From an uncultured Alphaproteobacteria bacterium (GTDB lineage Bacteria; Pseudomonadota; Alphaproteobacteria; Rs-D84): 64,000 bases of DNA. The stretch is from contig CALXXV010000003.1 in the NCBI GenBank assembly GCA_944392775.1, forward strand, positions 61,279-125,278. The letters are read 5' to 3'. The notes below the pieces were generated by a model that was not told where the DNA came from, did not search any database, and worked only from the letters and a program-made list of their open reading frames with translations. The position numbers were made by a program, and so were the translations under genes. This document shows, in pieces, positions 1 to 64,000 of this stretch (positions are counted from its first letter, which is position 1; each line of letters opens with the position of its first letter).

Positions 1-489
1 ACGTAACAATCGTATTTGACTTCCAAAGATAATTCTATATATGCGTTCAAACTCTGTTGCTATCCTATAATTTGTCGAATCCCTAACCATTATATCTATT
101 TTTTTATACGGCGATTCCGCTAAGTCTTTCTTTAACTTATTTTCTATTTCTAATGTATAAGCCTTCAACCCCGTATCAGGCAATTCTGGAAGATCATATT
201 CTGTCTTACGCTTTTTTAACTTCTTATCAGAAGTAGTTGCAGGAATATCAAATAATTTGTCTTGTGTGCTATTTTGAATATCTGGCTGATTTGAGTCACC
301 AAGTGAAAATTTATTGTCTTTTACTCGTAAATCTTCTCTGATCTTCTTTAACATACCAACTATATGCTTTTTCAGAGCAAAAAAGATTAGAAATACAATA
401 AAAGGCCAGCTAGTTAGCAACCCCACTATCGTTTTCACAATATAATCACCACCAATTCCTAAATATTCCAAGATGCTACATGTATTCAT
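1..489 (-). CDS. Hypothetical membrane-anchored protein (3' end truncated by window edge). ATG at 487-489, N-terminal hydrophobic segment, last gene of the R-M-like operon
   Basis: Hand translation of the reverse complement of 1-489 is stop-free (MNTCSILEYLGIGGDYIVKTIVGLLTSWPFIVFLIFFALKK...). Same strand as the upstream R-M genes and only 28 nt downstream of them. Confidence 0.45.
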   Translation of the reverse strand, partial: MNTCSILEYLGIGGDYIVKTIVGLLTSWPFIVFLIFFALKKHIVGMLKKIREDLRVKDNKFSLGDSNQPDIQNSTQDKLFDIPATTSDKKLKKRKTEYDLPELPDTGLKAYTLEIENKLKKDLAESPYKKIDIMVRDSTNYRIATEFERIYRIIFGSQIRLLR

Positions 490-516
490 TTAAACTTCCT
501 ATATTTATACTTAAAA

Positions 517-1887
517 TTAGTCTACCACCCCATAGATTTTTTTGATTTCTTCCAATGGTATATTTAACCCTATTGCTCTATATTTATGAGAAATAGCATT
601 AAACAATGTTTCTATCATGCGGGCCTTTACTTCCTTCGTACCATAATGGAAAGCCTTGTGACAGTTTGGACACAAAGAGACCAAATTTTCAACACAATCT
701 ATGTTTTTATGATACTTGTTCCATACAGCCTCCTGATTTGCTACCGGAATCAAGTGATGGGCCTCCATATATTGCTTATGAGTTCTGTTCGACATAAAGG
801 TTTCATGATCATGGTTAAATTCGCAACAATAATATGCCCTTTTGATCGCTATTTTACCCAAAATAGGATTCGTCTTCGGTCTTCTACCGTGTCCTTTTTT
901 TCCTTCTACAGCTATTGGTTGTACATCGTAAGCCTTTAATGCGATATCTTCATTGACATTATCTTCTTTAATCGCATCAACCTTTTCTAAGTACTCTCTT
1001 TCATCTGTTTCTTCATCATACACAGGCTGAACGACCTTTTCTTCCACGTCGTCTGCTGCCTCTACTACTGGTACATCAACCAAATCTATATTAAAATGTT
1101 GATTATTATACAGCATATATGAATAATCGATATCTCGTAAAAGTTGATTATGCAACTCATCCATTTCATGTTGTTTTATAAATTTTTTGAAAAAATAATT
1201 ATCAAAGTCTGGATTTATAGAGATAGCACTCGCAGTAACTGTAAAAAGAGAGATATTATTTCGTATAATGGTCAAAATACGACTGTTTCCTTCATATGCA
1301 TCCACATATTGTGAGACAGGCCCATTATTAGCTATAAATTCCGCAGCCTTATCTACATCAGAATATGAGTTACATGTAGCAATATAGGTCCAGAAATGAC
1401 CTTTTGATACTTCATTTATTTTGTATTTAGTCTGCAGCTTTTTTAATACCAAATAAATAAAAACAACGGGGAGTACACTATAGTCCTCATTGTTGTGTGC
1501 CGTATCAATGATGGAATGTATTTTTAATTTTAAAATTTGTTCTGTTTTTATTTTATTATACAGTTCAGAACCAACTTGTTCGTCTTTTATCAAATCAAAG
1601 ATTTCTGTTGGACGCTCTTTATTATAATGGTTGCCTCTGGTGTAGAAAGGTGTTTTTGTAATCAACCCATAAAGCTGTGCTATTACTAAAACACGATGCC
1701 TATCTGTTCTTATGCCATATTCTTGATGATGATTTGCAAAATACTGTTCAACATTTATATTCGGATCATAACAAATGTCCGCAAAAAGTTTAGCGGCCTT
1801 TACGGCCTCTTCAAAACTTGCATCTTGTTTAGTAAACACCCATGCTGATTTATTTGTTAGCGTCTTCAGATATTCTTGTGCTGTCAT
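517..1887 (-). CDS. HNH-family endonuclease, putative restriction endonuclease of the adjacent MTase pair (HphI/KpnI-like HNH REase class)
   Basis: C-terminal HNH motif YYCCEFNHDH...EAHHLIP...NLVSLCPNCHKAFH. Overlaps the upstream C5-MTase gene by 38 nt (translational coupling). Confidence 0.55.
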   Translation of the reverse strand: MTAQEYLKTLTNKSAWVFTKQDASFEEAVKAAKLFADICYDPNINVEQYFANHHQEYGIRTDRHRVLVIAQLYGLITKTPFYTRGNHYNKERPTEIFDLIKDEQVGSELYNKIKTEQILKLKIHSIIDTAHNNEDYSVLPVVFIYLVLKKLQTKYKINEVSKGHFWTYIATCNSYSDVDKAAEFIANNGPVSQYVDAYEGNSRILTIIRNNISLFTVTASAISINPDFDNYFFKKFIKQHEMDELHNQLLRDIDYSYMLYNNQHFNIDLVDVPVVEAADDVEEKVVQPVYDEETDEREYLEKVDAIKEDNVNEDIALKAYDVQPIAVEGKKGHGRRPKTNPILGKIAIKRAYYCCEFNHDHETFMSNRTHKQYMEAHHLIPVANQEAVWNKYHKNIDCVENLVSLCPNCHKAFHYGTKEVKARMIETLFNAISHKYRAIGLNIPLEEIKKIYGVVD

Positions 1888-2971
1888 CTTTTAATATCCT
1901 TTTAATCATTGTAGCAAAAAAGTAAGCAAGTTTTGGGGGAACCGCATTACCAATCTGTTTACATATGCTGGTTTTTGAACCTATAAATTGAAAACCATCT
2001 GGGAAACTTTGAATACGTGCTGCTTCTCTAGGAGTTAAAGTACGATCATAAAATGGATGCGTAAAACATCCGCCAGAAGGCGTATCGAAACGGGTCGTTA
2101 TTGTTGGTGCTACTCCATCAGGTATTAAGCGCCCATAAGAACCACTATGTACAGATTTTACAGGTTCTTTAAGTACCTTAAAATTTTTACCCTGTTGAAC
2201 TTCCTTCATGCGCCGCATTGCTATTTTATTATGTTTGGTTGCAATGTGGTTATATAAATTTGGGGATTGAGAATGTAATGAAGTTGTATATTCATTATTT
2301 GGTGTAACATTCGAAATTATCCCAGTATCACTCGGGCTTGGTAAATTGGAAATCGCATCCCATACGGATACCGCATTAAAGAAACCAGGCGTTTTTTTAG
2401 CTAAATATTTTTTAGTTTGTTCTATTTCAGTCTGAAGATCAAAATCAACCAAACTACCAATAAGTATTGTTCTCTCCCTAGCTTGTGGTATTCCAAAATC
2501 TTTTGCTTTAGCAATTGTGTACTGAAGTTTATACCCCAAACTTTCAAAAGCCTTTCTTATTTCTGCAAACACGCGCCCTTTATCATAACTGATAATGCCT
2601 TTGACGTTTTCAAAGATAAATATCTTAGGTTTAACAAGTTTCACTATGTTAAAATAATGTTTAAACAAATAGTTACGCGGATCGTCTATAAACCCATGAC
2701 GAATTCTTGCCCCTGCTGTAGAAAACCCCTGACATGGAGGACCACCAACTATTATATCTGCCATATGTTTAGAAAAATTCTTTCTATTATCCACATTCTT
2801 TATATCATCTACAATCATCTTGGTTTTTGGATGATTGTGAACATAAGATGCCGCAATGTCTTTATCATACTCAACAGCCACTATTACAGGTATACCTGCT
2901 TGTGAAAAACCGCACGAAAAACCACCACACCCCGCAAACAAATCTATAGCTTTAATCATCCGCTCCTCCAC
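1850..2971 (-). CDS. DNA (cytosine-5)-methyltransferase
   Basis: Motif I DLFAGCGGFSCGF, PC motif GGPPCQGFS, ENVKG motif. Confidence 0.85.
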   Translation of the reverse strand: MEERMIKAIDLFAGCGGFSCGFSQAGIPVIVAVEYDKDIAASYVHNHPKTKMIVDDIKNVDNRKNFSKHMADIIVGGPPCQGFSTAGARIRHGFIDDPRNYLFKHYFNIVKLVKPKIFIFENVKGIISYDKGRVFAEIRKAFESLGYKLQYTIAKAKDFGIPQARERTILIGSLVDFDLQTEIEQTKKYLAKKTPGFFNAVSVWDAISNLPSPSDTGIISNVTPNNEYTTSLHSQSPNLYNHIATKHNKIAMRRMKEVQQGKNFKVLKEPVKSVHSGSYGRLIPDGVAPTITTRFDTPSGGCFTHPFYDRTLTPREAARIQSFPDGFQFIGSKTSICKQIGNAVPPKLAYFFATMIKRILKDDSTRISEDANK

Positions 2972-4610
2972 TTATACGATATTTCAGAGCAAAATTCTTT
3001 ACATAATCTAACTCTTCCGGAGACAATTGATAAATTGTCGCTAAACAATCATCAATTTCATCAATCTCTGCCTTGCACAATTTGTGCTTATACTCATATG
3101 TAGTCTGTTTTGTACCTATATATTTCTTTGTTTTTTCTAACTTGTTCTCAAGTAATTTGGCTAATTTTTTAACTGTTTTATCATGTGGAATTTTATCCGG
3201 GACAGAAAACCCTTCCAGATCCTTGTTCGTAATATGCCAACAATCCGATATAATGGTCCAATAGAGCCAGAACAAACTAGAATTAAGAACGCATAACATA
3301 AAAGGCAGGTATTCTTCTTTGTATTTAAATTGTTTATACTCGTTAGACCCAGGATCAAAGGAGAAGGCTTTTATCCAAAAACATGCTCTCATATTCAAGA
3401 AAATATCCTTGCCCGCATTGGCTTGTGTGCTCAATATGTTGCCATTGAACAAAGAGGAAATTTTTTTATATATGCTATACTCAAGCTTATTACCAATTTT
3501 CGGTATATATAATTTATCATTTCCTTTTACATCAAAGATTTCTCTTCCATTCAATAATTCTTGTCTTTCATTTTTATACCAATGCTTATACGTGGAAGAA
3601 AAGGTTTTACATACATCATTCCCCTGTTTAGCAATAAGGATTGATATCTTTTGATGTGCACCAACGAACAAACAATCTGGCCGATCCGCAAAATTCAATA
3701 CTATTTGTTTTTCGCATTTGTTGGTTACAAATTCACGAAGTTTTCCCATACGACTAGTGGACACATATGATAAAGGTAATATAAGTCCCAACGAACCATC
3801 TTTATGCAACAGATTCAAACTATTGACTAAAGTATCTGCATACAAATTTCCATAGTTAGTATGCAATTCTTTGTGTCTAGGATATTTTCCATATTCTACG
3901 TACGGGGGATTACCTACTATATAATCAAACTTATTGTGTATTTTTTTATAATCCAGAATAAAATCATAGTGGTAAAAAGTAGAATTTATCATTTCTGCTA
4001 ATTTCATGTAAGATTCAGCATTTTTCATGCATGGAATAATTGCAAAGAATATTCTCATTTTTGCAATATCAATTGATTCTGTTTCTATATCATTCCCAAA
4101 TACAGTGCCACATATTTTGATAACATCATCGTCAGATAGAGGTATCTTGGCAACATTACACAATTCTAATTTCCACTCTATTACGCTGATCAAAAACTCT
4201 CCTGATCCACAGGTAGGATCCATAAATGTACGACTAAAAACAAGATCTTGTATCTGCCCCTTATTCAAGGTGGCAATCTTTTTTATTGCATCTTTCGTTT
4301 TTAATAATTTTCCAACAGATAATAAACTGGATGCTATTGTGTTGGAAACGACATAATCAGCAACGTCTCGCTGAGTATAATAAATACCTTTCTGCTTACG
4401 ATGTGTTTTAGAAAAAATATCTTGAAATGTCCTTATGGATATGTCTATATCGGATTTCTTGCTTAAAATATTATCTAAATTATATTTTATATAATTGCCA
4501 TTCAATAATATATGTAAAGCCTTCGTTGCCATGCCGACATCGATACTACCACAATTACGACTATTGCACCAACCAGCACATATAATATCTTCTATATTTT
4601 GCACAAACAT
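2952..4610 (-). CDS. N6-adenine DNA methyltransferase, gamma-class (Eco57I/TaqI-like), with C-terminal TRD
   Basis: Motif I FMDPTCGSGEF then motif IV GNPPY. The track start at 4637 is a GTG; ATG at 4610 (MFVQNIEDII) has an AAGGAA RBS, so the start was adjusted. Confidence 0.8.
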   Translation of the reverse strand: MFVQNIEDIICAGWCNSRNCGSIDVGMATKALHILLNGNYIKYNLDNILSKKSDIDISIRTFQDIFSKTHRKQKGIYYTQRDVADYVVSNTIASSLLSVGKLLKTKDAIKKIATLNKGQIQDLVFSRTFMDPTCGSGEFLISVIEWKLELCNVAKIPLSDDDVIKICGTVFGNDIETESIDIAKMRIFFAIIPCMKNAESYMKLAEMINSTFYHYDFILDYKKIHNKFDYIVGNPPYVEYGKYPRHKELHTNYGNLYADTLVNSLNLLHKDGSLGLILPLSYVSTSRMGKLREFVTNKCEKQIVLNFADRPDCLFVGAHQKISILIAKQGNDVCKTFSSTYKHWYKNERQELLNGREIFDVKGNDKLYIPKIGNKLEYSIYKKISSLFNGNILSTQANAGKDIFLNMRACFWIKAFSFDPGSNEYKQFKYKEEYLPFMLCVLNSSLFWLYWTIISDCWHITNKDLEGFSVPDKIPHDKTVKKLAKLLENKLEKTKKYIGTKQTTYEYKHKLCKAEIDEIDDCLATIYQLSPEELDYVKNFALKYRISGGADD

Positions 4611-4699
4611 TCCTTCTTTTCGCAACAAGATTAGCACTTATATTTGTTTTTATCAAGCTCCAAAAACGCAACATATTTTGTGAAACTCTTGCATGTTAA

Positions 4700-5190
4700 T
4701 ATACAACTTGAAGAGTTGTGTAGCCAGACGAGTGTTTATATATCAAAATTATACATTCGTTATATTTGTAATTTTGCATGAATTTATACATGGCATATAT
4801 ATTTTGGGATTATACAGTTGCTATACGCGATGTTATACGGATTTGGCGAATTTTTATATGACCATGAAATTTTTATGTTGTTATACAAGTGTATAAAAAT
4901 GTATCGCACAGCATCCCAATTTTTCGGGTTTTATCCAAAATTCATACAAGGCAAAAAATCGCATAAAAATCAAACGGAAAAATTTAAAACAAAATTACGG
5001 AAAATTCGCCAAAACCCACGGAAAACATTGGATATATTTGCATTATGTTCCAACAAAATACAATCGCAAAATTATACATTTGTTATACCGCTATTTTTAC
5101 TTATACAAAAATTATACGAAAAATCGGCTGTAAGCCACGCTCACCGCGGACTTAAAAAATACACTACATTCAATTGCTTATCTCTGTTAA
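4700..5190. repeat. Repeat-dense non-coding tract. At least 10 copies of TTATAC(A) and a 22-nt near-identical direct repeat CAAAATTATACATT(C/T)GTTATA at about 4745 and 5062. ACGGAAAA recurs 3 times at about 22-nt spacing (4970-5020). A 10-nt inverted repeat GGCGAATTTT/AAAATTCGCC lies at 4843 and 5000
   Basis: Direct reading. Expected chance count of TTATAC in 400 bp of this composition is below 1. Confidence 0.6.
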
Positions 5191-5195
5191 TCCGT

Positions 5196-5228
5196 ATGTC
5201 ACTGGTTCGAGTCCAGTTGCCCGAGCCA
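5196..5228 (+). other. Orphan tRNA 3' fragment: variable region, perfect T-arm ACTGG-TTCGAGT-CCAGT, 3' acceptor strand TGCCCGA, discriminator G, and CCA. No matching 5' acceptor strand upstream. Likely an attR-type remnant of island integration
   Basis: T-loop TTCGAGT with a 5-bp perfect stem. CCA at 5226-5228. The required 5' strand TCGGGCA is absent within 110 nt upstream. Followed immediately by a terminator. Confidence 0.6.
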
Positions 5229-5235
5229 CGAATTT

Positions 5236-5262
5236 CCGCAGATTTCTGCGGATTTTTTATTG
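5236..5262 (+). terminator. Rho-independent terminator CCGCAG-ATTTC-TGCGG followed by ATTTTTTATT
   Basis: GC stem-loop plus T-tract directly after the tRNA-fragment CCA. Confidence 0.6.
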
Positions 5263-5378
5263 TCTGTCGGTCGCCCCATTTTTATGCAAAATTGGACAAG
5301 ACTTGCCCTAATGATATTTTATAAAAAATATGTCCTGAAGTCACTTACGACTTCAGGACCCAAAACAAATCAATCTTA

Positions 5379-6236
5379 TTATTTCAACTTATTGTATTCT
5401 TCATCAGAAACCGGCTCTAGCCATTCATTAGAAGTGTCTTCTCCTTCTAACTCAAACGCCAAATGTGAGAACCAAGAATCTGGTGCCGCGCCATGCCAAT
5501 GCTTTACACCAGCCGGAATATGAATAACCGTACCCTCTTTTATCTCTACCGGCTTCTTACCCCATTCTTGATAGTAGCCATGTCCGCCAACACCAATCAA
5601 CATCTGACCACCACCAGTTGTAGCATGGTGTATATGCCAATTATTTCTGCACCCTGGTTCAAAAGTAACATTAGAAAACTTTACTTGTTCCGTTGAAACT
5701 GGTGCCAGATAACTTTGTCCAACAAAGTATTGTGCATATGCATCATTCGGCTCTCCAATAGGAAACATTATTGTTTTTGCATATTCTTCTTTGCCCATTT
5801 GTTGAGCCGTATCTGCATCTGTCCAAACATTTTTAGCAAGATTAAATACTGCCCACGCCTTTGGCCAACCAGCATAAAATGCATTATGCGTAATAATACC
5901 TGCAATTTCAGATTTTGTTACACCATTATTTTTTGCGGTTTGTAAATGATATGTCAGGGAAGAATCTGTTATACCTTGGCTCATCAAAGATACAACTGTC
6001 ACTATGCTTTTGGTTTTTAAATCTATCTTGCCGTTGTTCCAATTTTCACCGAACAAAATATCATCGTTATAGTGCGCAAATTCTGGTGCGAAATCCCCCA
6101 GTTGATTACGACCTGCGGTTTGAACTATTTTTTCACCCATATTATCTTCCTTTGGTTGAGCTGTAGAATTATCTGGTGCAGAATCACATGCACCTAATGT
6201 TGTAATCAACGCCAATGCTGTTAACGTTTTTCTCAT
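5379..6236 (-). CDS. Lipoprotein with an N-terminal carboxymuconolactone decarboxylase (AhpD-like) domain and a C-terminal cupin domain
   Basis: Lipobox LGAC. CMD-like region ...GWPKAWAV..., cupin HIHH...HWHG. Confidence 0.6.
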   Translation of the reverse strand: MRKTLTALALITTLGACDSAPDNSTAQPKEDNMGEKIVQTAGRNQLGDFAPEFAHYNDDILFGENWNNGKIDLKTKSIVTVVSLMSQGITDSSLTYHLQTAKNNGVTKSEIAGIITHNAFYAGWPKAWAVFNLAKNVWTDADTAQQMGKEEYAKTIMFPIGEPNDAYAQYFVGQSYLAPVSTEQVKFSNVTFEPGCRNNWHIHHATTGGGQMLIGVGGHGYYQEWGKKPVEIKEGTVIHIPAGVKHWHGAAPDSWFSHLAFELEGEDTSNEWLEPVSDEEYNKLK

Positions 6237-6248
6237 ATTTTCTCCTTA

Positions 6249-6674
6249 TTATTTCACTGAAAATGTAACCTCTACATCGCCATAACCGCCAAAGAAATCA
6301 AGCATCTGCTGTCTTGTCATATTTGGTATTCTGCCAATTCGTGTGAAGTTCCAACTGTTGGTGTCATAATATATAGCAATCGTATTACCTAGATATAAAA
6401 TCACATCACCTGCAGAGGTGGTTATATTCTCGTCTGCCTTTGGTAAATCAAATCCTAGCGATCCCGTTTTTTCAAAATTCCCATAATCAGACATTTTAAC
6501 TGTTATATCCCCAGAAGACACTTTTTCGGCAAAAGCCTTGGCAGATGAATTGTCTGCCAGTTCTATATTTAACGATTTGTTTCCACAATATATTTTCATT
6601 GTATCTTCCTGTGCGATTGCTGGCGCACTTTGTAGTGCAACAAACAATCCAATTAGTCCAAAAAAGTTCCACAT
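6249..6674 (-). CDS. Secreted hypothetical protein (signal peptide)
   Basis: N-terminal signal FGLIGLFVALQSAPAIAQ. Co-oriented in the TetR operon. Confidence 0.5.
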   Translation of the reverse strand: MWNFFGLIGLFVALQSAPAIAQEDTMKIYCGNKSLNIELADNSSAKAFAEKVSSGDITVKMSDYGNFEKTGSLGFDLPKADENITTSAGDVILYLGNTIAIYYDTNSWNFTRIGRIPNMTRQQMLDFFGGYGDVEVTFSVK

Positions 6675-6688
6675 TTTGAAACACACAT

Positions 6689-7726
6689 TTATTTCAGATT
6701 TGTCTTAAAGAAGGCTTCTATTTTATCAAACGGAATCTTGTCATGATTCTTGCCCCCGTCATACAAATCAACATGAACAGCATCAGGAATAATCATCAGT
6801 TCCTTGTTATCACCCGTCAATTTCTTAAACGCGTCTTCGCTAAAATACCGACTGTGTGCATTTTCACCATGAATCATCAACACAGGCGTACGAATTTCAT
6901 TTATGTATGACAATATTGGCAAGTTCATAAATGGCAACGATGTCGTTAGTGTCCAATCTGTGTTAGAATTCTTGGAACGACCATGATATCCACGTGGCGT
7001 TTTGTAATAATCATAGTAATCTTGAACATATTGCGGTTCGGTACCTGTTATTTTTTTTGGCAGCCCATCGCCAACAGCATAAGTCCCAGATGCAAAATCT
7101 GCTGTGCGCTGTGCATTCAATTTTTCTTTTAAAGCATGTCTATCTTCTGCACTCATTGAATCAAAATAACCGTATGCATTTACACGGCTCATATCATACA
7201 TAGTTGATGTAACAGTTGCCTTAATACGTGTATCTATTGCCGCAGCACTTAACGCAAATCCACCAAAACCGCAAATACCAAGTACACCAATTTTATCTGC
7301 GTCTACATCTTTGTTGTTTGATAAGAAATCTACTGCAGCAGACATATCTTCGACACTGATTTCAGGTGATGCAATATTACGTATGTCACCGCCGCTTTCA
7401 CCAGTAAAAGACGGATCAAAAGCCAATGTTATAAAACCACGGCTGGCTAACTCCTGCGCATAAAGGCCTGATGCCTGCTCTTTATCAGCACCAAATGGCC
7501 CAGATATAGCAATTGCAGCAGATTTATCAGCCAATTTATCCTTTGGCATATATAAATCGCCAACCAGTTCTATACCAAAACGGTTTTTGAATTTTACTTT
7601 TTCAACTGTAACATTATCGTTTTTTGGGAACGTTTTATCCCAAGGTTGTTTTGTCATACTTCTTACTCCTATTGCTATTGCGGTGATTCCGATTAAAGTT
7701 AAAGCGATTGTTATTACTGTTTTCAT
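6689..7726 (-). CDS. Alpha/beta hydrolase, dienelactone-hydrolase-like (Cys nucleophile), secreted
   Basis: Signal peptide. Nucleophile elbow GICGFGG. Confidence 0.6.
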   Translation of the reverse strand: MKTVITIALTLIGITAIAIGVRSMTKQPWDKTFPKNDNVTVEKVKFKNRFGIELVGDLYMPKDKLADKSAAIAISGPFGADKEQASGLYAQELASRGFITLAFDPSFTGESGGDIRNIASPEISVEDMSAAVDFLSNNKDVDADKIGVLGICGFGGFALSAAAIDTRIKATVTSTMYDMSRVNAYGYFDSMSAEDRHALKEKLNAQRTADFASGTYAVGDGLPKKITGTEPQYVQDYYDYYKTPRGYHGRSKNSNTDWTLTTSLPFMNLPILSYINEIRTPVLMIHGENAHSRYFSEDAFKKLTGDNKELMIIPDAVHVDLYDGGKNHDKIPFDKIEAFFKTNLK

Positions 7727-7739
7727 TTTGCTTCCTTTG

Positions 7740-8231
7740 TTATTTTATACTTTCTGCCCATGTCTTGAGTTCATTTTCGCTGACACTTGCCGAAAAGCGT
7801 CTGCCATTTATTATTTCTGGGTTGCCTGTTGCGTCTTTCTGTAAATCTGACGCAGTATCTCCAAGACCGCTACTGCCAGATGTTGCGAACAATATTACTT
7901 TCTTCCCCGACAGGTCATAACTCTTTACAAACTGATTTACTATTTTAGGAGACGTTCCCCACCATATCGGGAAACCCAAAAATATTGTATCATAGTTTTT
8001 AACAGGTGCCTTCAAATCCGCTAATTCGGGGTACGGCAACATATTAGCCATTTCCAAAGAAGAACGACTGTTTTCATCATTCCAATTCAAATCTGCATCA
8101 GTATAAGGTTGCGCCGGTTGTATCTCATAAATAGGTGCATTCAATGCTGACGCCAATTTTTGTGCAACATTTGCCGTCGTTCCTGTCGCAGAAAAATATG
8201 CAATAAGAACAGAAGATAAAATGCTATTCAT
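7740..8231 (-). CDS. Flavodoxin-like protein
   Basis: IAYFSATGTTANVAQ flavodoxin FMN-binding N-terminus. Confidence 0.65.
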   Translation of the reverse strand: MNSILSSVLIAYFSATGTTANVAQKLASALNAPIYEIQPAQPYTDADLNWNDENSRSSLEMANMLPYPELADLKAPVKNYDTIFLGFPIWWGTSPKIVNQFVKSYDLSGKKVILFATSGSSGLGDTASDLQKDATGNPEIINGRRFSASVSENELKTWAESIK

Positions 8232-8859
8232 TTACCCCCCCTTGGTTACTTAATAGTGAAAATATTGTTTGATACGCAAAGTCATAAACTCTTTTGGTTG
8301 GAAATTTTATACCAGCAGAAGTCATCGCATCTTTTTGTTTTTGCGTAACATTTGCATAAGGATAAAGCCCAAACATAAATGGAAAGAATATATATATGAA
8401 CTTATTTATATCTGTCCTGCCCTTTTGCGGGAAGTATACCACCAATAAATGTTCTACGGTGTCCAAAGCACGCTTGTATTCTTGCTTAAACACTGTCAGT
8501 TCATCTAAAGAACAACTTTCTTCTAAATCGTATAAATTCATAGAAAGCAATTTTAATAGTACAGGACGATTTTCCAAGGTCTGAGCCAATTTACTTGAAA
8601 AATCTTTGACGCTTAGTTTTTTATATTTTTTTACAATGCGATCCATATCATCGCACCAAAAGGCATATTCTTCACGAAAGATTTCCAGAAAAATACTTTC
8701 TTTTGTCGTAAAATAATTATAAATAGAAGGTCTAGAAAAACTTGTATATTCACTGATTTCTTTAATTGTAATTTCTTTAAAAGACATAGTCTGATATAAC
8801 TCACGACAGGCATGTACTATTTCAGACTTTCTTTTATCGGTATGCGATAAAGATTCCAT
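8224..8859 (-). CDS. TetR-family transcriptional regulator
   Basis: HTH SRPSIYNYFTTKESIF. Start adjusted to MESLSH (RBS GAAAGGAAAGGGGA) so that the operators lie upstream. Confidence 0.75.
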   Translation of the reverse strand: MESLSHTDKRKSEIVHACRELYQTMSFKEITIKEISEYTSFSRPSIYNYFTTKESIFLEIFREEYAFWCDDMDRIVKKYKKLSVKDFSSKLAQTLENRPVLLKLLSMNLYDLEESCSLDELTVFKQEYKRALDTVEHLLVVYFPQKGRTDINKFIYIFFPFMFGLYPYANVTQKQKDAMTSAGIKFPTKRVYDFAYQTIFSLLSNQGGVNE

Positions 8860-8876
8860 AAAGTCCCCTTTCCTTT

Positions 8877-8918
8877 CTGACACAATGTCAGAATATCACA
8901 AAAACTGACACAGTGTCA
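8877..8918. promoter_or_regulatory. Two palindromic operator-like sites, CTGACACAATGTCAG (8877-8891) and TGACACAGTGTCA (8906-8918), upstream of the tetR operon
   Basis: Near-perfect 13-15 nt palindromes, 27 nt apart, immediately 5' of the TetR gene. Confidence 0.55.
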
Positions 8919-9059
8919 ATTTGTATTTTTACACATTGAAAATTATTTATTTCTTCAAAGGGGACAAAAAATTATCATAATCTTAATTTATAAGTCATAA
9001 AAATATGCTTTTACGGATTTTTATTATATTTCCATTAAAATAAAAAAGAGCTAGAAGTT

Positions 9060-9689
9060 TTATTTACTTCTTTCAAAAACGTGTATTCGTATTAATTTTT
9101 CATAAATATCATAATCTTGGCAAAACACATCATCAACTATTAAGTTCGCCAAACCAGGTAAATCAGATGTAGACACCTGTCCAGGAAGTATACAATGACG
9201 CGTCGATGTATAAAGCCATTTCTTTGGTACTGGTAATATTTTTCCAGTCTTTTTATCGCGACAAACTATGGTCCCAGCAAACCCGGTTTCACCCAAGAAT
9301 TTTGCATTCGGCTTAACATATCTTGGACGTCTTATAACCTGTCCAACAAAAGGGCTGTTAGAATACGGATATGGACATATACTTAATGAAACCACCGCTA
9401 CTAAATCGTAGTAAGTATTAAAACGGGCATCCTTTTGCAAAATGTTTCTAAAACTTTTATAAATTCTATCATCAGATTTTGAAATGATCCCCCCATCATT
9501 ACGACGCCAAATATCATAATCAAACCATTCTATAAACTTATAATTTTCACCGAATAAATCTTGTTCTTTATTCAATGTTAATAAAGTTTCTTTGAAATTC
9601 TCTTTCTTGATCATATTTTTTATAATTAACATAATATTTATTTTATGCAATAATTTTATAATTCTACAATTATAAAACCATGAAATCAT
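9060..9689 (-). CDS. Hypothetical protein (start uncertain; possible internal start at MIKKENF)
   Basis: ORF only. Divergent from the HExxH gene. Confidence 0.4.
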   Translation of the reverse strand: MISWFYNCRIIKLLHKINIMLIIKNMIKKENFKETLLTLNKEQDLFGENYKFIEWFDYDIWRRNDGGIISKSDDRIYKSFRNILQKDARFNTYYDLVAVVSLSICPYPYSNSPFVGQVIRRPRYVKPNAKFLGETGFAGTIVCRDKKTGKILPVPKKWLYTSTRHCILPGQVSTSDLPGLANLIVDDVFCQDYDIYEKLIRIHVFERSK

Positions 9690-9745
9690 TTATAAATACT
9701 TTTATAAAAACAAATATGCTATAATTATTTCCAAAGGAAGCCATT

Positions 9746-10723
9746 ATGAAGGAAAAGACCAAACTTTTTCAAAGCTCTGCTGAAAAATTAAAGCAAAATT
9801 TAGAAATAACTAATGCCAAAGAACAAGTTCAATTATTAAAAAAATATAAACTAGAAAAAAACAAAGAAATTAAAGAAAAAATATATAACGAACTTTCTTT
9901 TGAAGTAAAACTATTATTAAAAAATTTTAAACCAGAATATATAATAAAAAAATTGGAAAAAGCTATTCAATTAGATGATTTTCGCCCTAGGAATTTATCA
10001 ATTTACACTTTTGCGATGGATCCCGATTTAAATTATGTAAATGGAGAATTTTCTACTTTTGATGAATTTTTATCTGCCATGATAAGAAACAATGAAAACC
10101 CAAATAAAGTTAGAAAATATGCCGCAAAAGAAATTTATAATAGAATAAACGTTGCTAAACAATACGCAAATGACATAAATAAAATCTTGGACGAATATCC
10201 AGCACAAAAAAAACAAGCCTTAAATTCTTACATAATCGAAAACACAAATGCATATACAAATTTATTACAAACGATATCTGATAAACTATGTGAAGATTTA
10301 AAAATTGTAGATAGACCAATAATAAAAGTTATAGATTTTTGGGACGAGCTGCCCAAATATTTCCCAAAATTAAACAATACAGAAACATTATATGGAATAC
10401 ATTTTTCTTATAAAATCCCAGGCGAAACTAAATATCACACAGAAATATATATAGCAAGACAAATGCTATATAACTATATAGACAAAAAAACGAAAAAAGA
10501 ATTATTTAAAGAAATAATTTCAACTTTTGCCCATGAGTTCGGTCATGCAGTTGATAATTTACAGGCCAACAAAGGTGCATTAGGTAACCAAAAAGCTAAC
10601 ATTGGGAAAAAAATTTATGTTCAAGCAAGTGCAGATAAAGAGAAACAATATCATACGAATCCTACTGAAGTTAGTTCAGAAACTATATATAATGAAGTTT
10701 TGAAATCTTTAGATCGAATATAA
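9746..10723 (+). CDS. Lys-rich hypothetical protein with a zinc-metallopeptidase HExxH motif (FAHEFGHAVD); effector-like
   Basis: HEFGH motif near the C-terminus. No signal peptide. Confidence 0.5.
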   Translation: MKEKTKLFQSSAEKLKQNLEITNAKEQVQLLKKYKLEKNKEIKEKIYNELSFEVKLLLKNFKPEYIIKKLEKAIQLDDFRPRNLSIYTFAMDPDLNYVNGEFSTFDEFLSAMIRNNENPNKVRKYAAKEIYNRINVAKQYANDINKILDEYPAQKKQALNSYIIENTNAYTNLLQTISDKLCEDLKIVDRPIIKVIDFWDELPKYFPKLNNTETLYGIHFSYKIPGETKYHTEIYIARQMLYNYIDKKTKKELFKEIISTFAHEFGHAVDNLQANKGALGNQKANIGKKIYVQASADKEKQYHTNPTEVSSETIYNEVLKSLDRI

Positions 10724-10790
10724 CCAATATATCACATTTGAAAAGAACTTATGCAACATAAACAAATAGCACAAGATTAAATATTTTTTG

Positions 10791-11708
10791 CTACTTTACT
10801 CCAAAAGCTATATCCATTTTTATATTAGATAAATCTTCTTTAAATCTTACCGAACCAACAGCTTCAGTTGGAATACTTTTTTCTGGATCCTGACCATAAT
10901 ATTTTATAACCATATTCGCACCATGATTTACAATTTTTTCAAGACTGTTATCTTCTTTAAATTTTACTATATTATCTTTATTTTTATAATTACTAAATTC
11001 TATTGTACCAGCTGCATCATCTTTTACAAAAATATCATACCAATTTTCGAATGTTGCGTCCAACGTGCTAACACCCGTTACATTATCAAAATTTAACCTT
11101 ACATTACCATCCAATTTTACAAATTCAGAACCTTTGCTGGCATTACCTATTGCACGACCAGAAAAAACAACGTCCTTTTCAATGTTAATAGCATCTATTC
11201 TTTTCGTATCGTCACCATTAATAAAAACATCGTTTTCTATACCAGCAAAATTTACAAAAGCATCATTTTCTATTTTGTAAGACCCAAAATCAGAGTAAGA
11301 AAGTCCTAAATCTTTTCCTATAGATACATAATCGATCTTTTTACCTAGTTTTTTCGTTTGCAAAACGGCCTGTCTATTTTCACGCGAAGGACGACTACCC
11401 CGTTCAGAATTCACGATGTTTTCTGCATCATTTCCTCGATTACTACTGGGGGTATAATTTACATTATCCCCGCGTTCTTCTTCTGTCGGTTCAAGGTTAG
11501 AATTATTTCCCCTATCATCACTTGGTTCTGGCGTTGTTTCGCCACGATCAGTACTTGGTATATAATTAGAGCTATTTCCACGTCCAGACGTTGGAACATG
11601 CTTAGTACACCCTTCTTCAGAATTAACACATGATGGAGTATATCCACCACCACCACCACCACAAGCAGTTAAAAAAACAAATAACATAAAATAAAGTACT
11701 TTTTTCAT
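10791..11708 (-). CDS. Surface lipoprotein with a Gly6 tract after the lipobox Cys, RG-rich repeats, and a C-terminal beta-rich domain resembling TbpB/fHbp-type lipoprotein handle domains
   Basis: Lipobox LTAC followed by GGGGGG (encoded by a (CCA)6 repeat on the + strand). C-terminal alternating beta pattern. Confidence 0.5.
   Translation of the reverse strand: MKKVLYFMLFVFLTACGGGGGGYTPSCVNSEEGCTKHVPTSGRGNSSNYIPSTDRGETTPEPSDDRGNNSNLEPTEEERGDNVNYTPSSNRGNDAENIVNSERGSRPSRENRQAVLQTKKLGKKIDYVSIGKDLGLSYSDFGSYKIENDAFVNFAGIENDVFINGDDTKRIDAINIEKDVVFSGRAIGNASKGSEFVKLDGNVRLNFDNVTGVSTLDATFENWYDIFVKDDAAGTIEFSNYKNKDNIVKFKEDNSLEKIVNHGANMVIKYYGQDPEKSIPTEAVGSVRFKEDLSNIKMDIAFGVK
11641..11660. repeat. Trinucleotide repeat (CCA)6, i.e. 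(GGT)6 on the coding strand, inside the lipoprotein gene
   Basis: tatCCACCACCACCACCACCAcaagc read directly. Confidence 0.8.
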
Positions 11709-11851
11709 TATTTTGTTATCTATATATTTACATTTGTAATTATAACATATAACGTTATTATAAACAATAGTCTTATTCTTTACAATTACTTAAAAATACT
11801 GGCACGAACATATTTACTTGAAAAATTTTTTATAACTTTTATCTTTCTTAT

Positions 11852-12592
11852 ATGACCAAATATGTAGATTGCCATTGCCATTTAATAAAATCGATAAATC
11901 ACTGCGCTGATAATATAAGTAAAGCACGTAGTATGGGTATCGACACCTGCTTGTGTAATGCAACAAATGAAAATGATTGGGATGCTTTATTAGCCTTATC
12001 AAAAAAAATCCCGGAAATTCGTGTGGCGTTTGGAATACATCCTTGGTTCATATCAAATATAAAAAGCAATTGGAATAAAAGGTTAACTAAAATTCTTCTT
12101 AGTAATTCTAATTTTATGGTTGGGGAAATCGGTCTAGACAAAAACAAAGCTTTATTTGACTTACAAGAAAATATTTTTAATATCCAAATGGAAATCGCAG
12201 CAAGATTAAACAGGTGCGTAACCATTCATTGCTTAGGCGCATGGGATAAAATATTACAATATCTGAAAAGAAACGAAAAAGAACTGCCTCCTTGTATCAT
12301 ATTTCATTCTTATAACGGGAATGAAAAATTAACAACCGATTTATTAAATAAATGTAATGCTTATTTTTCGTATTCATTATTAAATTTAAATAATATAACC
12401 AACAAAACAAAAATATTAGTAAAAAGTACTCCTATTGATAAAATTTTGATTGAAAGTGACAGCGACAATATAAAAAATACAATACTAGCGTTTGATAAAA
12501 TTGCATCTATTCTTGATATAGATAAAGAAAATTTATCAAAACAAATATATGCAAACAGCCAAAAAGTTTTAAACCATGGACAAACTAAATAG
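11852..12592 (+). CDS. tatD: TatD-family deoxyribonuclease
   Basis: DCHCHL metal-binding motif; typical length. Confidence 0.7.
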   Translation: MTKYVDCHCHLIKSINHCADNISKARSMGIDTCLCNATNENDWDALLALSKKIPEIRVAFGIHPWFISNIKSNWNKRLTKILLSNSNFMVGEIGLDKNKALFDLQENIFNIQMEIAARLNRCVTIHCLGAWDKILQYLKRNEKELPPCIIFHSYNGNEKLTTDLLNKCNAYFSYSLLNLNNITNKTKILVKSTPIDKILIESDSDNIKNTILAFDKIASILDIDKENLSKQIYANSQKVLNHGQTK

Positions 12593-13274
12593 AATTCGTT
12601 TATTGCTTGGGGATGAAGCCATAGAAAAGCTAAAAAAATCAACCGTTATGATTGTCGGTTGCGGTGCAGTTGGTTCTTTCGCAATAGAAGCCCTTGCAAG
12701 AAGTGGTATAGGTAATTTACTTTTAATAGATTTTGATAATATAGAAGAAACAAATATAAACCGACAACTATTTGCACTAGAATCTACAATAGGACAACCT
12801 AAAGTAAACGTTGCGAAACAAAGAATTCAAGACATATCAAAAGACATAAAAGTCGACATAAAAAACATTTTTTTTGATGAAAATACAAATTTAAATATCA
12901 AACCAGACTTTGTAATAGACGCTATAGATACCGTAAAATCGAAGATAGCCATTTACAAATGGTGTCAAAAAAATAACATTCCTTTTATTTCTAGTATGGG
13001 TGCAGCAAGGAAAAAAGATATCTCTCAGATAAAAATTTCTAAAATTTTAAAAACCAAAGTTTGCCCTCTTGCCGCTAAAATAAGAAAAATCGTAAAATTG
13101 GAAAATTTGAATAATTTTGACGTGGTTTATTCTACAGAAACTGCAGATGATAATGTTCACGGGAAAAATTTTGGTTCAATAATAACCGTTACCGGAACTT
13201 TCGGATTATACCTAGCAGAATTCGCAATCAATCATATTATACAGAAACAAAGTTGCGGCAATGCAATCTTGTAA
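12576..13274 (+). CDS. tcdA: tRNA threonylcarbamoyladenosine dehydratase (ThiF/E1-like; TcdA/CsdL family)
   Basis: VMIVGCGAVGSFAIEALARSGIGNLLLIDFDNIEETNINRQ Rossmann/E1 motif. Confidence 0.65.
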   Translation: MDKLNRIRLLLGDEAIEKLKKSTVMIVGCGAVGSFAIEALARSGIGNLLLIDFDNIEETNINRQLFALESTIGQPKVNVAKQRIQDISKDIKVDIKNIFFDENTNLNIKPDFVIDAIDTVKSKIAIYKWCQKNNIPFISSMGAARKKDISQIKISKILKTKVCPLAAKIRKIVKLENLNNFDVVYSTETADDNVHGKNFGSIITVTGTFGLYLAEFAINHIIQKQSCGNAIL

Positions 13275-13408
13275 AACAAGACAAAAACCAACATTTCCTA
13301 AGACAAGAACCTTTTCCTAAATACAGCATTGCGATTGAAAGCTAATAAAAAACTGTATATAATTATTTTGTCTTAGGACAAAAACAAAATTTCTAAAAGG
13401 AGAAAGAG

Positions 13409-13621
13409 ATGAGAGGATTTACAGATTACGTTCTGAAACCATTGACTTTTATAGGCGCTCTAAATTGGGGGTTAATCGGTATATTCGGTTTCGATTTAGT
13501 CGCATTTATATTCGGCCCAGGAACTCTGGCCAGCAGCATTGTATACAGTCTTGTTGGTATTGCCGCACTTATATGGTTAATATGGATGTTCATAAATAAA
13601 AGCGATAATAGTGAAAAATAA
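13409..13621 (+). CDS. DUF378-family small membrane protein
   Basis: MRGFTDYVLKPLTFIGALNWGLIGIFGFDLV; strong RBS AAAGGAGAAAGAG. Confidence 0.6.
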   Translation: MRGFTDYVLKPLTFIGALNWGLIGIFGFDLVAFIFGPGTLASSIVYSLVGIAALIWLIWMFINKSDNSEK

Positions 13622-13640
13622 TATTTAATGTTCATGTCTT

Positions 13641-13668
13641 CGCGCCCTTATATCAGGGCGCTTTTTAT
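13641..13668 (+). terminator. Rho-independent terminator GCGCCC-TTATATCA-GGGCGC-TTTTT
   Basis: GC stem plus T-tract after the DUF378 gene. Confidence 0.6.
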
Positions 13669-13809
13669 ATGTAAAAACAACAACTATCTTTATGATTTTT
13701 CTAAAAAATCCTAAGATTTTTAGGAATGTATACTTCTCGAAAAACAACTCTTTTTATAGTAATACAAATTAAATGTAAATCGTTCATTTATTGGGAATGG
13801 GGGTAAATC

Positions 13810-15333
13810 ATGAAAATTATCATTCAGGCAGGCGGTCTGGGATCCAGAATGAAAGCGTTGACACACGTAAAACCCAAAAGTCTAATTTCTGCAAAATATA
13901 TGCCAATAATATTTCATCTGTTTAAGAAATATCCAAATGATGAATTCATAATAATCGGAGATTATAAATTTGACGTACTAGATAGATACTTATCTACGTT
14001 CGCCAAAAACGTAAATTATATGCTAATAAAATCAACAACAAAGGGAAATGCCGCAGGAATAAAAGAAGCGGTATCCTATATACCAGATAATGAACCGTTT
14101 ATGATAATATGGTCCGACATTATATTATCAGATACCTTTTATATAAATGAAATTACCAAGGGTTGCCAAGTAGGTTTAGTAGATTTCCATTGTTCTTGGA
14201 GCTTAAAAAATGGGACTTTAATAAACGAAAGCATCCCAGGTAAAGGTGTAGCCGGATTATATATTTTTGATAATAAAAGTTGGTTTGACGACTTTCCTAT
14301 AGAAGGTTCTTTTACAAATTGGCTGGCAGAAAAAAACATACCTTTAACCCCAATATCTTTAATGGGTAGCATAGATGTAGGAACTTTAGAAGCTTATAAC
14401 GAAATTTCAACGACCCTAAATCGCTGTAGACCTTATAATAAAATAGAATTTATCGACGGTAAAGTCGTAAAAACAGGTCTAACCAAAGAAGCGGAAAAAC
14501 TAATTGAACGAGAAATCGTGTGGTATAAAAAAATGGAAATGTGTGGTTTTGAGGCCATACCTAAAATATATAACACCAATCCACTAACTATGGAACTAAT
14601 TCGTGGAAAAAATATATTCCTTACAGAAATGGATGATGCAAATAAAAAAGAAACCATTCGTAAAATGGTTCATGCTTTACAAACTATGCATGGTTACGAA
14701 AAATCGTCCGCTTCTGCATGGGATTTATATACCGAATACTTAAAAAAAACAATTCACAGACTGCAAAGCATAATTTTCGCAATTCCTTTCGGAAACGAGC
14801 AATTTATAAAAATCAACGGAAAAAAATGTAAAAACATAATGTGCAATATAGATATTTTAAGACAGGCCGTCTTAAAAAATTTAATGACAACATATTATGG
14901 TCCAATTCATGGTGATTGCCAACTTACAAACACAATGATTGATGATTGTGGAAAAATATTCTTTATTGACGCACGTGGCTATTTCGGCAAAAGCCAAGTC
15001 TTAGGAGATGTTAGATATGATTGGGCAAAAATGTATTACGCCATACACGGTAATTTTGACCAATTTAACGTAAAAAGATTTACTCTTGATATTTCAGATC
15101 AAGAAGTTTCTTTCGATATCCATAGTGGAGGCTGGGAACATCTAACTGAATATTTCTTAAACCTTATACCCAAAGAAGAAGCAAGCGTAAAAGAAATAAA
15201 ACTTATACATGCAATAATATGGCTATCTTTAGCTTCGCATGCTTGGGAAGACTATGACTCTATGTGTATAGCGTTTTATAACGGAACCTTTTTATTTAAC
15301 GAATGGTTATCGGAGTACGAAAATGAACAGTAA
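13810..15333 (+). CDS. Bifunctional sugar-1-phosphate nucleotidyltransferase (N-terminal) fused to an APH/choline-kinase-fold sugar kinase (C-terminal). LicC-LicA-like or MurU-AmgK-like fusion
   Basis: N-terminal MKIIIQAGGLGSRM NTP-transferase motif. C-terminal Brenner motif IHGDCQLTN and FIDARGYFG. Confidence 0.65.
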   Translation: MKIIIQAGGLGSRMKALTHVKPKSLISAKYMPIIFHLFKKYPNDEFIIIGDYKFDVLDRYLSTFAKNVNYMLIKSTTKGNAAGIKEAVSYIPDNEPFMIIWSDIILSDTFYINEITKGCQVGLVDFHCSWSLKNGTLINESIPGKGVAGLYIFDNKSWFDDFPIEGSFTNWLAEKNIPLTPISLMGSIDVGTLEAYNEISTTLNRCRPYNKIEFIDGKVVKTGLTKEAEKLIEREIVWYKKMEMCGFEAIPKIYNTNPLTMELIRGKNIFLTEMDDANKKETIRKMVHALQTMHGYEKSSASAWDLYTEYLKKTIHRLQSIIFAIPFGNEQFIKINGKKCKNIMCNIDILRQAVLKNLMTTYYGPIHGDCQLTNTMIDDCGKIFFIDARGYFGKSQVLGDVRYDWAKMYYAIHGNFDQFNVKRFTLDISDQEVSFDIHSGGWEHLTEYFLNLIPKEEASVKEIKLIHAIIWLSLASHAWEDYDSMCIAFYNGTFLFNEWLSEYENEQ

Positions 15334-15718
15334 AGAAATTAGATTGTCCAAATTACAACATACTTGGATCCTAGATTTTGATGGAACTTTAGTAAAACAT
15401 AACGGATATAAAGACGGCATTAATAACATAGACGAATGGTTGCCAGGCGCATTGGAATTTCTACGTAATATACCAGAGAACGATTATATTTTAATTTTAA
15501 CCGCCAGAGAAGATAACACTAATGTAAGACAACGAACTATAAAATTTATCAAAGATGCAGGTATAAGATTTAATGATATTAAATTTGGTATCCCAATGGG
15601 TGAAAGGATTTTGTTTAACGACAATAAACCTAGTGGCTTATGTTGCGCCCATGTGTATACACCTGAAAGGAACCAAGGTCTAAAAAATCTTTCCGTAATA
15701 TTTGATAACAATTTATAA
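15323..15718 (+). CDS. HAD-superfamily phosphatase, small HAD-IIIA/GmhB-like
   Basis: Motif I DFDGTL, ILTAR, NDNKPSG. Confidence 0.6.
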   Translation: MNSKEIRLSKLQHTWILDFDGTLVKHNGYKDGINNIDEWLPGALEFLRNIPENDYILILTAREDNTNVRQRTIKFIKDAGIRFNDIKFGIPMGERILFNDNKPSGLCCAHVYTPERNQGLKNLSVIFDNNL

Positions 15719-15732
15719 AACAAGGATAAATC

Positions 15733-16629
15733 ATGCAAATACTTAAACCTATCGTACACGAAACTATATGGGGGGGGAATAAACTAACGCCCTATTCCGG
15801 ATCAGACTGCAAAAAAATAGGCCACTTATATTCAGCAATTGATACAGCAGATTTTAAAAATGAAATCATTTACGGTAAAGACAAAGGAAAAAATCTTCAT
15901 GAATGGTTCTTGGAAAATCGTGACAAATACGGTTTAAGCAACTATCAAGAACTTCCTATATTAATGGCACTGGTAGAAGCAGATGACGATCTTTCAATAC
16001 AGGTACACCCCGACGATGACAAAGCAAAAGAGCTAGAAAATAAACCATTTGGTAAAAATGAATCTTTTTATACATTACAGGCGCCTAAAAAGGGCTGGAT
16101 GTATAATGGTTGCAAAGCTAAGTCTGTAGAAGAAATGCGTACCAAAATAAAAGAAGGTAAAATATCAGAAACATTGGATACAATGCCTTGTTCTGTCGGA
16201 GATTACATTTATATCGTAGGTGGAACTTTACATGCAGCCACCGCAGGTTCCATACATTTTGAAATAGAAGAAAACTGCGAAAAAACCTATAGATTTTATG
16301 ACTATGACAGAGTTGATAAAAACGGGGAAAAACGTCCATTACAATTGGATAAAGCTTTAGCATGTTTAGATGTAAACAAAAAATCTTCTATTCGTCATTA
16401 TAAAAAAGGTGAACCCATTGAAGAAAGAATGTATTCTACGGAATTAGTAAAAGATGTAGATGTTTTTGAAAATAACGGCAATATGTTCGCCTTTGCCGTT
16501 TTACTAAACGGAGAAAAAGAAATTGATGGAATAAAAATTTTCCCGGGTACCGCAATTCTTTTAGACCCTAAAGAAAAATTAGATGTTTCAAATTGCGAAT
16601 TTATAATTGCCAAACCCAAAAGAGCATAA
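15733..16629 (+). CDS. manA: Class I mannose-6-phosphate isomerase (cupin)
   Basis: ETIWGG, LSIQVHPDD zinc-site motif, YRFYDYDR. Confidence 0.7.
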   Translation: MQILKPIVHETIWGGNKLTPYSGSDCKKIGHLYSAIDTADFKNEIIYGKDKGKNLHEWFLENRDKYGLSNYQELPILMALVEADDDLSIQVHPDDDKAKELENKPFGKNESFYTLQAPKKGWMYNGCKAKSVEEMRTKIKEGKISETLDTMPCSVGDYIYIVGGTLHAATAGSIHFEIEENCEKTYRFYDYDRVDKNGEKRPLQLDKALACLDVNKKSSIRHYKKGEPIEERMYSTELVKDVDVFENNGNMFAFAVLLNGEKEIDGIKIFPGTAILLDPKEKLDVSNCEFIIAKPKRA

Positions 16630-16630
16630 T

Positions 16631-17284
16631 ATGAAAGTAAAAGTATTGTGTCCTTCTATTATGTGTGCTGATTTTGGTAGCTTTCGTTCAGAAATTGCGC
16701 AAATGGACGCTGCAGGTATAGATCAATATCATATGGATATAATGGACGGAGAATTCGTACCTAACTTTGCGCTATCTTGGGCAGATTTTGCGGCAGTTAG
16801 AAAAATGACAGAAAAACCTTTAGATGCACACTTAATGGTAAAAGACCCAAGCATACACTTACCTTATGCATTTAAATATGGGGCAGATATAATATACGTA
16901 CATTTTGAATCTGGAAATGCAGCTAAACATTTATACGAAATAAGAAAAAACGGTAGAAAAGTCGGTCTTGCCATAAACCCAGAAACAAGTATAGAAAAAG
17001 TACAAACTCTTTTCCCGATAATTGATTCTTTATTAGTAATGCGGGTTCATCCAGGATTTTCAGGTCAAATTGCTATACCAGAAGTTGAAGAAAAGCTAGA
17101 TAAATTGGCAAAAATAAAAAATAGAAAATTTTCAATACGTTTAGATGGTTGTGTATCACCAGACGTAATTGACAAATGGGCAAAACTGGGTATAGAAGAA
17201 TTCGTATGTGGAACAGCTTCTGAAATGTTCGGGGAAAAAAGAGGCAATCGTTCTTATAAAGAAATAATAGATATTTTAAGGTAA
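16631..17284 (+). CDS. Ribulose-phosphate 3-epimerase-family protein (Rpe/AlsE-like hexulose- or pentulose-phosphate 3-epimerase)
   Basis: HMDIMDGEFVPN, DAHLMV motifs. Start set at MKVKV. Confidence 0.65.
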   Translation: MKVKVLCPSIMCADFGSFRSEIAQMDAAGIDQYHMDIMDGEFVPNFALSWADFAAVRKMTEKPLDAHLMVKDPSIHLPYAFKYGADIIYVHFESGNAAKHLYEIRKNGRKVGLAINPETSIEKVQTLFPIIDSLLVMRVHPGFSGQIAIPEVEEKLDKLAKIKNRKFSIRLDGCVSPDVIDKWAKLGIEEFVCGTASEMFGEKRGNRSYKEIIDILR

Positions 17285-17291
17285 TTTAATC

Positions 17292-18218
17292 ATGAAAAAA
17301 TTTTTTGTAAACGCAGTATGTTCTTTTATTCCATCTAAAACTCATAGAGATTATCTAAGACAAAAAATGATGTATAATCCAATAAATAATATACAAGAAC
17401 AAATAGATAATATAAAAAAAGAGCTAAATAACGCTATAACAAAAATAGATGACGCAGCAACAAAAACAGAAGTATCAAAGATTGAAAAATCTTTATGGCA
17501 ATCAATTACACCACCATTACCCCCAACGGATTATTCTTTCAATGGGCAAAACAACAAACTGCTAGTCTGGGATAAAGAAAAATCAGAATATATTGAAACA
17601 ACAAAAATTATACCGGGTTTATTTTTAAACATAGAAGGTAACAATAATACAATAAAAATCAAAGCTCCAGAAATAATTGAAAGATTAGAACTAACAATGT
17701 TAGGTGATAATCATAAATTCTCTTTAGGCGATTTTACAAACAAGATATATGATAAAAAAATAACTTATCTTATTATATTTATGACTTGCGGAGATTGCGA
17801 ATTAACAATTGGCGACAATCTTGTTGTCAATCCAATGGTTATAATCCACATGTGTGAACGTGGCGTAAAATGCTTTATAGGAGACAACGTGCGATTGGCC
17901 GCAGAATCAAAAATATACGTAAGTGATGCCCACCCAATAATAGATATAGAAAAAAACAAAATAATAAACTATGGCGATTGCAAAAGAGTTTTAAAAATAG
18001 GCAACAACTGTTGGATAGGAACCGGCTGTTTTATAGGCAAAAGCGCCAATCTACCGGACTATACAATCGTCGCAGCACAAAGCAATGTTGTTAAACCATT
18101 TGACGAATCTTACACAGTTATAGGTGGCAATCCTGCACACGTCTTAAAAAGAGGTGTAAAAAGAATTGATACGTGGGAAGAAGCTTTTGAAATAACTAAC
18201 AGTAAAATTAAAGGGTAA
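17292..18218 (+). CDS. Hexapeptide-repeat (left-handed beta-helix) acyl/acetyltransferase with an N-terminal extension
   Basis: Repeated [LIV]GxxxxI hexapeptides: IGDNLVV..., FIGDNV..., KIGNNCWIGTGCFIG. Confidence 0.6.
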   Translation: MKKFFVNAVCSFIPSKTHRDYLRQKMMYNPINNIQEQIDNIKKELNNAITKIDDAATKTEVSKIEKSLWQSITPPLPPTDYSFNGQNNKLLVWDKEKSEYIETTKIIPGLFLNIEGNNNTIKIKAPEIIERLELTMLGDNHKFSLGDFTNKIYDKKITYLIIFMTCGDCELTIGDNLVVNPMVIIHMCERGVKCFIGDNVRLAAESKIYVSDAHPIIDIEKNKIINYGDCKRVLKIGNNCWIGTGCFIGKSANLPDYTIVAAQSNVVKPFDESYTVIGGNPAHVLKRGVKRIDTWEEAFEITNSKIKG

Positions 18219-18222
18219 CACT

Positions 18223-19335
18223 ATGAAAAAGGTAAAAATAAGATTTGTAAATGGAGATAAAATAAGACGCTTTTATGTTTTTAACAAACCCCTTTTTCAA
18301 TATATGAGAAAAAACGGTAGGTTAAAAATAGAAATGTGTAAAAAAAGAAAACCTAAACCGGGTCAAAGAGTATTTTATTTAAAAGTTCATCGCGTTCATC
18401 AAACTAGTTTCGATTGCATACAACATTGGTTAGACATTATAGCGAGAATGGATGCCTTTGTTTATTTTGTTTGTGATAACAAACAAATGTGGAAAGGAAT
18501 TTTTAAAAAACCATGTTTTTTTTATAACCAAGATTTTGATTTTATAAAAAGTGACAGAAAAACGTTAAAAAAAGAAATACCTTTGATTTTACATAACGTA
18601 ATAAGACAAAAATTATGGCATAGAATTGCTTATTCAATGATGACGCCTTTTGTACACGCTGCTAAACATAATTATTCACGAACGTATAATATAGACGCAG
18701 ACGATATAATGATTCTTACAAAACCAGAATTAATTGCGGAAGGGTTAAAAAAAGCCGAATTTTATGCCGAAGAAAATGATCTTGATTGTTTTAATTTTGA
18801 TATGTTCGTTTCAAAATCTTTCGGTGTACATTGGTCTTTCGGTATAGTTTATGTACGCAAACCACAAAAATGTTTGAATATAATAAAAGAAAATATCGGA
18901 TGGCGCTATAATGAATACTTAATAAAAAAATATTCTACTTATTATGTAAACGAATTTAATTTTAACGTCGATTGGCTATTTACTTTTCTAAGAGACACCC
19001 AACAATTAAACTTAAAAACGTTTTATATAGAAGGTTCTATGGTAATTCATATGCCTGATATAGCTATTTCCAGACATTGGGCTTTCGTTCTTAAATGGAA
19101 AGATGGCACCCTTTATTTACCTGTTCTGGAAAGATTATATAACGATAAAACATGGCGTAACATCCCAATATTTAAAAATTGTATAAAAATTGATATCGGT
19201 CTTACAGATGAATGCGTCTCGGATTTCTTAAATGAATTCTATATGACAGATTATGTTTTTGAAAATAGCATATTAAATATAGCAAAAGAAAGAAGACTTA
19301 TTTCAAACACAATGTATCAAAAATATATAAGCTAG
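18223..19335 (+). CDS. Hypothetical protein in the glycan cluster (possible glycosyltransferase)
   Basis: Context only. Confidence 0.35.
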   Translation: MKKVKIRFVNGDKIRRFYVFNKPLFQYMRKNGRLKIEMCKKRKPKPGQRVFYLKVHRVHQTSFDCIQHWLDIIARMDAFVYFVCDNKQMWKGIFKKPCFFYNQDFDFIKSDRKTLKKEIPLILHNVIRQKLWHRIAYSMMTPFVHAAKHNYSRTYNIDADDIMILTKPELIAEGLKKAEFYAEENDLDCFNFDMFVSKSFGVHWSFGIVYVRKPQKCLNIIKENIGWRYNEYLIKKYSTYYVNEFNFNVDWLFTFLRDTQQLNLKTFYIEGSMVIHMPDIAISRHWAFVLKWKDGTLYLPVLERLYNDKTWRNIPIFKNCIKIDIGLTDECVSDFLNEFYMTDYVFENSILNIAKERRLISNTMYQKYIS

Positions 19336-19352
19336 AAACGTTAGAGGAAAAC

Positions 19353-20498
19353 ATGTCACTTTGTCGGATGTTTTTTTATAAAAAAATATGCCGTAATAAC
19401 CCTTGGGCCCAAGAAGATATTTTTTATATTTTGTTTGGCATATTTCGTTTAAAAAAAACATCCCTAGGTGGCAAAGATTTGCGCCTACTGGGAATAAGAA
19501 TTTTTGTACAAAAAATACAATGCCATTATAAAATAACAAAATTTTTTGGGATCACATTTTATAGACAAAATTTACAAAAAAAACTTTTAAAAAAAATATT
19601 TAAAAAATTACCAAAACAATTTAAAGATATTTATATCATACGCCACAATATAGGAGAAAGTTATATATATCTTACCCATTTAAAAGCTTGGATTTCAGCA
19701 AACAAAAGTAAAAAACCATTACTCGTAATATGGCAAAAAAAATATAAGTCCTTTTATAAAATGTTTGCAGACAAACAAATCGCTATGAAGTACATAGATA
19801 TAAAACAAAACGATATTCAATCTGCTCTGGATTCTGAAATAATACATTACAAAGGAAGAACTATATTTTGCCCTACTCCAAATATAGGGAATGCTATAAA
19901 TTCATTATTTGAAAAAGATGAAAAAACAAATTTTTATTCTTACATCTGTAAAGATTTTAATCTAACTAAAAAAGCCAATATACAAAAGCCTAAAAATTCC
20001 TATAAAACCGATAGCCTAATAAATAATAAAATTAAAAAACATATAAAACTGCCATTTGTAATAATACTGCCTTTCGCAAAATCTTTATCGGAATTGTCGG
20101 AAGATTTTTGGACAAGATTAGTATCGGAATTTAAGAAAAAAGGTTACGATGTATTCATAAACGGAAATACAACGACTTTATCAGAACGACTTAAAGAAAA
20201 TACCGTAAATTTTAAAACAGATCTTTCAGAAATATTTGCCTTAGCAAAAAAATCCTCTGGGATCATAGGTCTTGCTTCGGGTTTATCTGTATTTTTAACA
20301 GCAAGTAATCGCCCAATGGATTTAATATACACTCAATTTAAAGTTTTTGAACCGCAAATATCATCTGGACAAGTTATGAAATTATATTCCGTTCATCACT
20401 TACCTAATGTAAAAGGAAACGTTAGAGAGTACGACATACAAAAATATTCAGAATCACAATTAATAAACAAAATTATCAAAAACTATAAAAAACAATAA
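19353..20498 (+). CDS. Hypothetical Lys-rich protein in the glycan cluster (possible glycosyltransferase). N-terminal ~100 codons are low-complexity and contain A8/T8 tracts, so the true start is uncertain
   Basis: Context. Homopolymer tracts at 19373-19395, 19448-19456, 19575-19610. Confidence 0.3.
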   Translation: MSLCRMFFYKKICRNNPWAQEDIFYILFGIFRLKKTSLGGKDLRLLGIRIFVQKIQCHYKITKFFGITFYRQNLQKKLLKKIFKKLPKQFKDIYIIRHNIGESYIYLTHLKAWISANKSKKPLLVIWQKKYKSFYKMFADKQIAMKYIDIKQNDIQSALDSEIIHYKGRTIFCPTPNIGNAINSLFEKDEKTNFYSYICKDFNLTKKANIQKPKNSYKTDSLINNKIKKHIKLPFVIILPFAKSLSELSEDFWTRLVSEFKKKGYDVFINGNTTTLSERLKENTVNFKTDLSEIFALAKKSSGIIGLASGLSVFLTASNRPMDLIYTQFKVFEPQISSGQVMKLYSVHHLPNVKGNVREYDIQKYSESQLINKIIKNYKKQ

Positions 20499-20513
20499 AA
20501 GTCAGGTCTTTCT

Positions 20514-22298
20514 ATGAAAACACCTAATAAAATAAAAAATCGCATAGCAAATAATATGTTTGTAAAAAATTACAAACGTATGTGGCCGTACATAAAACCA
20601 TATTGGTTTCCTGGTTTAATGTCATTAGTAATAACTATTCCTATAGGATCTTTGGATGCAGTAATTGCTTTGTCATTAAAACCTTACATGGATTTAGTTA
20701 TGGTTGAAAAATCGGTACAAACTGCGTGGTATATACCACTTGCCATAATAGCTTTTACCTGTATTCAAGGCGGGTTAACTTATGCCGCAAATTATTTAAA
20801 TACGTGGGTCGGTGCAAAAATAACAAACTTGTTAAAACTTGACCTTTATAAAAAAATGTTAGATTTTGAAACAAACTTCTTTAATACAAGAAATTCAGGC
20901 GACATAATATTTATGTTCAATAATAACGCAGATCTAGCCTGCGCAGGTCTGCTTACAAATCTTAAAAACTTTGTACAAAAACTATTTACAGCAATATTTC
21001 TTATCGCGGTATTGTTTTATAATTCTTGGCAACTTGCTTTTTTATGCGTTGCTATTCTAATAGGTGCGTTTTTACCAATGAGTTCTCTTAGAAAAAAAAT
21101 AGACTCGGTAATGAGTCAATCTATTGCGGCAGACGCAGCATTATTAACGGCATATAACGAATCTTATTCTGGAAACAAAACTGTAATATCTTATAACCTG
21201 TCCGAACACCAAAAAGGAAAATTTAATAACGTTCTTGATGGCGTTTTTCGCCTAAAAATAAAAATGTTACAAAAAACCAGATGGCTTACCCCTGTAATGC
21301 ATGTAATTCTTTCCGTTGGTATCGGTTTATCAATTTGGTTCGGGTCTTTCTTGATATTAAATGGAGAAATCTCAGCCGGTAATTTTGTATCTTTTTTAAC
21401 CGCACTTGTCATGCTTTATACCCCTATGAAAAGTATAGGATCAAATTATAATTCTGTTTTAATGTCTTTTATGGCAATAGATAGGGTATTTGACATATTA
21501 AATACTACCCCTGCAATAACGGATAAACCAAACGCTAAAGAAATGCCAAAACACCATAAAACAATAGAATTTAAAAACATAGGCTTTGAATACACACATA
21601 ATGTTCCCGTTCTTAAATCAATAAACCTTACGGTAAGACAGGGCGAAACTATTGCATTAGTTGGAAATTCTGGTGGCGGGAAAACAACACTTGTAAATTT
21701 ATTACCACGCTTCTATGACGTTACAAATGGTCAAATTTGCATTGACGGTACAGATATAAGAGATTTTACCTTGCAATCATTACGACAAAATATAGGGGTC
21801 GTATTTCAAGACAATTTCTTATTTGCAGGAACAATCCGAGAAAACATTATGCTGGGGAACAAAAACGCAACAGAAGAAGAATTAAACAACGCAGTAAAGA
21901 TGGCATATCTTGATAACTTCGTTTCTAGTTTAAAAGACGGTCTAGACACAGAAATTGGTGAACGTGGTATATTGCTATCAGGCGGCCAAAAACAAAGAGT
22001 TGCAATTGCTAGGGCTTTTTTAAAAAACGCCCCTATATTAGTATTAGATGAAGCAACATCCGCACTTGATAATCGCGCAGAGTCGGTTGTTCAAAAAGCA
22101 ATAGAAAACCTGATGCACGACAAAACAGTGTTTGTAATTGCTCACAGATTATCAACGATCAGAAACGCATCAAAAATAGTTGTTATAAATAACGGAGAAA
22201 TAGTAGAAACAGGAACCCATGAAGAACTTATAAACCTAAAATGTGGCGCATATAAAACTTTATACGACATGCAATTCAAAGACAATGATAGAAAATAG
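20514..22298 (+). CDS. ABC transporter, fused permease-ATPase (MsbA-like lipid/glycolipid exporter)
   Basis: Six-TM N-terminus. Walker A GNSGGGKTT, signature LSGGQKQRVAIARA, Walker B ILVLDEATSALD. Confidence 0.8.
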   Translation: MKTPNKIKNRIANNMFVKNYKRMWPYIKPYWFPGLMSLVITIPIGSLDAVIALSLKPYMDLVMVEKSVQTAWYIPLAIIAFTCIQGGLTYAANYLNTWVGAKITNLLKLDLYKKMLDFETNFFNTRNSGDIIFMFNNNADLACAGLLTNLKNFVQKLFTAIFLIAVLFYNSWQLAFLCVAILIGAFLPMSSLRKKIDSVMSQSIAADAALLTAYNESYSGNKTVISYNLSEHQKGKFNNVLDGVFRLKIKMLQKTRWLTPVMHVILSVGIGLSIWFGSFLILNGEISAGNFVSFLTALVMLYTPMKSIGSNYNSVLMSFMAIDRVFDILNTTPAITDKPNAKEMPKHHKTIEFKNIGFEYTHNVPVLKSINLTVRQGETIALVGNSGGGKTTLVNLLPRFYDVTNGQICIDGTDIRDFTLQSLRQNIGVVFQDNFLFAGTIRENIMLGNKNATEEELNNAVKMAYLDNFVSSLKDGLDTEIGERGILLSGGQKQRVAIARAFLKNAPILVLDEATSALDNRAESVVQKAIENLMHDKTVFVIAHRLSTIRNASKIVVINNGEIVETGTHEELINLKCGAYKTLYDMQFKDNDRK

Positions 22299-22304
22299 TA
22301 TGTT

Positions 22305-23327
22305 TTATTTTTGATATAAATTCCACAGGTAATCAAACTGCTTGGTAAAGGCTTTATCTTCTTGCTCAAAAAACATACAATTTTCTGCGTTTGATTCCGT
22401 CGCACTTTCTGTCCAGTTATAGCTACCGCTTTCTATTCTTTTTCCGTCAAATACAGCAAACTTATTATGCATTATCTTATGACCAGTATTTGTTATAACA
22501 GGAATTCCAGCTGATTCAATTTCATCAACCAACGAATACTTGCCTTTTGATTGCAACCTATCTGTAATTACTCTTATTTTTGCGCCACGTTCTTTGGCAT
22601 CTATTATCGCATCAACTATATTCTGGTTGGTGATAGAATATACTGCAATGTCTATCTTCTTTGCCTGATTGATTTCGGCAATTATATTATTTTCACATTC
22701 GGAACCTGGGGTAAAGTAAATTTCTATCCACTTTTTATCAGAAACAGCAGCGACAGGATCTTGTATATAATCGGTTTCAATCTCTTTATTATCCTTACCG
22801 AACAATTTTTTCCAGAAAGAAACTTTATCATCGTTTTTTATTTTCAACCCCAGCGTATCATATACCTGACGTTCAAAATCACTTCCTTTTTGTGCAATTA
22901 ACAATAAAATTTCTTCGTCGTCCTTTCTGGCGATTACCAAAGTATCACCGGCATACGCTGCCCGCATAACATCGTTTTTACGATAGTATAATTTATACTT
23001 ACGATTTCCATTTAATGATTTCGGTGTATAATAATACCAAGTTGTTTCACCCTCATGTTCAATTTCTTTATCACCTTTATACACAAACTGGGTATCATAA
23101 TAAACTTTATCAGCTCCAAGTACATTTATAAGTGCTTTAGTCCCTTGAATTTCTACGCTGGTACTATTATTGCCTTTATACAAAGAATCATTCTTTGCAA
23201 GCGTTTTTACCGCAATGGTTGAATATTTCGCTAAATCTGAAACATTAAAAGCCAAAACTTGTACGGGAATTAAAAACAAAAAAATTCCCATAGACAATTT
23301 CACGAAAAATCGTCCGACTATTTTCAT
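22305..23327 (-). CDS. Secreted phospholipase-D-superfamily protein with a single HKD motif (Nuc-like nuclease or PLD)
   Basis: HNKFAVFDG...GSYNWT HKD motif. N-terminal hydrophobic signal. Confidence 0.6.
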   Translation of the reverse strand: MKIVGRFFVKLSMGIFLFLIPVQVLAFNVSDLAKYSTIAVKTLAKNDSLYKGNNSTSVEIQGTKALINVLGADKVYYDTQFVYKGDKEIEHEGETTWYYYTPKSLNGNRKYKLYYRKNDVMRAAYAGDTLVIARKDDEEILLLIAQKGSDFERQVYDTLGLKIKNDDKVSFWKKLFGKDNKEIETDYIQDPVAAVSDKKWIEIYFTPGSECENNIIAEINQAKKIDIAVYSITNQNIVDAIIDAKERGAKIRVITDRLQSKGKYSLVDEIESAGIPVITNTGHKIMHNKFAVFDGKRIESGSYNWTESATESNAENCMFFEQEDKAFTKQFDYLWNLYQK

Positions 23328-23349
23328 ATACTGTATTATTTTACACAAA

Positions 23350-24228
23350 TCACATATTTTGCAAGTGCAAAAGAACTTGTTCGGACACCAAACGGACGCA
23401 ATCAGGTATTATGCCATTACCAAGTTGTTTTCTTATTCGTGACGACGATAAATCTTCGGGGAATACAAACGTATCCGGCAACCCCATTACTTTTTTCGTT
23501 TCCGATAGTGTTATTTCATGTTCAATGCCATCAACCAAATAAGACATCCAATTATAAGGTTCTTTATATCTTTTATGGTTATGCGCCGTTAATATCGTAT
23601 ATCCAACATCTCTATTACAAGTTTTGCAATTAAAAACATCATGCATAGTAAATTTTAATGGTACGGGGTCTGGAAACCTAAACGTACTGGTTTCCTGATT
23701 TTCACCCAGAAACCCAACCATAAAGACCCGTTGTCTTATTTGCGGTATGCCACAATCACAACCTTTGATTACTTTATAATGAAACGAATAACCGGCGTTT
23801 CTAAACAAGTCGTGAATTATGCGAAAACTTCTGCCTCCTTCTGCCGTCAGCAATCCTTTTACATTTTCTAAAATAAACGCTTTTGGCATGCATTGTTTTA
23901 TTATATTCAAGACATAAAAGAACATATTACCTTTATCGTCTTTGTCGTCTTTCAGACCTTTACGAAGTCCAGCCATAGAAAACGACTGGCACGGCGGACT
24001 GCCGACCAAGATATCAAATTCGGGAATATCACTTGGATTAAGCTCACGAATATCCGTTGGATAATTATTATTTCTAACGCAAGGCAGGTCTGGAAAGTTT
24101 GCAAGAAAGGTCTGACGGGCATATTTATCAATTTCGCACGATAAAACATTTTCCATTGGCAAGTCTTGCAGTCCCAGTTCCCAGCCACCGATACCAGAAA
24201 ACAAGTTTATATATTTATATTTTTGCAT
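23350..24228 (-). CDS. DNA (cytosine-5)-methyltransferase (orphan; no cognate REase evident)
   Basis: INLFSGIGGWELG, GSPPCQSFSMAG, ENVKGL. Start adjusted to MQKYKY with RBS AAGGAG. Confidence 0.8.
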   Translation of the reverse strand: MQKYKYINLFSGIGGWELGLQDLPMENVLSCEIDKYARQTFLANFPDLPCVRNNNYPTDIRELNPSDIPEFDILVGSPPCQSFSMAGLRKGLKDDKDDKGNMFFYVLNIIKQCMPKAFILENVKGLLTAEGGRSFRIIHDLFRNAGYSFHYKVIKGCDCGIPQIRQRVFMVGFLGENQETSTFRFPDPVPLKFTMHDVFNCKTCNRDVGYTILTAHNHKRYKEPYNWMSYLVDGIEHEITLSETKKVMGLPDTFVFPEDLSSSRIRKQLGNGIIPDCVRLVSEQVLLHLQNM

Positions 24229-24369
24229 GAAGGCTCCTTGAGAATAAAAAAGCCCGCTATAAAACGCAGGCAAAGAAAAAACGGGCGACAATGCCGTCCG
24301 TTTTATGCAAATCAGTATATCATATTTTTTATAAAAAATCAAACAAAAAACAAAAAACCGCAGAAGTCT

Positions 24370-24445
24370 GCGGCTTTATTCTGGTGGGGACACAGGGACT
24401 CGAACCCTGGACCCAATGATTAAAAGTCATTTGCTCTACCAACTG
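24370..24445 (-). tRNA. tRNA-Lys (anticodon TTT)
   Basis: Reverse complement folds as a cloverleaf: acceptor GGGGACA/TGTCCCC, anticodon stem AATGA/TCATT with loop CTTTTAA, T-arm CAGGG-TTCGAGT-CCCTG, CCA encoded. Confidence 0.8.
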
Positions 24446-24494
24446 AGCTATGTCCCCAAAACTGAACCGGAAACAAAATACTTTAAAAGTATCT
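24446..24494. terminator. Long near-perfect hairpin CTGAACCGGAAA...TTTCCG(T)GGTTCAG with an internal palindrome ATACTTTAAAAGTAT. Probable bidirectional terminator between the membrane-protein gene and tRNA-Lys
   Basis: Direct reading. Flanked by A/T runs. Confidence 0.45.
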
Positions 24495-24572
24495 TATTTC
24501 CGTGGTTCAGGGGCAATTTTGACACAAAAAAATATAAATTGCAAGAAAAAATAATACTTTTTTACATTTTTA

Positions 24573-25238
24573 TTATAAATCGTCAGGACTATCTTCTGAA
24601 ACATTGTTTTCAACACCAATAGGCTCAGAAGCAGTTACATCTTGCCACTCCACTATTTTAGATATTATGTTCTTGACATGTTTGGCCACAATTGTTTTAT
24701 CCCTGCGAAAATTATGTTCGGTCATCAAATGCGATATTTCCCGACTTAACGAAGACAATATTTGTTCTTGTTCACCGGTTAAAACATTGCCTTTGCTTGC
24801 ATGATATATTATCTCGTCTATCTCATACCGATATGCACGCAAGTTATTTATCTCGGATCTGGTTATTTTTAAACGAGACGATATCTTTTTTAAAGACCAA
24901 TCTTGAAGTTTATTAAACGCTTCTAAGCGAACATTTACCTTTAAACCCAATGAGTGACGCAAGAAAAACACCATATTTAATATTACAGAATTTAATTTAT
25001 CAGAAATATTACTTGCAAGGCTTCGATTTACCTGACGCGAAATTCTATAATTCGTATAATCATACAACAAGAAAACCAGCGGGATTGATAGCAAAGACGC
25101 AGCAATATTATCTATTAAACCGCTGACATTAGGATCCCTTACTTTATCCAACGATATTAAAAATAAAGTAATGCCACCTATTACAGATAATAAATATGGA
25201 ATTGTTTTTAACAAAAGATTTTTCAGCATAGTATTCAT
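24573..25238 (-). CDS. Hypothetical membrane protein
   Basis: N-terminal TM helices. ORF. Confidence 0.45.
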   Translation of the reverse strand: MNTMLKNLLLKTIPYLLSVIGGITLFLISLDKVRDPNVSGLIDNIAASLLSIPLVFLLYDYTNYRISRQVNRSLASNISDKLNSVILNMVFFLRHSLGLKVNVRLEAFNKLQDWSLKKISSRLKITRSEINNLRAYRYEIDEIIYHASKGNVLTGEQEQILSSLSREISHLMTEHNFRRDKTIVAKHVKNIISKIVEWQDVTASEPIGVENNVSEDSPDDL

Positions 25239-25302
25239 GCTGATATTTTAATAAAAAACATTGCTTTTTTATATAAGAACCCTTACCTATTTTTATATCA
25301 TA

Positions 25303-26547
25303 TTATTTACTTGCGGGTCGTAAAGCTTTAAAGCTTTCATCTTCTATATCAACTTCATTTGGAATACGAGAACATTTATCTTTAACAAACATCATTGCCC
25401 ATATTCCTGTTAAGAATAATAATGTCCCAGCAAAAAAGGTACCGTATGACCAACTGCCTAAAGATCCGCCTAAACCTATTAATAAACTCATAAATATATA
25501 AGTTAAATTATCGCCCATGCTATATAAAGATAATATCACAGGTCTGTATAACGTTGGTGTAAAATTTTGTAACCTTGCATATAATAATACAAATAACATA
25601 TTACGCAAAACATATACAAAACCAAGGAAAAACAAAGCAGGAATAGAATAAAACAATGAAAACATTATTAAGCTAATACCTAAAACACATATGGCCGTAT
25701 ATAAAACCCAATCTTTAACCTTAATAAAAAGATACGCAAATTTTTGCCCCAAGAAAGAACACCCTAAACAAAAAAATACTATTCCTCCGACATACTCTAC
25801 AGGTATACCAATTTCTAATCCGATAAGGCTTAAATAATCATCTAGATAAGCAAAATTTACCGTTGCCCATAATACAATAGCTAACATAAATATACATGGA
25901 GTCTTTTTGCAAACTTTATAGACCGTTTTAAAAAAAGATAAAGAATGTATTTTTTGTACATTTACTTTTCTTTTGTTATTTTTACGTTTTGTTTTAATGG
26001 CTGTTATAAATAAAGTTGATATAAATAATGCAATAACAGAAAATAATGTAACCCAGCCATAACCCAAAAACATCAGCAAAGATCCAGAAGCAGCAAAGGC
26101 AACAGCAACTGATTGTATACTATATACATTACCCAATATTTTTGCATAAATATCTTGACGTCCCCTAGCCTTCAGCTCATCATAAACCAATGTTTGAAAT
26201 GACACATTATATATTGCCGTTTGAGTTCCCCACAAAAACATACCTATTGCAAAACCTATATAATTTGGGAAAAAGACCCATAAAATGAAAGCAACTGCCT
26301 TTAAAAACTGTCCAAAAATTATTGAATATTTATGACCTATTTTATTAGCTAACCACGTTACAGGTATTTGCACACCAACTATACCTATAGAAAAAATAAT
26401 GAACAAAGACGAAATCTGCATATCTGTCATGCCATTATTTTGCATGAACACAGAATAAACCGGTGCCAATAATAACATTTTATTAAAAAAAGCGAAGCCA
26501 TATATACAAGATAGGAAATATTTTATAGACCCTTTCACTTTTTTCAT
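25303..26547 (-). CDS. MFS-type transporter
   Basis: About 12 predicted TM segments, MFS-like layout. Confidence 0.6.
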   Translation of the reverse strand: MKKVKGSIKYFLSCIYGFAFFNKMLLLAPVYSVFMQNNGMTDMQISSLFIIFSIGIVGVQIPVTWLANKIGHKYSIIFGQFLKAVAFILWVFFPNYIGFAIGMFLWGTQTAIYNVSFQTLVYDELKARGRQDIYAKILGNVYSIQSVAVAFAASGSLLMFLGYGWVTLFSVIALFISTLFITAIKTKRKNNKRKVNVQKIHSLSFFKTVYKVCKKTPCIFMLAIVLWATVNFAYLDDYLSLIGLEIGIPVEYVGGIVFFCLGCSFLGQKFAYLFIKVKDWVLYTAICVLGISLIMFSLFYSIPALFFLGFVYVLRNMLFVLLYARLQNFTPTLYRPVILSLYSMGDNLTYIFMSLLIGLGGSLGSWSYGTFFAGTLLFLTGIWAMMFVKDKCSRIPNEVDIEDESFKALRPASK

Positions 26548-26619
26548 AACCCGTCCTTACACAAACAAAAATTGTTTATAGATTATAAACTAAGCATATC
26601 ATTATTTGTACTAAAAATA

Positions 26620-26648
26620 TTGAATTTTTTGTCAAAAAGTGTTATAAT
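26620..26648 (+). promoter_or_regulatory. Sigma70-like promoter TTGAAT-N17-TGnTATAAT
   Basis: TTGAAT 26620-26625, extended -10 gtgtTATAAT 26643-26648. Lies 4 nt upstream of the 812-aa ORF. Confidence 0.5.
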
Positions 26649-26651
26649 TAT

Positions 26652-29090
26652 TTGGGTATAAAGCAACAGAGGTTTCTGATGGCAGATGTAAATATGAACG
26701 ATTTTCTTTTGCAATATTATATGCAGTTGCATTTCAATGCAATGCCACCTGAAATCTTTGCTAAATATCAAGATTATGTAAAAGCAGATGACTTCCGTGG
26801 TAATATGAAAGACTGGAAGTCAAAATTAATGCATCAAGACAATAGTGGTAAATGGGTAAAAAATGGCCTACCTGATCCAAATGATGCAAACGGGAATTTC
26901 CATCTGACTGATGATGAATGGAAAAAATTATTTAATGCCTTCCAAGGCGCTATGCGCAGTATGTCTGCCAATACAAAAAGTTTCGCAGAAAACGCCAAGG
27001 CAAATGCTTTCCTTGAAGAATATTTTGGTGACCCTGCAACCCACCTTTTCTCGAACGGAACCGCAAATCAGACTGCAGAAGCACAAATTCAAGTCCTGAA
27101 AAATTTGCTGTCTGATAACAATTTTCGATCAACTTTAAATTTCTATATAAAAGATCTTTTAAAAGAAGCAGAAATTTCTTACTCTGATTTATTGAGTGGT
27201 ATTAATTCTAAAAAATATAATACTGACCCTAAATTCCAAACAACTTTAAAACAAGTTGCAAGTTATATGAACTATTATGTTCATAACGACCAAAATTTAG
27301 CCACCTCACCTTATGGTTCACAAGATTTTTCAGCAATTGAATCTGGTTTTGACGATACAACCGTTCCACAAAACAAACTTGATTACTTTAAAAGAAATTA
27401 TAAAACGCTTTTAAATACTCTGCATAACGATTCCAAAGTTTATGAAGTATTTAAAAGTTTTGACAAAGGTAAAATCTCTAAATCTTTAGATGCAGCATTA
27501 AGCAAAGTAGATTATGCAAATAAAGATAGCAAAGATTATGTCCCTCCAAAACGCAGTGACGAATTAACCCCATGGCAACACTTACAAGGTGAAATAAGCG
27601 ACACCCTAGAAGATTACATGGGAAAATATATTCATCTGCGTGGTGATAGATTATATTTTTCTGATTCAGCAAAACTAATTATAAAAGCAATTGACGGAAC
27701 AAAATTTAAACCAACTGACGGTATTGCCAAAGTATTAGAAAACACGGGAAAAATAAAAGAAAACTTACTTTATAAATCCCCACGTGCCACAGACCATTTT
27801 GATTGGTTTTCTAAAACGTTGGGCGAATTAAAATCCACTATGCCCAAGGCTTTTGAAGGTGCTTTAAAAAATGCACGCCAAATGAAAGCGCTGATAGAAG
27901 AAATGATTATCAAAGCAGTCCGCGAAAATAAAATAGATGAAGCAAAAACTGCTATGGAAGTTCTATCCGTAATTAAGTACGGCTATACAACCAGTAAAAT
28001 TATGGACGCCTTTAGCAAAGAACAATTAACAATTTTCTCTGACGGTGGATTGTCTTGGAATAAAAATGAAGGGGTAAAATTTGTTACAACGGCTATGGAC
28101 AAAAGCATAAAATCCGCATTTATGGGTGTTGGTTATGCTATTACTATGGCAGGAAATGCATACAAACTATCTGGCAGTAAATTTAACGGAAAAACAAACC
28201 GCATAAAAAGCCAAAGGGATGCATGGCTTAATGACAATGCCACAAGATTGCAAGTTGCAACACAAAAACGAGATACAGAAAATCAAATTGATATAGCAGA
28301 CCGAAGCAATCAAGAAGCTATACTACAAGGTACCGGCATAACCGACCAAACAATAGCCCAAGAAAAACAAAACCTTGAAACTTTAAAACAAGATGCAGAA
28401 CAAAAACACTCTGCTTTAGAAAATGCTTCGACAACTTATAATAATGCAAAAAATCTTATCGATGAAGATGCATCTTATACTGCACAAATAAATCAATTAA
28501 ATGCTGATATGCAAAAAATTGCTGCAGATATAGCACAAATAGATAATGATTTACGAAATCCTAATACTTTTGCAGGAATACCGCCTGCTGTTGCAAATGC
28601 GCTTGCAAATGACCTAATAAAGCAAAAGCGCGACAAACAAAACCTTGGTCAAAAGAAATTAAAACAAGCACAAGATTTAAGAAATCAACAAATGCAAATT
28701 AATCCGCAAGCCTTAGCAAATGCACATGCTAATATCGGACAATATCAACAAAATTTTGTAAACGCAGAAAGAGATTATAATACTGTACAAGCAAGCTCAG
28801 ATGATTTAAGTACAAAAATAAATGATTTTACACTTGCGTCAAGCCGTATAAAAGAACTTAACGACAGAATAAACAAAAGAAATGAAGAGGTTTCAAACTG
28901 GGATAATAACAATAAAGATAAATATAAAGAACTTATGGCATACTGGGACTTCTTAGAATCTGGTCGGGATTCTCATACAGGCAAAATGTATTCTTGGATG
29001 CTGGGCAGCGCAAAGAAAAAGCAAGCAAAATTTGACGCGAATAAAATTGCTCAACTTCAGGCGTATATGTCTAATTATAATGTTGCTTGA
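26652..29090 (+). CDS. Large hypothetical protein (812 aa) with a coiled-coil-rich, Q/N-rich C-terminal half; effector-like
   Basis: Long ORF with own promoter and terminator. No recognisable enzymatic motif. Confidence 0.5.
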   Translation: MGIKQQRFLMADVNMNDFLLQYYMQLHFNAMPPEIFAKYQDYVKADDFRGNMKDWKSKLMHQDNSGKWVKNGLPDPNDANGNFHLTDDEWKKLFNAFQGAMRSMSANTKSFAENAKANAFLEEYFGDPATHLFSNGTANQTAEAQIQVLKNLLSDNNFRSTLNFYIKDLLKEAEISYSDLLSGINSKKYNTDPKFQTTLKQVASYMNYYVHNDQNLATSPYGSQDFSAIESGFDDTTVPQNKLDYFKRNYKTLLNTLHNDSKVYEVFKSFDKGKISKSLDAALSKVDYANKDSKDYVPPKRSDELTPWQHLQGEISDTLEDYMGKYIHLRGDRLYFSDSAKLIIKAIDGTKFKPTDGIAKVLENTGKIKENLLYKSPRATDHFDWFSKTLGELKSTMPKAFEGALKNARQMKALIEEMIIKAVRENKIDEAKTAMEVLSVIKYGYTTSKIMDAFSKEQLTIFSDGGLSWNKNEGVKFVTTAMDKSIKSAFMGVGYAITMAGNAYKLSGSKFNGKTNRIKSQRDAWLNDNATRLQVATQKRDTENQIDIADRSNQEAILQGTGITDQTIAQEKQNLETLKQDAEQKHSALENASTTYNNAKNLIDEDASYTAQINQLNADMQKIAADIAQIDNDLRNPNTFAGIPPAVANALANDLIKQKRDKQNLGQKKLKQAQDLRNQQMQINPQALANAHANIGQYQQNFVNAERDYNTVQASSDDLSTKINDFTLASSRIKELNDRINKRNEEVSNWDNNNKDKYKELMAYWDFLESGRDSHTGKMYSWMLGSAKKKQAKFDANKIAQLQAYMSNYNVA

Positions 29091-29130
29091 TTTTTTGGTG
29101 CTTTTATGTTATAATCACATGCATGATTTA

Positions 29131-29160
29131 ACCGCCATTCTGGCGGTTTTCTTTTTTCTT
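29131..29160 (+). terminator. Rho-independent terminator ACCGCCA-TTC-TGGCGGT followed by TTTCTTTTTTCTT
   Basis: 7-bp GC stem plus U-rich tail, 40 nt after the stop of the 812-aa ORF. Confidence 0.65.
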
Positions 29161-29190
29161 AAAATCAACTATCAACTAAAGGATTTTATT

Positions 29191-29763
29191 ATGGCTCGCA
29201 TTTTACAAATTCGTCGTGGCACAACTGCTCAAAACAATAATTTTACAGGGCTTTCCGGTGAAATTACCTTCGATACAGATGCAAAAACAATTCGCGTTCA
29301 TGACGGTCAAACACTTGGTGGGTTTCCGCTTGCCCGCGCAGACGACACATCTTCTGCCAATGATACAAACTTTGATATAAATTCTGTTCCAGATGAATTC
29401 TGGACGGAATTATTCGCCAATTTTAATCTTGTGCCATTTAACGTATTAGAAAGCAGCCTTTTACCAGTTGTAAATAGCACTTTCTTGGATTACACTTTTA
29501 ACTGTGATCAAATCGCTAAAATCGTCCAGACATTTTTAGTATGTCAAACACCAGAAGCAGGTTATAGCATCAATGAAAAAGTCTCTTCCTTTGGAATAGC
29601 AGATAGGACAAACCCCATTCCAAACACATATTTAGAAGAAGATGGTTTACACGTAAGGCTACCAATAGATCAAAAATCTTTCTGGGTTAGCCACAAAGAA
29701 ACAGGCGCAACAACAAATATAACTAACGATAACTGGAAAATTTTATTCAGAGTTTACTGTTGA
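29191..29763 (+). CDS. Phage tail-fibre-like protein with an Mtd_N-type N-terminal domain. Paralog of 51814-52275
   Basis: MARILQIRRGTTAQNNNFTGLSGEITFDTDAKTIRVHDGQTLGG matches the conserved phage tail-fibre/Mtd N-terminal motif (QIRRGT..GE...DT.....DG.T.GG). Confidence 0.55.
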   Translation: MARILQIRRGTTAQNNNFTGLSGEITFDTDAKTIRVHDGQTLGGFPLARADDTSSANDTNFDINSVPDEFWTELFANFNLVPFNVLESSLLPVVNSTFLDYTFNCDQIAKIVQTFLVCQTPEAGYSINEKVSSFGIADRTNPIPNTYLEEDGLHVRLPIDQKSFWVSHKETGATTNITNDNWKILFRVYC

Positions 29764-29813
29764 AACATATAAATTCATCTGCTATGCTTGCCCCATAGAA
29801 AAAGAGGATAAAA

Positions 29814-31055
29814 ATGTACATACTTGCTTTGAATTGCGGTTCTTCTTCATTAAAGTACCAAGTCTTTGACGCAGACTCTAAAAAAGTCGTTGTTGGGGGG
29901 AATGTTGAAAAAATAGGTCTGCCAGACTCTTTCATTACCCAGAAATATCCAGATGGTACAAAACAACGCAAAGAAACAGAAATGAAAAACCATAACGAAG
30001 CATTAAATGTTGTTTTGTTTATGCTACGCGAAGCTTCAATTGATATGAATGAAATAAAAGGCGTTGGTCATCGTGTTGTTATGGGTGGGGATAAATTCGC
30101 TTCTTCTGTAGAAATTAACGAAGACGTGATAAAAACCATTGAAGAGCTTTCTTCTATTGCACCGTTACATAATCCATCTGCTTTGATGGGAATTGTTACG
30201 GCAAAACAATTATTACCAAATGCAACCCAAGTTGCTGTTTTTGATACAGCATTTCACCAAACAATGCCAGACTATGCATATAGATATGCAGTTCCAAGTG
30301 CGTGGTATACAGAATTGGGGGTTCGCAGATACGGATTTCACGGCACATCACACCTTTATGTTTCTAAACGAGCTGCAAAATTATTAGGAAAACCAGCTTC
30401 TGAATGTAACTTAATCACATTACATATTGGTTCTGGGGCTTCAGCAACCGCCATAAAAAATGGTATATCTATTGATACCTCTTTAGGAATGACACCACTT
30501 CCTGGGTTAACTATGGGTACAAGACCCGGTGATTTAGATCCTGGAATCGTCTTGTATGTAATGCAACGGCTCGGTTTAACAGCAGACCAAATGCAAAAGC
30601 ACTTAAACAAAGATTCTGGATTGCTTGGTTTAACAGAATGTTTTGTAGATCGTCGCGACGTTGAACAAAATAGGGAAACGAATGATAAATGCAGGCTAGC
30701 TATTGAAATGGAAGCCCATAACGTAAAAAAATATATCGGTGCTTTTATGGCAGAACTAGGTCATACAGATGCCCTAGTATTTACTGCAGGGGTCGGTGAA
30801 AATGACGATTATTTACGTGAAAAATTCTGCAGCGGTCTAGAAGAGCTGGGTATAAAATTAGATAAAGAAAAAAATTCGAATGCCTTAGCACGTAAAGGCG
30901 TAGAAGAAGCAGAAATTAGTGCACAGGATAGCAAAGTAAAAATATTTATGATCGCCACAAATGAAGAGTTGGTTATCGTAGAAGATACTTTGGCTATTAT
31001 GAATGGCACATATAACCCAAGTCATCTAGAAATGGATTATTCTTTTGCAAAATAA
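29814..31055 (+). CDS. ackA: Acetate kinase
   Basis: ILALNCGSSSLKYQVF N-terminus. Typical length. Confidence 0.85.
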   Translation: MYILALNCGSSSLKYQVFDADSKKVVVGGNVEKIGLPDSFITQKYPDGTKQRKETEMKNHNEALNVVLFMLREASIDMNEIKGVGHRVVMGGDKFASSVEINEDVIKTIEELSSIAPLHNPSALMGIVTAKQLLPNATQVAVFDTAFHQTMPDYAYRYAVPSAWYTELGVRRYGFHGTSHLYVSKRAAKLLGKPASECNLITLHIGSGASATAIKNGISIDTSLGMTPLPGLTMGTRPGDLDPGIVLYVMQRLGLTADQMQKHLNKDSGLLGLTECFVDRRDVEQNRETNDKCRLAIEMEAHNVKKYIGAFMAELGHTDALVFTAGVGENDDYLREKFCSGLEELGIKLDKEKNSNALARKGVEEAEISAQDSKVKIFMIATNEELVIVEDTLAIMNGTYNPSHLEMDYSFAK

Positions 31056-31080
31056 AAACGCCCTTTTGGGCGTTTTTATT
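31056..31080. terminator. Bidirectional terminator AAAAACGCCC-TTTT-GGGCGTTTTT
   Basis: Between convergent ackA and the M48 peptidase gene. Confidence 0.65.
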
Positions 31081-32389
31081 TAACTAATTCTTTCGCTTTT
31101 ATATACTCTGGTGTATTTTTATCTAATTTTTTCATCGCGTTTTTTGCATATTTTATAGCTTTTTTTTCGTCTCCTAACATATGATAATATTCTGCACGCG
31201 CCCAATCAGATCTGCCATCTTCATAAGTTTTTGCCAAAACCCAATAAGTAAGTGGGGCTGGTTCTACCAATAAAGAACGTTTGCATAATTCAACAGCCCT
31301 CTCTTTATCGCCATTTTTATTTCTTTCTGTTAAAACTAATGCCAGTGCAGTTTCTATTTGTGGGGCATTGTCCTGCAAAGATAAACTTTTTTCATACGCA
31401 TCTACACTATCATCATAATACCCTAATTGATAATCTATATCACCCAATAACTCGTAAAAGTATGGATTGTCTGGATTTCTTGAAATTAATGCTTGCGTTC
31501 CAACACGTGCATCTTCTAATTTTCCCGCCTGCATAAGTGCTATGGCACGCGCATATATCGCCGCATCTGATTTATCTGAATTCGGATATAATGAAGCCAC
31601 CCTATCTGGACTATCAAGATAACCTATCAATTTTGCCTGTATTAATTTAAATTCTTCTTCTTGCTTTTTAGTTGGCGCATTAGATGCAACATAATCAGAA
31701 TCTATGTTCTTTATCTGCGTCTTTACATTATTCAGTCGTTCGGATGTCAGCGGGTGGTTTATCCTATTTGGATTCACCTTAGATTCCAAAACAGAAGTCA
31801 TTTCACCCATTTGTTCTAAAACTTGAACAAAACCATCTGGATCAAGTTTTGCTTTTACCAACAACTTTAACCCCATATCATCCGCAATTCTTTCTTCGTC
31901 ACGAGTAAACGCAAGCATAGATTGTTGCGCCACCCCACTGGACCCTGCTAAGACCCCCGCACCAAGTGACGGATTTCCACCGGCAACCATTAAACCAATA
32001 CCCAGCGCCTGTATCAACATGGCACGTTTTAACTCTGCTTCCATACGCGATGACATCTGTGCCATATGCCCACCAATAGTATGTCCCATTTCATGTGCTA
32101 TTACTGCCTGAAGCGCAGATGGCGACTTTATCTGTGTAAGTAAGCCTGTATAAATATAGATATATTCACCACCCATTACAAACGCATTAAAATCGTCACT
32201 ATTTATAATATGAACTTTCAATCTGCCGTCTGGGACATCTGCAGCACGACCAATGGGCGCCATCAATTCCATTAAAACTTTTTCTGTTTCTGTATCATTT
32301 ATTAATGATGCCGCATGTGCAGAAATAGAAAATAAAACTCCTATAAAAATCGTTAGGATCTTACGCACTGATTCCCAGCCCCCTATCAA
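31076..32389 (-). CDS. M48-family zinc metallopeptidase with C-terminal TPR repeats (BepA-like), signal peptide
   Basis: HEMGHTIGGH; TPR-like C-terminus. Confidence 0.7.
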   Translation of the reverse strand: MIGGWESVRKILTIFIGVLFSISAHAASLINDTETEKVLMELMAPIGRAADVPDGRLKVHIINSDDFNAFVMGGEYIYIYTGLLTQIKSPSALQAVIAHEMGHTIGGHMAQMSSRMEAELKRAMLIQALGIGLMVAGGNPSLGAGVLAGSSGVAQQSMLAFTRDEERIADDMGLKLLVKAKLDPDGFVQVLEQMGEMTSVLESKVNPNRINHPLTSERLNNVKTQIKNIDSDYVASNAPTKKQEEEFKLIQAKLIGYLDSPDRVASLYPNSDKSDAAIYARAIALMQAGKLEDARVGTQALISRNPDNPYFYELLGDIDYQLGYYDDSVDAYEKSLSLQDNAPQIETALALVLTERNKNGDKERAVELCKRSLLVEPAPLTYWVLAKTYEDGRSDWARAEYYHMLGDEKKAIKYAKNAMKKLDKNTPEYIKAKELVK

Positions 32390-34412
32390 AAATATACATC
32401 AAATCCCGAGTCCATGCATCAGGAACATCTACATCCCTTGCAGCATTTGCCGCCAACTTAAACAAATCATGGTGCATTCTATAATCTACAAAGTGATAGT
32501 TTATCCAACCACTTTGACGCGTCCCAAGCAATTCACCAGTACCACGCATTATTAAATCTTGTTCTGCTATCTTAAATCCGTCTTCGGTTTCTGTTAAAAC
32601 CTCTAATCTCTTTAAACCTTCTTCGCTGATATTACGACTATATACTAATATACAATAAGACTGTAAATTACCGCGCCCCACACGACCACGCAACTGATGT
32701 AATGCGGCAAGCCCGAACCTTTCAGCATTTTCTATAACTATTATAGAAGCAGACGGTACATCTATTCCAACCTCTATCACGGTTGTCGCAATCAATATAC
32801 GCATATCAGACTTATTGTCTGCAAATTTAGCCATAACTGCGTCACGTTGCTTCTTGTCCATCTGCCCATGAACAAGCCCGGCATCAGGAAAATATTTCTT
32901 TAAATCATCATATCTTGATTCAACAGCAGTCATATCCGATTGCTCAGACTCTTCAACCAAAGGGCATACCCAAAATACTTTGGCACCACCGGCAATCTGC
33001 GTGCGCAGACGCGCGACAAGTTCTTCTAATCTTGCAATCGATAACTTAGCAGTTTTAATAGGTAATCTTCCAGCCGGTTTTTCATTTATAATAGATACGT
33101 CCATATCGCCATAAATTGTCATAGATAAAGTTCGCGGTATAGGGGTCGCAGATAAAGCAAGCAAATCCGGATTTTCCCCTTTTGCACGCAAAGCCTCGCG
33201 CTGAGATACTCCAAACCTATGCTGTTCGTCCACAATAACCAAGCCTAAATCTTTATATTCTACGTCTTCTGAAAAAAGTGCATGCGTACCAACAATTATC
33301 TTTGTCCTGCCCGAACGCAACGACACTAACTTTTCGCGTCTGGACACACCTTTGTCACGCCCCGTTAAAACATCGCACACTATACCAATTTTATCGCACA
33401 TCGGTTTTATCTTTGCGTAATGTTGCTGTGCCAAAGTATCTGTCGGTGCAAGTAATGCTGTCTGCGCACCGCTTTCCGCCATCTTTACCGCTGCAGCAAG
33501 CGCAACTATTGTTTTACCGCTACCTACGTCCCCCTGCACTAAGCGCATCATAGGAATATCACGCGCCATATCATCAAATATTTCTTTAACTGTTCGCGAC
33601 TGCGCACCAGTCATGGAAAAAGGAAGAACAGAATAAAACTTTTCTAACAAATCGTATTTCTTTGCCCTGACCTTTCGCTTGTTCCGTGCGTCTTTTCTGT
33701 TTTTGCGACTAATCACAATAGCAGATTGATGCGCCAATAGTTCCCAATACGCAAGTTTTGCCATATATACAGAATTTGGGTTTAAGTCATCCGCACTTTC
33801 CGGAAAATGTACGTGACGAAGCGCATCAAAGAACTCTATAACCTGTACGTCCGTTTCATAGGCAATTTTTTCTGGCAGAATTGCGAATATCTGGTCACGA
33901 ACATTTGCGAATGTCTTTTGCGTTAAACCTTCGCCAGATGGGTATACCGCCTGAATAGATGGTATCTTTTCTGCGTTCTGCATTTCTTCTATGAAATCGG
34001 GATGATTTATAACCGCACGATTGCCTTTTTCTAGTTTTCCACTTATCATGCGCCACTGACCAATAGGAAGTTTCTTTAACCAATAATCTAAAAAGTTAAC
34101 ATTAAAAAACTGAATTAAAACTGTATTACCCATTTTATCCGCGCATGTAATCTGCGTAGGTGTGCGCCTGCCACGAAAAAAGCCACCCTTTTTATGCGAT
34201 TTAATCAATAAAGGAACCGTCACAATGTCCCCCGCAAGTGCAGTTGAAATATCTTCGTTAATTCCACGTGCGCGAATATAAACAGGCGCATGCAACATAA
34301 AGTCAAGCACCCTGCGTCCACCAAGAACATCTTCAAAGCGCGCCGCCAAAACCGGACCGACCCCTTTTATAAATTGTAAATCTGTATTTAAAAAATCAAA
34401 CAGTTCTTTTTT
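32361..34412 (-). CDS. recG: ATP-dependent DNA helicase RecG
   Basis: GDVGSGKT, DEQHRFG helicase motifs, wedge domain. Start adjusted to MKKELFDF. Confidence 0.85.
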   Translation of the reverse strand, partial: KKELFDFLNTDLQFIKGVGPVLAARFEDVLGGRRVLDFMLHAPVYIRARGINEDISTALAGDIVTVPLLIKSHKKGGFFRGRRTPTQITCADKMGNTVLIQFFNVNFLDYWLKKLPIGQWRMISGKLEKGNRAVINHPDFIEEMQNAEKIPSIQAVYPSGEGLTQKTFANVRDQIFAILPEKIAYETDVQVIEFFDALRHVHFPESADDLNPNSVYMAKLAYWELLAHQSAIVISRKNRKDARNKRKVRAKKYDLLEKFYSVLPFSMTGAQSRTVKEIFDDMARDIPMMRLVQGDVGSGKTIVALAAAVKMAESGAQTALLAPTDTLAQQHYAKIKPMCDKIGIVCDVLTGRDKGVSRREKLVSLRSGRTKIIVGTHALFSEDVEYKDLGLVIVDEQHRFGVSQREALRAKGENPDLLALSATPIPRTLSMTIYGDMDVSIINEKPAGRLPIKTAKLSIARLEELVARLRTQIAGGAKVFWVCPLVEESEQSDMTAVESRYDDLKKYFPDAGLVHGQMDKKQRDAVMAKFADNKSDMRILIATTVIEVGIDVPSASIIVIENAERFGLAALHQLRGRVGRGNLQSYCILVYSRNISEEGLKRLEVLTETEDGFKIAEQDLIMRGTGELLGTRQSGWINYHFVDYRMHHDLFKLAANAARDVDVPDAWTRDLMYIFDRGLGISA

Positions 34413-34515
34413 CATATAATATAAAATTAGCCAAAAACCTAAACTTTCGCAATAAAATAAAAAACATAAAAAGCGCCCCCAAATGGACACTTTTTATTCC
34501 TTTCACAGTAACTGT

Positions 34516-34902
34516 TTATCTTTGCCAATTTATGGAATCGGTTAATATATGAGCCAAAACCTTATCTATGTGCTTTTCATCAAAGTCTTTATCTTTAATG
34601 GGTTGTATACGAGAAAAATCTACTTTTGCCGGATATTTTGCAGCTCCGAACACATATTCCACATATGCACAAGAGGCAGGCAACAATTCATTATTCAGAA
34701 CAATATCTAAATTAGCTTTCCGACAGTTACCCTTTTCTGCTTCTATTCTCTTTTTATAGATTTTGCATGCCTTGGTTGAACAATTTAAATGCTCGCAACA
34801 AAAATCTGTATATAAAGTAACGTTTTTAAATCCTGATGATAATTTTATCAAACAGCATAAGCCACATTTTTTACAAAGCGCATCCCATTCTTTCGGTGTC
34901 AT
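34516..34902 (-). CDS. YkgJ-family Cys-cluster (zinc/iron-chelating) protein
   Basis: CKKCGLCC...C clusters. Confidence 0.5.
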   Translation of the reverse strand: MTPKEWDALCKKCGLCCLIKLSSGFKNVTLYTDFCCEHLNCSTKACKIYKKRIEAEKGNCRKANLDIVLNNELLPASCAYVEYVFGAAKYPAKVDFSRIQPIKDKDFDEKHIDKVLAHILTDSINWQR

Positions 34903-34963
34903 ACGACGACTCTCTTTAATTGTTCAGGGGGCAGCTTTATTGCCTTGTTATCTGATAATATAT

Positions 34964-35680
34964 TTATTCTAAAACTTGTTTCTGTAATTCTATTAAACGT
35001 GTGCAGCCTTTTGATGCCATATCCATCAATTTTACAAGCTGTTCTTGAGTAAAAGGATGTTGTTCCCCTGTCGCCTGAACTTCTATAAACTTTCCAGACC
35101 CAGATATAACAAAGTTAGAATCTAGTTCTGCGACACAATCTTCCTCATAATCTAGATCTAAAATCAAATCTCCATTCCAAAGCCCCGCCGAAATCGCGGC
35201 AACATGTTCTTGTATTGGATTTTCACGAATGCGTCCTTTCTCCAGCAACCAGCGCACCGCCAGTGCCATAGCGACAAAACCACCCGTTATTGATGCACAT
35301 CTGGTACCACCGTCTGCTTGAATAACGTCACAGTCAATTGTTATCGTATGACGTCCTAATTTTTCCATATCAACGACACTGCGCATTGCACGCCCTATCA
35401 ATCTTGATATTTCCGCACTACGATGATCTTTCATTAACGTTTCACGCGTTTTCCGTGTACCAACTGCACGTGGCAACATAGAATATTCCGCTGTTACCCA
35501 ACCACCTGTTTTATTCTGTAAACGCTTCCACAAAGGTTGATTTAAGTCAACAGATGCGGTACACAAAACCTGAGTGCCCCCCATTTTTATAAGGCACGAA
35601 CCTTCTGCCCACTTGTTTACCCCGGTCTCCATTGATACCGGTCGAACCTGATCTGATTTTCTCAAAGATGGTCTCTGCAT
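34964..35680 (-). CDS. rph: Ribonuclease PH
   Basis: Full-length RNase PH fold; conserved TRKTRE-type phosphate-binding region. Confidence 0.85.
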   Translation of the reverse strand: MQRPSLRKSDQVRPVSMETGVNKWAEGSCLIKMGGTQVLCTASVDLNQPLWKRLQNKTGGWVTAEYSMLPRAVGTRKTRETLMKDHRSAEISRLIGRAMRSVVDMEKLGRHTITIDCDVIQADGGTRCASITGGFVAMALAVRWLLEKGRIRENPIQEHVAAISAGLWNGDLILDLDYEEDCVAELDSNFVISGSGKFIEVQATGEQHPFTQEQLVKLMDMASKGCTRLIELQKQVLE

Positions 35681-35802
35681 AAAATAACCTTTAATTTATA
35701 AAACATTTTGTTAGTATATTATAAGAATAATAAATTGCAATTTTTTTTAGGTTTGCTTTTTGTCTTATATATTGCTATCCTGCCAAGCTGAAAAGGATTT
35801 TT

Positions 35803-36834
35803 ATGTCGGCACAGACAAAACGCCTATTTAAAAAAATTATAAGTTATTCGGGAATTTTCTTCTTTGCCCTTGCGGCTTTTATGCTGTGGTGGCAGTTGCG
35901 GGAATATAGTATATACGACATAATTCATGCAATTCTTAGTATACCAATAGTAAATTTAATTGCCGCATGTATTGCCTGTTTTGCCGGATACTTATCATTA
36001 TCTTTGTACGATTTTTTAGCTCTACGATACGTTGGCGGACACGTTTCTTGGTGGAAATGGATGCTTGCAGGGATGCTTGGATTTGCGATAAGCAATAACG
36101 CAGGTCATGCCGTCGTTAGCGGTGGCGCAATTCGATACAGGCTTTATACAAGATGGCGAATAAGTGGCGGTGACATCGTAAAAATGCTTACTTTTTCTGG
36201 TTTTACATTTTTCTTGGGCTGTTCCGCAATTTTAATTATCGGTTATTTTCTTGTACCTTCTGCACTACTATCCAGATCCGTTGGGGCAAGTTTGGGCATA
36301 AACACTTTATTTATAATATGCGCATCGGCTGTAATCGTATATTTTGTAGCAACATTGTTTTTTCAGAAAAAAAGCATAAAAATAGGCAACCTAAAATTTC
36401 AAATTCCAACAACCAAGACCGCTTTTTTTCAAATGCTATTAGGTGCAACAGACAGCCTTCTTGCAGGCTTGGTTCTATATTTTTGCCTATTACCGTTTGT
36501 TCAAATTCCTTTTGGTACATATATAGGGCTTTTTGTAATAGCGCAAACGACCGGCGTTTTTAGTCAGGTTCCTGGGGGCATAGGGGTTTTTGAAACAATA
36601 TTTTTGTTGGCTTTACCAGAACACGTCGATAAAGCAGATATTTTTGGGGCATTATTAGCATACAGAATAATTTACTATTTGTTGCCACTAATTGGTGCGG
36701 GCGGATTATTTTTAATATATGAAAACTGGTTACGGGCGCGCATGAAAAAGTGGCTGGCAGAGGCGAAAGAAAAAATTCCACAAATACCAGCAAAAATCAA
36801 AAGCATAAAAAATCTTAAAAATAAGAAAAAATAA
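35803..36834 (+). CDS. Integral membrane protein, lysylphosphatidylglycerol-synthase TM-domain / UPF0104 flippase-like family
   Basis: About 8 TM helices; family-like layout. Confidence 0.5.
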   Translation: MSAQTKRLFKKIISYSGIFFFALAAFMLWWQLREYSIYDIIHAILSIPIVNLIAACIACFAGYLSLSLYDFLALRYVGGHVSWWKWMLAGMLGFAISNNAGHAVVSGGAIRYRLYTRWRISGGDIVKMLTFSGFTFFLGCSAILIIGYFLVPSALLSRSVGASLGINTLFIICASAVIVYFVATLFFQKKSIKIGNLKFQIPTTKTAFFQMLLGATDSLLAGLVLYFCLLPFVQIPFGTYIGLFVIAQTTGVFSQVPGGIGVFETIFLLALPEHVDKADIFGALLAYRIIYYLLPLIGAGGLFLIYENWLRARMKKWLAEAKEKIPQIPAKIKSIKNLKNKKK

Positions 36835-37040
36835 ATACCTTGCCATACCATATATTTGCATGGTATGCTGTAATTTATCGTATGACATGGGGTTAATATA
36901 AGTGTTTGTATTGTCACTATTTTCTTTAATCCGATCTGCGCTGTTTGTAATCATTGCGCATTCCCTTGGCATGGGCTTGGACGCCCCACGGGGACGGATT
37001 ATTTCCATCGCATACGCATATAAAACAAAAGGATTATTAA

Positions 37041-38837
37041 ATGTCAAAGAAGATTTATGTGGACGCAGTCCACCCGGAGGAAACAAGGGTAGTAGTAGTA
37101 GATACTGCTACTAATCGCGTTTCTGATTTTGACGTTGAAACAACAACAAAACCGCAGATAAAAGGGAACATTTATCTGGCAAAAGTCATCCGCGTTGAAC
37201 CTTCCTTGCAGGCAGCGTTTGTTGATTATGGTTCTGGAAAAAACGGTTTTTTACCATTTTCAGAAATACATCCAGATTATTATCAAGTAACTCCTGAACA
37301 GAAAAAGAAATTATTAGAACTGGCTCATGCTAATATCGTTGACGACGATGAAGACCCAGATGATGAAAACGACGAAGTTGCAGAATATGACGATCAAAGT
37401 GCTGGTGAAGATAATAAAGAATTTACCAAACGCGCACATGAATTTAAAATTCAAGACGTTATAAAACCAAAACAAATTTTGCTGGTTCAGGGGGTAAAGG
37501 AAGAACGTGGTCAAAAAGGCGCATCAATGACAACTTATTTGTCATTAGCGGGGCGCTTTGCCGTTTTAATGCCAAATTCCAGAAAACGCAACAGTTATGG
37601 TATTTCTAAAAAGATTTCTGATAAAGCAGAACGCGCACGCTTGCGAGAAATACTACACGAACTTAAAATACCAAAAGGTATGACTGTCGTTTTGCGTACT
37701 GCTGCTTTTGAAGCAAATGCGGCAGAAATTGCAAAAGACTATGATTACTTGGTTAACTTATGGAATGAAATCCGTAAAACTACCTTGGAATCTGTTGCAC
37801 CTGTTACAATTCATACAGAAGACTCTTTATTACGTCGCGTAGTTCGTGATTTTCTGTCTGACAAAGAAGACGTTTTAGTTGTTCAAGGAGAAGAAGCTTT
37901 TGATGCAGCAAAACAATATTTTCAACAGATGTATGGACGCGCACCACGCAAACAGTTGATTCAATATAAAGACGCTGCAGTTCCTTTAATGGTAAAGGCA
38001 GGTGTTGAAAAACAATTAGAAGGTTTGCATGGTCCATATGTTCAATTACCTTCTGGGGGGTCTTTAGTTATAAACCAGACAGAAGCAATGGTGACAATCG
38101 ATGTAAACTCGTCCCGTGCTATCAAGGAAAAAGATATTGAACAAACTGCACTGAACACTAACTTAGAAGCAGCAGAAGAAATTGCACTGCAACTACGTCT
38201 TCGTGACTTGGCGGGTATTGTTGCTATCGACTTTATCGATATGGAAGAAGAAAAGAACAACCGCAAGTTAGAAATGAAAATGCGCGAAGTTATGAAACGT
38301 GACCGCGCACGTACACAAGTTGCAAAAATAAATAACTTTGGCGTTTTAATGCTATCACGTCAACGCTTGCGCAGTAGTTTTATGGAATCTTCATACGTTC
38401 AATGCCCACACTGCATGGGTGCAGGCGTAGTTCCAAGCATACAGACAGCGGCAATAATCTTATTCCGTCACTTGCAAGAAAAGTTACTGGCAAAAAGTGC
38501 ACAAAAAATCATCATGACAGTACCAACAGACGTTGCGATTTATCTTTTAAATCATAAGCGCGCTGAATTGGCAGCAATGGAAGCCGAATTTGAAACAGAA
38601 ATTGTTATAGTCGGTGATGACAGTTTGATGAATATAGACCAATATTCAATTCAACGCGTTGCACCAGAACAGAACAAGACAGAAGAATTATTGAGCGCAT
38701 ATGAACCATCTACAGATGTGAAAAAGAAAAATGCACAGCATGTAGAAGCAAAGAAAACGACAATGAACGCACCACGTCGTCGTCGTAAAAATAGTAACAA
38801 AAAGAAATCAAGCCTGTGGCATAAGCTGGTTGGTTAA
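37041..38837 (+). CDS. rne: Ribonuclease E/G catalytic protein (short form) with an acidic insertion in the S1 domain
   Basis: S1, DNase-I-like and Zn-link (CPHC) regions. DDDEDPDDENDE insertion. Confidence 0.85.
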   Translation: MSKKIYVDAVHPEETRVVVVDTATNRVSDFDVETTTKPQIKGNIYLAKVIRVEPSLQAAFVDYGSGKNGFLPFSEIHPDYYQVTPEQKKKLLELAHANIVDDDEDPDDENDEVAEYDDQSAGEDNKEFTKRAHEFKIQDVIKPKQILLVQGVKEERGQKGASMTTYLSLAGRFAVLMPNSRKRNSYGISKKISDKAERARLREILHELKIPKGMTVVLRTAAFEANAAEIAKDYDYLVNLWNEIRKTTLESVAPVTIHTEDSLLRRVVRDFLSDKEDVLVVQGEEAFDAAKQYFQQMYGRAPRKQLIQYKDAAVPLMVKAGVEKQLEGLHGPYVQLPSGGSLVINQTEAMVTIDVNSSRAIKEKDIEQTALNTNLEAAEEIALQLRLRDLAGIVAIDFIDMEEEKNNRKLEMKMREVMKRDRARTQVAKINNFGVLMLSRQRLRSSFMESSYVQCPHCMGAGVVPSIQTAAIILFRHLQEKLLAKSAQKIIMTVPTDVAIYLLNHKRAELAAMEAEFETEIVIVGDDSLMNIDQYSIQRVAPEQNKTEELLSAYEPSTDVKKKNAQHVEAKKTTMNAPRRRRKNSNKKKSSLWHKLVG

Positions 38838-38839
38838 TA

Positions 38840-38870
38840 AAAATCCCGTAGTTGCGGGATTTTTATTATT
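38840..38870 (+). terminator. Rho-independent terminator AAAAATCCCG-TAGTT-GCGGGATTTTTATT
   Basis: After the rne stop. Confidence 0.7.
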
Positions 38871-38887
38871 CTGGGGCGGATGACCGG
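38871..38887 (-). repeat. Exact 17-nt copy of the tRNA-His 3' end (CTGGGGCGGATGACCGG). attR-type direct repeat bounding the 2.4-kb islet
   Basis: Identical to 41262-41278; chance expectation for a 17-mer in 64 kb is about 1e-5. Confidence 0.75.
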
Positions 38888-39022
38888 GACACCTGCGCCA
38901 GGCAATTTTATTGTCTGGCTTCGTATTGTTCGCTTATCGCACCTAATGGTGCTGCTCACCACTCGTTCTCGTTCGACTTCCCTTCGTTCGGAAAGGAGTG
39001 CAAATATCGAGAAGAAAAATTT

Positions 39023-39649
39023 TTATGATTTTTTTAGTTTTTTCCATTTTATTTGCTGGTCTTTATATATGGGTTCTAAATTTTGTTTTATTTCTTCTCC
39101 GATATCAAAAATCCTTTTAGATATTGGATTGTTGATATCATTTGCAAAGGCTATTGCTTCGAATTCTAGATTGTTTGGATTTTCATACAGCATTTCAGAA
39201 GCTTGCCTGATTTTGCCCAAAAATGAGTACATTTCTACAAGTAATTTGTAAATATCTTCACCAAAATATATAAGGCATTTGTTAAGTATTTCAGAGAATT
39301 TTTCTATAGTTTCAGAACTTTTGTTTAATCTGTGTATTGGAAGTAAGCACGCCAATCTATCTTCATATATAGGCCATAACATAGAATTCGGAATATTTTG
39401 TTTTCTTGTGTTAACTTCGCATAACCAATTTCTTATTTCTGATAATTCCATGGGCGAAGTTACGTGGTTTCTGGCCGATATTATAATGTCTTGAAAATCC
39501 ATAACTATAATCATTATTTCCGATGCCAGCTCAATTTGCTTTTTGCCAAGATATTCTTTTCTCCACGCACGAATGGCACTTCCTGCCATAAAAGCCATTG
39601 CAAGTGTCCCAAGTGCAGTAAAAATGTCGGCAATACTACCTGTTGTCAT
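39023..39649 (-). CDS. Hypothetical protein with a single N-terminal TM helix. Partner of the HNH protein (putative immunity/regulatory component)
   Basis: ORF lies 15 nt downstream of the HNH gene on the same strand. Confidence 0.45.
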   Translation of the reverse strand: MTTGSIADIFTALGTLAMAFMAGSAIRAWRKEYLGKKQIELASEIMIIVMDFQDIIISARNHVTSPMELSEIRNWLCEVNTRKQNIPNSMLWPIYEDRLACLLPIHRLNKSSETIEKFSEILNKCLIYFGEDIYKLLVEMYSFLGKIRQASEMLYENPNNLEFEAIAFANDINNPISKRIFDIGEEIKQNLEPIYKDQQIKWKKLKKS

Positions 39650-39664
39650 ATCTAATTCTCTTTG

Positions 39665-40963
39665 TTAGTCCCACCACCATGATTTAGACGGTTTGTTAAC
39701 TAATTTTTTTAATCCGTCTAAGTCATTCGGAGAATCTAGTTTGTGTATCAATTTGTGACAGTTGGGACATAAAATAAGAAAATCATCGGCTTTAACTTCT
39801 CTGGTTTCACCTTCGGTTATTTCTGAATACGGGCTTTTATGGTGTGCTTCCAGTATGCTTTTCATGTGGGCTCCGTATTCTTCTGCAGGGTTTAATCCGC
39901 AAGCCATACATACATAACCAAAATGCTCTTTTATTGTCTGTATATCTTTGTTGCTAAGACGCCCTTCATATTTAGTGTGTTTGTCTATTCTTTTTTTCTT
40001 TTCTTTAAAAGTTACAATTTCATGAACAATTCCATCAAAATCGTTTTTTGAAATTTTATCATCAAATGATTTTACTTTATCTAACAGTTTTGTTTTTATT
40101 GAATCGTCTTCAAATTCACTTTCTGTGATTAGTTTATTTAAGTGCGCCTCTCTTGCAGGATAAATGTCTGTGCGATTAAATCTGTCACTTGCAAGTTTGC
40201 CTTTTTCTTCATCTCCAAAGTGTTCAATAAACAGTTTTTCTCTCTCTTCATCTGTCTTATCATTTGCCAAAACTTTCCAGCCCAATCCTTTGTCGTTTAG
40301 CGCTTTTAAGGCGTTGTCCATGTCTGCTGACGAAATATATGTGCTTGATACCGAATAGGCGCGCGAACCAGAGCCGCCGCCTCCTGAATAACTGCCAGAG
40401 TATCCGCCACCGCTGTCGCCGCTATCTCTACTACCGCCGCCAGAATGTCCACTTCCACCTGAATAACCGCCAGAACGATATCCGCTTGATGTATAACTGT
40501 TTGATGCTTTATGTGGTTTTGAACTGCTTTGTTCAATAAGTTTTTGTATTTTGGAATTAGATAAAGTTGTAAAATAGGGAGGTATATCTTTCAAAAAGTG
40601 AGTTATAAGTTTACCTGTTGCAATACATGACAAATAAAACAGCAAGTAAAATAACGCTGGGTGCAAGAAAATCATAGCTAAGCCAATCCAATCGCCTAGA
40701 AGTTGCTCGCCAAAAGCAGCAAAGATTACAATGAATATAATATAAAAAATAAATCCTGATATAACTGCGACCCAACTTACATTGTCATTCCACCATTCTA
40801 ATATAGATATTTGTTTTTCTAACTGTACTAGGTTCTCCCAATCGTCGGACGATTTTTCTCTTACAAAAAAGGTACTTTTATCTTTTTTAAACAGGTCTGA
40901 TTTCAGATTGTCTACAAAAAATGTTTTGGTAGCAGTAGTTATTTTATATCGTTCGTTTGACAT
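39665..40963 (-). CDS. Membrane-anchored HNH endonuclease-domain protein: two TM helices, a Gly/Ser/Tyr-rich low-complexity linker, a middle domain and a C-terminal HNH domain
   Basis: HNH motif CMACG...EAHHKSP...LILCPNCHKLIHK. TM segments VSWVAVISGFIFYIIFIVIFAAF and WIGLAMIFLHPALFYLLFYL. Linker GYRSGGYSGGSGHSGGGSRDSGDSGGGYSGSYSGGGGSGS. Confidence 0.6.
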   Translation of the reverse strand: MSNERYKITTATKTFFVDNLKSDLFKKDKSTFFVREKSSDDWENLVQLEKQISILEWWNDNVSWVAVISGFIFYIIFIVIFAAFGEQLLGDWIGLAMIFLHPALFYLLFYLSCIATGKLITHFLKDIPPYFTTLSNSKIQKLIEQSSSKPHKASNSYTSSGYRSGGYSGGSGHSGGGSRDSGDSGGGYSGSYSGGGGSGSRAYSVSSTYISSADMDNALKALNDKGLGWKVLANDKTDEEREKLFIEHFGDEEKGKLASDRFNRTDIYPAREAHLNKLITESEFEDDSIKTKLLDKVKSFDDKISKNDFDGIVHEIVTFKEKKKRIDKHTKYEGRLSNKDIQTIKEHFGYVCMACGLNPAEEYGAHMKSILEAHHKSPYSEITEGETREVKADDFLILCPNCHKLIHKLDSPNDLDGLKKLVNKPSKSWWWD

Positions 40964-41262
40964 CTGTTTGCCTTTTAACTGTTGAGATTATAGTCTTGCT
41001 TGTACGTAAAAACAACGATAAATATCATTATTTGTATTCGGTTTGAAAAAAGATAAAAAAGTCAATTTGTTCGATATCTTATAAAAATATATGGTTATAA
41101 AAATTAAGATTATTGGACTCGTATTATGCCGGGAAAAACCGCTCCATCGAAGTAGGTTGTAAATTGTGGCTCGTCTTACTGACTCGTATGCGAACCTCGG
41201 TTCGAACCCGACCCGTCCAAAGTTATAAAAAATACCGGCATAACGCCAGCATTTTTTATAAC

Positions 41263-41340
41263 TGGGGCGGATGACCGGATTCGAACCGGCGACATTTGGT
41301 ACCACAAACCAACGCTCTAACCAGCTGAGCTACATCCGCC
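41263..41340 (-). tRNA. tRNA-His (anticodon GTG) with encoded G-1 and CCA
   Basis: Cloverleaf: G-1 + GCGGATG acceptor, D-arm TAGCTCAGCTGGTTAGAGC, anticodon stem TTGGT/ACCAA with loop TTGTGGT, T-arm with TTCGAAT. Confidence 0.8.
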
Positions 41341-41356
41341 ATACTGAATTCTTAAT

Positions 41357-41432
41357 TGGTGGAGCTGATCAGACTCGAACTGACGACCCCTTGCATGCCA
41401 TGCAAGTGCTCTACCAACTGAGCTACAACCCC
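41357..41432 (-). tRNA. tRNA-Ala (anticodon GGC) with G3:U70
   Basis: Acceptor GGGGTTG/CAGCTCC (G3:U70), anticodon stem CTTGC/GCAAG with loop ATGGCAT, T-loop TTCGAGT, CCA encoded. Confidence 0.8.
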
Positions 41433-41513
41433 ATGCGAAGCATTATTCTATATTTCTTCTTGCAAAAAGTCAAATCAATTTGCTAACCTTTTTACACATA
41501 AGGAGACTAAAAT

Positions 41514-42074
41514 ATGGATTATCAATCTTTGAAAGCAGAAGTAGAACAAAAAACTCTACAAACATTAGAAGTTTTAAAAAATGAATACGCTGGTTTGCGT
41601 ACTGGTCGTGCTTCCATTCACCTTTTAGACGGTGTACGTGTACCTGTTTATGGATCTGATATGCCTTTAAATCAACTTGCAACAGTCGCGACACCAGATA
41701 ATCAAACTTTAACCGTTACTGTATGGGATATAAACAATGCCGGGGCAGTTGAAAAAGCAATTCGTGATTCTGGGTTGGGTTTAAACCCTATGACTGCAGG
41801 TGGTGTTATTCGCTTAAACATGCCGCCTCTTACAGAAGAACGTCGTAAAGAACTGACAAAAGTTGCGGGCAAATATGCAGAAGAAGCAAAAATTTCTATG
41901 CGCAACATCCGTCAAGATGCTATGGGTAAAATTAAACGCGCAGTCACAGATAAAGAAATTTCCGAAGACGATCAACGCAAATTTGAAGATGATTTACAGA
42001 AAGTTTTTGATGCAAAAAGTGCGGATGTTGATACACTTGCAAAACAAAAAGAAGCTGACATTATGTCTGTTTAA
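41514..42074 (+). CDS. frr: Ribosome recycling factor
   Basis: Full-length RRF; RBS AAGGAG. Confidence 0.85.
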   Translation: MDYQSLKAEVEQKTLQTLEVLKNEYAGLRTGRASIHLLDGVRVPVYGSDMPLNQLATVATPDNQTLTVTVWDINNAGAVEKAIRDSGLGLNPMTAGGVIRLNMPPLTEERRKELTKVAGKYAEEAKISMRNIRQDAMGKIKRAVTDKEISEDDQRKFEDDLQKVFDAKSADVDTLAKQKEADIMSV

Positions 42075-42097
42075 TTCAAAAACATATCGGATAAAAA

Positions 42098-42859
42098 ATG
42101 TTAAATTTATTCAAAAAGAAAATATCATCTAAAAATACAGAACCCGCAAAATTACCGCAACACATTGCTTTTATATGCGATGGTAATCGTCGTTGGGCAG
42201 AAGCTCGTGGATTACCACCACTTATGGGACATAAAGCAGGTATTTCTAACTTTGAAAATTTGGTTGATTGGTTCATCGCTCGCGGTGTGTCAACCATTAC
42301 CTTTTTTATCTTTTCAACAGAAAACTGGAATAGGTCAAAAGAAGAAATCGATTTTCTAATGGATTTATTCTATACGGAACTGAAAAAAAATATGCAACAT
42401 GCAATTGAAAAAAATCTACGTTACAGAGTGATCGGTTCACGAGATAGACTTCCTAAAAAATTGGCGACTCTTTGCGACGAGCTGGAACAAAAATCTGCAG
42501 AGAACACTTCTGGTACAGTTGTTTTTGCGCTTAATTACGGCGGTCAAGATGAAATCGTCAATGCTGTAAATGACGCAATTGCTGCAGGTAAACCAGTAGA
42601 TAAAGAAACGTTTGAAACATTCTTAGATACAGGCGAACTTCTACCAATTGACTTAATGGTTAGAACAAGTAATGAATATAGAATTTCTAACTTTTTATTA
42701 TGGAAACTGGCATATGCCGAATTGCTGTTTTTACCGCAACATTGGCCAGATTTAGTAAAAAATGAAAAATTATGGCAATATACGTTAGATAAATTCGCAA
42801 AAAGAAACAGACGTTTCGGTGGTGGTAAGAAAGCTAACTATGCAGGGGATAAAAAATAA
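42098..42859 (+). CDS. uppS: Undecaprenyl-diphosphate synthase
   Basis: FICDGNRRWA motif. Confidence 0.85.
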   Translation: MLNLFKKKISSKNTEPAKLPQHIAFICDGNRRWAEARGLPPLMGHKAGISNFENLVDWFIARGVSTITFFIFSTENWNRSKEEIDFLMDLFYTELKKNMQHAIEKNLRYRVIGSRDRLPKKLATLCDELEQKSAENTSGTVVFALNYGGQDEIVNAVNDAIAAGKPVDKETFETFLDTGELLPIDLMVRTSNEYRISNFLLWKLAYAELLFLPQHWPDLVKNEKLWQYTLDKFAKRNRRFGGGKKANYAGDKK

Positions 42860-42868
42860 GGGTTATAC

Positions 42869-43513
42869 ATGTCTAATACATCACAAAGAATAATAGTAGG
42901 TATTATAATGGCAGCAATCGCGATTCTTGCGGGTGTAGCTGAGTATTTTGGTTATCCGGCAGTTAAATACCTTGGGATTTTTATAGGAATTGTGATGATT
43001 TTAGAAATGATCATCGGAATCACGCATATATCAAAAGAAAACCTTAAACAAAATTGGTTAGCTTACTTTATTTTCTTAGCTTTGTTAGTTATCTTTTTGT
43101 TCGCTGCAAATAACGTAGGTGAACATCCTTGGATTATGTTATTACTTTTGATGATTATATGTTGCGCTGATATCGGGGCATGGTTTTTCGGTAGATTGGT
43201 TGGAGGGGATAAAATGTGGGAAAGACTATCTGCCGGGAAAACTTGGTCTGGGCAAATCGCAGGAATTTTATGTGGCACACTTGCATCAATTATGTACGGT
43301 CTATTAGGAACAGATACTTTTTTACCGCAATTAATGTGGATTGGAATTAGTATTTCTCTACTTAGCCAATATGGCGATTTAACTGCTAGCTGGATAAAAC
43401 GAAAAATGGGCATAAAAGATTTTAGTCGAATCTTACCAGGTCATGGTGGCATGCTAGATAGATTTGACGGTTGGATTTATGCACTACCTTTAATATGGCT
43501 TGTTATGTTATAA
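42869..43513 (+). CDS. cdsA: Phosphatidate cytidylyltransferase
   Basis: SWIKRKMGIKDFSRILPGHGGMLDRFD signature. Confidence 0.8.
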   Translation: MSNTSQRIIVGIIMAAIAILAGVAEYFGYPAVKYLGIFIGIVMILEMIIGITHISKENLKQNWLAYFIFLALLVIFLFAANNVGEHPWIMLLLLMIICCADIGAWFFGRLVGGDKMWERLSAGKTWSGQIAGILCGTLASIMYGLLGTDTFLPQLMWIGISISLLSQYGDLTASWIKRKMGIKDFSRILPGHGGMLDRFDGWIYALPLIWLVML

Positions 43514-43538
43514 ATCTTTTTAATAAAGGAAAGGCATT

Positions 43539-44597
43539 ATGCAAATTATTTTAACCATAATCGCATTACTTATTGTTCTGGGTGTGGTGGTTTTCGTTCA
43601 TGAATTAGGTCACTTCTTAGCAGCACGTTGGGCAGGGGTTCAAGTAAATACTTTTTCTATTGGATTTGGACCTGCGATAATAAAATGGCATGACAAAAAG
43701 GGAACCGTTTGGAAAATTGCCTGTATTCCATTAGGTGGATATGTGTCTATATATGGTCAAGAAGATATGTTTGACCGCAAAAAATATAAAAATTTACCCG
43801 ATGACAAAAAAAAGGGTCATTATTTATCTGCACCTGCATGGAAACAATTTATAATTATTGCGGCCGGCGTTTTTATGAATTTTATTCTAGCGTGGGGCAT
43901 TTATTCCGCAATATTTATGTTGAAACCAAAAAATGTTCAGTTGCCTGTAGTTGGGCAAGTAATACAAGAAAGCGTCGCTTTTAATGCCGGGGTTAAACCG
44001 GGTGATGTTATCGTTCAAATAGACAACGAAAAAATAACAAATTGGGGTGAACTTATAATTGCAAAAGAATTAGCCGCTAATCGTAATGCAAATGTCCTTA
44101 TCATAAGGAAAGACAAACTTGTTAAAGTCCAATTATCTCCATCTGAAAAATGGGGATTAGTTGCAGACGGTAGTAAAACGGAATTGCGTAAAAAAGGTTT
44201 TTTTGGTGCCTTATATTCTGGTGCCAGGGAAACATATTATCAATCTAAGACACTGCTTGTCGTGCTAAAACAGATTATAACAGGAGAAAGGTCGTCAAAA
44301 CAATTAGGCTCTTTCATAACTATTGCCGAAGTTTCAGGAAAAGCAATGGCAATGGGTTTCTTTGCCTTATTGTCAATTATTGCATTGCTGTCTGTAAATT
44401 TAGCTGTTATAAATTTATTACCCTTACCTGTTCTTGATGGTGGGTATCTTTTGATTTTGATCATAGAAGCAATTACCAGAAAAAAACTTGAAGGTAAAGG
44501 TATGGAAATAGCAATAATGATAGGCTGGTTATTAATTTTTGGTTTATTTGCGCTTACTATGTGGAATGATCTGGCTAGAGTATTTGGATTAAATTAA
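43539..44597 (+). CDS. rseP: RIP zinc metalloprotease RseP (site-2 protease)
   Basis: HELGH in TM1, PDZ domain, LDGG. Confidence 0.85.
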   Translation: MQIILTIIALLIVLGVVVFVHELGHFLAARWAGVQVNTFSIGFGPAIIKWHDKKGTVWKIACIPLGGYVSIYGQEDMFDRKKYKNLPDDKKKGHYLSAPAWKQFIIIAAGVFMNFILAWGIYSAIFMLKPKNVQLPVVGQVIQESVAFNAGVKPGDVIVQIDNEKITNWGELIIAKELAANRNANVLIIRKDKLVKVQLSPSEKWGLVADGSKTELRKKGFFGALYSGARETYYQSKTLLVVLKQIITGERSSKQLGSFITIAEVSGKAMAMGFFALLSIIALLSVNLAVINLLPLPVLDGGYLLILIIEAITRKKLEGKGMEIAIMIGWLLIFGLFALTMWNDLARVFGLN

Positions 44598-44598
44598 C

Positions 44599-46872
44599 AT
44601 GAAAAAAAATAAATATTTAATTTTTACACTTTATTATTTTGGAACCGTTGCTGTAGCGAATGCCGCAACTGTATCGAAAATTGATATAAACGGCAATCAA
44701 AGAATGGATGCGGAATCTATTAGAATTTTATCCGATGTTAAACTTGGAGAAAATGTATCAACAGAGCGTGCTAATCAAATAGCAAAAAAACTACAAGAAA
44801 CTGGATATTTTTCCAAAATAAGTGTTCAAATGTCAGGTAATACTTTAAAAATTGACATTCAAGAAGCGCCTACTGTAAACATGGTAACAGTAGAAGGGAA
44901 CGATGAAGTTTCCACAGAAGACCTAAAAAAAGAACTTCGTATGAAAGAACGCGCTTCTTATGATGAATCTGTAATAGGTGCAGACGTTCAAAGAATGCTT
45001 ACCATATATCAAAGAAAAGGGTTTTTCGGAACTAAAATTGAACCAAAAAAAATCGAACTTGAAGACAATAGAGTGAATATCGTATACGAAATAAAGGAAG
45101 GACATCCTACTTATATTTCTGAAATAAAATTTGAAGGTAATAAAAAATTTCGGGACAGTACTCTACGCGGTGAAATTTTATCAAAAGAACATACTTGGTG
45201 GCGTTTTATGACCCAATTTGATGTTTTTGATGAAGATAGAATAAAATATGATCAACAAATGTTGCGACAATTTTATATGAGGAATGGTTATGTTGATGTG
45301 CAAATAACTGATGCAAACGGAACTTTCACACCAGATAGACAGTATTATTCTGTGATATTTACAATTGATGAAGGTGAAAAATATAAATTCGGTGATCTTA
45401 AAATAACAAACCCTTTCCCAGATGTACCAGATGAAGTTCTATATGATGCAATAGTAATGAAAAAAGGCAACGTCTATAATATAGATGAAGTTGATGAAAC
45501 CATGTCAGCGCTAAGAGGTGCAGTCGCAGACTATGGTTATGCTTTCATAAACGTAGAACCAATTCCAACAAAAAATGATGAAACAAAAACTATAGATATA
45601 GAATTTAAAATACAGAAAACCAATAGAATTTACCTAAATTCTATAAATATATTAGGGAACGTTCGAACTTTTGATACAGTTATAGAACAACTAATTCCTA
45701 TGCGTTCGGGAGATCCGTTCTCGTTACAAACAATTGAAGAAGGTCGTCAAAATTTAATGCGGACACGCTATTTCAAAGATGTTCAAATGGTGCCAAGCCG
45801 TATAGCAGACGCGAACATGATGAACCTTGACATAAAAGTAGAAGAACAACCAACCGGAGAATTATCTGGTGGATTTGGTTGGTCAAACATAAATGGTTTT
45901 ATGGTTGACGCAGGTATAACCGAAAGTAATTTTATGGGACGAGGTCAAATAGTACAACTACGCGGATCCATTGCACAATATCAAAAACAAGCATTATTTA
46001 GTTTTACAGAACCTTATCTATTTGGGCGGCAATTATCCGGTGGCTTTGACATATCTTATACAATGTATGACTATTCATCTTTAGGTGGATTCGGATATGA
46101 TAGAGATTCTTTTAACATATCCGGAAGAATGGGATGGAAGCTTACAGATCATTGGTCACAAACTGTCAGATTATCAGCCTCTTTTGACCAAAATTATGAC
46201 TTACAATCTACAACTGGATGGCGTGACGCAAAATTGTATACATTGGGCACAAATTTAAGATACTATAACTTGGATACAAATTTTGAACAAAATACCCATA
46301 CCGGAGTTGTCGGAAATTTAGGAGTTGCATATACCGGTTTCGGTGGGACAGAAACTTATATGCGATACAGCGGTGATATTATAGGTATGGTAAAATTCTT
46401 TGATGATAGATGGCAGTTACGTTCATCATTAGAATTCGGAATATTACAATCCATCGGTGGCGACTATATATCACGTGTGTATAGATACTTCTTAGGTGGT
46501 GAATCACTACGCGGTTTTGATATTGCAGGGGTAGGCTCTAGAAACTGGGCGTACACAACTTATTCACTTGGGGGGTTATGGAAAGTTAATGGTTCTACGC
46601 AGTTGAATTTCCCGATTTTCATACCTGATGAATATCAAATAAAAGGTTTCATTTTCGCTGACTATGGAATACTTGGCAAACCACCAAAAGAAGAATATTA
46701 CTTCGCGGGCAGACCTAATTATATAGACGATAATTTAAGAACCTCTGTCGGTGTCGGTATATATTGGAATACTCCTATGGGTCCAATGAACTTCAGTTGG
46801 GGTTGGCCTTTGAAAATGGATAAATATGATGAAGAACAACGTTTCTTATTATCTTTTGAAACACAATTCTAA
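44599..46872 (+). CDS. bamA: Outer membrane protein assembly factor BamA
   Basis: Signal peptide, POTRA repeats, C-terminal beta-barrel ending in F. Confidence 0.85.
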   Translation: MKKNKYLIFTLYYFGTVAVANAATVSKIDINGNQRMDAESIRILSDVKLGENVSTERANQIAKKLQETGYFSKISVQMSGNTLKIDIQEAPTVNMVTVEGNDEVSTEDLKKELRMKERASYDESVIGADVQRMLTIYQRKGFFGTKIEPKKIELEDNRVNIVYEIKEGHPTYISEIKFEGNKKFRDSTLRGEILSKEHTWWRFMTQFDVFDEDRIKYDQQMLRQFYMRNGYVDVQITDANGTFTPDRQYYSVIFTIDEGEKYKFGDLKITNPFPDVPDEVLYDAIVMKKGNVYNIDEVDETMSALRGAVADYGYAFINVEPIPTKNDETKTIDIEFKIQKTNRIYLNSINILGNVRTFDTVIEQLIPMRSGDPFSLQTIEEGRQNLMRTRYFKDVQMVPSRIADANMMNLDIKVEEQPTGELSGGFGWSNINGFMVDAGITESNFMGRGQIVQLRGSIAQYQKQALFSFTEPYLFGRQLSGGFDISYTMYDYSSLGGFGYDRDSFNISGRMGWKLTDHWSQTVRLSASFDQNYDLQSTTGWRDAKLYTLGTNLRYYNLDTNFEQNTHTGVVGNLGVAYTGFGGTETYMRYSGDIIGMVKFFDDRWQLRSSLEFGILQSIGGDYISRVYRYFLGGESLRGFDIAGVGSRNWAYTTYSLGGLWKVNGSTQLNFPIFIPDEYQIKGFIFADYGILGKPPKEEYYFAGRPNYIDDNLRTSVGVGIYWNTPMGPMNFSWGWPLKMDKYDEEQRFLLSFETQF

Positions 46873-46874
46873 AA

Positions 46875-46905
46875 AATACGGGCATATTGCCCGTATTTTT
46901 GTCTT
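46875..46905 (+). terminator. Rho-independent terminator AAAATACGGGCA-TAT-TGCCCGTATTTTT
   Basis: After the bamA stop. Confidence 0.7.
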
Positions 46906-46965
46906 TTAGACTTGACCTAATAAAAGAAAATTTCTTATAATTCTACTATATAAGGGAGAAAATAC

Positions 46966-47112
46966 ATGAAGAAAGTTATTATTAGCTTTTTCGTAGCATT
47001 AGTGTTAGCTGGTTGCGGACAAATTTATGATCGTGAACCCGTAGGTGTAGGATACGACAATAATGAATTAAAACTAAGTCCCTGTGCATGCATAATGGTA
47101 TATCAAGCCTAA
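46966..47112 (+). CDS. Small lipoprotein (48 aa), absent from the ORF track
   Basis: RBS AAGGGAGAAAATAC-ATG. MKKVIISFFVALVLAGCGQIY... lipobox LAGC. Confidence 0.45.
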   Translation: MKKVIISFFVALVLAGCGQIYDREPVGVGYDNNELKLSPCACIMVYQA

Positions 47113-47142
47113 TCAAAATAAAATGCTGAGGGAGAAATATAA

Positions 47143-47844
47143 TTGGAATATCCAGATAATTTTGAAATACCGACGTTTCCTGCAGGTAAACGTATTGCCG
47201 TTTCTCGTTTTATGGCAATAGGGGTATCTATATTATTCTTGATAACAATTTTCTTATGTTTTTTAATTTTATGGTCTTCAAAATCTCAAAGAATAGATCC
47301 TTTTCTGATATCTATTGACAATGTAACTGGGCAATGGATTGATGTAGGTCATTCACATACAAACGGTCCTATTAAATATACTGCCGCAAGATTACTTCAA
47401 GAATCTGTACTGGGGAAATTTACTGAAAAATGGTTCTTAATAACCCAAGATGAACAAGTAAATGATTCTATCTGGCAAACATGTCAAAGAGACCTTTCTT
47501 GCATAAACAATAATTCAATAGCATACGGAGAAAACGAATGTTCTCTGTTCTGTTTGTCGGGCGAAGAACTGTTTTCAAAATTCATATATGATGTTGTTCC
47601 AGATTATCAAAATAGATTTTTTATGGGCGAAGTATGGTTTATAGATAAGGCATCCATCCAAATGGAACCGGTAAGCCAAATTTCTAATATCGGTGGGACA
47701 TGGCGTATATTCGCAAAAATAAAATCTAATTTAACAGAAGAAATAAATATCTTGGCCTTTGCAAAAATTGCACGAAACCAGAATAACTATCCGCAAACAT
47801 TAGGATATTATGTCGCGGATTTTAATGCATATAAGATAAATTGA
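47143..47844 (+). CDS. Bitopic membrane protein with a periplasmic domain (VirB8-like topology; identity uncertain)
   Basis: About 20-aa cytoplasmic N-terminus, one TM helix, about 190-aa C-terminal domain. Confidence 0.4.
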   Translation: MEYPDNFEIPTFPAGKRIAVSRFMAIGVSILFLITIFLCFLILWSSKSQRIDPFLISIDNVTGQWIDVGHSHTNGPIKYTAARLLQESVLGKFTEKWFLITQDEQVNDSIWQTCQRDLSCINNNSIAYGENECSLFCLSGEELFSKFIYDVVPDYQNRFFMGEVWFIDKASIQMEPVSQISNIGGTWRIFAKIKSNLTEEINILAFAKIARNQNNYPQTLGYYVADFNAYKIN

Positions 47845-48485
47845 TGAAAAAAATTATTTTATTCTTTATCGCTTTATTTTTATTAGTACTTACTTTTGGT
47901 ACACTATATTTTACGGGTGCCATATACGATGCAGGTCGAAACATGGTCATACGTCCATACTTCTTTCAACCAAACTTTTTATCTGAATACAGACCGGGAA
48001 CCCCAAAAACCCAAGCAGATATAGGTGATAGTAAATTTATGGATTTATTAGTAAAAAAATATATAAATGAATATTTTTATGCATCTCCTGACCCAGAAAA
48101 CATAGCAAAAAGACTTCGTAACAATAGTATAATAGCTAAACTATCTTCCCAAAAAGTATTTAATGAATGGGAAAAAACAGAAGGTGAAATTATAAAAGAC
48201 TTAGCAGAAAAAAAAGCCCTAAGAATCGCACGTGTTCTGGATGAAATATATAAACCATCAAACAGTGATTATTGGGTAATAAATTATGAACTAAAAACAT
48301 GGACCAAACCAAATGATTTTAGTATTGTTCCAGAGACAGAACGTGGTACACTATACATGAAAATACTATACGAGCCGGGTATGCGTGATGATGTTAATTT
48401 AGAACTAATTCATGAATACCTAGAAAACGGTAATGACCCAGCTGCAGTATTTAAATTCCGAGTCATAGAATTATTAAAAGGCTGA
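47841..48485 (+). CDS. Bitopic membrane/periplasmic protein, same architecture as the preceding gene (start overlaps by 4 nt)
   Basis: N-terminal TM; translationally coupled. Confidence 0.4.
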   Translation: MMKKIILFFIALFLLVLTFGTLYFTGAIYDAGRNMVIRPYFFQPNFLSEYRPGTPKTQADIGDSKFMDLLVKKYINEYFYASPDPENIAKRLRNNSIIAKLSSQKVFNEWEKTEGEIIKDLAEKKALRIARVLDEIYKPSNSDYWVINYELKTWTKPNDFSIVPETERGTLYMKILYEPGMRDDVNLELIHEYLENGNDPAAVFKFRVIELLKG

Positions 48486-48491
48486 TATTAA

Positions 48492-49280
48492 ATGAAAAAA
48501 TTGGTACACAAAAACATAAATATAATTGCATTATTCTTGCTGTTACCAATACCCGTACTGGGGGCAACAGATTCTTTTGACTTTAACAATTTTATAATAA
48601 CAGACAGTGCAGATGCAGATCTTACGACCAGTGCAATTACAATGAATGCAGACGCAGAACCTGTTGACGTAAGTAATTTTGATATTGCGGGAATTATTTT
48701 AGGAACACCTTTTGAAAATGTAGAAAGTTTATTTTTTAAGAACAACGGTTTATATGCCCCGCGTTCAAAAAACGCAATAATATATACAATAAATAAAGAT
48801 TGGAAATATAATCTTGACTACGAATGCCGCTTACAAGGTATTGTTGCACCGGCAGAACTAGAACAATGTATAAATACCTTAGCCAAAAACAGAGGGTTAT
48901 TGTATGCATCAGAAGTCCATCTGCTGCGTGAAAATACAGGCGAGACAATTACAGTATATTTTACAAGCAACGCAACAGATAACCTTGTATGGAAAATTGT
49001 ATATAATAATGATGTTAACGAAATAGAAGGCGATCACGAAAAATTCGAAAATCAACGCGAGAAAAAAATTCTTGTATTTTGGCAAAACGTCTTGGATAAA
49101 TATGGCGCTCCAAATTCTGGAACCGATAAATGGATAACCACGACGAATCCATATGATCCAATTATGACGGCATATTATGGGGCACTAGAATTAGTTGACT
49201 TGGGACGCTATAGTTCTGATGAAGCTAAGAATATTCAACAAGCACGAGAAAATTTTAAGGCAAAATCTTACGCTTTCTAA
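48492..49280 (+). CDS. Secreted hypothetical protein (signal peptide)
   Basis: N-terminal signal LLLPIPVLGA. Confidence 0.45.
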   Translation: MKKLVHKNINIIALFLLLPIPVLGATDSFDFNNFIITDSADADLTTSAITMNADAEPVDVSNFDIAGIILGTPFENVESLFFKNNGLYAPRSKNAIIYTINKDWKYNLDYECRLQGIVAPAELEQCINTLAKNRGLLYASEVHLLRENTGETITVYFTSNATDNLVWKIVYNNDVNEIEGDHEKFENQREKKILVFWQNVLDKYGAPNSGTDKWITTTNPYDPIMTAYYGALELVDLGRYSSDEAKNIQQARENFKAKSYAF

Positions 49281-49339
49281 AGTTTTTATAAAAACCCTTT
49301 ACAAATATCCATAATAAAATTACAATTAGTACGGATTTC

Positions 49340-49545
49340 AATAGGGATTGAAGTTCGGGACTTAGAAACTCCCATCATTTATGCCCGATGCGAAAGCATC
49401 GTTTATACAAAAGATGCATTCGCATCGTTATCCCGGCAAACTGGTCGGGAAGCCGTTGGTTATACAACAGGGCTTGCCCAAAGACCAAACGGGGTCATCT
49501 GGCACAAGTGACGTTTCTAACTTCCCGACCGCCAATTTTTATTGG
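49340..49545 (+). ncRNA. Candidate structured non-coding RNA (about 200 nt), locally GC-rich, ending in an intrinsic terminator. Family not recognised
   Basis: Nested helices: GNRA hairpin CGATGC-GAAA-GCATCG; GATGC-ATTC-GCATC; 10-bp long-range pairing GGTCGGGAAG (49433-49442) with CTTCCCGACC (49511-49520). Terminator ACCGCCAA-TTTTTA-TTGGTGGT-TTTTC. Confidence 0.4.
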
Positions 49546-49559
49546 TGGTTTTTCTTTAC

Positions 49560-49660
49560 CTAGTGTTTCCGACTTTATTCCCAAACGGGTGGATGCGCAT
49601 GTCATATATTGAAAGCATGCGGGATTAGAAAAAGCTTTTCTGATTGTTTGAACATCCACC
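49560..49660 (+). promoter_or_regulatory. Structured leader upstream of the RgpF-like gene: 9-bp stem GGGTGGATG...CATCCACCC enclosing CGCATG...CATGCG
   Basis: Direct reading. Lies between the candidate RNA terminator and the start codon at 49689. Confidence 0.35.
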
Positions 49661-49688
49661 CCCAAAAGTAAAAAAGGCTAGGAAAAAA

Positions 49689-50588
49689 ATGTCAAAAAGA
49701 TTGTTTATATTTGCTGCATATGATAAAGATAGTATTATAGATGAAACATTATTTTATTATTTAAAAAAACTATCTGAACTTGGCGACATTATATTTACAA
49801 TGGATAATGATAATGTCAGCAAAAATGAATTAAATAAAATTGCAAAAATCCCAAACGTGTTAAGCGTAATGGCGAAAAGACATGGTGAATATGATTTTGG
49901 GTCTTATAAGCGCGGATATAGCTATGCAAAAAATCATAAAATTTTAAAGAACTATGATTTTATATATTTTGTAAATGACTCTGTATACGGTCCATTATTT
50001 GATTTAAAACCAGTGTTGGAAAAAATGGAATCTGAAAACGCGGGTAACGCATGGGGAATGATGGGGCTTCATAACACCGAAAAAGAACAATACGGTTATC
50101 CTGACCATGTACAATCTTGGTTTGTCGGAATTGCAGGAAAAATTTGCCAAGAATCTTGGTTCGATGAATTTATGAGTAATATAAAACATCAAGATTCAAA
50201 AGAACAAGTTGTTTGGAAATATGAAATAGGTTTAAGTCAATTACTAATGGAACATAACATACAAATAGGAAGACTTGAAGAAAAAATATGCGGTTTAAAA
50301 ATTTATAATGGTCCTATTAAAGGTATACCCTTCTTAAAAAAATTATCAATTCACAATATTCCGAAAACAAAAAATTTATTAAAAATAATCCCACAAGATT
50401 TACAAAATGCTTTTATGGGAAGTATTACTCGATTAGAACTACATAAATCGCCCTATACGACTATTTGGAAAATAAAATTATTTAATAAGATTACAATATT
50501 AATGTTTGAATGTAAAAGAGATAAAAGCGAATATATATTATGGTTATTTAAATTGTTCCCCATAAAATATTTGTGTTACAAAAAATAA
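49689..50588 (+). CDS. RgpF-like (rhamnan synthesis protein F family) polysaccharide biosynthesis protein
   Basis: Family-like sequence. Start adjusted to MSKRLFIF with RBS. Confidence 0.5.
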   Translation: MSKRLFIFAAYDKDSIIDETLFYYLKKLSELGDIIFTMDNDNVSKNELNKIAKIPNVLSVMAKRHGEYDFGSYKRGYSYAKNHKILKNYDFIYFVNDSVYGPLFDLKPVLEKMESENAGNAWGMMGLHNTEKEQYGYPDHVQSWFVGIAGKICQESWFDEFMSNIKHQDSKEQVVWKYEIGLSQLLMEHNIQIGRLEEKICGLKIYNGPIKGIPFLKKLSIHNIPKTKNLLKIIPQDLQNAFMGSITRLELHKSPYTTIWKIKLFNKITILMFECKRDKSEYILWLFKLFPIKYLCYKK

Positions 50589-50631
50589 TATTTACACTAT
50601 TACAAACTATATATAATAAGCCGAATAAAAC

Positions 50632-51804
50632 ATGATAAAAATTATTGAAAACTTAAATTTCCTAAAAAAACTTTCTAAATGGGTTGACGATTTAAAACAA
50701 AACAAATCTTTATTTATACCTATTACAGATAAGCCCTATATATTTACGAAACATAGTCCTAAAATATTCGCATATTATTTACCTCAATTTCATAGCATAA
50801 AAGAAAACGATGAGGCTTATGGAAAAGGTTTTACAGAATGGACAAATGTAGCGAATTGTATACCCCAATTTTATGGACATTATCAACCTAAAATTCCCTA
50901 TGATGTAGGTTTTTATGATTTAAGCCATGTAGACGTAATGTACAGACAAGCAGAACTAGCAAAAATGTATGGAATTTATGGTTTTTGTTTTTATTATTAT
51001 TGGTTTTCCGGGAAACGTTTATTGTATAAGCCTTTAGAAAACTTTCTGAAATCTAACATTGATCTTCATTTTCATTTTTGTTGGGCAAATGAAAACTGGT
51101 CAAAATTATGGGACGGCGGAGATAAAGAAGTATTCTTAAAACAAGAAATAAAAGAAGAAGATGCCAAACATTTTTTTCAAGATATATTACCCTTTATTAA
51201 AGATAAACGTTATGAAAAAATAGATAACAAACCAATTCTTATGATATATAACCCGACCATTTTTAATAAAGATATATTAAAATCTTTTTTATCTGAATTA
51301 ACATACCTATCAAAAAAAGCGGGGTTCAATGGCTTTTATTTTACCGCTAGCGATTTTAAAAAATTTAATCAACCAACCGAATGGGGATTTGATGCCATTA
51401 CAGAATTTCCGCCTCATACAATATCAGAGCTACATAAAGTTCATAAAAAATTTTTATCAAAAAACGCAAATTTCAATGTTATAAACATTGATAACTATAT
51501 AAAAAATAAAAAATTTTTATACTCGACGGATCATACCGTTTTTAAAGCATGTTTCCCCTCATGGGATAATACCCCAAGAAAAACCTATACACAAGGTTGG
51601 TCAATAGAATTTTCTGATATTCTATTTGAAAAATGGTTAGATGAAATAATAAAATGGACAAAAGAAAATAATGATTCTAATAAACAATATATCTATATAA
51701 ATGCATGGAACGAATGGGGCGAAGGTGCCATGCTAGAACCAGATATAAGATATGGTTATAAAAATTTAAATATTGTAAAAAAATGTTTAGAAAAAACCGG
51801 GTAA
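50632..51804 (+). CDS. WbsX-like glycosyltransferase/glycoside-hydrolase-fold protein (LPS/O-antigen associated)
   Basis: KIFAYYLPQFH...GFTEW...YGFCFYYYWF motif pattern. Confidence 0.5.
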   Translation: MIKIIENLNFLKKLSKWVDDLKQNKSLFIPITDKPYIFTKHSPKIFAYYLPQFHSIKENDEAYGKGFTEWTNVANCIPQFYGHYQPKIPYDVGFYDLSHVDVMYRQAELAKMYGIYGFCFYYYWFSGKRLLYKPLENFLKSNIDLHFHFCWANENWSKLWDGGDKEVFLKQEIKEEDAKHFFQDILPFIKDKRYEKIDNKPILMIYNPTIFNKDILKSFLSELTYLSKKAGFNGFYFTASDFKKFNQPTEWGFDAITEFPPHTISELHKVHKKFLSKNANFNVINIDNYIKNKKFLYSTDHTVFKACFPSWDNTPRKTYTQGWSIEFSDILFEKWLDEIIKWTKENNDSNKQYIYINAWNEWGEGAMLEPDIRYGYKNLNIVKKCLEKTG

Positions 51805-51830
51805 CCCCGGTTTTTATGCACCGAAACATT
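51805..51830. terminator. Bidirectional terminator AAAAACCGGG-TAAC-CCCGGTTTTT
   Basis: Between convergent genes. Confidence 0.65.
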
Positions 51831-52275
51831 TATCTATGTACACGTTTGATACACCACTTCCTTTAATAACACTTCCCTTTTTTACCATAACATAAGTACT
51901 TTTATTTATATATGAAGAACCACTTTGTTCTGAAAAAACCAGAACATCATCAACATACAAAAAAAGATTTGAATTATTTTGTATAAATGTTGCAAAACAA
52001 TAACCATTATAGGGCATTGTATAAGGCAACGTTACTTGTTTTCTGCTAGAGGTATCAGGCATCAATAATTCCATTATGCAATCTTTTTGAACAGCTGATA
52101 GATTCGATAAATCTAAAATTTCGCTTTTCTTCGCTAATACTGTTCCCCCAACCGTTTCTCCGTCATGAACACGAAGGGTTTTGTTCGTAGTATCCATAGT
52201 AACTTCACCTATAACCCCAGTAAAATTTTCGTGTTCTACAGAAGTTCCCCTACGTATTTGTATTTGTCTGGACAT
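51814..52275 (-). CDS. Phage tail-fibre-like protein, Mtd_N-type N-terminal domain. Paralog of 29191-29763
   Basis: MSRQIQIRRGTSVEHENFTGVIGEVTMDTTNKTLRVHDGETVGG. Confidence 0.55.
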   Translation of the reverse strand: MSRQIQIRRGTSVEHENFTGVIGEVTMDTTNKTLRVHDGETVGGTVLAKKSEILDLSNLSAVQKDCIMELLMPDTSSRKQVTLPYTMPYNGYCFATFIQNNSNLFLYVDDVLVFSEQSGSSYINKSTYVMVKKGSVIKGSGVSNVYIDKCFGA

Positions 52276-52345
52276 TTTTTCTCCTTTTTTTTAGTCCAGC
52301 TTTCTGATCGTTTGAATTCTTTCATTTCTGTGCTATGATACTGCC

Positions 52346-52687
52346 ATGAATTCTTATAAAACTGGTTTATTTGCCGAATTCGTTACGTGCATCTATCTGC
52401 GCCTGCACGGGTTTAAAATACTAAAAAGACGATACATAACAGGAAAATTTACAGGGCGCGCAGAAATTGATATTATCGCAAAAAAAAATAACCTTATCAT
52501 TTTCGTAGAAGTAAAAAAAAGACCCGATATTATTACGGGGCTTGATGCAATATCACAAAAACAAATTTATCGCTTACGAAATGCCGCCGAAACATACATA
52601 ATCCAAAATAAATGGACGGGAAACGCCAGATTTGACGTAATCGTCGTTACCCCTTTTAAAATCAAGTGGTTTAAGGGGGTTATATAA
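52346..52687 (+). CDS. YraN/UPF0102-family endonuclease-like protein
   Basis: RGE.DII..K.NLIIFVEVKKR pattern. Confidence 0.55.
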   Translation: MNSYKTGLFAEFVTCIYLRLHGFKILKRRYITGKFTGRAEIDIIAKKNNLIIFVEVKKRPDIITGLDAISQKQIYRLRNAAETYIIQNKWTGNARFDVIVVTPFKIKWFKGVI

Positions 52688-52751
52688 ACTTGAAAAAAGG
52701 CTTTAATTCCTTTATAATAAACTTACGCGTTCTATAGAAAAGGAGTAAATC

Positions 52752-52901
52752 ATGAAAAAAGTTATGTTGGCGCTATTTGCTGTTTTAACATTGGCCGCTT
52801 GCACAGGATCTTATAAACAAGGCAACTGCGAATATGATTTCTTATTACACAAAGATATTTCTATTTCTAAACTTATAGGTAATGCAACAGGTGGTTGCTA
52901 G
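52752..52901 (+). CDS. Small lipoprotein (49 aa), absent from the ORF track
   Basis: Strong RBS AAAGGAGTAAATC-ATG. MKKVMLALFAVLTLAACTGSYKQGNCEY... Confidence 0.5.
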   Translation: MKKVMLALFAVLTLAACTGSYKQGNCEYDFLLHKDISISKLIGNATGGC

Positions 52902-52911
52902 GTAAAAGATT

Positions 52912-52940
52912 TTAAATCCCGCATAAACGCGGGATTTTCT
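52912..52940. terminator. Terminator AAATCCCGC-ATAAAC-GCGGGATTTT (bidirectional)
   Basis: GC hairpin flanked by A/T runs. Confidence 0.6.
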
Positions 52941-53198
52941 TTATTTTATAACGGCGGTTTTTATTAAAGCGACATCATCTTTTATTCCGTCTAGTTTTAT
53001 TTGCAATTGTCCTATACCAGTTTCTAATATAGTTACTCGATTCTCTAATGTTGTTATTCTGTGATCTGCCCGTTCTAAATCTGCCAGTGAAGAATCTTGA
53101 CGAGCAACCCAATATATCATTCCAGCAACGAAAGCTATCAAAAACCAACTATCCCTTAAAAAATCTATGATGCTCGTCGCTCCTGGTTGCATGGACAT
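52941..53198 (-). CDS. Small single-TM protein with a coiled-coil tail (holin/spanin-like?), at the end of the phage module
   Basis: TM WFLIAFVAGMIYWV followed by heptad-like sequence. Confidence 0.35.
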   Translation of the reverse strand: MSMQPGATSIIDFLRDSWFLIAFVAGMIYWVARQDSSLADLERADHRITTLENRVTILETGIGQLQIKLDGIKDDVALIKTAVIK

Positions 53199-53389
53199 TA
53201 TTTTCCACGCTCTATCAGATTTTCAATCTGATGAACTAAGGCGCGTTGCGCCTCTAGGCCACGTAATTCTGAATCACTGGCATTTGGCCCAAGAACTCTT
53301 TCTATCGTTATTTTTCGCAGATGCGCCAATACCGCCATACCGGCAGCGGTAGAAAACGCTCTGACATAATTTTGTTCTATTTCTTTCAT
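53198..53389 (-). CDS. Small hypothetical phage-module protein
   Basis: ORF only. Confidence 0.3.
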   Translation of the reverse strand: MKEIEQNYVRAFSTAAGMAVLAHLRKITIERVLGPNASDSELRGLEAQRALVHQIENLIERGK

Positions 53390-53402
53390 TTTTTATTCCT
53401 TT

Positions 53403-54626
53403 TTATAATAATGTTTCTTCTAATGCCATTTTGGCAATCGGGGCAATATATTTTAATTCTGCATCACTATGCAAAGATATTTTATCTATCACACCTCGAC
53501 GTGACAAAATTTGTAAACCGCGTTCACATAACGGTCTTATAAATTCGTGCAATAATCTACCATATGTTGCCCCAAGAATTCTCATCATATCGGCATTACG
53601 CGCCATTATTTCGGTTGCGGTCATTTCTTTTTCTGACAGTAACCCTAATCTATCTGCTAATAACGCATGTCTTATTCTTTCACGCAAATCTTTTAAAACT
53701 ATCTGAGATACATCAAAATCCGCCCCAGAAGATAACGGCGTCAAACCCGAGCTTCCAACTGCTTTTGGAATTATTGCCCCCGGTGTTAAATTTATATTAG
53801 ATAAATTTATAACCCCATCATCATCAGCTTGCCAAATACCAGATACCGCTATTGTTGCATTCTTTAAAACTAGTTCTACTACTTTATTCGCTGTTTTTAT
53901 GTCAGGTAATGCACGCAATACGGGACCTCTTCCATAAAGTTCACCACTGGCAACAGACCAACGGAAAATTAAATACGGGTTAGTTTCGAAAGTCCCCTTG
54001 GATACAATGTTATTTTCTATTTCCCCACCAACGTCTAGCCATGCTGTAAATTCTGTACCAACTAGACTTTGAACCAATCTTAAAGGATAGTCTGGATCTT
54101 TTTTTATAACATCTCTTATATCTAATGGTGGGGTCCAAGACGGGTATTTTTCTATAACTTCTTTGGCCGGCATAGAGGTTGTATGAAATATAGCGTTGGG
54201 TAATATCGCAATATCTCTCATTGGAATCGCAGTAAATGAAAACGCAGAATCTGCACCGATTGGATTTTCAGCCATAAACAAACAGGCAGTTCCCAGAATT
54301 ACTAAATCAAGATAACATTGATGTATTGTCGTATAAAAGTTAGAATCATTTAAATTGGCACGTAATGCGTTTGTTGCATTTATTGCATTTGGAGACTCTT
54401 CACTTTCTGGAATCAAAGAAATCCATAAAGATTCAGGTGGCGTCAATAAAGAATACATCGATGCAGCTAGATTATCAACCGCATCGGCGGCAGTCGCGTC
54501 AAATAACATAGCAACTTCATCGTCTGCCGTAGGCATTGTATAACGTAGCGCGCTGTCCCATCTATTTAACCATGGAGCACGTAAATCGAGTGCTCTACGA
54601 TACATTTGTTGTAAATTATTTTGCAT
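53403..54626 (-). CDS. Putative phage portal (head-to-tail connector) protein
   Basis: About 400 aa, immediately downstream of the terminase nuclease half. Start adjusted to MQNNLQQMYRR. Confidence 0.45.
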   Translation of the reverse strand: MQNNLQQMYRRALDLRAPWLNRWDSALRYTMPTADDEVAMLFDATAADAVDNLAASMYSLLTPPESLWISLIPESEESPNAINATNALRANLNDSNFYTTIHQCYLDLVILGTACLFMAENPIGADSAFSFTAIPMRDIAILPNAIFHTTSMPAKEVIEKYPSWTPPLDIRDVIKKDPDYPLRLVQSLVGTEFTAWLDVGGEIENNIVSKGTFETNPYLIFRWSVASGELYGRGPVLRALPDIKTANKVVELVLKNATIAVSGIWQADDDGVINLSNINLTPGAIIPKAVGSSGLTPLSSGADFDVSQIVLKDLRERIRHALLADRLGLLSEKEMTATEIMARNADMMRILGATYGRLLHEFIRPLCERGLQILSRRGVIDKISLHSDAELKYIAPIAKMALEETLL

Positions 54627-54643
54627 TTTTGCTCCTTTTTTTA

Positions 54644-55507
54644 TTACAACGTAAAATCCGTATTTGCGGTAAAAGGTTTTATTATGTGTCCCTGCGGACG
54701 AACTGGCATTGGTAACGCACATATAGCACCTGCAACTGCATCTAAACCATCATCATGACCGGTATTGCCTATAGGTGACCACCCAAGCATTTCTGACAAT
54801 AAAGGAGTACTTTGAACGCGTCTATGTGCATGAAGACGCCCTGTGGTCAAGACAGGTTCAATAGAATCTAAGATTCTTGTTTCCTTTTTTTCATGATTTA
54901 GTATTTTTTGAACTTGTAAGCTTATACCACGACGTTGTGTTATATTTCTCATTATTTCTGGTAATGCATTACCCATACCATTTGTTTCTATATAAATTTT
55001 ATGCAATGAATATTTTGATAAGAAATCAAGAACCATTTCGCACTGACTTGCTAATGGATACATATCTTCATCTGATACCAATAAATATTTAACATCATGT
55101 ATAAAAAAATGTTTATTTTTATCATCCCTGTAAATCAAAACGCATACACTACCATCTGATTTTTTTCGTCCGGACGAAGGGTCCCAGTATGCAGTTACAC
55201 CAGTAATTAAAACATCACCTATCTTTGCCGTTCTGGAATCAAATTCACTTTCATATAAATGTAAAGAATCGGGATCTAATCTTGCCCTATCTGGAGCTAC
55301 AAATTGTAACATCATTTGAGCAGAAAAATATCGTGCCCCGACAACATTTCGTAATTCGTCTATTTTCTGCATAGAAAATACTTCGGGCCACGCAGGGTTT
55401 CCCATTTCATCAACTATAGGTATTTTTAATTCACGATAACCACGTAAAAAAGGCGTTGAAAAAACAAAATTTTTATATACTATATCTGACATGGACTTTA
55501 CTCCCAA
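54644..55507 (-). pseudogene. Large terminase subunit, C-terminal nuclease-domain fragment (second half of the split gene)
   Basis: RNase-H-like nuclease region with acidic residues. In-order continuation of the ATPase fragment at 58822-59472. Confidence 0.55.
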
Positions 55508-57044
55508 AACTTTGCCGACAAATCTAGAGGCCGAACAAGCGGTTTTGGCTGCAGTTCTTATGAATAACCGAGCATTAGAACGTGTTTCTGAATTTCTAAG
55601 GCCCGAACACTTTTCTCATCCAGCGCACCAAGAAATTTATAAGCTTGCAGAAAGACAATTCTCTGCGGGCGTACCTTTTGATATAATCACAGCAAAAAAT
55701 TATTTAGACCAACAAGGTGTTCTTGAATCTGTCGGGGGAATAGATTATCTAACCCAATTATCAAGCGCAGGTGCAACTGTTGTAAACGTTGAACAATATG
55801 GTCGAATAGTTTACGAAAACGCACTAAGACGTGATCTTATAAATCTTGGGCAATCAATTACAGATGCCGCTTTTGTCGAGGATCTTGATAATCCTGTATC
55901 TGCACAAATAGAAACTGCTGAACAAAAACTTTTTGAAATGGCGTCTGCCGGTGTTTCTGAACGTGAAGTTACTTCGATTGCAACAGCTTTGCAAGGGGCT
56001 TTACAAGAAGCAGAAATTGCATATAAAGCAGATGGCAAACTATCGGGTTTAACAACAGGGTTAACAGCTTTGGATAAATCAATAAGCGGGTTACACCATT
56101 CCGATTTAATAATCATTGCAGGACGTCCTGCAATGGGTAAAACAACATTAGCAATGAATATTGCTTTTAACGCTGCAAACGCAATTTTATATGGCAGGGC
56201 TAATGAAAAATATAAAGGTGCTGTCGCATTTTTTAGCTTAGAAATGTCTTCTTCTCAACTTGCTGCACGAGTACTATCTTCTCAATCAAAAATACCCGCA
56301 TCTGCCATGCGTGAAGGAAATCTAACAGATGAAGATTTTCTTAAAATGTCACAGTATTCCGCAGCGATCGGTCGTGTACCTTTATATATAGATGATACAC
56401 CGGGTATGTCCGTACCAATGATGAGAACACGCGCAAGACGTCTGGCTAGAAAATGCGGAGGAATCGCATTAATAGTAATTGACTATCTACAGCTTATGAC
56501 GTCACCCGGGGGTAAACGTAGCGATAACCGTGTACAAGAAATCTCTGAAATAACACGCGGTTTAAAAATGTTAGCAAAAGAACTAGACGTTCCTGTAATT
56601 GCCCTGTCACAATTGTCGCGTAGCGTAGAATCTCGCGATGATAAAAGGCCACAATTAGCGGATCTTCGTGAATCCGGATCTATTGAACAAGATGCTGACA
56701 TTGTCATGTTCGCTTACCGAGAAGAATATTATCTAGAAAACAGAGATCCTTCACAAAGAATTTCTGGTAATACAAACGATAAAATAATTGAAAGTTATCA
56801 AAAGCGTTTAGAACGTGCACGTGGCAAAGCAGATGTCATTATTGGCAAAAATCGACATGGACGTCCAGAAACAGTTCATTTAGCTTTCTTTGGTGATTAT
56901 AGTTTATTTGATAATCTAGACGAAATGGCAAATCGTATGAACGAAGAATTTATAAACACAAATACATCATTACAAACAGAGCTATCAACGTCAGATAATC
57001 AGATTATTAATGCAGACGAAATTCCAGACGATATGCCACTGTAA
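55491..57044 (+). CDS. dnaB: Replicative DNA helicase DnaB-family protein
   Basis: N-terminal domain LEAEQAVLAAVLMNN, Walker A GRPAMGKTTLAMN, SLEMS, QLSRSVE motifs. Confidence 0.8.
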   Translation: MDFTPKTLPTNLEAEQAVLAAVLMNNRALERVSEFLRPEHFSHPAHQEIYKLAERQFSAGVPFDIITAKNYLDQQGVLESVGGIDYLTQLSSAGATVVNVEQYGRIVYENALRRDLINLGQSITDAAFVEDLDNPVSAQIETAEQKLFEMASAGVSEREVTSIATALQGALQEAEIAYKADGKLSGLTTGLTALDKSISGLHHSDLIIIAGRPAMGKTTLAMNIAFNAANAILYGRANEKYKGAVAFFSLEMSSSQLAARVLSSQSKIPASAMREGNLTDEDFLKMSQYSAAIGRVPLYIDDTPGMSVPMMRTRARRLARKCGGIALIVIDYLQLMTSPGGKRSDNRVQEISEITRGLKMLAKELDVPVIALSQLSRSVESRDDKRPQLADLRESGSIEQDADIVMFAYREEYYLENRDPSQRISGNTNDKIIESYQKRLERARGKADVIIGKNRHGRPETVHLAFFGDYSLFDNLDEMANRMNEEFINTNTSLQTELSTSDNQIINADEIPDDMPL

Positions 57045-57114
57045 AATAATTTTATGCTTGCCAACCATATAAAAATTGACTAATATTTTGTCAAGAATCC
57101 AAGGAGTTTTTACT

Positions 57115-58122
57115 ATGGCGCAAGAAGAAATAATTTTCCCTAATAATATAAGAAACATCCGTCTAGCAAATGGGATGAAAATGACCGATCTGGCGCGTCA
57201 GGCAAACTTATCTTTATCAGCAGTTTCAAAAATTGAAAAGGGTGTACGCCGGTTAAATCAAAAACAGCTTTTAAACATTTGTAATATCCTTGGTTGTAAA
57301 TTATCTGACATATTCATCAAAGAATCTGATGAAGTCGCAAATAAATGGCAGGAAGAAATAAAACGCCGTATGAACGACAACGAAGACAGCGGATTAAAGA
57401 TATTCGGCAGTGGCCTTCGTAAAATTAGACAACAAGCCGGAAAAACAATTGCTCAGGCAGCAAAAGATGCCGGTATGACACTATCTGTTTATCATAAAAT
57501 AGAAGTAGGACAACGAGAAATATATCAAAATGAAATCGAACCATTAGCAAAATCTTTTGCGCTTAGCGTTGAAACTTTATTTGATAAAATTGCCAATCTG
57601 TATAAATCTGGCGAATTAAACAAACAAATAAATAAAGTTAAAGAACGCGTAAAATCTGTGTTGATTCCAGGTAACCCTTTGTCTGGTATTGATGTACACA
57701 GTAGCTTATATGGTGCAAAATTATACGATAGTGCCAGGAAAAAATTAGTTCCTGTGTTTGGTATGCCTTCTGGTAAATCAATTTCTTTCAAAAAGTCAGA
57801 CGAAACCATGATTGTAGCACCAATGCCTTTAGAAGGTAGAAAAGGCATATATGCAATTGTCCCTAATTCTAAACGTACAAATGGTTTTATTCCCGAAAAA
57901 TCTTATGTTTTTGCAGATGCGGACACGCCAGCAACAGTAGGCGATTTGGCTATATCAATTGATGCAGATTTTGAGTCAATGGATGCCGGTGATACAGCAA
58001 TTGCTAATATAGTTACCGTACGCCAAGATTCCAAAGGTAAAATTTACGGTCAAATATCTTCCCCAGAAGAAAAAATTATCGGCAAAACATTACATAAAGT
58101 AGTAATGATTGTAACGGAATAA
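57115..58122 (+). CDS. Tandem XRE-type HTH transcriptional regulator with a C-terminal CI/LexA-like (possible degenerate S24) domain
   Basis: Two HTH_XRE-like segments, then ...DFESMDAGDTAI...KGK. Start at MAQEE with RBS AAGGAG. Confidence 0.5.
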   Translation: MAQEEIIFPNNIRNIRLANGMKMTDLARQANLSLSAVSKIEKGVRRLNQKQLLNICNILGCKLSDIFIKESDEVANKWQEEIKRRMNDNEDSGLKIFGSGLRKIRQQAGKTIAQAAKDAGMTLSVYHKIEVGQREIYQNEIEPLAKSFALSVETLFDKIANLYKSGELNKQINKVKERVKSVLIPGNPLSGIDVHSSLYGAKLYDSARKKLVPVFGMPSGKSISFKKSDETMIVAPMPLEGRKGIYAIVPNSKRTNGFIPEKSYVFADADTPATVGDLAISIDADFESMDAGDTAIANIVTVRQDSKGKIYGQISSPEEKIIGKTLHKVVMIVTE

Positions 58123-58144
58123 ACCCATTAAATCGGAGGGAAAA

Positions 58145-58825
58145 ATGAAAACAAAAATCAATACAACAGCGCAAAAGTTATTAAACTTATACCGTCAAGA
58201 ACATGTTATATTCGGCGGTTGGGCTGCTGTGAACGAAGTTTTCATAAACGAAGCCACACCAGAAGTATTAAAAGCCTTAAAAGAACTTCCCACAGGTAAA
58301 AATTTAGTTCATCACATAGAAAACCTACGTAGCGGGAAAACCCCTATGAATACCATTGAACGTGAGTTATTGCCTTATGGTGGTATGATGGCAGAAACGA
58401 TCGCAACCATACCTTTAACACAATCAGAATGGGAAGAATTGCAAAATGGTATAAACAATTTCACTCCGGATGAAGACGGGTTGAACAGGTTACAACAATT
58501 ATCCGTAATAAAAAAATTCGGTGACCAATGGTTAGTTGCTATACGTTCTGCAATATCAGAAAAACCAGATCTTATGGAAAAGTGGTCTATTATTACAAAA
58601 ACATATCGAGCATATTATTTGTGGAAAGTTGCTAGTGATATGTTAAATCAACCGCTGTCAGAACGTGCACGTGCTCAATTACAAGCAGATATGCCAGAAT
58701 ATGAAACATACCTGCCCATGTTCGGGGAAGCAGGCGTTGCATTATTAGAAAAATTACGTTCTTTCATTACTACGATGAAACCCTTAGATACAGATAACGC
58801 ACCAGATACTCCAACATCTATTTAA
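58145..58825 (+). CDS. Hypothetical protein
   Basis: ORF with RBS GGAGGG. Confidence 0.4.
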   Translation: MKTKINTTAQKLLNLYRQEHVIFGGWAAVNEVFINEATPEVLKALKELPTGKNLVHHIENLRSGKTPMNTIERELLPYGGMMAETIATIPLTQSEWEELQNGINNFTPDEDGLNRLQQLSVIKKFGDQWLVAIRSAISEKPDLMEKWSIITKTYRAYYLWKVASDMLNQPLSERARAQLQADMPEYETYLPMFGEAGVALLEKLRSFITTMKPLDTDNAPDTPTSI

Positions 58826-59472
58826 TCATCTTCTTGCGTTCTATAAATTGTATCCATTGTATGTGGCGTACCAATATAGATCATGGCCCCTGAAGGAGAA
58901 AGAATAAAATCTAATTCTCTCAGTTTTTCTCGTAAACTATCTCTCTTTTGGGCTGTATTACAAGTATTCGGGACCTCTACATCATCACAAATTATTAAAT
59001 CCGCCCGCATGCCTGTTATATTTCCATGAACACCTTGGCATATAACCGAAGGTTCCCTAATACCTATAGGCCGATTTACTGTAATCCTACCTTGCGCCCA
59101 TTCTTTTTTTGTTTGTGGAATCAAGTTGGAACATTTCGGATGATTTTCCAACACATGTCTTATATGAGAAACCATTCTTGAAGCCAAACCACTTTCAGCA
59201 GAAAGTATCAATATTCTAGTTTCTGGTCTAAGATATAATACGCATGCAGCAAATATACCAACAACAGTTGACTTTCCAGAATGTCTGAAAGACATCAAAA
59301 GCCCACGTTTTGGTTCAGTTGTCCAAACAGATACAAGAAAATCCATTATTGTTTTATGATGCAAAGGTGTAGAAAAGCCTAATAATTCATTCCATTCATC
59401 TAAAAAATTATAAAATTCCGTAATCATCACGAGTTTCATTCGGTGCAAGCTCGGTAATACTGCCATAATCAT
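58822..59472 (-). pseudogene. Large terminase subunit, N-terminal ATPase-domain fragment (first half of the split gene)
   Basis: Walker A FRHSGKST, Walker B LIICDDVE, motif III-like IGTPHT. Confidence 0.55.
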
Positions 59473-59956
59473 TTATAAGCTTCGGTAATGCATTTTCTAG
59501 AACAGAGACTAGATTGTTATATAATCCTAAAACACTTCCCCCAGAAAGTTTATCTTCTATTACCTGCAAATTATACTGCAAAAAAGCCATTACATTATCA
59601 TGGGTATTTTGCCATTCCGAAATATTTATATCTATTGAATGTAAATCACGAAAAGCTTCTAATAAAAAATTAAAATCAGCATTTAAACTTTCAGGATCTA
59701 TCTTAGATGTTGGTTGATAATCAACAACTCTATTTAAAGAGATCTGACGAAAGATATCTATTTTTACTCCTTGACTTGGAGCCTCTATGAAAACGACATT
59801 TCCTCCATCAAAATTTTCATTTGCAACAACAGAATAGTTTGAATTTTGTAAAATTTCTTCGTCCAAAGCCACTTTAATATCTTCATCCTGAAAGAACGGA
59901 AAAGCAAATAGGAATTCAGTAGTTACACCATCTCCTATATAAGATATTTTATACAT
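59408..59956 (-). CDS. Tail-fibre N-terminal (tail-attachment) domain protein, T7 gp17 N-terminus-like, lacking a distal receptor-binding region
   Basis: YKISYIGDGVTTEFLFAFPFFQDEDIKV resembles the T7 gp17 N-terminus (YQLDGSNRDFNIPFEYLARKFVVV). Confidence 0.4.
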   Translation of the reverse strand: MYKISYIGDGVTTEFLFAFPFFQDEDIKVALDEEILQNSNYSVVANENFDGGNVVFIEAPSQGVKIDIFRQISLNRVVDYQPTSKIDPESLNADFNFLLEAFRDLHSIDINISEWQNTHDNVMAFLQYNLQVIEDKLSGGSVLGLYNNLVSVLENALPKLINDYGSITELAPNETRDDYGIL

Positions 59957-59973
59957 AAGTCCCCCCTATTAAT

Positions 59974-60321
59974 TTAATCAATCAAATCTTCGAATTTGTC
60001 TAAGACAGATTGCAATAAATTTGGTTTGCTGACTTTTATTTTTTTTAATTTCTCTGAATTAACCTTACGTTTCGTTTCATATGGTTCTTCTACCTCTGAT
60101 TTAAGTCTTTTTAATACAGCACCTTCTGTCATTCCGCGTCCCGACATACCTGATGCACCATATTTAGCACGTTGGGTTGCTAAAGTTTTTTTTACAAGAT
60201 TAGTTTTTTCTTTTTCGTCTGCTGCCATATCTGCGATAATTTTTTGTCGCTCTGTTTCTGCTTCTTTTTTTGCATTTTTATAATTTAAAACATCTGTTAC
60301 ATCTGACACTAACTGTCCCAT
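59974..60321 (-). CDS. Hypothetical phage-module protein (basic, coiled-coil)
   Basis: ORF only. Confidence 0.3.
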   Translation of the reverse strand: MGQLVSDVTDVLNYKNAKKEAETERQKIIADMAADEKEKTNLVKKTLATQRAKYGASGMSGRGMTEGAVLKRLKSEVEEPYETKRKVNSEKLKKIKVSKPNLLQSVLDKFEDLID

Positions 60322-60338
60322 TTTTAGCTCCTTTTAGT

Positions 60339-62054
60339 TTATACTAAATAATAACCATACATACTTACTGATAAAACAGTAGCTGGCAATTGTTCGCTGC
60401 TTTTTATAGACCATGGCGCATCAATACAATTACGTTGGCACCCTAATAAATTCACACAAACATCACCGCTATAACCATTTGATGTTTCATCATATATATC
60501 ATTTGGTAAATCTGTTCTTGCCCCATTTATAAATAAAGTTTTTGTATCCAAAACGCGTGCACATATTTTCCGCAATCTTATCTTATTAGCATTATGCCCA
60601 GATGCCCTAACAGGTAACGCAGATGCAGTAAAGGAAAAACCGTATTTACCGGCATCCTGTAAAGCGTCATTTGAAAATTTTTCAATAGAATATTCATCTT
60701 GTCTTAAAACTACTACAAACGTTTCTCCGTCTATTACTGCGACAGATATAAACTTACCCTGCGTTTTATAAGTACCCCACGCAGAAATACCCAGTGCAGA
60801 ATTTTGATTTAATACGGCCATATCTCCCGATTCCATAATAACGAACAACTGTCTTGTTAAATCGTTATAGGCTAAATCAACAGGATCTTTCATAAGGTGT
60901 TTGGATAAAGCACACAAATCTGTTGCATTATAATTTTCGCCTAACTGATCTAAACTTAATTCTCGAATATCTTTTTTACTGCCGGAAATAAAAACAGTTG
61001 CCCCTTCTATTTTTTGTGGTGGCAAATAACGTCCTACTACACTTCCGACAGAAGTATGTTGTTTTATATCTACTGCTGCAGGTGTTAAAGGTTTACTAGA
61101 AATTGCCCATTCCCCAGCAGAAGTCAGGATTTGTAAATTATCACTGCTGACGACAGTACATATCTGCTGTCGTTGCTCTGAAAGTAGTGTTATAAAAATT
61201 GCTTCATCATCTAAACCTGTACCGACATCAAAATTATTATGCTTTCCTACTTTTGACATCCATACACCACTTGGCCAAGATCTAGAGCCACCAAAAACCA
61301 GTCTATCTTGATGAAACGTTATACTACACGGCCATCCGCGACGAGTACTAAAAGCTGCTTCAAACCAATCAGAAACAGGTTCATCAGGAACTGTATATGA
61401 AGAATTTACATGTGCGGTAACAGTTTTTGAATCTATATATTCAGTAATAGTCCATTGCTTATTTAATAATAAAAATCGACCATCTACATCTTCTGGAACC
61501 CAATAATTTTTATCTGTTTTAAATGTTGCAAAGTTATTTCCAGAACTATTCGTTGTTACAGTAATTTTTATACCTTCTGAGTCATCAAACCTCATGAATG
61601 GTATATTCACACTCATATCATCATCGTTTCTAGAAAAATCGAACTGAGATAGATCAAATGAATCATCAACTTTTTTTAATATATAAGGTCTATAATCAGG
61701 GTGTACAAAAATCATCGTTCCGAACCGTTGGGCATATTGTAACTTTGATAGATCACTACTTTCCCACGGAGCAATCATACTTTTTATAATTTCCCCATTA
61801 GAAAATATTGACAACTGCTCGTCAGTTAATGCGATAAGATAACTTTCATTTTCACTTACAGAAAACGATATCAATCTTGCAGAAGTATCAATATCTGCAA
61901 TTTTAACCAATCCAGGTCGTCTCGATAATCCGCCACCAGCCAATACATACATATTTTCTAACTTTGAAAGACCATTTAAATTATCCCGCGCAAAAAATTC
62001 TTGTGAGACTTCCCCGTCTGCAAAAGAATTTTGCGTTTTTATAAAATCTCCCAT
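60339..62054 (-). CDS. Large phage structural protein (tail tubular protein B-like by size and position)
   Basis: 571 aa; lies between the putative gp11-like protein and the fibre gene in T7-like order. Confidence 0.35.
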   Translation of the reverse strand: MGDFIKTQNSFADGEVSQEFFARDNLNGLSKLENMYVLAGGGLSRRPGLVKIADIDTSARLISFSVSENESYLIALTDEQLSIFSNGEIIKSMIAPWESSDLSKLQYAQRFGTMIFVHPDYRPYILKKVDDSFDLSQFDFSRNDDDMSVNIPFMRFDDSEGIKITVTTNSSGNNFATFKTDKNYWVPEDVDGRFLLLNKQWTITEYIDSKTVTAHVNSSYTVPDEPVSDWFEAAFSTRRGWPCSITFHQDRLVFGGSRSWPSGVWMSKVGKHNNFDVGTGLDDEAIFITLLSEQRQQICTVVSSDNLQILTSAGEWAISSKPLTPAAVDIKQHTSVGSVVGRYLPPQKIEGATVFISGSKKDIRELSLDQLGENYNATDLCALSKHLMKDPVDLAYNDLTRQLFVIMESGDMAVLNQNSALGISAWGTYKTQGKFISVAVIDGETFVVVLRQDEYSIEKFSNDALQDAGKYGFSFTASALPVRASGHNANKIRLRKICARVLDTKTLFINGARTDLPNDIYDETSNGYSGDVCVNLLGCQRNCIDAPWSIKSSEQLPATVLSVSMYGYYLV

Positions 62055-62069
62055 ATTTATTCTCCTGAA

Positions 62070-62588
62070 TTAAAAACGTGCATTGATTAAAGAGAAATTT
62101 TCAATATCCTGACTTACAGAAGTCGTACTATCTATAAATTTTGCAGATTGCATTTCAGTTTCATATAAAGCCGCCAACATACGAAAAACATTCTGTTCAC
62201 CGATTAAAGGTATACAAAATTCCATAGCCAATTTAGTAGCTGCTAAAGAAACAAAATAACTTGGAAATTTTTCTACAGGCACACGAACAATCGCTAATAC
62301 AGACGTTGTTTCTGCAGAAGAAATAATTTTATCTCCGACGATGTTACCGTCACATTTTAAAATTCGCAAACAATCGGCAGGAATCAAGAATTCACCGTCA
62401 GCGTTTTTGGTTAAATCAAAAGACTTACAAGCAAAACGCCAAGGATGTGAAGATAGCAAAGTATCTACCACCGGATCAAATAAAGTTCTACTAAGTTGCG
62501 CGGCCGGTGTATCATCTAATAAAGACTGAATGGATTTTTCACCAAGTTTTAACAACGCCATAGAACATAAATCTATTTTTGTAAGCAT
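62070..62588 (-). CDS. Phage structural protein (tail tubular protein A / adaptor-like by position)
   Basis: Position and size only. Confidence 0.3.
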   Translation of the reverse strand: MLTKIDLCSMALLKLGEKSIQSLLDDTPAAQLSRTLFDPVVDTLLSSHPWRFACKSFDLTKNADGEFLIPADCLRILKCDGNIVGDKIISSAETTSVLAIVRVPVEKFPSYFVSLAATKLAMEFCIPLIGEQNVFRMLAALYETEMQSAKFIDSTTSVSQDIENFSLINARF

Positions 62589-62663
62589 ATTATGTCCTTT
62601 ATAATTTAAATGAAAAAATTTGAGGCGACCTTTAAAAAGTCGCCTCTTTATATATCTATTCTA

Positions 62664-62891
62664 CTAAGCTACACTACCAATCGTCACATTTGTAGATACT
62701 GTAATTTTCTTTATCGATGTATTATCAGATGCATTGATTATGACAAGATCTCCTGTATTCATCAATGTTTTAACGCCGTCAAAATAACCTGATGCAGTTA
62801 TTGTTGATAGTGTTTCATTTGCTGCATAATGCCATAATGTAAAACCGTTTGCATATGCAATTACGGATAAATTTTTATTCTGAAAAGCCAT
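62664..62891 (-). CDS. Small hypothetical phage-module protein
   Basis: ORF only. Confidence 0.25.
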   Translation of the reverse strand: MAFQNKNLSVIAYANGFTLWHYAANETLSTITASGYFDGVKTLMNTGDLVIINASDNTSIKKITVSTNVTIGSVA

Positions 62892-62917
62892 TTCTTAATT
62901 CCTTTCATTATCAAATG

Positions 62918-63748
62918 TTAAACAGTTTCATCACTATCAGAACACTTCAAGCGAACAATACCGTCATTATCAATAAGTACTGCACCTTGAGACATACTGT
63001 TGCTTATAAAATGCGCTGCCCTTTCACCGTGCCAAGAAATATCTGTTTTTACTTCCTGACCGCATGCATGCCCCAGACTGGTCGAGTGATATATAAAACA
63101 ATCGCGTTTTTCTTCTGTAACAGGTAGGTTATTATGCAAAATCCATGTAATACCCAACCATTTTTTTGATGCGCCACCTGATACTAAAGGTAAATCGTTA
63201 CCGACATAATCTGCAGATATAAATTCATCGATTGATAATAATTCATTCCATTGATGCACCCCAACAACAGCAAATCTTCGTCCATCATCTGGAACATCTT
63301 TATTATTTAGTTCTTCTACTGCAGCTAATATTAAATCTTTAGTTAATCCTGTGCTATAATCGCCAACATAATTATTAGCGCTATTCATCGCGGCAATTAT
63401 TAATTCGTCCGTTTTACGACCTAATGCATATGCACCAGCAGATGCAACGACGCGACGTTCATCAACATTAGTCTTTAATTCATCCAAGGCATCAACCCAA
63501 TCACCTGCATAATAATCTTGCAACAAACACTCTACAGGTTCATGATTTAAATTCATTACCGGTACAATACCATGACGAGATTTTGTACTTGCTGTACCGC
63601 GGCCTACTTTTTGAAAAGTCGTAGAAGCACCAACGACACCAGACTTACTACGAACGGTCGCCCTTAATTTTGTGCCCATTTGCTGATAAGCTAAATGAAC
63701 ATCTGCTTCGAATTGTTTCACGAAGACTTGATCTATGGAAACAGACAT
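62918..63748 (-). CDS. Putative phage major capsid/structural protein
   Basis: First gene of the co-oriented structural module. Preceded by terminator-rich intergenic DNA. Confidence 0.35.
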   Translation of the reverse strand: MSVSIDQVFVKQFEADVHLAYQQMGTKLRATVRSKSGVVGASTTFQKVGRGTASTKSRHGIVPVMNLNHEPVECLLQDYYAGDWVDALDELKTNVDERRVVASAGAYALGRKTDELIIAAMNSANNYVGDYSTGLTKDLILAAVEELNNKDVPDDGRRFAVVGVHQWNELLSIDEFISADYVGNDLPLVSGGASKKWLGITWILHNNLPVTEEKRDCFIYHSTSLGHACGQEVKTDISWHGERAAHFISNSMSQGAVLIDNDGIVRLKCSDSDETV

Positions 63749-63964
63749 GTATTTTTCCTTTATATTATTAAATAAAAAAACGCATTAAAATGCGCCGATT
63801 TAAATTTTGTTTTATGGTTATGCAAAAAATTGCGCCGTATAACAAAACGATCAAGGTCCGACAATATTTGGATTATCTTGAAAATTCTTAGTTAGACATT
63901 TATATCTAACTAAAAATTTTATTAAAAAAACCGCATAACGCGGAAACATTATTATATTAATAAA

Positions 63965-63995
63965 AATCCCCGCTAAGCAGGGATTTTTATTATTT
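63965..63995. terminator. Hairpin AATCCCCGC-TAAGCA-GGGATTTTTATT (terminator)
   Basis: GC stem plus T-tract. Confidence 0.5.
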
Positions 63996-64000
63996 TCTTT

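Follow-up and report, generated by a model that had tools for sequence, protein, structure and literature searches.

We propose that two genes of the window (the whole 64,000-nucleotide stretch of DNA analysed here) encode two receptor-binding tips of a domesticated, T7-like and GTA-like particle system inherited by the whole genus Candidatus Enterousia, a reading that we regard as probable, if by no means secure. The two genes, hereafter A and B, are:

29191-29763, + strand: gene A, 190 aa, conserved tip protein
51814-52275, - strand: gene B, 153 aa, variable tip protein

A preliminary description of this DNA had stated that both proteins begin with a shared block typical of phage tail-fibre or Mtd_N-type N-termini and that their C-termini are unrelated, and both statements are borne out. 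A and B have a 52-residue Mtd_N domain in common (56% identity, E 4e-20), which matches the Pfam family PF18454 with 53.0 bits for A and 52.3 bits for B, above the gathering score of 26.3 bits; it lies at the extreme N-terminus of each protein and superposes on residues 1-50 of Mtd. Past this domain, A and B are unrelated. Structure prediction of the C-terminal regions, which the same description had put forward as a check, gave for A (pLDDT 89) the Mtd_N domain (aa 1-52), a low-confidence linker (aa 53-60) and a conserved head with a predicted Ig-like beta-sandwich fold, and for B (pLDDT 86) the Mtd_N domain (aa 1-52), a short helix and a TNF/C1q-like jelly-roll head. As modelled, the two heads are different beta-sandwiches, both of the kind seen in phage receptor-binding tips. 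In BPP-1, every fibre ends in two Mtd trimers (PMC2408619), and each of the tips proposed here would probably be a trimer. It is worth pointing out that Mtd of BPP-1 (PDB 1yu0, 2iou) counts 381 aa against 190 and 153 aa for A and B, and that its variable region is a C-type lectin diversified by a reverse-transcriptase retroelement, whereas A and B bear Ig-like and TNF-like heads. DGR diversification as in BPP-1 was considered for the Enterousia tips and rejected, since the heads are not C-type lectins and no reverse transcriptase occurs among the window's annotated ORFs; diversity takes here the form of whole-head replacement.

The preliminary description called A and B paralogs. On the comparative sequence evidence they are not equivalent: A is a slowly evolving ortholog conserved at a fixed locus, and B a cassette locus tied to surface-glycan genes. 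Gene A has 337 homologs, and among the 120 matches listed identity runs from 49 to 99%, with 99-100% of the query covered; its orthologs are 50-73% identical, and the order p812 - A - ackA is kept even in distant species. The claim that both genes lie far from the structural module holds for A, which is 23 kb away from the capsid, tail and packaging genes, and fails for B, which lies just 666 bp from the module with the host genes DUF4223 and YraN in between. The module consists of:

62918-63748, - strand: major capsid protein (PF19821, E 1.8e-71)
62664-62891, - strand: p75, a small protein conserved beside the capsid gene (phrog_18004)
62070-62588, - strand: tail adaptor, gp11-like (phrog_394)
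60339-62054, - strand: tail nozzle, gp12-like (phrog_376)
59974-60321, - strand: p115, a conserved charged protein
59408-59956, - strand: fibre adaptor ("stub"), 182 aa, with a putative tail-binding N-domain of the T7 gp17 type, then a short helical stretch and, at the C-terminus, a conserved DDYG(I/V)L
58822-59472, - strand: large terminase, ATPase half (phrog_38 positions 270-459)
55491-58825, + strand: opposite-strand insert splitting the terminase
55491-57044, + strand: DnaB helicase, in the insert
57076-58122, + strand: double HTH_3 regulator, in the insert
58145-58825, + strand: p226, in the insert
54644-55507, - strand: large terminase, nuclease half (phrog_38 positions 468-704)
53403-54626, - strand: portal, T7-type head-tail connector (PF12236, E 7e-78)
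53198-53389, - strand: Bbp19-like protein
52941-53198, - strand: p85, transmembrane segment and coiled coil, with the Bbp19-like protein the last of the module genes
52914-52937, unstranded: bidirectional terminator separating p85 from the host genes DUF4223 and YraN

This module spans about 11 kb, including the 3.3-kb host-type insert, which is too little for the genome of a phage. At least 454 species-level genomes of the gut genus Candidatus Enterousia carry its portal, and the source hosts named for them include humans, ruminants, other mammals and birds. In related loci, all taken from metagenome assemblies as the match plus 10 kb on each side, the gene order is invariant wherever a locus spans the module; the chromosomal neighbourhood is conserved in at least 80 species, and dnaB lies inside the module in every species. 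The median amino-acid identity is 86% for the capsid and 85% for the portal, compared with 84.5% for DnaB and 80% for BamA, and the dN/dS values of the module genes range from 0.04 to 0.15 in 25 loci, which are rough figures with a dS of about 1.2, near saturation. Taken at the level of sequence, the module is a genus-wide, vertically inherited cluster that evolves like housekeeping genes and no prophage.

These figures bear on two other explanations. If A and B were functionless remnants of ordinary decayed prophages, their shared N-terminus would reflect common phage ancestry, and one would expect short single genes with phage-type domains, one of them 23 kb from the module, in a window where no integrase or lysogeny gene was seen. 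All of this is found, but decay hardly accounts for more than 300 full-length homologs of A (at the identities given above for those listed) at a fixed syntenic position, for the base-level conservation of the A promoter and leader across 10 species, for the near-invariant N-domain of B whose heads are swapped with intact reading frames, or for the low dN/dS of the module; moreover, dead DNA is rarely kept in genomes below 1 Mb, and those of Candidatus Enterousia measure 0.75-1 Mb (PMC12306168). We consider this explanation highly improbable. The module might instead be a live temperate phage or a satellite moving between Enterousia cells, with A and B as its host-range cassettes. Swapped heads are typically seen where the host range of a phage evolves, the structural and packaging genes look sufficient for a capsid and a tail, and about 55 copies of the module are listed as viral contigs in IMG/VR. 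Those contigs, however, are just the 10-12.5 kb module, cut from the surrounding host DNA. The conserved neighbourhood, the divergence in step with DnaB and BamA and the position of dnaB also speak against a mobile element, as does the scattering of tip, endolysin and muralytic genes tens of kb off; neither the window's annotated ORFs nor the annotated flanks of related loci showed integrase, replication or lysogeny genes, and portal identity falls straight from 72% to 46% at the nearest phage-like relatives, in which the terminase is unsplit. A live phage or satellite is thus unlikely in our opinion. Virus-detection pipelines nonetheless call the module a provirus, and the roughly 55 IMG/VR entries inflate the Enterousia phage counts.

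How would tips encoded elsewhere be joined to such a particle? In the reading that we prefer, the Mtd_N domains of A and B would dock on the short adaptor at 59408-59956, leaving the unrelated C-terminal heads to contact the target cell. The preliminary description had seen in this adaptor a truncated fibre on which A and B could act as interchangeable tips. The truncation, and with it a pseudogene, must be abandoned, since the protein measures 181-194 aa in all 44 orthologs, without a long shaft or a C-terminal receptor-binding domain. It matches phrog_1640 (E 4.8e-17) and, in the PDB, the anchor of the Carin-1 tailspike (E 0.003), and its match to PF03906 (E 4e-4, 20.4 bits) stays below the cut-off of 25.2 bits. 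The idea of exchangeable tips on a short fibre fares better, as it has a podophage precedent and as the adjacency of tip and module tracks the adaptor: a tip lies beside the module in 16 of 38 loci with the adaptor gene and in none of 23 loci lacking it (p 1.6e-4, uncorrected for phylogeny). A tip gene comes directly after p85 in L091, where it is A-type, and in L073, L085, L089, L099 and L058, where it is B-type. The adaptor gene is missing from the module in 26 of 70 species, its losses are polyphyletic, and a stub relocated beside the remote tips of these species was ruled out by the finding of no out-of-module stub in any locus examined. These adaptor-less modules, together with a window copy of B that lacks the leader terminator, a large terminase in two pieces, a co-variation of heads and glycan genes that is not strict, and a small terminase, internal core proteins and an antiterminator that escaped identification, we count against the GTA-like tip reading.

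The precedent is best seen in the Pseudomonas podophage AH02, in which gp14, a 190-aa protein made of a head-binding domain only, is followed by the Mtd_N protein gp15 in a similar anchor-plus-tip plan; CRP-3 likewise pairs an anchor-only protein with an Mtd_N protein (gp31/gp30). Leiman et al. reportedly described in 2007 that a short anchor protein of SP6 and K1-5 carries separately encoded, exchangeable receptor-binding proteins. The likeness has its limits: the Enterousia adaptor appears to be of the T7 gp17 type and not, like the AH02 anchor, of the P22 type, the tip genes are not found here beside the anchor gene, and SP6, K1-5 and AH02 are lytic or temperate phages while the Enterousia system is a chromosomal fixture. 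AH02 gp14 itself was rejected as a homolog of the stub, having a P22 head-binding domain and no sequence similarity to it, and is retained as an architectural analogue only.

Gene B and its surroundings comprise the following features:

49644-50588, + strand: RgpF-like rhamnan synthesis protein (PF05045, E 4e-18), which opens the variable glycan island
49708-52117, unstranded: strain-variable cassette of 2410 bp with the B head and the WbsX and RgpF glycosyltransferase genes
50632-51804, + strand: WbsX-family glycosyltransferase (PF14307, E 7e-108), convergent with B
51790-51813, unstranded: hairpin AAAACCGGG-GTTA-CCCGGTTTT, lying where the 3' ends of B and WbsX converge
52118-52275, - strand: Mtd_N-coding arm of B, one edge of the exchanged cassette

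The comparison of the window with its sister strain (blastn against L017 and L018) catches the exchange at this locus between two members of the same species. The Mtd_N arm of B is 100% identical in the sister strain, which has a different head; in place of the cassette, L017 carries 1740 bp encoding a gp53-like head, a cytidylyltransferase and LicD, and the flanks of the cassette are 99.3-100% identical. Head and glycosyltransferases have been swapped as a single cassette, with the break exactly at the junction of Mtd_N and head. Throughout the B family, the N-domain is near-invariant and many different heads follow it in intact reading frames. In the reading preferred here, the head of B is replaced by recombination, the conserved Mtd_N-coding DNA serving as one arm. 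Read by eye, the hairpin at 51790-51813 looks like a terminator common to B and WbsX, and the consensus terminator scan did not flag it.

Of 18 loci with a B-type gene, most of which are distant from the module, 16-18 have that gene beside a variable polysaccharide cluster, and this linkage recurs in at least four unrelated genomic settings. Head and glycan type may therefore be inherited together through the coupling of B to the cluster, and the most economical reason for such coupling would be that the head recognises that glycan. If true, the particles would recognise cells with the same glycan, and serotype and particle specificity would switch in one recombination event; the coupling of head and serotype would give kin-restricted exchange, or exclusion, a mechanism that can be put to the test. 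Alternatively, the co-variation of heads and glycan genes could be a by-product of Mtd_N DNA serving as a recombination anchor. A strict one-to-one match between head and glycan gene was discarded, L020 and L021 having the same head and a different adjacent gene. The head-glycan pairs common to L023 and L024 and to L027 and L028 may reflect close relatedness alone. In P22-like prophages, the tailspike gene stands beside the O-antigen-modifying gtr genes, so that there as well a receptor-binding gene adjoins genes that shape the very glycan it recognises; those gtr genes block re-infection by the same phage, whereas the neighbour of the Enterousia tip is a whole variable polysaccharide cluster.

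The same linkage makes one wonder whether any particle is involved, and whether A and B might be co-opted surface lectins or accessories of glycan assembly, B making or displaying the glycan. The position of most B-type genes beside glycan clusters and far from the module, the lectin-like jelly-roll predicted for the B head and the absence of the adaptor gene from over a third of the species' modules (26 of 70) all lend themselves to this explanation. Yet neither A nor B has a signal peptide or a membrane segment on direct inspection of the sequences, Mtd_N domains are known elsewhere from phage fibres only, a tip gene closes the module operon in some species, and the leader upstream of tips also precedes genes for an endolysin and a muralytic virion-type protein. 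Gene B is, besides, convergent with the glycan operon and not a member of it. We find a role at the cell surface rather unlikely.

The leader just mentioned is best described at gene A, which is preceded by:

26620-26648, + strand: p812 promoter, TTGAAT-N17-TG-n-TATAAT, of the same rare type as for A, without a leader hairpin
26652-29090, + strand: p812, clade-specific, with a conserved N-terminal part of about 500 aa followed by a coiled coil
29087-29115, + strand: A promoter, extended -10 (TTGATT-N17-TG-n-TATAAT), overlapping the p812 stop codon
29130-29158, + strand: terminator in the A leader, downstream of the promoter and ahead of the start codon of A; hairpin AACCGCCA-TTC-TGGCGGTT with a T-run behind it

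In 10 species the A promoter keeps every letter of its -35 and -10 elements, and only four promoter sites of this type occur in the 64-kb window, both strands counted. The leader is conserved in the 10 species, its stem varying in sequence while complementarity is kept by compensatory changes. In related genomes, the leader is also found upstream of remote B-type tips, of a GH24 endolysin and of a muralytic virion protein; in L108, L127, L130 and L137 the hairpin is not the terminator of the upstream gene because that gene is divergent. Within 2.47 Mb of loci, which are enriched for Mtd_N genes, 48 of 57 leaders precede an Mtd_N gene. In the portal-centred loci, a set chosen without regard to tips, seven of the nine leaders with a downstream ORF precede tips, endolysin, muralytic or similar small proteins, and none was found upstream of a recognisable housekeeping gene. 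The window's own gene B is devoid of a leader terminator.

This common promoter-plus-leader architecture suggests, as far as sequence can tell, a dispersed late regulon. It is tempting to hypothesize that A is transcribed only by read-through of the terminator between its promoter and start codon, and that the regulon (A, the remote B-type tips, endolysin and muralytic protein) would be released by antitermination. A known arrangement of this sort is that of lambda, with a constitutive promoter PR', the nearby terminator tR' and the antiterminator Q; as there, the Enterousia leaders place a strong promoter and, close behind it, one or two intrinsic terminators before late structural or lysis genes, but they are only about 30-70 nt long and stand at many dispersed single genes, and no Q-like protein was recognised. 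The double-HTH protein of the insert is a candidate regulator, and for its neighbour p226 neither Pfam nor PHROG nor the PDB gave a match. The possibility that the leaders belong to a known RNA family was dismissed, Rfam giving only three tRNAs in the window, as was a regulatory motif common to the regions upstream of the capsid and of A and B, none being evident by eye. The repeated leader offers in any case a sequence handle for finding members of the regulon.

p812, a possible but uncertain member of the particle system, lies directly upstream of A in nearly all species. Attempts to recognise in it a phage protein, such as one of the internal core or a fibre shaft, were given up, with no Pfam, PHROG or phage tblastn match; a profile search of the PDB returned generic coiled-coil matches only, and PHROG scans of 35 members gave scattered single matches. 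The 924-aa protein upstream of the remote tip of L106 was likewise rejected as a relative of p812 (hhalign probability 0.1%).

The preliminary description had offered GTA-style dispersed fibre loci as another option, and the comparative data suit it better than a prophage. As in RcGTA, a phage-derived cluster is passed on vertically and kept by purifying selection, genes for attachment and lysis lie dispersed at other chromosomal sites, and surface polysaccharide, the attachment target of RcGTA, would play a comparable part. RcGTA is nevertheless of the siphovirus-type HK97 lineage with tail tube, tape measure and prohead protease. Homologs of the RcGTA head-tail cluster, which also has a PF04860 portal and a megatron, were not recognised in the Enterousia module: its portal belongs to PF12236 and its capsid to PF19821, and no tube or tape-measure gene was seen. 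It is T7-like, in that adaptor and nozzle resemble gp11 and gp12 and the fibre anchor resembles the N-domain of gp17, and its regulation, apparently by leader terminators, differs as well. The tip proteins would then belong to a machinery for particle production, DNA packaging and DNA transfer. Going one step further, we suggest, tentatively and as a possibility that we would not favour at present, an undescribed podovirus-derived GTA lineage in Enterousia, and probably in all Rs-D84, with scattered antiterminated late genes and a tip-glycan "supergene".

The particle could be real and yet no agent of DNA transfer, A and B being the targeting tips of a killing or lysis device or of a carrier of protein or other cargo. 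The split terminase, a module in which no small terminase and no internal core or ejection proteins were identified, and the loss of tails in some GTA-like clusters of reduced symbionts (PMC9254644) may be cited for such a device. Against it, few genes are conserved as strongly as those for the capsid, the portal and the two terminase halves, which is hard to explain without DNA packaging, and tailocins have no heads; we deem it doubtful. If the GTA-like reading is correct, Enterousia would hold a new, widespread and podovirus-like lineage of domesticated phage particles, independent of RcGTA, on which bacteria with genomes below 1 Mb spend about 1-2% of their DNA, and this would bear on how reduced-genome symbionts escape mutational decay. 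Alphaproteobacterial endosymbionts with very small genomes also retain phage-like head genes under purifying selection (PMC9254644); their clusters, often tailless, are homologous to RcGTA, whereas that of Enterousia derives from an unrelated podovirus lineage and keeps its tail, adaptor and tips.

Two genes of the window, proposed in the preliminary description to be dispersed tail-fibre paralogs with a common N-terminus, are referred to here as A and B:

29191-29763 (+), A, 190 aa
51814-52275 (-), B, 153 aa

Both open reading frames exist as described, their residues 1-52 align without gaps (56% identity, E 4e-20), and no alignment extends beyond these 52 residues; the C-termini are unrelated. 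The phage-fibre reading holds at the domain level, since the Pfam domain Mtd_N scores 53.0 bits in A and 52.3 bits in B against a curated threshold of 26.3, and both proteins also match phrog_9648 'tail protein'. The genomic context, however, differs from what had been assumed: B was said to lie far from the structural module, a minus-strand cluster of phage-like capsid, tail and packaging genes, but only 666 bp, occupied by the small host genes DUF4223 and YraN on the opposite strand, separate it from the last module gene. On comparative evidence, we lean towards the view that A is the constant and B the variable receptor-binding tip, or fibre-end protein, of a genus-wide, podovirus-derived particle system resembling gene transfer agents (GTAs), of which our incomplete coverage of the literature returned no published description. 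We rate this putative system as a domesticated phage of GTA type that represents a new lineage, carries a new regulatory signature and links tips with glycans.

Exact-sequence matches, together with a scan across 185,579 species genomes, assign the window to Candidatus Enterousia, an uncultured gut lineage of the alphaproteobacterial order Rs-D84 with genomes of 0.75-1.0 Mb (PMC12306168). The module, in which p75, p85, p115 and p226 are ORFs named for this work, is arranged as follows:

Gene order of the module, 52941-63748 (-)
1st to 4th: capsid, p75, tail adaptor, nozzle
5th to 7th: p115, 182-aa fibre anchor of T7 gp17-N type (59408-59956), ATPase half of the terminase
8th: opposite-strand insert with p226, a double-HTH protein and DnaB
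9th to 12th: nuclease half of the terminase, T7-type portal, Bbp19-like protein, p85

Among the best 80 loci this order is invariant wherever a contig spans the module, and the median amino-acid identities of capsid (86%), portal (85%) and terminase ATPase half (79%) equal those of the host genes DnaB (84.5%), BamA (80%) and AckA (86%). Pairwise dN/dS, a rough estimate at a dS of about 1.2, is 0.04-0.15 for every module gene versus 0.047 for DnaB and 0.040 for BamA. The portal has 4866 database relatives, the best 120 of which are 86-100% identical, and is carried by 454 species-representative genomes of the scan. Beyond the module copies its identity falls from 72% to 46%, reaching phage-like contigs of varied GC in which, at 46%, the terminase is unsplit and the genes follow the canonical order portal-Bbp19-capsid-adaptor-nozzle; the closest cultured phages by portal are Pelagibacter podophages (27-34% identity). 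No integrase, reverse transcriptase or lysogeny genes occur among the annotated ORFs of the window, and neither a small terminase nor core proteins were found for the module in this analysis. We rejected the reading of the module as a prophage; judging from its sequence, it is a domesticated element inherited vertically. It shows the sequence-level hallmarks used for GTA recognition (PMC9254644), and its podoviral lineage is unrelated to RcGTA. About 55 copies are held in IMG/VR as 'viral' contigs (L190-L242, L-numbers denoting fetched homologous loci of related genomes), nearly all comprising just the 10-12.5 kb module; virus-calling pipelines thus tally a conserved host chromosomal module as Enterousia proviruses.

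The large terminase is split exactly between its two domains into an ATPase ORF (58822-59472, minus strand) and a nuclease ORF (54644-55507, minus strand), with 3.3 kb of other-strand DNA between them encoding DnaB, the double-HTH regulator and p226, an unknown 226-aa protein. The split is seen in all 71-79 species examined, with purifying selection on both halves, and the gene is unsplit in the distant phage-like relatives L245, L247 and L248. In the region 5' of the capsid gene (minus strand of window 63750-63900; L022-L089), a motif series unlike a sigma-70 promoter is strongly conserved in 10 species, in the order GACTGA, GGACAATCC, GGACC, TGGCGC, a small hairpin with compensatory changes, GCATAACCA and CAAAAT; next, about 30 nt 5' of the start codon, many species have a hairpin with a T-run. 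In the circular 958-kb genome of L072, the two genes directly 5' of the capsid gene (L072:95-1102), a region before which the window stops, encode a T7 scaffold-like protein (PF05396) and a 114-aa histone-H1-like AKKP-repeat protein (PF07382 HC2).

The fibre anchor, which had been taken for a truncated fibre, bears on how the tips relate to the module; it is short in all orthologs (181-194 aa) and ends in a conserved DDYG(I/V)L, so the distal part must be encoded separately. A B-type gene immediately follows p85 in L073, L085, L089, L099 and L058, and an A-type gene lies 23 nt after p85 in L091; the module operon thus ends with a tip gene in some species. In 26 of 70 species, which fall into six or more separate groups, the module cleanly lacks the anchor gene, and no relocated copy was found in the fetched DNA. 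Within 2 kb of p85, a tip gene is present in 16/38 anchor-containing versus 0/23 anchor-less loci (Fisher p 1.6e-4, uncorrected for phylogeny). The podophages AH02, with a 190-aa protein consisting only of a head-binding domain followed by a 468-aa Mtd_N protein, and CRP-3, in which an Mtd_N protein comes after a fibre protein, have the same two-piece design. Since each of the six fibres of BPP-1 bears two Mtd trimers (PMC2408619), two different tips per fibre would fit. In the anchor-less loci (within L030-L101), p115 and the terminase ATPase half are only 5-72 bp apart.

A has 337 homologs, of which the 120 listed show 99-100% query coverage and 49-99% identity, their named sources all being MAGs of uncultured 'Alphaproteobacteria', 'Rickettsiales' or unclassified bacterium. 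The neighbourhood p812 (here 714-812 aa) - A - acetate kinase is kept down to species at 52-53% identity; A is thus an ortholog at a fixed locus and not a mobile cassette. A-type genes were not found beside glycan genes, with the partial exception of L158, where A and B loci are adjacent. The protein p812 (26652-29090, plus strand), whose gene is nearly always just 5' of A and has the same rare promoter type, belongs to a clade-specific family of 700-900 aa (353 representatives, diverging down to 29% identity) in which about 500 N-terminal and about 50 C-terminal residues are conserved and a coiled coil is variable; it has no known domains and matches no known family.

The 100-bp spacer between p812 and A holds a promoter and then a terminator hairpin, together termed the leader:

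29087-29115, extended -10 promoter TTGATT-N17-TGtTATAAT, 5' of A
29130-29158, GC hairpin and T-run, starting 14 nt after the promoter and ending about 32 nt before the A start codon

The -35 and -10 letters do not vary across ten species, and the hairpin stem varies in sequence with complementarity kept (e.g., CCGCC/GGCGG, GGACGAC/GTCGTCC, GACGGCG/CGCCGTC). Because the space after the terminator is too short for a promoter, transcription of A must run through the terminator. B-type genes away from the module have the same leader, frequently with a tandem pair of hairpins; at some of these loci the upstream gene is divergent, which rules out that the hairpin terminates it. There are just four matches to the promoter pattern in the window, of which two lie before p812 and A. 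The fetched loci, 2.47 Mb in total and enriched for tip loci, contain 57 promoter-hairpin sites, 48 of them directly before an Mtd_N gene. Another set, 1.5 Mb of portal-centred loci chosen independently of tips plus the window, yielded nine leaders with a downstream ORF: three before tips, one before a GH24 endolysin (PDB 6et6, E 6.5e-19), one before a muralytic protein matching phage Gp29 (E 3e-14), two before small ORFs cut by contig ends that by eye resemble the C-terminal part of the muralytic protein, and two, with promoter and double leader terminator, before an unknown 216-aa protein (L065:13606-14256; L096), a candidate further regulon member. No recognisable housekeeping gene follows any of the nine. 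We interpret this pattern as a probable dispersed late regulon with control at the leader terminators, by analogy with PR'-tR' of phage lambda. No antiterminator was identified in this analysis; candidates are p226 and the double-HTH protein, both encoded in the insert that splits the terminase.

The B family (at least 541 members; those listed are of 133-223 aa, one 84-aa fragment apart) combines a near-invariant N-domain with C-terminal domains, or heads, of many unrelated kinds; residues 1-54 of two members, P0130 and P0138, match B at 100% identity, and the remainder is unrelated. A sister strain (L017/L018) matches the window at 99.3-100% identity on either side of 49708-52117, which is replaced there by an unrelated 1740 bp. 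One breakpoint falls after B codon 52-53, exactly at the junction of Mtd_N and head, and the other at the 5' end of the first glycan gene. The exchanged unit comprises the B head, WbsX and RgpF in the window and a gp53-like head, a cytidylyltransferase and LicD in the sister strain. B-type genes are convergent with a surface-glycan biosynthesis cluster in 16-18 of 18 annotatable loci (L121 and L133 being ambiguous), both beside the module (window, L017, L020, L021, L104, L105) and in three or more further genomic contexts:

L106/107: phosphonate and glycerophosphotransferase genes
L108: GT-D, DegT, WbsX, GT2
L109, L126: WavE
L127, L128, L130, L137, L158, L159: GT1, GT2, GT8, TOD1, RgpF

The dispersed layout is visible within a single genome on one 146,630-bp contig, which has A near 29 kb, the module near 48 kb and a B-type tip near 139 kb. 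Three explanations would each fit the coupling: the head could recognise the glycan made by the adjoining genes, the coupling could be the relic of a phage serotype-conversion module, or the conserved Mtd_N DNA could simply be a recombination anchor. L020 and L021 have a common head and a different adjacent gene.

At L106, 4 kb from the remote tip locus, lies a TfoX_N-like gene (5617-5922), whose match to this competence-regulator domain stays under the Pfam threshold; it may bear on DNA uptake, or its position may be a coincidence. A second cluster resembling sugar-nucleotide or glycan synthesis, with no adjoining Mtd_N gene, occupies window 13810-22298 (plus strand) and encodes a nucleotidyl transferase, a PMI-like protein, a ribulose-phosphate epimerase, a hexapeptide transferase, two unknown proteins and an ABC exporter. 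The window also holds two restriction-modification-type clusters, at 517-4637 (HNH protein, C5 methylase, Eco57I/N6 methylase) and, adjoining tRNA-Lys, at 22305-24342 (PLD-family nuclease and C5 methylase).

Follow-up and report, generated by a model that had tools for sequence, protein, structure and literature searches.

The segment examined here lies between an RNase E/G (rne) gene and a tRNA-His gene, within a stretch of 64,000 nucleotides of alphaproteobacterial DNA (the window); its features are collected in Table 1. The host is an uncultured, Candidatus Enterousia-like gut alphaproteobacterium of the order Rs-D84. The segment holds two genes, coding for a protein of 432 aa (protein A) and, 15 nt downstream, for one of 208 aa (partner B). 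Both had been picked out in an earlier note on this DNA and both are conserved, with 73 clusters of homologues for protein A and 32 for partner B, or 159 when a profile was used. At the two borders stands an exact 17-nt repeat, CTGGGGCGGATGACCGG, made up of the 3′ strand of the T-stem, the 3′ strand of the acceptor stem, the discriminator, CCA and one more base. The near copy belongs to an intact tRNA-His, on which ARAGORN and Rfam agree, and the distal copy starts 2 nt past the terminator hairpin of the RNase E/G gene. No third copy was found elsewhere in the window even when 2 mismatches were allowed (0 expected, from 100 shuffles). In these respects the earlier note was right. Known RNAs of the tmRNA or tRNA-like kind were also sought in 41100-41230 and in the gene-less units described below, where Rfam gave tRNA-His, tRNA-Ala and sub-threshold noise only; the high folding z-scores of the non-coding parts are due to terminator hairpins.

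Table 1. Features of the tRNA-His locus (positions in the window)
Feature	Positions	Strand	Remarks
RNase E/G gene	37041-38837		Terminator hairpin at its end is the left chromosomal flank
RNase E/G terminator hairpin	38835-38868	+	Perfect 14-nt inverted repeat (I8); kept in L010, L011, L016
Distal direct repeat, displaced tRNA-His 3′ end (attR-type, outer unit)	38871-38887	.	Exact 17-mer
Unit-2 att scar (gene-less), distal arm	38888-38987	.	Matched in L011
TCG core, distal cassette junction	38988-38990	.	Exact overlap of L011 alignment blocks
Integrase-less gene cassette, 2.18 kb	38991-41170	-	Promoter, HNH gene, partner gene, conserved ends
Cassette end motif TCTCGATATTTGCAC	38998-39012	-	Conserved across loci
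Partner B, 208 aa	39023-39649	-	N-terminal moderately hydrophobic helix and cytoplasmic four-helix bundle (predicted)
Protein A, 432 aa	39665-40963	-	Beta domain split by 2 TM helices; G/S/Y linker; helical domain; HNH nuclease
Probable cassette promoter	40987-41015	-	-35 TTGTTT, 17-nt spacer, -10 TATAAT; read from sequence
Proximal cassette end GCCACAATTTACAACC	41155-41170	-	tRNA-Asn CCA and trailer-like sequence
TCG core (41171-41173) and degenerate tRNA-Asn-like 3′ fragment	41171-41186	-	Cassette pseudo-attachment site
Unit-2 proximal arm, with terminator hairpin after tRNA-His	41187-41261	-	19-nt inverted repeat 41221-41263
Proximal direct repeat (attL-type), within intact tRNA-His	41262-41278	.	
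tRNA-His(gtg)	41263-41339	-	Intact; outer integration target; ARAGORN, Rfam 68.9 bits
tRNA-Ala(ggc)	41357-41432	-	Called by ARAGORN and Rfam

What kind of protein is protein A? In the structure model its N-terminal beta domain is interrupted by a transmembrane hairpin, and the two helices of this hairpin, already proposed in the earlier note, are backed by hydropathy as well as by the model. The C-terminal half is the best conserved part of the protein and the N-terminus is variable. The assignment of a C-terminal HNH nuclease domain is correct, although it is weak in Pfam (19.8 bits, under the cutoff of 21.4). There is a PHROG HNH match at 3e-5, and residues C352, C355, H374, H375, C399, C402, H403 and H407 are invariant in 67 sequences, providing the Cys4 zinc site and the catalytic His of the HNH (beta-beta-alpha-metal) superfamily. 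This domain is nearest to the HNH domains of type IV restriction enzymes and of Cap5. No PADLOC model rose above noise for protein A; the best match, to mREase_IV (0.0015), covered the HNH motif only. A 325-aa Ruegeria protein of McrB-N/DUF3578-HNH layout is ~32% identical to protein A over residues 223-423, and McrA matched at 0.87. Like the HNH-type type IV enzymes (McrB-N/DUF3578-HNH, McrA), the nearest sequence relatives of its nuclease module, protein A would be a single-polypeptide nuclease. Unlike them, it has no modified-DNA reader, since its N-terminal and middle domains gave no match to SRA, McrB-N/DUF3578 or SBD, and it has a family-specific beta domain, the two-helix hairpin, a disordered linker and a helical domain of no known family. 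From the CBASS effector Cap5 (SAVED-HNH) it differs in having neither a SAVED domain nor a cyclase gene beside it and in being membrane-anchored. Profile searches of the PDB with protein A, its middle domain and partner B gave nothing credible, and the isolated N-terminal and middle domains of family members yielded only a weak DUF2207_C match in Pfam, in 4 of 14. Fusion of the N-terminal module to other effectors was not borne out, as all 7 matches of an exhaustive phmmer search fell within the family. IMG/VR contained no relative of protein A and a single 40-residue fragment matching partner B, while a phage collection matched at the level of the HNH motif only. A limited full-text search of the literature did not find a membrane-anchored HNH system of this design. 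From the charge distribution and the lack of a signal peptide, both the HNH domain and partner B are predicted to face the cytoplasm.

The single transmembrane helix attributed to partner B in the earlier note is, by hydropathy, only moderately hydrophobic. Partner B matched no PADLOC model, and the DUF4760 label that a distant relative bears in UniRef was not reproduced with Pfam. At 59-88% identity its relatives trail type I R-M, type II R-M (REase_II) and PDC-S41 genes, where protein A is missing, and in the type I R-M operon the gene lies between hsdM and hsdS, its codons overlapping theirs. The prrC gene likewise sits inside a type I R-M operon (the E. coli prr locus), PrrC and RloC being restriction-linked accessories. 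Partner B shares that position with prrC and is appended to other restriction-type enzymes too; however, it has no similarity to PrrC/RloC in sequence or fold and neither an ATPase nor an anticodon-nuclease domain; its 208 aa make up a four-helix bundle preceded by a hydrophobic helix. These contexts suggest that partner B is a portable four-helix-bundle accessory, probably membrane-associated, that probably has a regulatory, localising or back-up effector role.

The earlier note took the 17-nt repeats to bound the gene islet. The repeats are real, but what they delimit is a gene-less att scar of ~200 nt; the gene cassette is nested inside it and the islet is composite. This scar occurs alone, free of the cassette, in another strain (L011; loci of the comparison are numbered with L), whose positions 5537-5661 are 93.7% identical to 38866-38990 of the window and are joined directly to the proximal arm. 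That arm is 99% identical in L011, and likewise in L016 from 41198 on. Extended to 20 nt, the tRNA-His repeat also flanks gene-less units in L010 and L011. L011 lacks exactly the cassette as a single block, with the flanking alignment blocks overlapping by 3 nt. The cassette itself is 86% identical to that of L001, which sits in tRNA-Asn, and the homology to L001 stops at the distal TCG core, which equals CGA of the tRNA-Asn repeat. The end motif TCTCGATATTTGCAC is exact in L001-L003, L008, L009 and L066, with a tRNA-Asn 3′ fragment 2 nt beyond it, and in L081-L083; it is absent from the remainder of the 96 loci. At the other end, GCCACAATTTACAACC matches GCCACAGTTTACAACC of L001, located straight after the tRNA-Asn, and the adjoining degenerate fragment, which aligns with the T-arm and acceptor of that tRNA (L001 6768-6788), is kept in the cassette-free L011. 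In L001, L008, L009 and L066 the cassette sits in a genuine tRNA-Asn with tRNA-Asn repeats of 12-15 nt on its flanks, the native trailer of the tRNA is pushed behind the cassette and DNA homology ends at the junctions. In the window the repeats directly flanking the cassette have 3 nt in common only. The A proteins of L001 and L008 are only ~45% identical, yet at the cassette end a non-coding stretch of about 80 nt reaches ~90% identity, pointing to a conserved site that acts in cis or to recent exchange. The cassette probably has its own promoter, in a block identical in L001; a consensus scan did not list it because its -35 element is weak.

At least four alleles exist at the tRNA-His site across contigs encoding a 100% identical Frr: unit-1 only in L010, unit-1 and an empty unit-2 in L011, an LRR gene with the distal repeat missing in L016, and the cassette in the window, L081 and L082 (it is also found in L083). 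So many alleles beside an identical Frr mark the site as an active integration hot spot, and, as read from the sequences, the tRNA-His 3′ end beside frr is a site-specific one. The site-specific integration proposed in the earlier note is in this way borne out by the repeat, the intact tRNA and the polymorphism among strains. The empty-site comparison suggested there succeeded in part: presence/absence polymorphism was found among close relatives, but a virgin attB, the rne terminator abutting tRNA-His, was not, and the cassette-free alleles keep scars of 137-200 nt. In principle L011 might be a deletion derivative instead of an unoccupied or excised site; the match of its gap to the cassette ends at tRNA-Asn argues against this. 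The earlier note also held that the same genes at another locus without the repeat would speak against its reading. The second locus of the relatives is flanked by a tRNA 3′ repeat as well, that of tRNA-Asn, so this objection does not arise. As is usual for genomic islands, the locus is variable among close relatives and has a direct repeat at its far border and an intact tRNA at its near border; an integrase inside the island is the feature it lacks, as it has two ORFs only, neither of them a recombinase.

Could a recombinase lie close by? As the earlier note stated for the segment, none was found in the islet, nor was one found in the whole window, by phmmer searches that used the integrase of L004 and the resolvase of L008 as queries or by motif scan, and the marginal ORFs of the window had no recombinase match in Pfam. 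The minimal islets (window, L001, L008, L009, L066) are all recombinase-free. In L004, related genes have as neighbours an integrase (Arm-DNA-bind_3, Phage_int_M and Phage_integrase domains) and HTH_17, and in L006 the neighbour is an integrase fragment; conjugation or relaxase genes were seen in no locus. Since islet and window have no recombinase, mobilisation in trans, as in a cis-mobilizable element (CIME), is the best reading and agrees with the undescribed, trans-mobilised module that the earlier note put forward as a candidate. A tRNA-targeting tyrosine integrase encoded elsewhere is most likely responsible. CIMEs keep attL and attR, have lost integration and transfer genes, and accrete in tandem at tRNA att sites (PMC5704250). 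The present locus is likewise bounded by attL- and attR-type tRNA 3′-end repeats, has no integration or transfer genes and is arranged in tandem and nested fashion with other att-flanked units at one site. It differs in that the cassette is far smaller (2.2 kb, with neighbouring units of 137-200 nt), shows no sign of ICE/IME descent and has inner ends of tRNA-Asn type within an outer unit of tRNA-His type. The tycheposons of Prochlorococcus are defined by a tRNA-associated tyrosine or large serine recombinase that they encode themselves, mostly along with a replication module (bioRxiv 10.1101/2020.12.28.424599), neither of which is present in the islet or window. Otherwise their islands are similar, with a streamlined genome, cargo units piled at tRNA genes with partial tRNAs between, degenerate remnants, subpopulations with or without a unit and some defence-related cargo. 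Sedentary chromosomal integrons hold tiny cassettes with streamlined defence genes and a recombinase encoded outside them (bioRxiv 10.1101/2024.07.02.601686). Our cassette resembles these in its very small size and, probably, in its defence genes and its outside recombinase; however, its borders are tRNA 3′ ends where integron cassettes have attC hairpins, there is no IntI and it probably has a promoter of its own.

Are the two genes a toxin and its immunity protein, of the colicin-DNase/Im-like or polymorphic-toxin type and held together by addiction, as the earlier note supposed? A C-terminal DNase domain followed closely by a small gene fits this, and the Gly/Ser-rich disordered segment of protein A is reminiscent of colicin translocation domains, which contain such segments. 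However, partner B is precisely deleted in L001-L003, with a deletion scar in L001, whereas protein A is intact in 11 contigs and is under purifying selection (dN/dS 0.21); in L004, L006, L023, L024, L062 and L065 its neighbours differ or are missing. Partner B for its part follows the unrelated restriction-type systems named above. Conservation at the C-terminus with a variable N-terminus is the reverse of polymorphic toxins, Pfam, NCBIfam and PDB gave no colicin, pyocin or immunity match, and neither a signal peptide nor a gene for secretion or lysis is present. Judging from these comparisons, partner B is not an immunity protein, and we give the toxin-immunity pairing very little credence. 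It is scarcely credible, either, that protein A cleaves tRNA 3′ ends on its own and so drives the insertion of its cassette in a homing-like manner. Such a process would need no integrase, in keeping with the recombinase-free minimal islets, with protein A as the sole constant gene of the cassette and with the two kinds of target, tRNA-Asn and the pseudo-site. Yet flanking duplications of tRNA 3′ ends with a regenerated tRNA are a hallmark of tyrosine integrases and homing leaves no duplication, so the duplications of 12-17 nt seen here point to att recombination; moreover, a membrane-tethered nuclease is poorly suited to chromosomal homing, other family members lie in islands with an integrase or its remnants, and some (L021, L023) adjoin no tRNA.

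Perhaps the islet is a static remnant, a decayed larger tRNA-His island that no longer moves, whose alleles arose by ordinary deletion and homologous recombination and whose cargo is hitch-hiking or decaying. The missing integrase, the gene-less scars of L010 and L011, which show that decay happens, the loss of the distal repeat in L016 and the 3 nt shared by the cassette junctions all accord with this. Against it, both A and B are intact and under purifying selection, the L011 gap agrees to the base with the cassette ends that four other genomes show, independently, at tRNA-Asn, and the non-coding end is far better conserved between L001 and L008 than the A proteins. We regard immobility as unlikely, though deserving some weight. 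As to function, EndA, a membrane-bound beta-beta-alpha-metal nuclease, acts in DNA uptake, and protein A might similarly be a housekeeping nuclease for DNA scavenging or competence-type processing at the membrane instead of defence. Rs-D84 genomes are <1 Mb and many biosynthetic pathways are missing from them (PMC12306168), so nucleotide scavenging would be useful to these bacteria. However, the gene for protein A is strain-variable and cassette-borne, not core, it is located in islands rich in R-M and further defence genes, its partner is common to restriction systems, and the predicted topology places the HNH domain in the cytoplasm. A housekeeping or uptake role seems quite improbable.

We favour an account in which an outer unit entered the tRNA-His 3′ end and left its att scar, and a cassette that normally inserts at the tRNA-Asn 3′ end came to lie in the degenerate tRNA-Asn-like site with its 3-nt TCG core, moved in trans by the outside integrase. 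Protein A would be an HNH DNase on the cytoplasmic side of the inner membrane, anchored there by the two-helix hairpin and a flexible linker of ~60 residues; it may cut foreign DNA at or near the membrane under the control of the N-terminal beta/TM module. Partner B would be an accessory that also accompanies restriction systems of types I and II and the PDC-S41 helicase. The domain type and the neighbourhood, in which PDC-S14, MTase_II, a PtuA-like ATPase and a PLD nuclease occur, argue that the cargo is probably a defence module, not described before, that acts against phages or plasmids. Taken whole, from hot spot and scar to trans-mobile cassette, membrane-tethered nuclease and accessory, this account seems to us somewhat better than an even chance. 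A bolder and rather doubtful version is that A and B form an undescribed membrane-associated restriction, in which the tethered DNase destroys incoming foreign DNA and partner B, as a portable membrane module, joins restriction enzymes of otherwise unrelated kinds (type I, type II, PDC-S41, 2TM-HNH) and gates them, backs them up or fixes their location, on a recombinase-less cassette that borrows tRNA-specific integrases, integron-like but with tRNA ends.

What would this mean, if confirmed? The cassette would carry a new defence module of one or two proteins with a membrane-tethered nuclease at its core, a design missing from current defence catalogues. Partner B would be a small accessory family common to several classes of restriction system and hence an unrecognised common layer of localisation, regulation or back-up killing. 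Finally, bacteria with genomes of <1 Mb would be swapping defence genes on recombinase-less 2-kb cassettes that stack and nest at tRNA ends.

The two genes at the tRNA-His locus lie between two copies of the 17-nt repeat CTGGGGCGGATGACCGG, which spans the 3' strands of the T stem and the acceptor, the discriminator, CCA and one further base. No other copy was found in the window with 2 mismatches permitted, the pair is not expected there by chance, and it was the sole exact repeat family in the repeat scan. The tRNA-His is intact and follows a tRNA-Ala(ggc) that ARAGORN and Rfam also call, and the distal repeat copy begins 2 nt past the terminator hairpin of the RNase E/G-family gene (rne). 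G+C of the segment is slightly low, 0.28-0.37 versus about 0.38 in the surroundings. An earlier note had described the exact repeat and, within it, ORFs for a membrane-anchored HNH protein (A) and, 15 nt downstream, its partner (B); these observations hold, and its interpretation is supported only in part.

Features of the tRNA-His locus, its alleles, protein A and the settings of B without A
Feature	Position	Strand	Basis or content
rne	37041-38837
Distal repeat copy	38871-38887
B ORF, 208 aa	39023-39649	minus	ORF call
A ORF, 432 aa	39665-40963	minus	ORF call
Cassette promoter (probable)	41015-40987	minus	TTGTTT-17 nt-TATAAT, read from sequence; conserved in L001
Proximal repeat copy	41262-41278
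tRNA-His(gtg)	41263-41339	minus	ARAGORN and Rfam agree; 68.9 bits
Allele of window, L081, L082			rne terminator, repeat, unit-2 distal arm, cassette, unit-2 proximal arm, tRNA-His
Allele of L010			rne terminator, 20-nt repeat copy, 137-nt gene-less unit-1, tRNA-His
Allele of L011			rne terminator, repeat, unit-1, repeat, gene-less unit-2 (~200 nt), tRNA-His
Allele of L016	L016 4928-5684		unrelated 215-aa LRR-like ORF; distal repeat absent
A, beta domain	residues 6-52		AlphaFold model
A, TM hairpin of two long helices	residues 54-124		model; hydropathy supports 60-121
A, extra strand and helix	residues 130-148		model
A, disordered linker	residues 150-207		19 Ser, 19 Gly and 6 Tyr in 58 residues
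A, helical middle domain	residues 212-333		model
A, HNH domain	residues 338-422		model
B in L085			between hsdM and hsdS of a type I R-M operon, codons overlap
B in L086, L093-L095			16 nt past a Schlafen-like helicase, full-length PDC-S41 match (4e-257)
B in L090-L092			after an MTase-MTase-REase_II operon (REase_II 4e-67)
B in L087			adjoins a different, 236-aa HNH protein
B in L088			after a 71-aa and 192-aa pair without assigned family, tRNA-Asn hot spot

We compared contigs whose Frr protein is identical to that of the window, which should come from one species or from strains that hardly differ, and at least four alleles were present at the tRNA-His site. By blastn, L011 5537-5661 matches window 38866-38990 (93.7% identity) and L011 5659-6010 matches window 41171-41523 (99.2%); the two blocks share a 3-nt overlap, so that L011 is without exactly window 38991-41170. 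L011 has a single copy of the triplet TCG, and in the window a copy stands at either side of this block. Neither unit-1 nor unit-2, the gene-less tRNA-His scars, matched an Rfam family. Each has a strong terminator hairpin right after the tRNA end and a tRNA fragment at its finish, the structure expected if an integrative element had lost its interior and its two arms had been joined. Units of this gene-less kind, 137-310 nt long and bordered by repeats of a tRNA-His or tRNA-Trp 3' end, were seen at L010 2887-3023, L011 5395-5750 and L024 3276-3597; all open with a terminator hairpin, have no Rfam match and resemble att arms joined after an element was gutted. In L016, also with identical Frr, the ORF replaces the site content; window sequence is shared up to 38869 and from 41198, and the distal tRNA-His repeat is thus missing. 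The clean empty site for which the earlier note had proposed a search, the rne terminator abutting tRNA-His, was not found among related contigs.

Where else does such a unit occur? In other uncultured Alphaproteobacteria, homologues of A likewise sit right behind the 3' end of a co-oriented tRNA gene, but this tRNA is a different one. In L001-L003, L008, L009 and L066 the A gene begins 180-215 nt past tRNA-Asn(gtt), beside adh_short and ligA, and the last 12-15 nt of the tRNA (TTGCCCGAGCCACAG) are repeated just past the cassette; behind this repeat the trailer and terminator native to tRNA-Asn evidently follow. Where window and L001 DNA are homologous, they are 86% identical. This homology starts within the T arm of tRNA-Asn (L001 6768 = window 41186), covers the A gene, picks up again over the last ~50 nt and ends in the tRNA-Asn repeat, at its CGA (L001 8407 = window 38988). 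The end motif TCTCGATATTTGCAC is exact at all these cassette loci and absent elsewhere among the 96 loci compared. The block missing from L011 is therefore the unit found in genuine tRNA-Asn genes of relatives. CTGGGGCGGATGACCGG, the islet border of the earlier note, thus borders an outer scar, and the genes form part of a nested 2.18-kb cassette. In the window the cassette sits at a degenerate tRNA-Asn-like sequence, GAGTCAGTAAGACGA (41171-41186), within unit-2, and joining both junctions at the TCG/CGA core would yield the L011 junction with 1 mismatch. The cassette probably has its own promoter, one that a consensus promoter scan did not list. In L009 a 5.5-kb defence island ends with another, complete copy of tRNA-Asn, directly preceded by a 39-residue B-like N-terminal fragment (14379-14585).

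As had been claimed for the bounded segment, no recombinase was found in the islet, nor was any found across the 64-kb window. Recombination at att sites by a tyrosine integrase has as its established hallmark a duplicated tRNA 3' end beside a regenerated tRNA, and mobilisation in trans, also the earlier proposal, is therefore the best reading. Other A-family loci are larger islands containing a recombinase. In L004 (tRNA-Met) the A-family gene is close to an integrase whose domains, Arm-DNA-bind_3, Phage_int_M and Phage_integrase, are a set typical of P4-family integrases, and to an HTH_17 gene. L006 (1-5772), an island next to the same tRNA-His/tRNA-Ala/frr locus of a distant relative, retains an HTH_17 gene and, of an integrase, a fragment of 88 aa. 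Internal direct repeats of 265 and 227 nt, containing tRNA-Asn 5'-like pieces on the opposite strand, flank the HNH and bPH_2 pair of this island. Just past the tRNA-Met of L004, 229-nt direct repeats (5320-5555 and 8314-8549, 91% identical) enclose a Bro-N gene and the HNH gene, a layout that points to related units in tandem and not to a short duplication of att. Window 59408-60321 may be a phage remnant: a 182-aa ORF there has a weak N-terminal Phage_T7_tail match (4e-4), and an adjoining 115-aa ORF shows marginal similarity to the L004 integrase (E 0.013) and no Pfam match. The locus also parallels tycheposon islands in that the genome is streamlined, units are stacked with partial tRNAs between them and some remnants are degenerate, but no tycheposon hallmark gene is present.

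Clustering at 90% identity gives 73 clusters for the A family, every one of metagenome or MAG origin, under the labels Rickettsiales, Alphaproteobacteria or Candidatus Enterousia; the lineage is the order Rs-D84, with genomes below 1 Mb (PMC12306168). The AlphaFold model of A (mean pLDDT 77) is confident except in the linker. At least one hydrophobic window was found in 62 of 62 full-length members. TM segment and linker are variable, and the conserved part is the C-terminal half. C352, C355, H374, H375, C399, C402, H403 and H407 are invariant across 67 sequences, as is an H-x-KYEGRL motif immediately ahead of the HNH domain. Against Pfam HNH the protein scores 19.8 bits, just below the 21.4 cutoff, and PHROG HNH families match down to 3e-5; the best PADLOC match, a type IV restriction enzyme model (0.0015), covers the HNH motif only. 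A 325-aa Ruegeria protein with no TM segment aligns to residues 223-423, and its N-terminus, as read from the sequence, may be McrB-N/DUF3578-like. PDB searches by fold and by sequence gave no full-length match, and the N-terminal 150 residues found only their own family among 1.84 billion representatives. With three K/R after TM2, an acidic loop between the helices and no signal peptide, both ends are predicted to be cytoplasmic.

What, then, is the cassette for? In relatives it lies at the tRNA-proximal edge of defence islands with PDC-S14 fragments, three type II methyltransferases, a PtuA-like ATPase with a Toprim region, a PLD nuclease, a Gp49/HI1420 pair and IceA. Because of this setting, a partner shared with restriction systems, a restriction/effector-type nuclease and a strain-variable gene, defence is the best functional reading. 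A would be a membrane-tethered DNase, its ~60-residue linker reaching DNA near the membrane, gated by the N-terminal beta/TM module, and B an optional regulator, localiser or back-up effector. That the cassette is a static remnant seems doubtful, and a scavenging or uptake nuclease improbable. It is highly unlikely that A is a self-mobilising, homing-like HNH protein, as homing leaves no target duplication and A is membrane-anchored. A second restriction-type module lies directly 3' of tRNA-Lys(ttt) (24382-24457, minus). Behind the terminator that follows this tRNA, genes on the same strand encode a C5 DNA methylase (23350-24342) and then a nuclease of the PLD family, DrmC-like (22305-23348); no tRNA-Lys 3' repeat was seen at the far end of this module (22305-24457).

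The toxin-immunity pair of the earlier note is quite improbable, since A persists without B and B follows unrelated restriction systems. In L001-L003 only the final ~25 nt of a B gene remain, between the stop codon of the HNH gene and the normal cassette end, and B has thus been lost by a clean deletion; the A gene of this type is still full length in 11 contigs, with a dN/dS of 0.21 against window A. Among other A-family loci without B, the L006 gene is accompanied by one for a bPH_2 protein, that of L065 by one for an unrelated 381-aa protein, and in L062, L063 and L067 a 170-aa TM protein is encoded upstream; L004 has no substitute. Homologues of B without A (59-88% identity to window B) stand in the varied settings listed in the table, so B behaves as a portable add-on to defence enzymes that target DNA and is most likely not an immunity protein. 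Its position recalls that of prrC and other restriction-linked genes in type I R-M operons; this likeness is positional only, with no homology. The first ~40 residues of B (hydrophobic helix and RAWRKE motif; window 39530-39649, L008 8216-8335) are ~90% identical between the window and L008, L009 and L066, the remainder only ~43%; either the gene is a mosaic or this helix is under strong constraint, even though the TM helices of A vary. The PADLOC candidate system PDC-S41, a Schlafen-like helicase (L086 2991-4985, L093 1991-3985), has a NUDIX gene before it and B after it, and may be a three-gene system in this lineage.

Integration into tRNA genes, integrase-less att-flanked elements and HNH effectors are already known. 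What appears to be new is the domain architecture of A, absent from PADLOC and PDB, the B family with the variety of systems to which it attaches, and the very small cassette with its nested two-specificity layout, tRNA-Asn ends within a tRNA-His scar, as well as its occurrence in genomes below 1 Mb.

Follow-up and report, generated by a model that had tools for sequence, protein, structure and literature searches.

The c4 RNA of phage P1 and the CI RNA of P4 control antirepressor or early genes from the genes' own leader, in the layouts a1b1, c4, a2b2 and seqA, seqB, seqC, respectively, and both are matured from that leader by RNase P. Conserved untranslated leaders also stand before surface-polysaccharide genes, as in JUMPStart/ops with RfaH and in the EAR RNA of Bacillus eps operons. 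Regulation of Ant by the C4 RNA has been described (PMC8201110). The described family closest to the element reported here is sRNA-Xcc1 (Rfam RF02221), which was characterized experimentally as a discrete small RNA of ~88 nt that appears as ~100 nt on Northern blots (PMC2996969) and which integrons, phages, plasmids and islands usually carry ahead of symE or antirepressor-type genes (bioRxiv 10.1101/2025.06.18.660453). Many genomes have automatic annotations of this family, which the literature treats as a trans-acting sRNA with links to virulence.

We analyzed a 64,000-nucleotide stretch of contig CALXXV010000003.1 (hereafter the window) from 'Candidatus Enterousia', an uncultured alphaproteobacterium of the human and animal gut with a genome of ~1 Mb. 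Comparison with orthologous loci indicates that one intergenic tract of the window is a conserved folded RNA unit with a predicted promoter and terminator (Table 1). From the 5' end, the order of the leader is promoter, P0, HL, H1, H2, anti-P1, junction core, terminator, a spacer of ~30 nt, element 2 and the ribosome-binding site. The preliminary description, made by eye, had called the tract conspicuously structured and GC-rich, and this agrees with a local GC content of up to 0.45-0.49, compared to 34.5% (0.345) for the window, and with the folding energy. The minimum free energy of 49330-49560 on the + strand was −93.2 kcal/mol versus −57.9 ± 4.9 for 200 dinucleotide shuffles (z = −7.2), none of which folded as well, a count that is not to be read as a probability. 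Because the tract is largely an imperfect palindrome, the minus strand folds almost equally well (z = −6.4), and the strand was therefore taken from the promoter, terminator and conservation.

Both promoter hexamers stand out as conserved between diverged flanks when Enterousia species are aligned (A2), and a homologous element elsewhere (L146) is preceded by an equivalent predicted promoter (TTGCAA, 17 nt, TATAAT). The predicted terminator has the form expected of an intrinsic one, a GC-containing stem-loop with a U-tract directly after it, and is present in 20 of 20 family members. Across 20 sequences, 49 of 58 pairs changed on both sides and 93% of cells were paired, compared with 35-49% in slid controls and with 0 of 500 shuffles reaching the observed value; the alignments behind these and the other pair counts (A6 and A7) were fitted to the model and so lean towards it, and the shuffle counts are not probabilities. 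A covariance-model alignment was used because MAFFT (A4) failed to bring the 5' hairpins of the different lineages into line. Every helix that the preliminary description had named (H1, the second hairpin, the 10-bp helix, the terminator and the nested stem system) lies where it had placed it, and covariation across homologous regions bears the structure out. It had passed over the conserved promoter, the 5' hairpin at 49333-49356 and the hairpin at 49357-49373, whose loop pairs with 49513-49520.

Several other identities were considered for the tract and set aside. A degraded coding remnant, raised in the preliminary description against its own reading, does not hold, as the overlapping 60-aa and 74-aa ORFs are broken by stops or frameshifts in orthologues; this leaves intact its claim of a non-coding unit with its own terminator, which the terminator scan also identified and which is conserved. 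A repeat, MITE or REP element was rejected: the tract is single-copy in the window, its orientation is fixed and it shows covariation rather than sequence identity. As that description had also judged, the tract carries no RNase P, SRP, 6S or tmRNA signature, with no Rfam or ARAGORN match to these housekeeping RNAs, and most Enterousia species have no such element at this locus. Within the leader, reading H1 and H2 as a single long hairpin was likewise rejected: the two differ wholly in sequence in other taxa.

Table 1 Features of the intergenic tract and its surroundings (positions are those of the window)
Feature	Position	Strand	Remarks
262-aa gene	48492-49280		Family unassigned; lies after rseP, bamA and two more genes without assigned family
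Intergenic interval	49281-49688		Between the 262-aa gene and the RgpF-like gene
Sigma-70-type promoter (predicted)	49298-49326	+	TTTACA, 17-nt spacer, TACAAT; promoter scan 10/12; predicted start ~49333
Leader RNA (predicted)	49333-49558	+	~225 nt, promoter to intrinsic terminator
P0, 5'-terminal hairpin	49333-49356	+	GGATTTCAAT-AGGG-ATTGAAGTTC; 10/10 pairs change on both sides, 96% of cells paired, 20 sequences
HL hairpin	49357-49373	+	GGGA-CUUAGAAAC-UCCC; stem, 4/4 pairs covary
L1 (HL loop)	49361-49369	+	Complementary to J4/1; pairing covaries family-wide
H1 hairpin	49386-49401	+	CGATGC-GAAA-GCATCG; 6/6 pairs covary, 100% of cells paired
H2 hairpin	49413-49426	+	GATGC-ATTC-GCATC; 4/5 pairs covary
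Anti-P1	49431-49437	+	TCCCGGC, near copy of the P1 3' strand; can pair with GTCGGGA (49444-49450)
Three-way-junction core	49443-49530	+	Distant homologue of sRNA-Xcc1
P1	49443-49452 with 49521-49530	+	10 bp, GGTCGGGAAG with CTTCCCGACC; encloses further stems
P2	49453-49461 with 49483-49492	+	Part of P2-P3 arm
Internal loop	49462-49469	+	AUACAACA, in P2-P3 arm
P3	49470-49472 with 49477-49479	+	
P4	49494-49498 with 49508-49512	+	
J4/1 junction	49513-49520	+	GUUUCUAA; partner of HL loop
Intrinsic terminator (predicted)	49527-49558	+	GACCGCCAAT-TTTT-ATTGGTGGTT then TTTCTTT; 10-bp stem, 4-nt loop; terminator scan
Element 2, second three-way junction	49587-49661	+	Just upstream of the RgpF-like gene
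Outer stem of element 2	49587-49595 with 49653-49661	+	GGGTGGATG with CATCCACCC
Inner hairpins of element 2		+	CGCATG...CATGCG and ATTAGAAAA...TTTTCTGAT
L1-like sequence in element 2	49625-49632	+	UUAGAAAA
Ribosome-binding region and ATG of RgpF-like gene	49676-49691	+	AGGCTAGGA; read from the sequence
RgpF-like gene	ATG at 49689	+	Pfam RgpF, E = 1.8e-18; first gene controlled (predicted); followed by a WbsX glycosyltransferase gene

At Rfam gathering thresholds the tract had no match. The novelty that the preliminary description had suggested for a possible sRNA is nevertheless not complete: at relaxed thresholds, 49443-49538 matched sRNA-Xcc1 end to end with 34.5 bits (E = 2.6e-4), which is short of the family's gathering score of 53 bits. 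This similarity is not visible by eye.

We searched metagenomes with a pattern built from Enterousia-conserved bases only (GTCGGGNNGNC, 45-75 nt, TTCTAACNTCCCGAC) and recovered >120 loci. Most are GC-rich elements of 75-77 nt that score 56-81 bits and are bona fide Xcc1; 13 viral contigs with Xcc1 behave like these, GC-rich relatives together spanning 56-85 bits, and further copies occur in Xanthomonas, Pseudomonas, Pantoea, E. coli, Azospirillum and Klebsiella IncL/M plasmids. A second set of about ten loci (class B), on contigs of 39-51% GC, shares the window's entire 225-nt architecture and likewise scores below 53 bits (L105, L110, L115, L140, L146, L179, L180 and L189); the environment or taxon of the class B metagenome contigs is inferred from GC content and contig names only. 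A covariance model (R1) built from nine Enterousia sequences only recovered class B at 120-250 bits and matched true Xcc1 with E = 1e-9 to 1e-5 at model positions 115-199. It also found divergent copies elsewhere in other Enterousia genomes (L037, L060 and two in tandem in L025).

The junction fold, with its P1, P2-P3 arm and P4 arm, is common to the window and true Xcc1: over 50 distinct sequences including true Xcc1, in an alignment fitted to the model, 93.7% of cells were paired and 23 of 27 pairs covaried, compared with 31-52% of cells in slid controls and 0 of 500 shuffles reaching the observed value. The two also share a near-identical P1, GUCGGGA(A/G)G with C(U/C)UCCCGAC, the AUACAA internal loop, the UUUCUAAC junction, an upstream hairpin with a junction-pairing loop, and an anti-P1 segment; GUCGGGA, AUACAA, UUUCUAAC and UCCCGAC are all present in the window. 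From the shared fold, the shared junction sequences and the reciprocal model matches we conclude that the core's homology to sRNA-Xcc1 is real but distant. The element lies outside formal membership of the family, with a score below the gathering value and with RgpF-like and WbsX genes downstream in place of symE or antirepressor-type genes. It is an enlarged, terminator-coupled variant of a known, mechanistically unexplained RNA family, and differs from sRNA-Xcc1 in size, the ~225-nt unit adding a hairpin at the 5' end, two more hairpins and a P1-overlapping intrinsic terminator, and in its place on the chromosome of a gut alphaproteobacterium before glycan and secreted-protein genes. The 87-nt Rfam model thus covers only the core of a larger conserved leader. 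In addition the leader has a loop-junction pairing supported by covariation, a competing alternative helix and elements of the terminator or target-site type.

In true Xcc1, the upstream hairpin is GGAG-CGUAGAAAC-CUCC and stands after a TTGACA box; a further hairpin plus U6 comes next, and no Rfam family matched any part of this region. At one true-Xcc1 locus (L088), the upstream hairpin plus U6 has an 11-nt loop and looks terminator-like by eye only; a terminator scan of the locus found nothing. The element had no BLAST match in a phage collection, and a true Xcc1 locus had none in E. coli genomes.

Three pairings of the leader have no counterpart in the Rfam model: that of the HL loop with J4/1, the anti-P1 helix and the overlap of terminator and P1. 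The first joins CUUAGAAAC to GUUUCUAA over 8 bp in the window (49362-49369 with 49513-49520) and covaries across the whole family. Two pairs next to the invariant TAGAA/TTCTA vary; given as two loop bases and their two J4/1 partners, they are AC:GT in >85 loci, GC:GC in 12, AA:TT in 5, CA:TG in 2 and TC:GA and CC:GG in 1 each. Re-coded, compensated versions occur in the divergent copies, with UUAAGAAC facing GUUCUUAA in L025 and UCAGAA facing UUCUGA in L037. Together with its GGGA:UCCC extension, the loop-J4/1 helix had 92.9% of cells paired in the class B alignment A6, a value that does not separate the local HL stem, an extended closing helix and a loop-junction pseudoknot because the same short GGGA and UCCC sequences recur in all three.

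The anti-P1 helix had 86% of cells paired in A6. Every lineage carries, just before the P1 5' strand, a sequence that repeats the P1 3' strand. It tracks P1 in divergent copies (CUCCUGA with UCAGGAG in L037; CUCCGACC with GGUUGGAG in L060) and has its equivalent in true Xcc1 (CCGACGC with GCGTCGG). The terminator begins with GACC (49527-49530), the four bases with which the P1 3' strand ends; this overlap is limited to 4 nt, and at least 14 of the 20 family members share it. Termination depends most on the pairs next to the U-tract, and the GACC pairs are of this kind; in the window, the terminator hairpin has a computed energy of −12.9 kcal/mol with them and −5.4 kcal/mol without. Nearest-neighbour folding favours the terminating form by 7-11 kcal/mol before the loop-junction duplex (about −6.8 kcal/mol) is counted. 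On these modelled energies the leader is probably 'off' by default, with the two states close enough for switching.

We think it rather likely, from the conserved sequence features, that the tract is the leader of the glycan island, transcribed from its own promoter and acting in cis as a two-state transcription attenuator. Its first ~225 nt would form an enlarged, divergent sRNA-Xcc1 fold with two competing foldings. In the terminating form, anti-P1 would hold the P1 5' strand, the HL region (49357-49369) would pair with J4/1 and the start of the P1 3' strand (49513-49527), and the full 10-bp terminator would form, giving a stable RNA of ~225 nt. In the read-through form, P1 would close the three-way junction with the HL loop-J4/1 pseudoknot beside it, and GACC would be removed from the terminator base, so that polymerase could cross element 2 and reach the genes for the RgpF-like and WbsX proteins. 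We infer both that the two forms alternate and which of them gives read-through.

In such an arrangement the closing helix of a structured domain competes with an alternative helix and overlaps a terminator, as in terminator-type riboswitches and attenuators. The preliminary description had suggested a riboswitch with a terminator platform; terminator control is the best-supported mechanism for the leader, and it is the metabolite that fits poorly. If the junction were an aptamer, for example for a sugar nucleotide, a ligand would stabilize P1 and suppress the terminator. Such a role would suit the classic aptamer-like layout of the junction and its highly conserved nucleotides, the conservation of both the alternative helix and the terminator that overlaps P1, and the glycan genes that follow in the window. 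However, riboswitch classes normally share a coherent metabolic theme, and the genes downstream of this family (SymE, Rha/Bro-N/KilA-N, secreted Cys-rich and HTH proteins and glycosyltransferases) are functionally unrelated, which makes a metabolite riboswitch improbable. The family is also found mostly on phages, plasmids and integrative elements. Unlike the terminator-type riboswitches and attenuators, the leader has no known ligand class, coherent metabolic association or leader peptide; among riboswitch families none matched 49200-49750 better than E = 10, the sole one listed being SAM/SAH at 11 bits. As the trigger of the proposed attenuator we favour, by analogy with the phage P1 c4 and P4 CI RNAs, self-control through RNA-RNA pairing by the accumulated terminated leader, or a protein factor, over a metabolite.

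The setting of the family argues for action in cis. An ORF lies ~15-200 nt downstream of the element in >100 loci, always with the same relative orientation. A start codon follows the terminator stem by 10-42 nt in five relatives (L146, L037, L105, L140 and L179), and by eye the arrangement is similar in four more (L060, L110, L180 and L183). In L146, L183, L180, L110, L037 and L060, a ribosome-binding site lies 10-35 nt after the U-tract, so near that no promoter fits between them, and those genes would need read-through. In the window, a promoter scan gave no + strand promoter-like site between 49558 and 49688.

These observations bear on the alternative of a free-standing, trans-acting sRNA gene of ~225 nt, as first described for sRNA-Xcc1, with the glycan genes served by an unrecognized promoter of their own. 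The predicted promoter and strong terminator would suit such a gene, as would the discrete ~100-nt Xcc1 RNA seen on Northern blots (PMC2996969), the conserved single-stranded AUACAA and UUUCUAAC as possible seeds, and a locus that has the element without glycan genes (L011). Against it stand the constant orientation and site immediately 5' of an ORF, the relatives in which a promoter cannot fit, the promoter-free gap of the window and the fact that the 'seed' UUUCUAAC has a covarying partner on the same RNA, and we regard it as unlikely. Fixed orientation, short terminator-to-gene distance and the lack of a promoter in the gap together favour a cis-acting attenuator, and we favour the terminated 225-nt RNA being a by-product or co-regulator of it. 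The preliminary description's pairing of an sRNA with a cis-regulatory leader thus survives in its second half; with start codons so close after the terminator, a free-standing sRNA is possible and not the simplest reading.

The genes downstream differ between the branches of the family. True Xcc1 precedes genes for SymE_toxin, Phage_pRha (Rha), Bro-N and KilA-N/P22_AR_C proteins, whereas class B precedes glycosyltransferases, small secreted Cys-rich proteins and one HTH protein. True Xcc1 thus sits before antirepressor-type genes, just as c4 controls ant. Further likenesses to P1/P7 c4 and P4 CI are a small folded RNA domain within the leader of the controlled operon, a short unpaired stretch with complementary sites elsewhere on its transcript and, in the window as a prediction, premature termination or block of the downstream genes. 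The comparison of leaders suggests that the family controls the next gene in cis, in the manner of c4. The window differs from c4 and CI in that the complementary partner lies mainly upstream (L1), an intrinsic terminator overlaps P1 and neither C4 nor IsrK matches it by sequence or by Rfam model.

The likeness could go further, with the junction cut out as a processed antisense RNA of the c4/CI type (by RNase P, for example) whose J4/1 acts on L1 and on the UUAGAAAA of element 2 in nascent transcripts and represses the downstream genes. In viral Xcc1, where the downstream genes are antirepressor-type, 11 of 13 contigs do carry the loop sequence twice, once before the junction and once between P1 and the ribosome-binding site at 9-30 nt past P1, an arrangement that resembles the a1b1-c4-a2b2 layout of P1 and the seqA-CI-seqC layout of P4. 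Directly after P1, 13 of 20 class B sequences carry RCCA, like a tRNA 3' end, and the window holds the L1-like sequence of Table 1. This copy, however, is present in only about half of the orthologues, fails to track J4/1 in L058 and shows no covariation; other class B relatives have no clear second site, and Rfam C4 (RF01695) and IsrK were unmatched even at E up to 10. Processing of this kind is very unlikely for the window, and it overlaps with the attenuator explanation rather than excluding it.

More tentatively, and with somewhat less confidence than even, we suggest that the whole sRNA-Xcc1 family may be, in place of a simple trans-acting sRNA, the core of a self-contained control module encoded in leaders, and that it could form a third lineage beside P1 c4 and P4 CI. 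In this module an upstream loop would come first and an antisense junction second, with either another copy of the target or a terminator after them. Such a module would keep toxin and antirepressor genes silent on phages, plasmids and islands. Gut Alphaproteobacteria with small genomes (Enterousia and its relatives) would have domesticated it, each genome holding several copies, and would use it as a switch coupled to a terminator before surface-glycan and secreted-protein genes.

The 130-nt gap between terminator and ATG in the window is filled by the conserved element 2, which bears out the second structured leader element that the preliminary description had placed before the glycan genes. 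RNAalifold gave it 24 pairs, 9 with compensatory changes, across 9 species, and it is also kept in L009, L010 and L189. It contains an invariant single-stranded TTGTTTGAAC; a search for a partner of its invariant UUGUUUGAAC gave only a weak, non-conserved match to the anti-P1 loop.

We compared 80 orthologous loci at the species level, 'Candidatus Enterousia' among them; homologues of the 262-aa protein occurred in uncultured gut Alphaproteobacteria only. In most species yraN (UPF0102) directly follows the 262-aa gene. GC-rich 'intergenic' tracts at this place in other species were considered as analogous RNAs and proved to be yraN with a non-ATG start. In the window and in L008, L020, L022, L057 and L058, an island of glycan genes (GT2, RgpF, LicD, WbsX and others) is inserted after the 262-aa gene, and the leader element forms its 5' edge. 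Within the window's species the leader is at least 97% identical, yet the first gene is RgpF or LicD, and similarity between loci ends ~19 nt into that gene. A leader that stays constant while the first gene varies, at the edge of the island, implies that the element belongs to the glycan genes, and this comparison of sequences indicates that it travels with the variable island and not with the upstream gene.

The leader thereby identifies a likely control point for a strain-variable surface-glycan locus and, through its relatives, for several secreted-protein genes, the classes of gene with the greatest likely importance for host and phage interactions. As with JUMPStart/ops and EAR, a leader before variable polysaccharide genes probably acts through control of elongation or termination; it differs from them in structure, in having no sequence or Rfam match to them and in that the module also stands before non-glycan genes. 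In two of the loci (L009 and L010), a leader with a central deletion occupies the same place at the 5' edge of the island and keeps the promoter, 5' hairpin, terminator and element 2 while the central domain is gone. In L011, the element is kept without glycan genes and yraN follows it directly, which together with the loss in L009 and L010 means that the core is dispensable in some lineages. In L076, the element is found after yraN, again ahead of island genes.

Copies of the leader RNA occur at further loci in other Enterousia species (L025, L037 and L060), where they are more diverged than the leader in the window, and the module therefore exists as a family of several copies within these small genomes. 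P1, the closing helix of the sRNA-Xcc1-like core, and the pairing between the upstream hairpin loop and the junction are re-coded in these copies; examples are GGUUGGAGG paired to CCUCCAACC and UUAAGAAC paired to GUUCUUAA. Small Cys-rich proteins with signal peptides are encoded directly 3' of them.

Duplication may also have occurred within the leader region itself. Element 2, in which 9 of 24 pairs are compensated and UUGUUUGAAC is single-stranded and invariant, has the same topology as the Xcc1 core, comprising an outer stem, two arms, a 9-nt junction and a closing strand. Its copy at Enterousia locus L009 weakly matches R1, the covariance model built from nine Enterousia sequences (11 bits, E = 0.17). 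Element 2 may be a degenerate tandem duplicate. At L009 and L010, which represent two species, the Xcc1-like central domain has been lost or replaced, while the promoter, 5' hairpin, terminator and element 2 are all retained; these natural deletions could reveal the contribution of the core.

Immediately after P1, a G/A-CCA sequence is present in 13 of the 20 sequences of class B, the sub-threshold relatives sharing the entire leader architecture. This arrangement is like the discriminator-plus-CCA end of tRNA precursors, which is the end recognised by RNase P. It could just as well be incidental to the sequence of the terminator stem.

The flanks of bona fide sRNA-Xcc1 loci are conserved and fall outside every Rfam family. 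The 5' flank contains a TTGACA box, a hairpin (GGAG-[CGUAGAAAC]-CUCC) and a hairpin plus U6. Phage copies carry a second GUAGAAAC within a hairpin between the junction and a ribosome-binding site, behind which lies a gene for Rha, Bro-N or KilA-N. A Klebsiella plasmid (L208) bears an Xcc1 copy that lacks annotation, 47 nt 5' of a gene annotated as 'hypothetical protein', whose product has KilA-N and P22 antirepressor C-terminal domains (Pfam). Several plasmids of 63–69 kb from clinical Klebsiella and Enterobacter share this arrangement.

Features of the leader family, sRNA-Xcc1 loci and neighbouring genes
Feature	Location	Strand	Remark
Element 2	window 49587-49661		conserved second three-way junction, just 5' of RgpF-like gene
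G/A-CCA	window 49531-49534; class B alignment A6 columns 332-336		directly 3' of P1
Protein with Major-tropism-determinant N-terminal domain (Mtd_N)	window 51814-52275	-	
T7-type head-to-tail connector (portal) protein	window 53403-54722	-	
Central-domain deletion variants	L009 3823-3955; L010 about 3776-3870		
Divergent leader copies	L025 4769-4938 and 4982-5174		tandem pair at one locus
Divergent leader copy	L037 5142-5330	-	
Divergent leader copy	L060 4733-4896	-	
Conserved flanks of bona fide sRNA-Xcc1	L088 about 400-700; L210-L222 (e.g. L214, L213)		
Unannotated Xcc1 copy	L208 9850-9922		Klebsiella pneumoniae IncL/M plasmid OW849252.1

Genes for the Mtd_N and portal proteins are sited just past the two glycan genes, and the glycan island therefore adjoins phage-like genes. 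Enterousia locus L011 has a portal-like gene in the same neighbourhood. Separately, the Enterousia-type locus with the 262-aa gene turns up, at 70% identity, in a record titled 'Bacteroides fragilis isolate ... cleanbin' (L029, CAVGNU010000004.1), a contig whose presence there probably reflects mis-binning or contamination.
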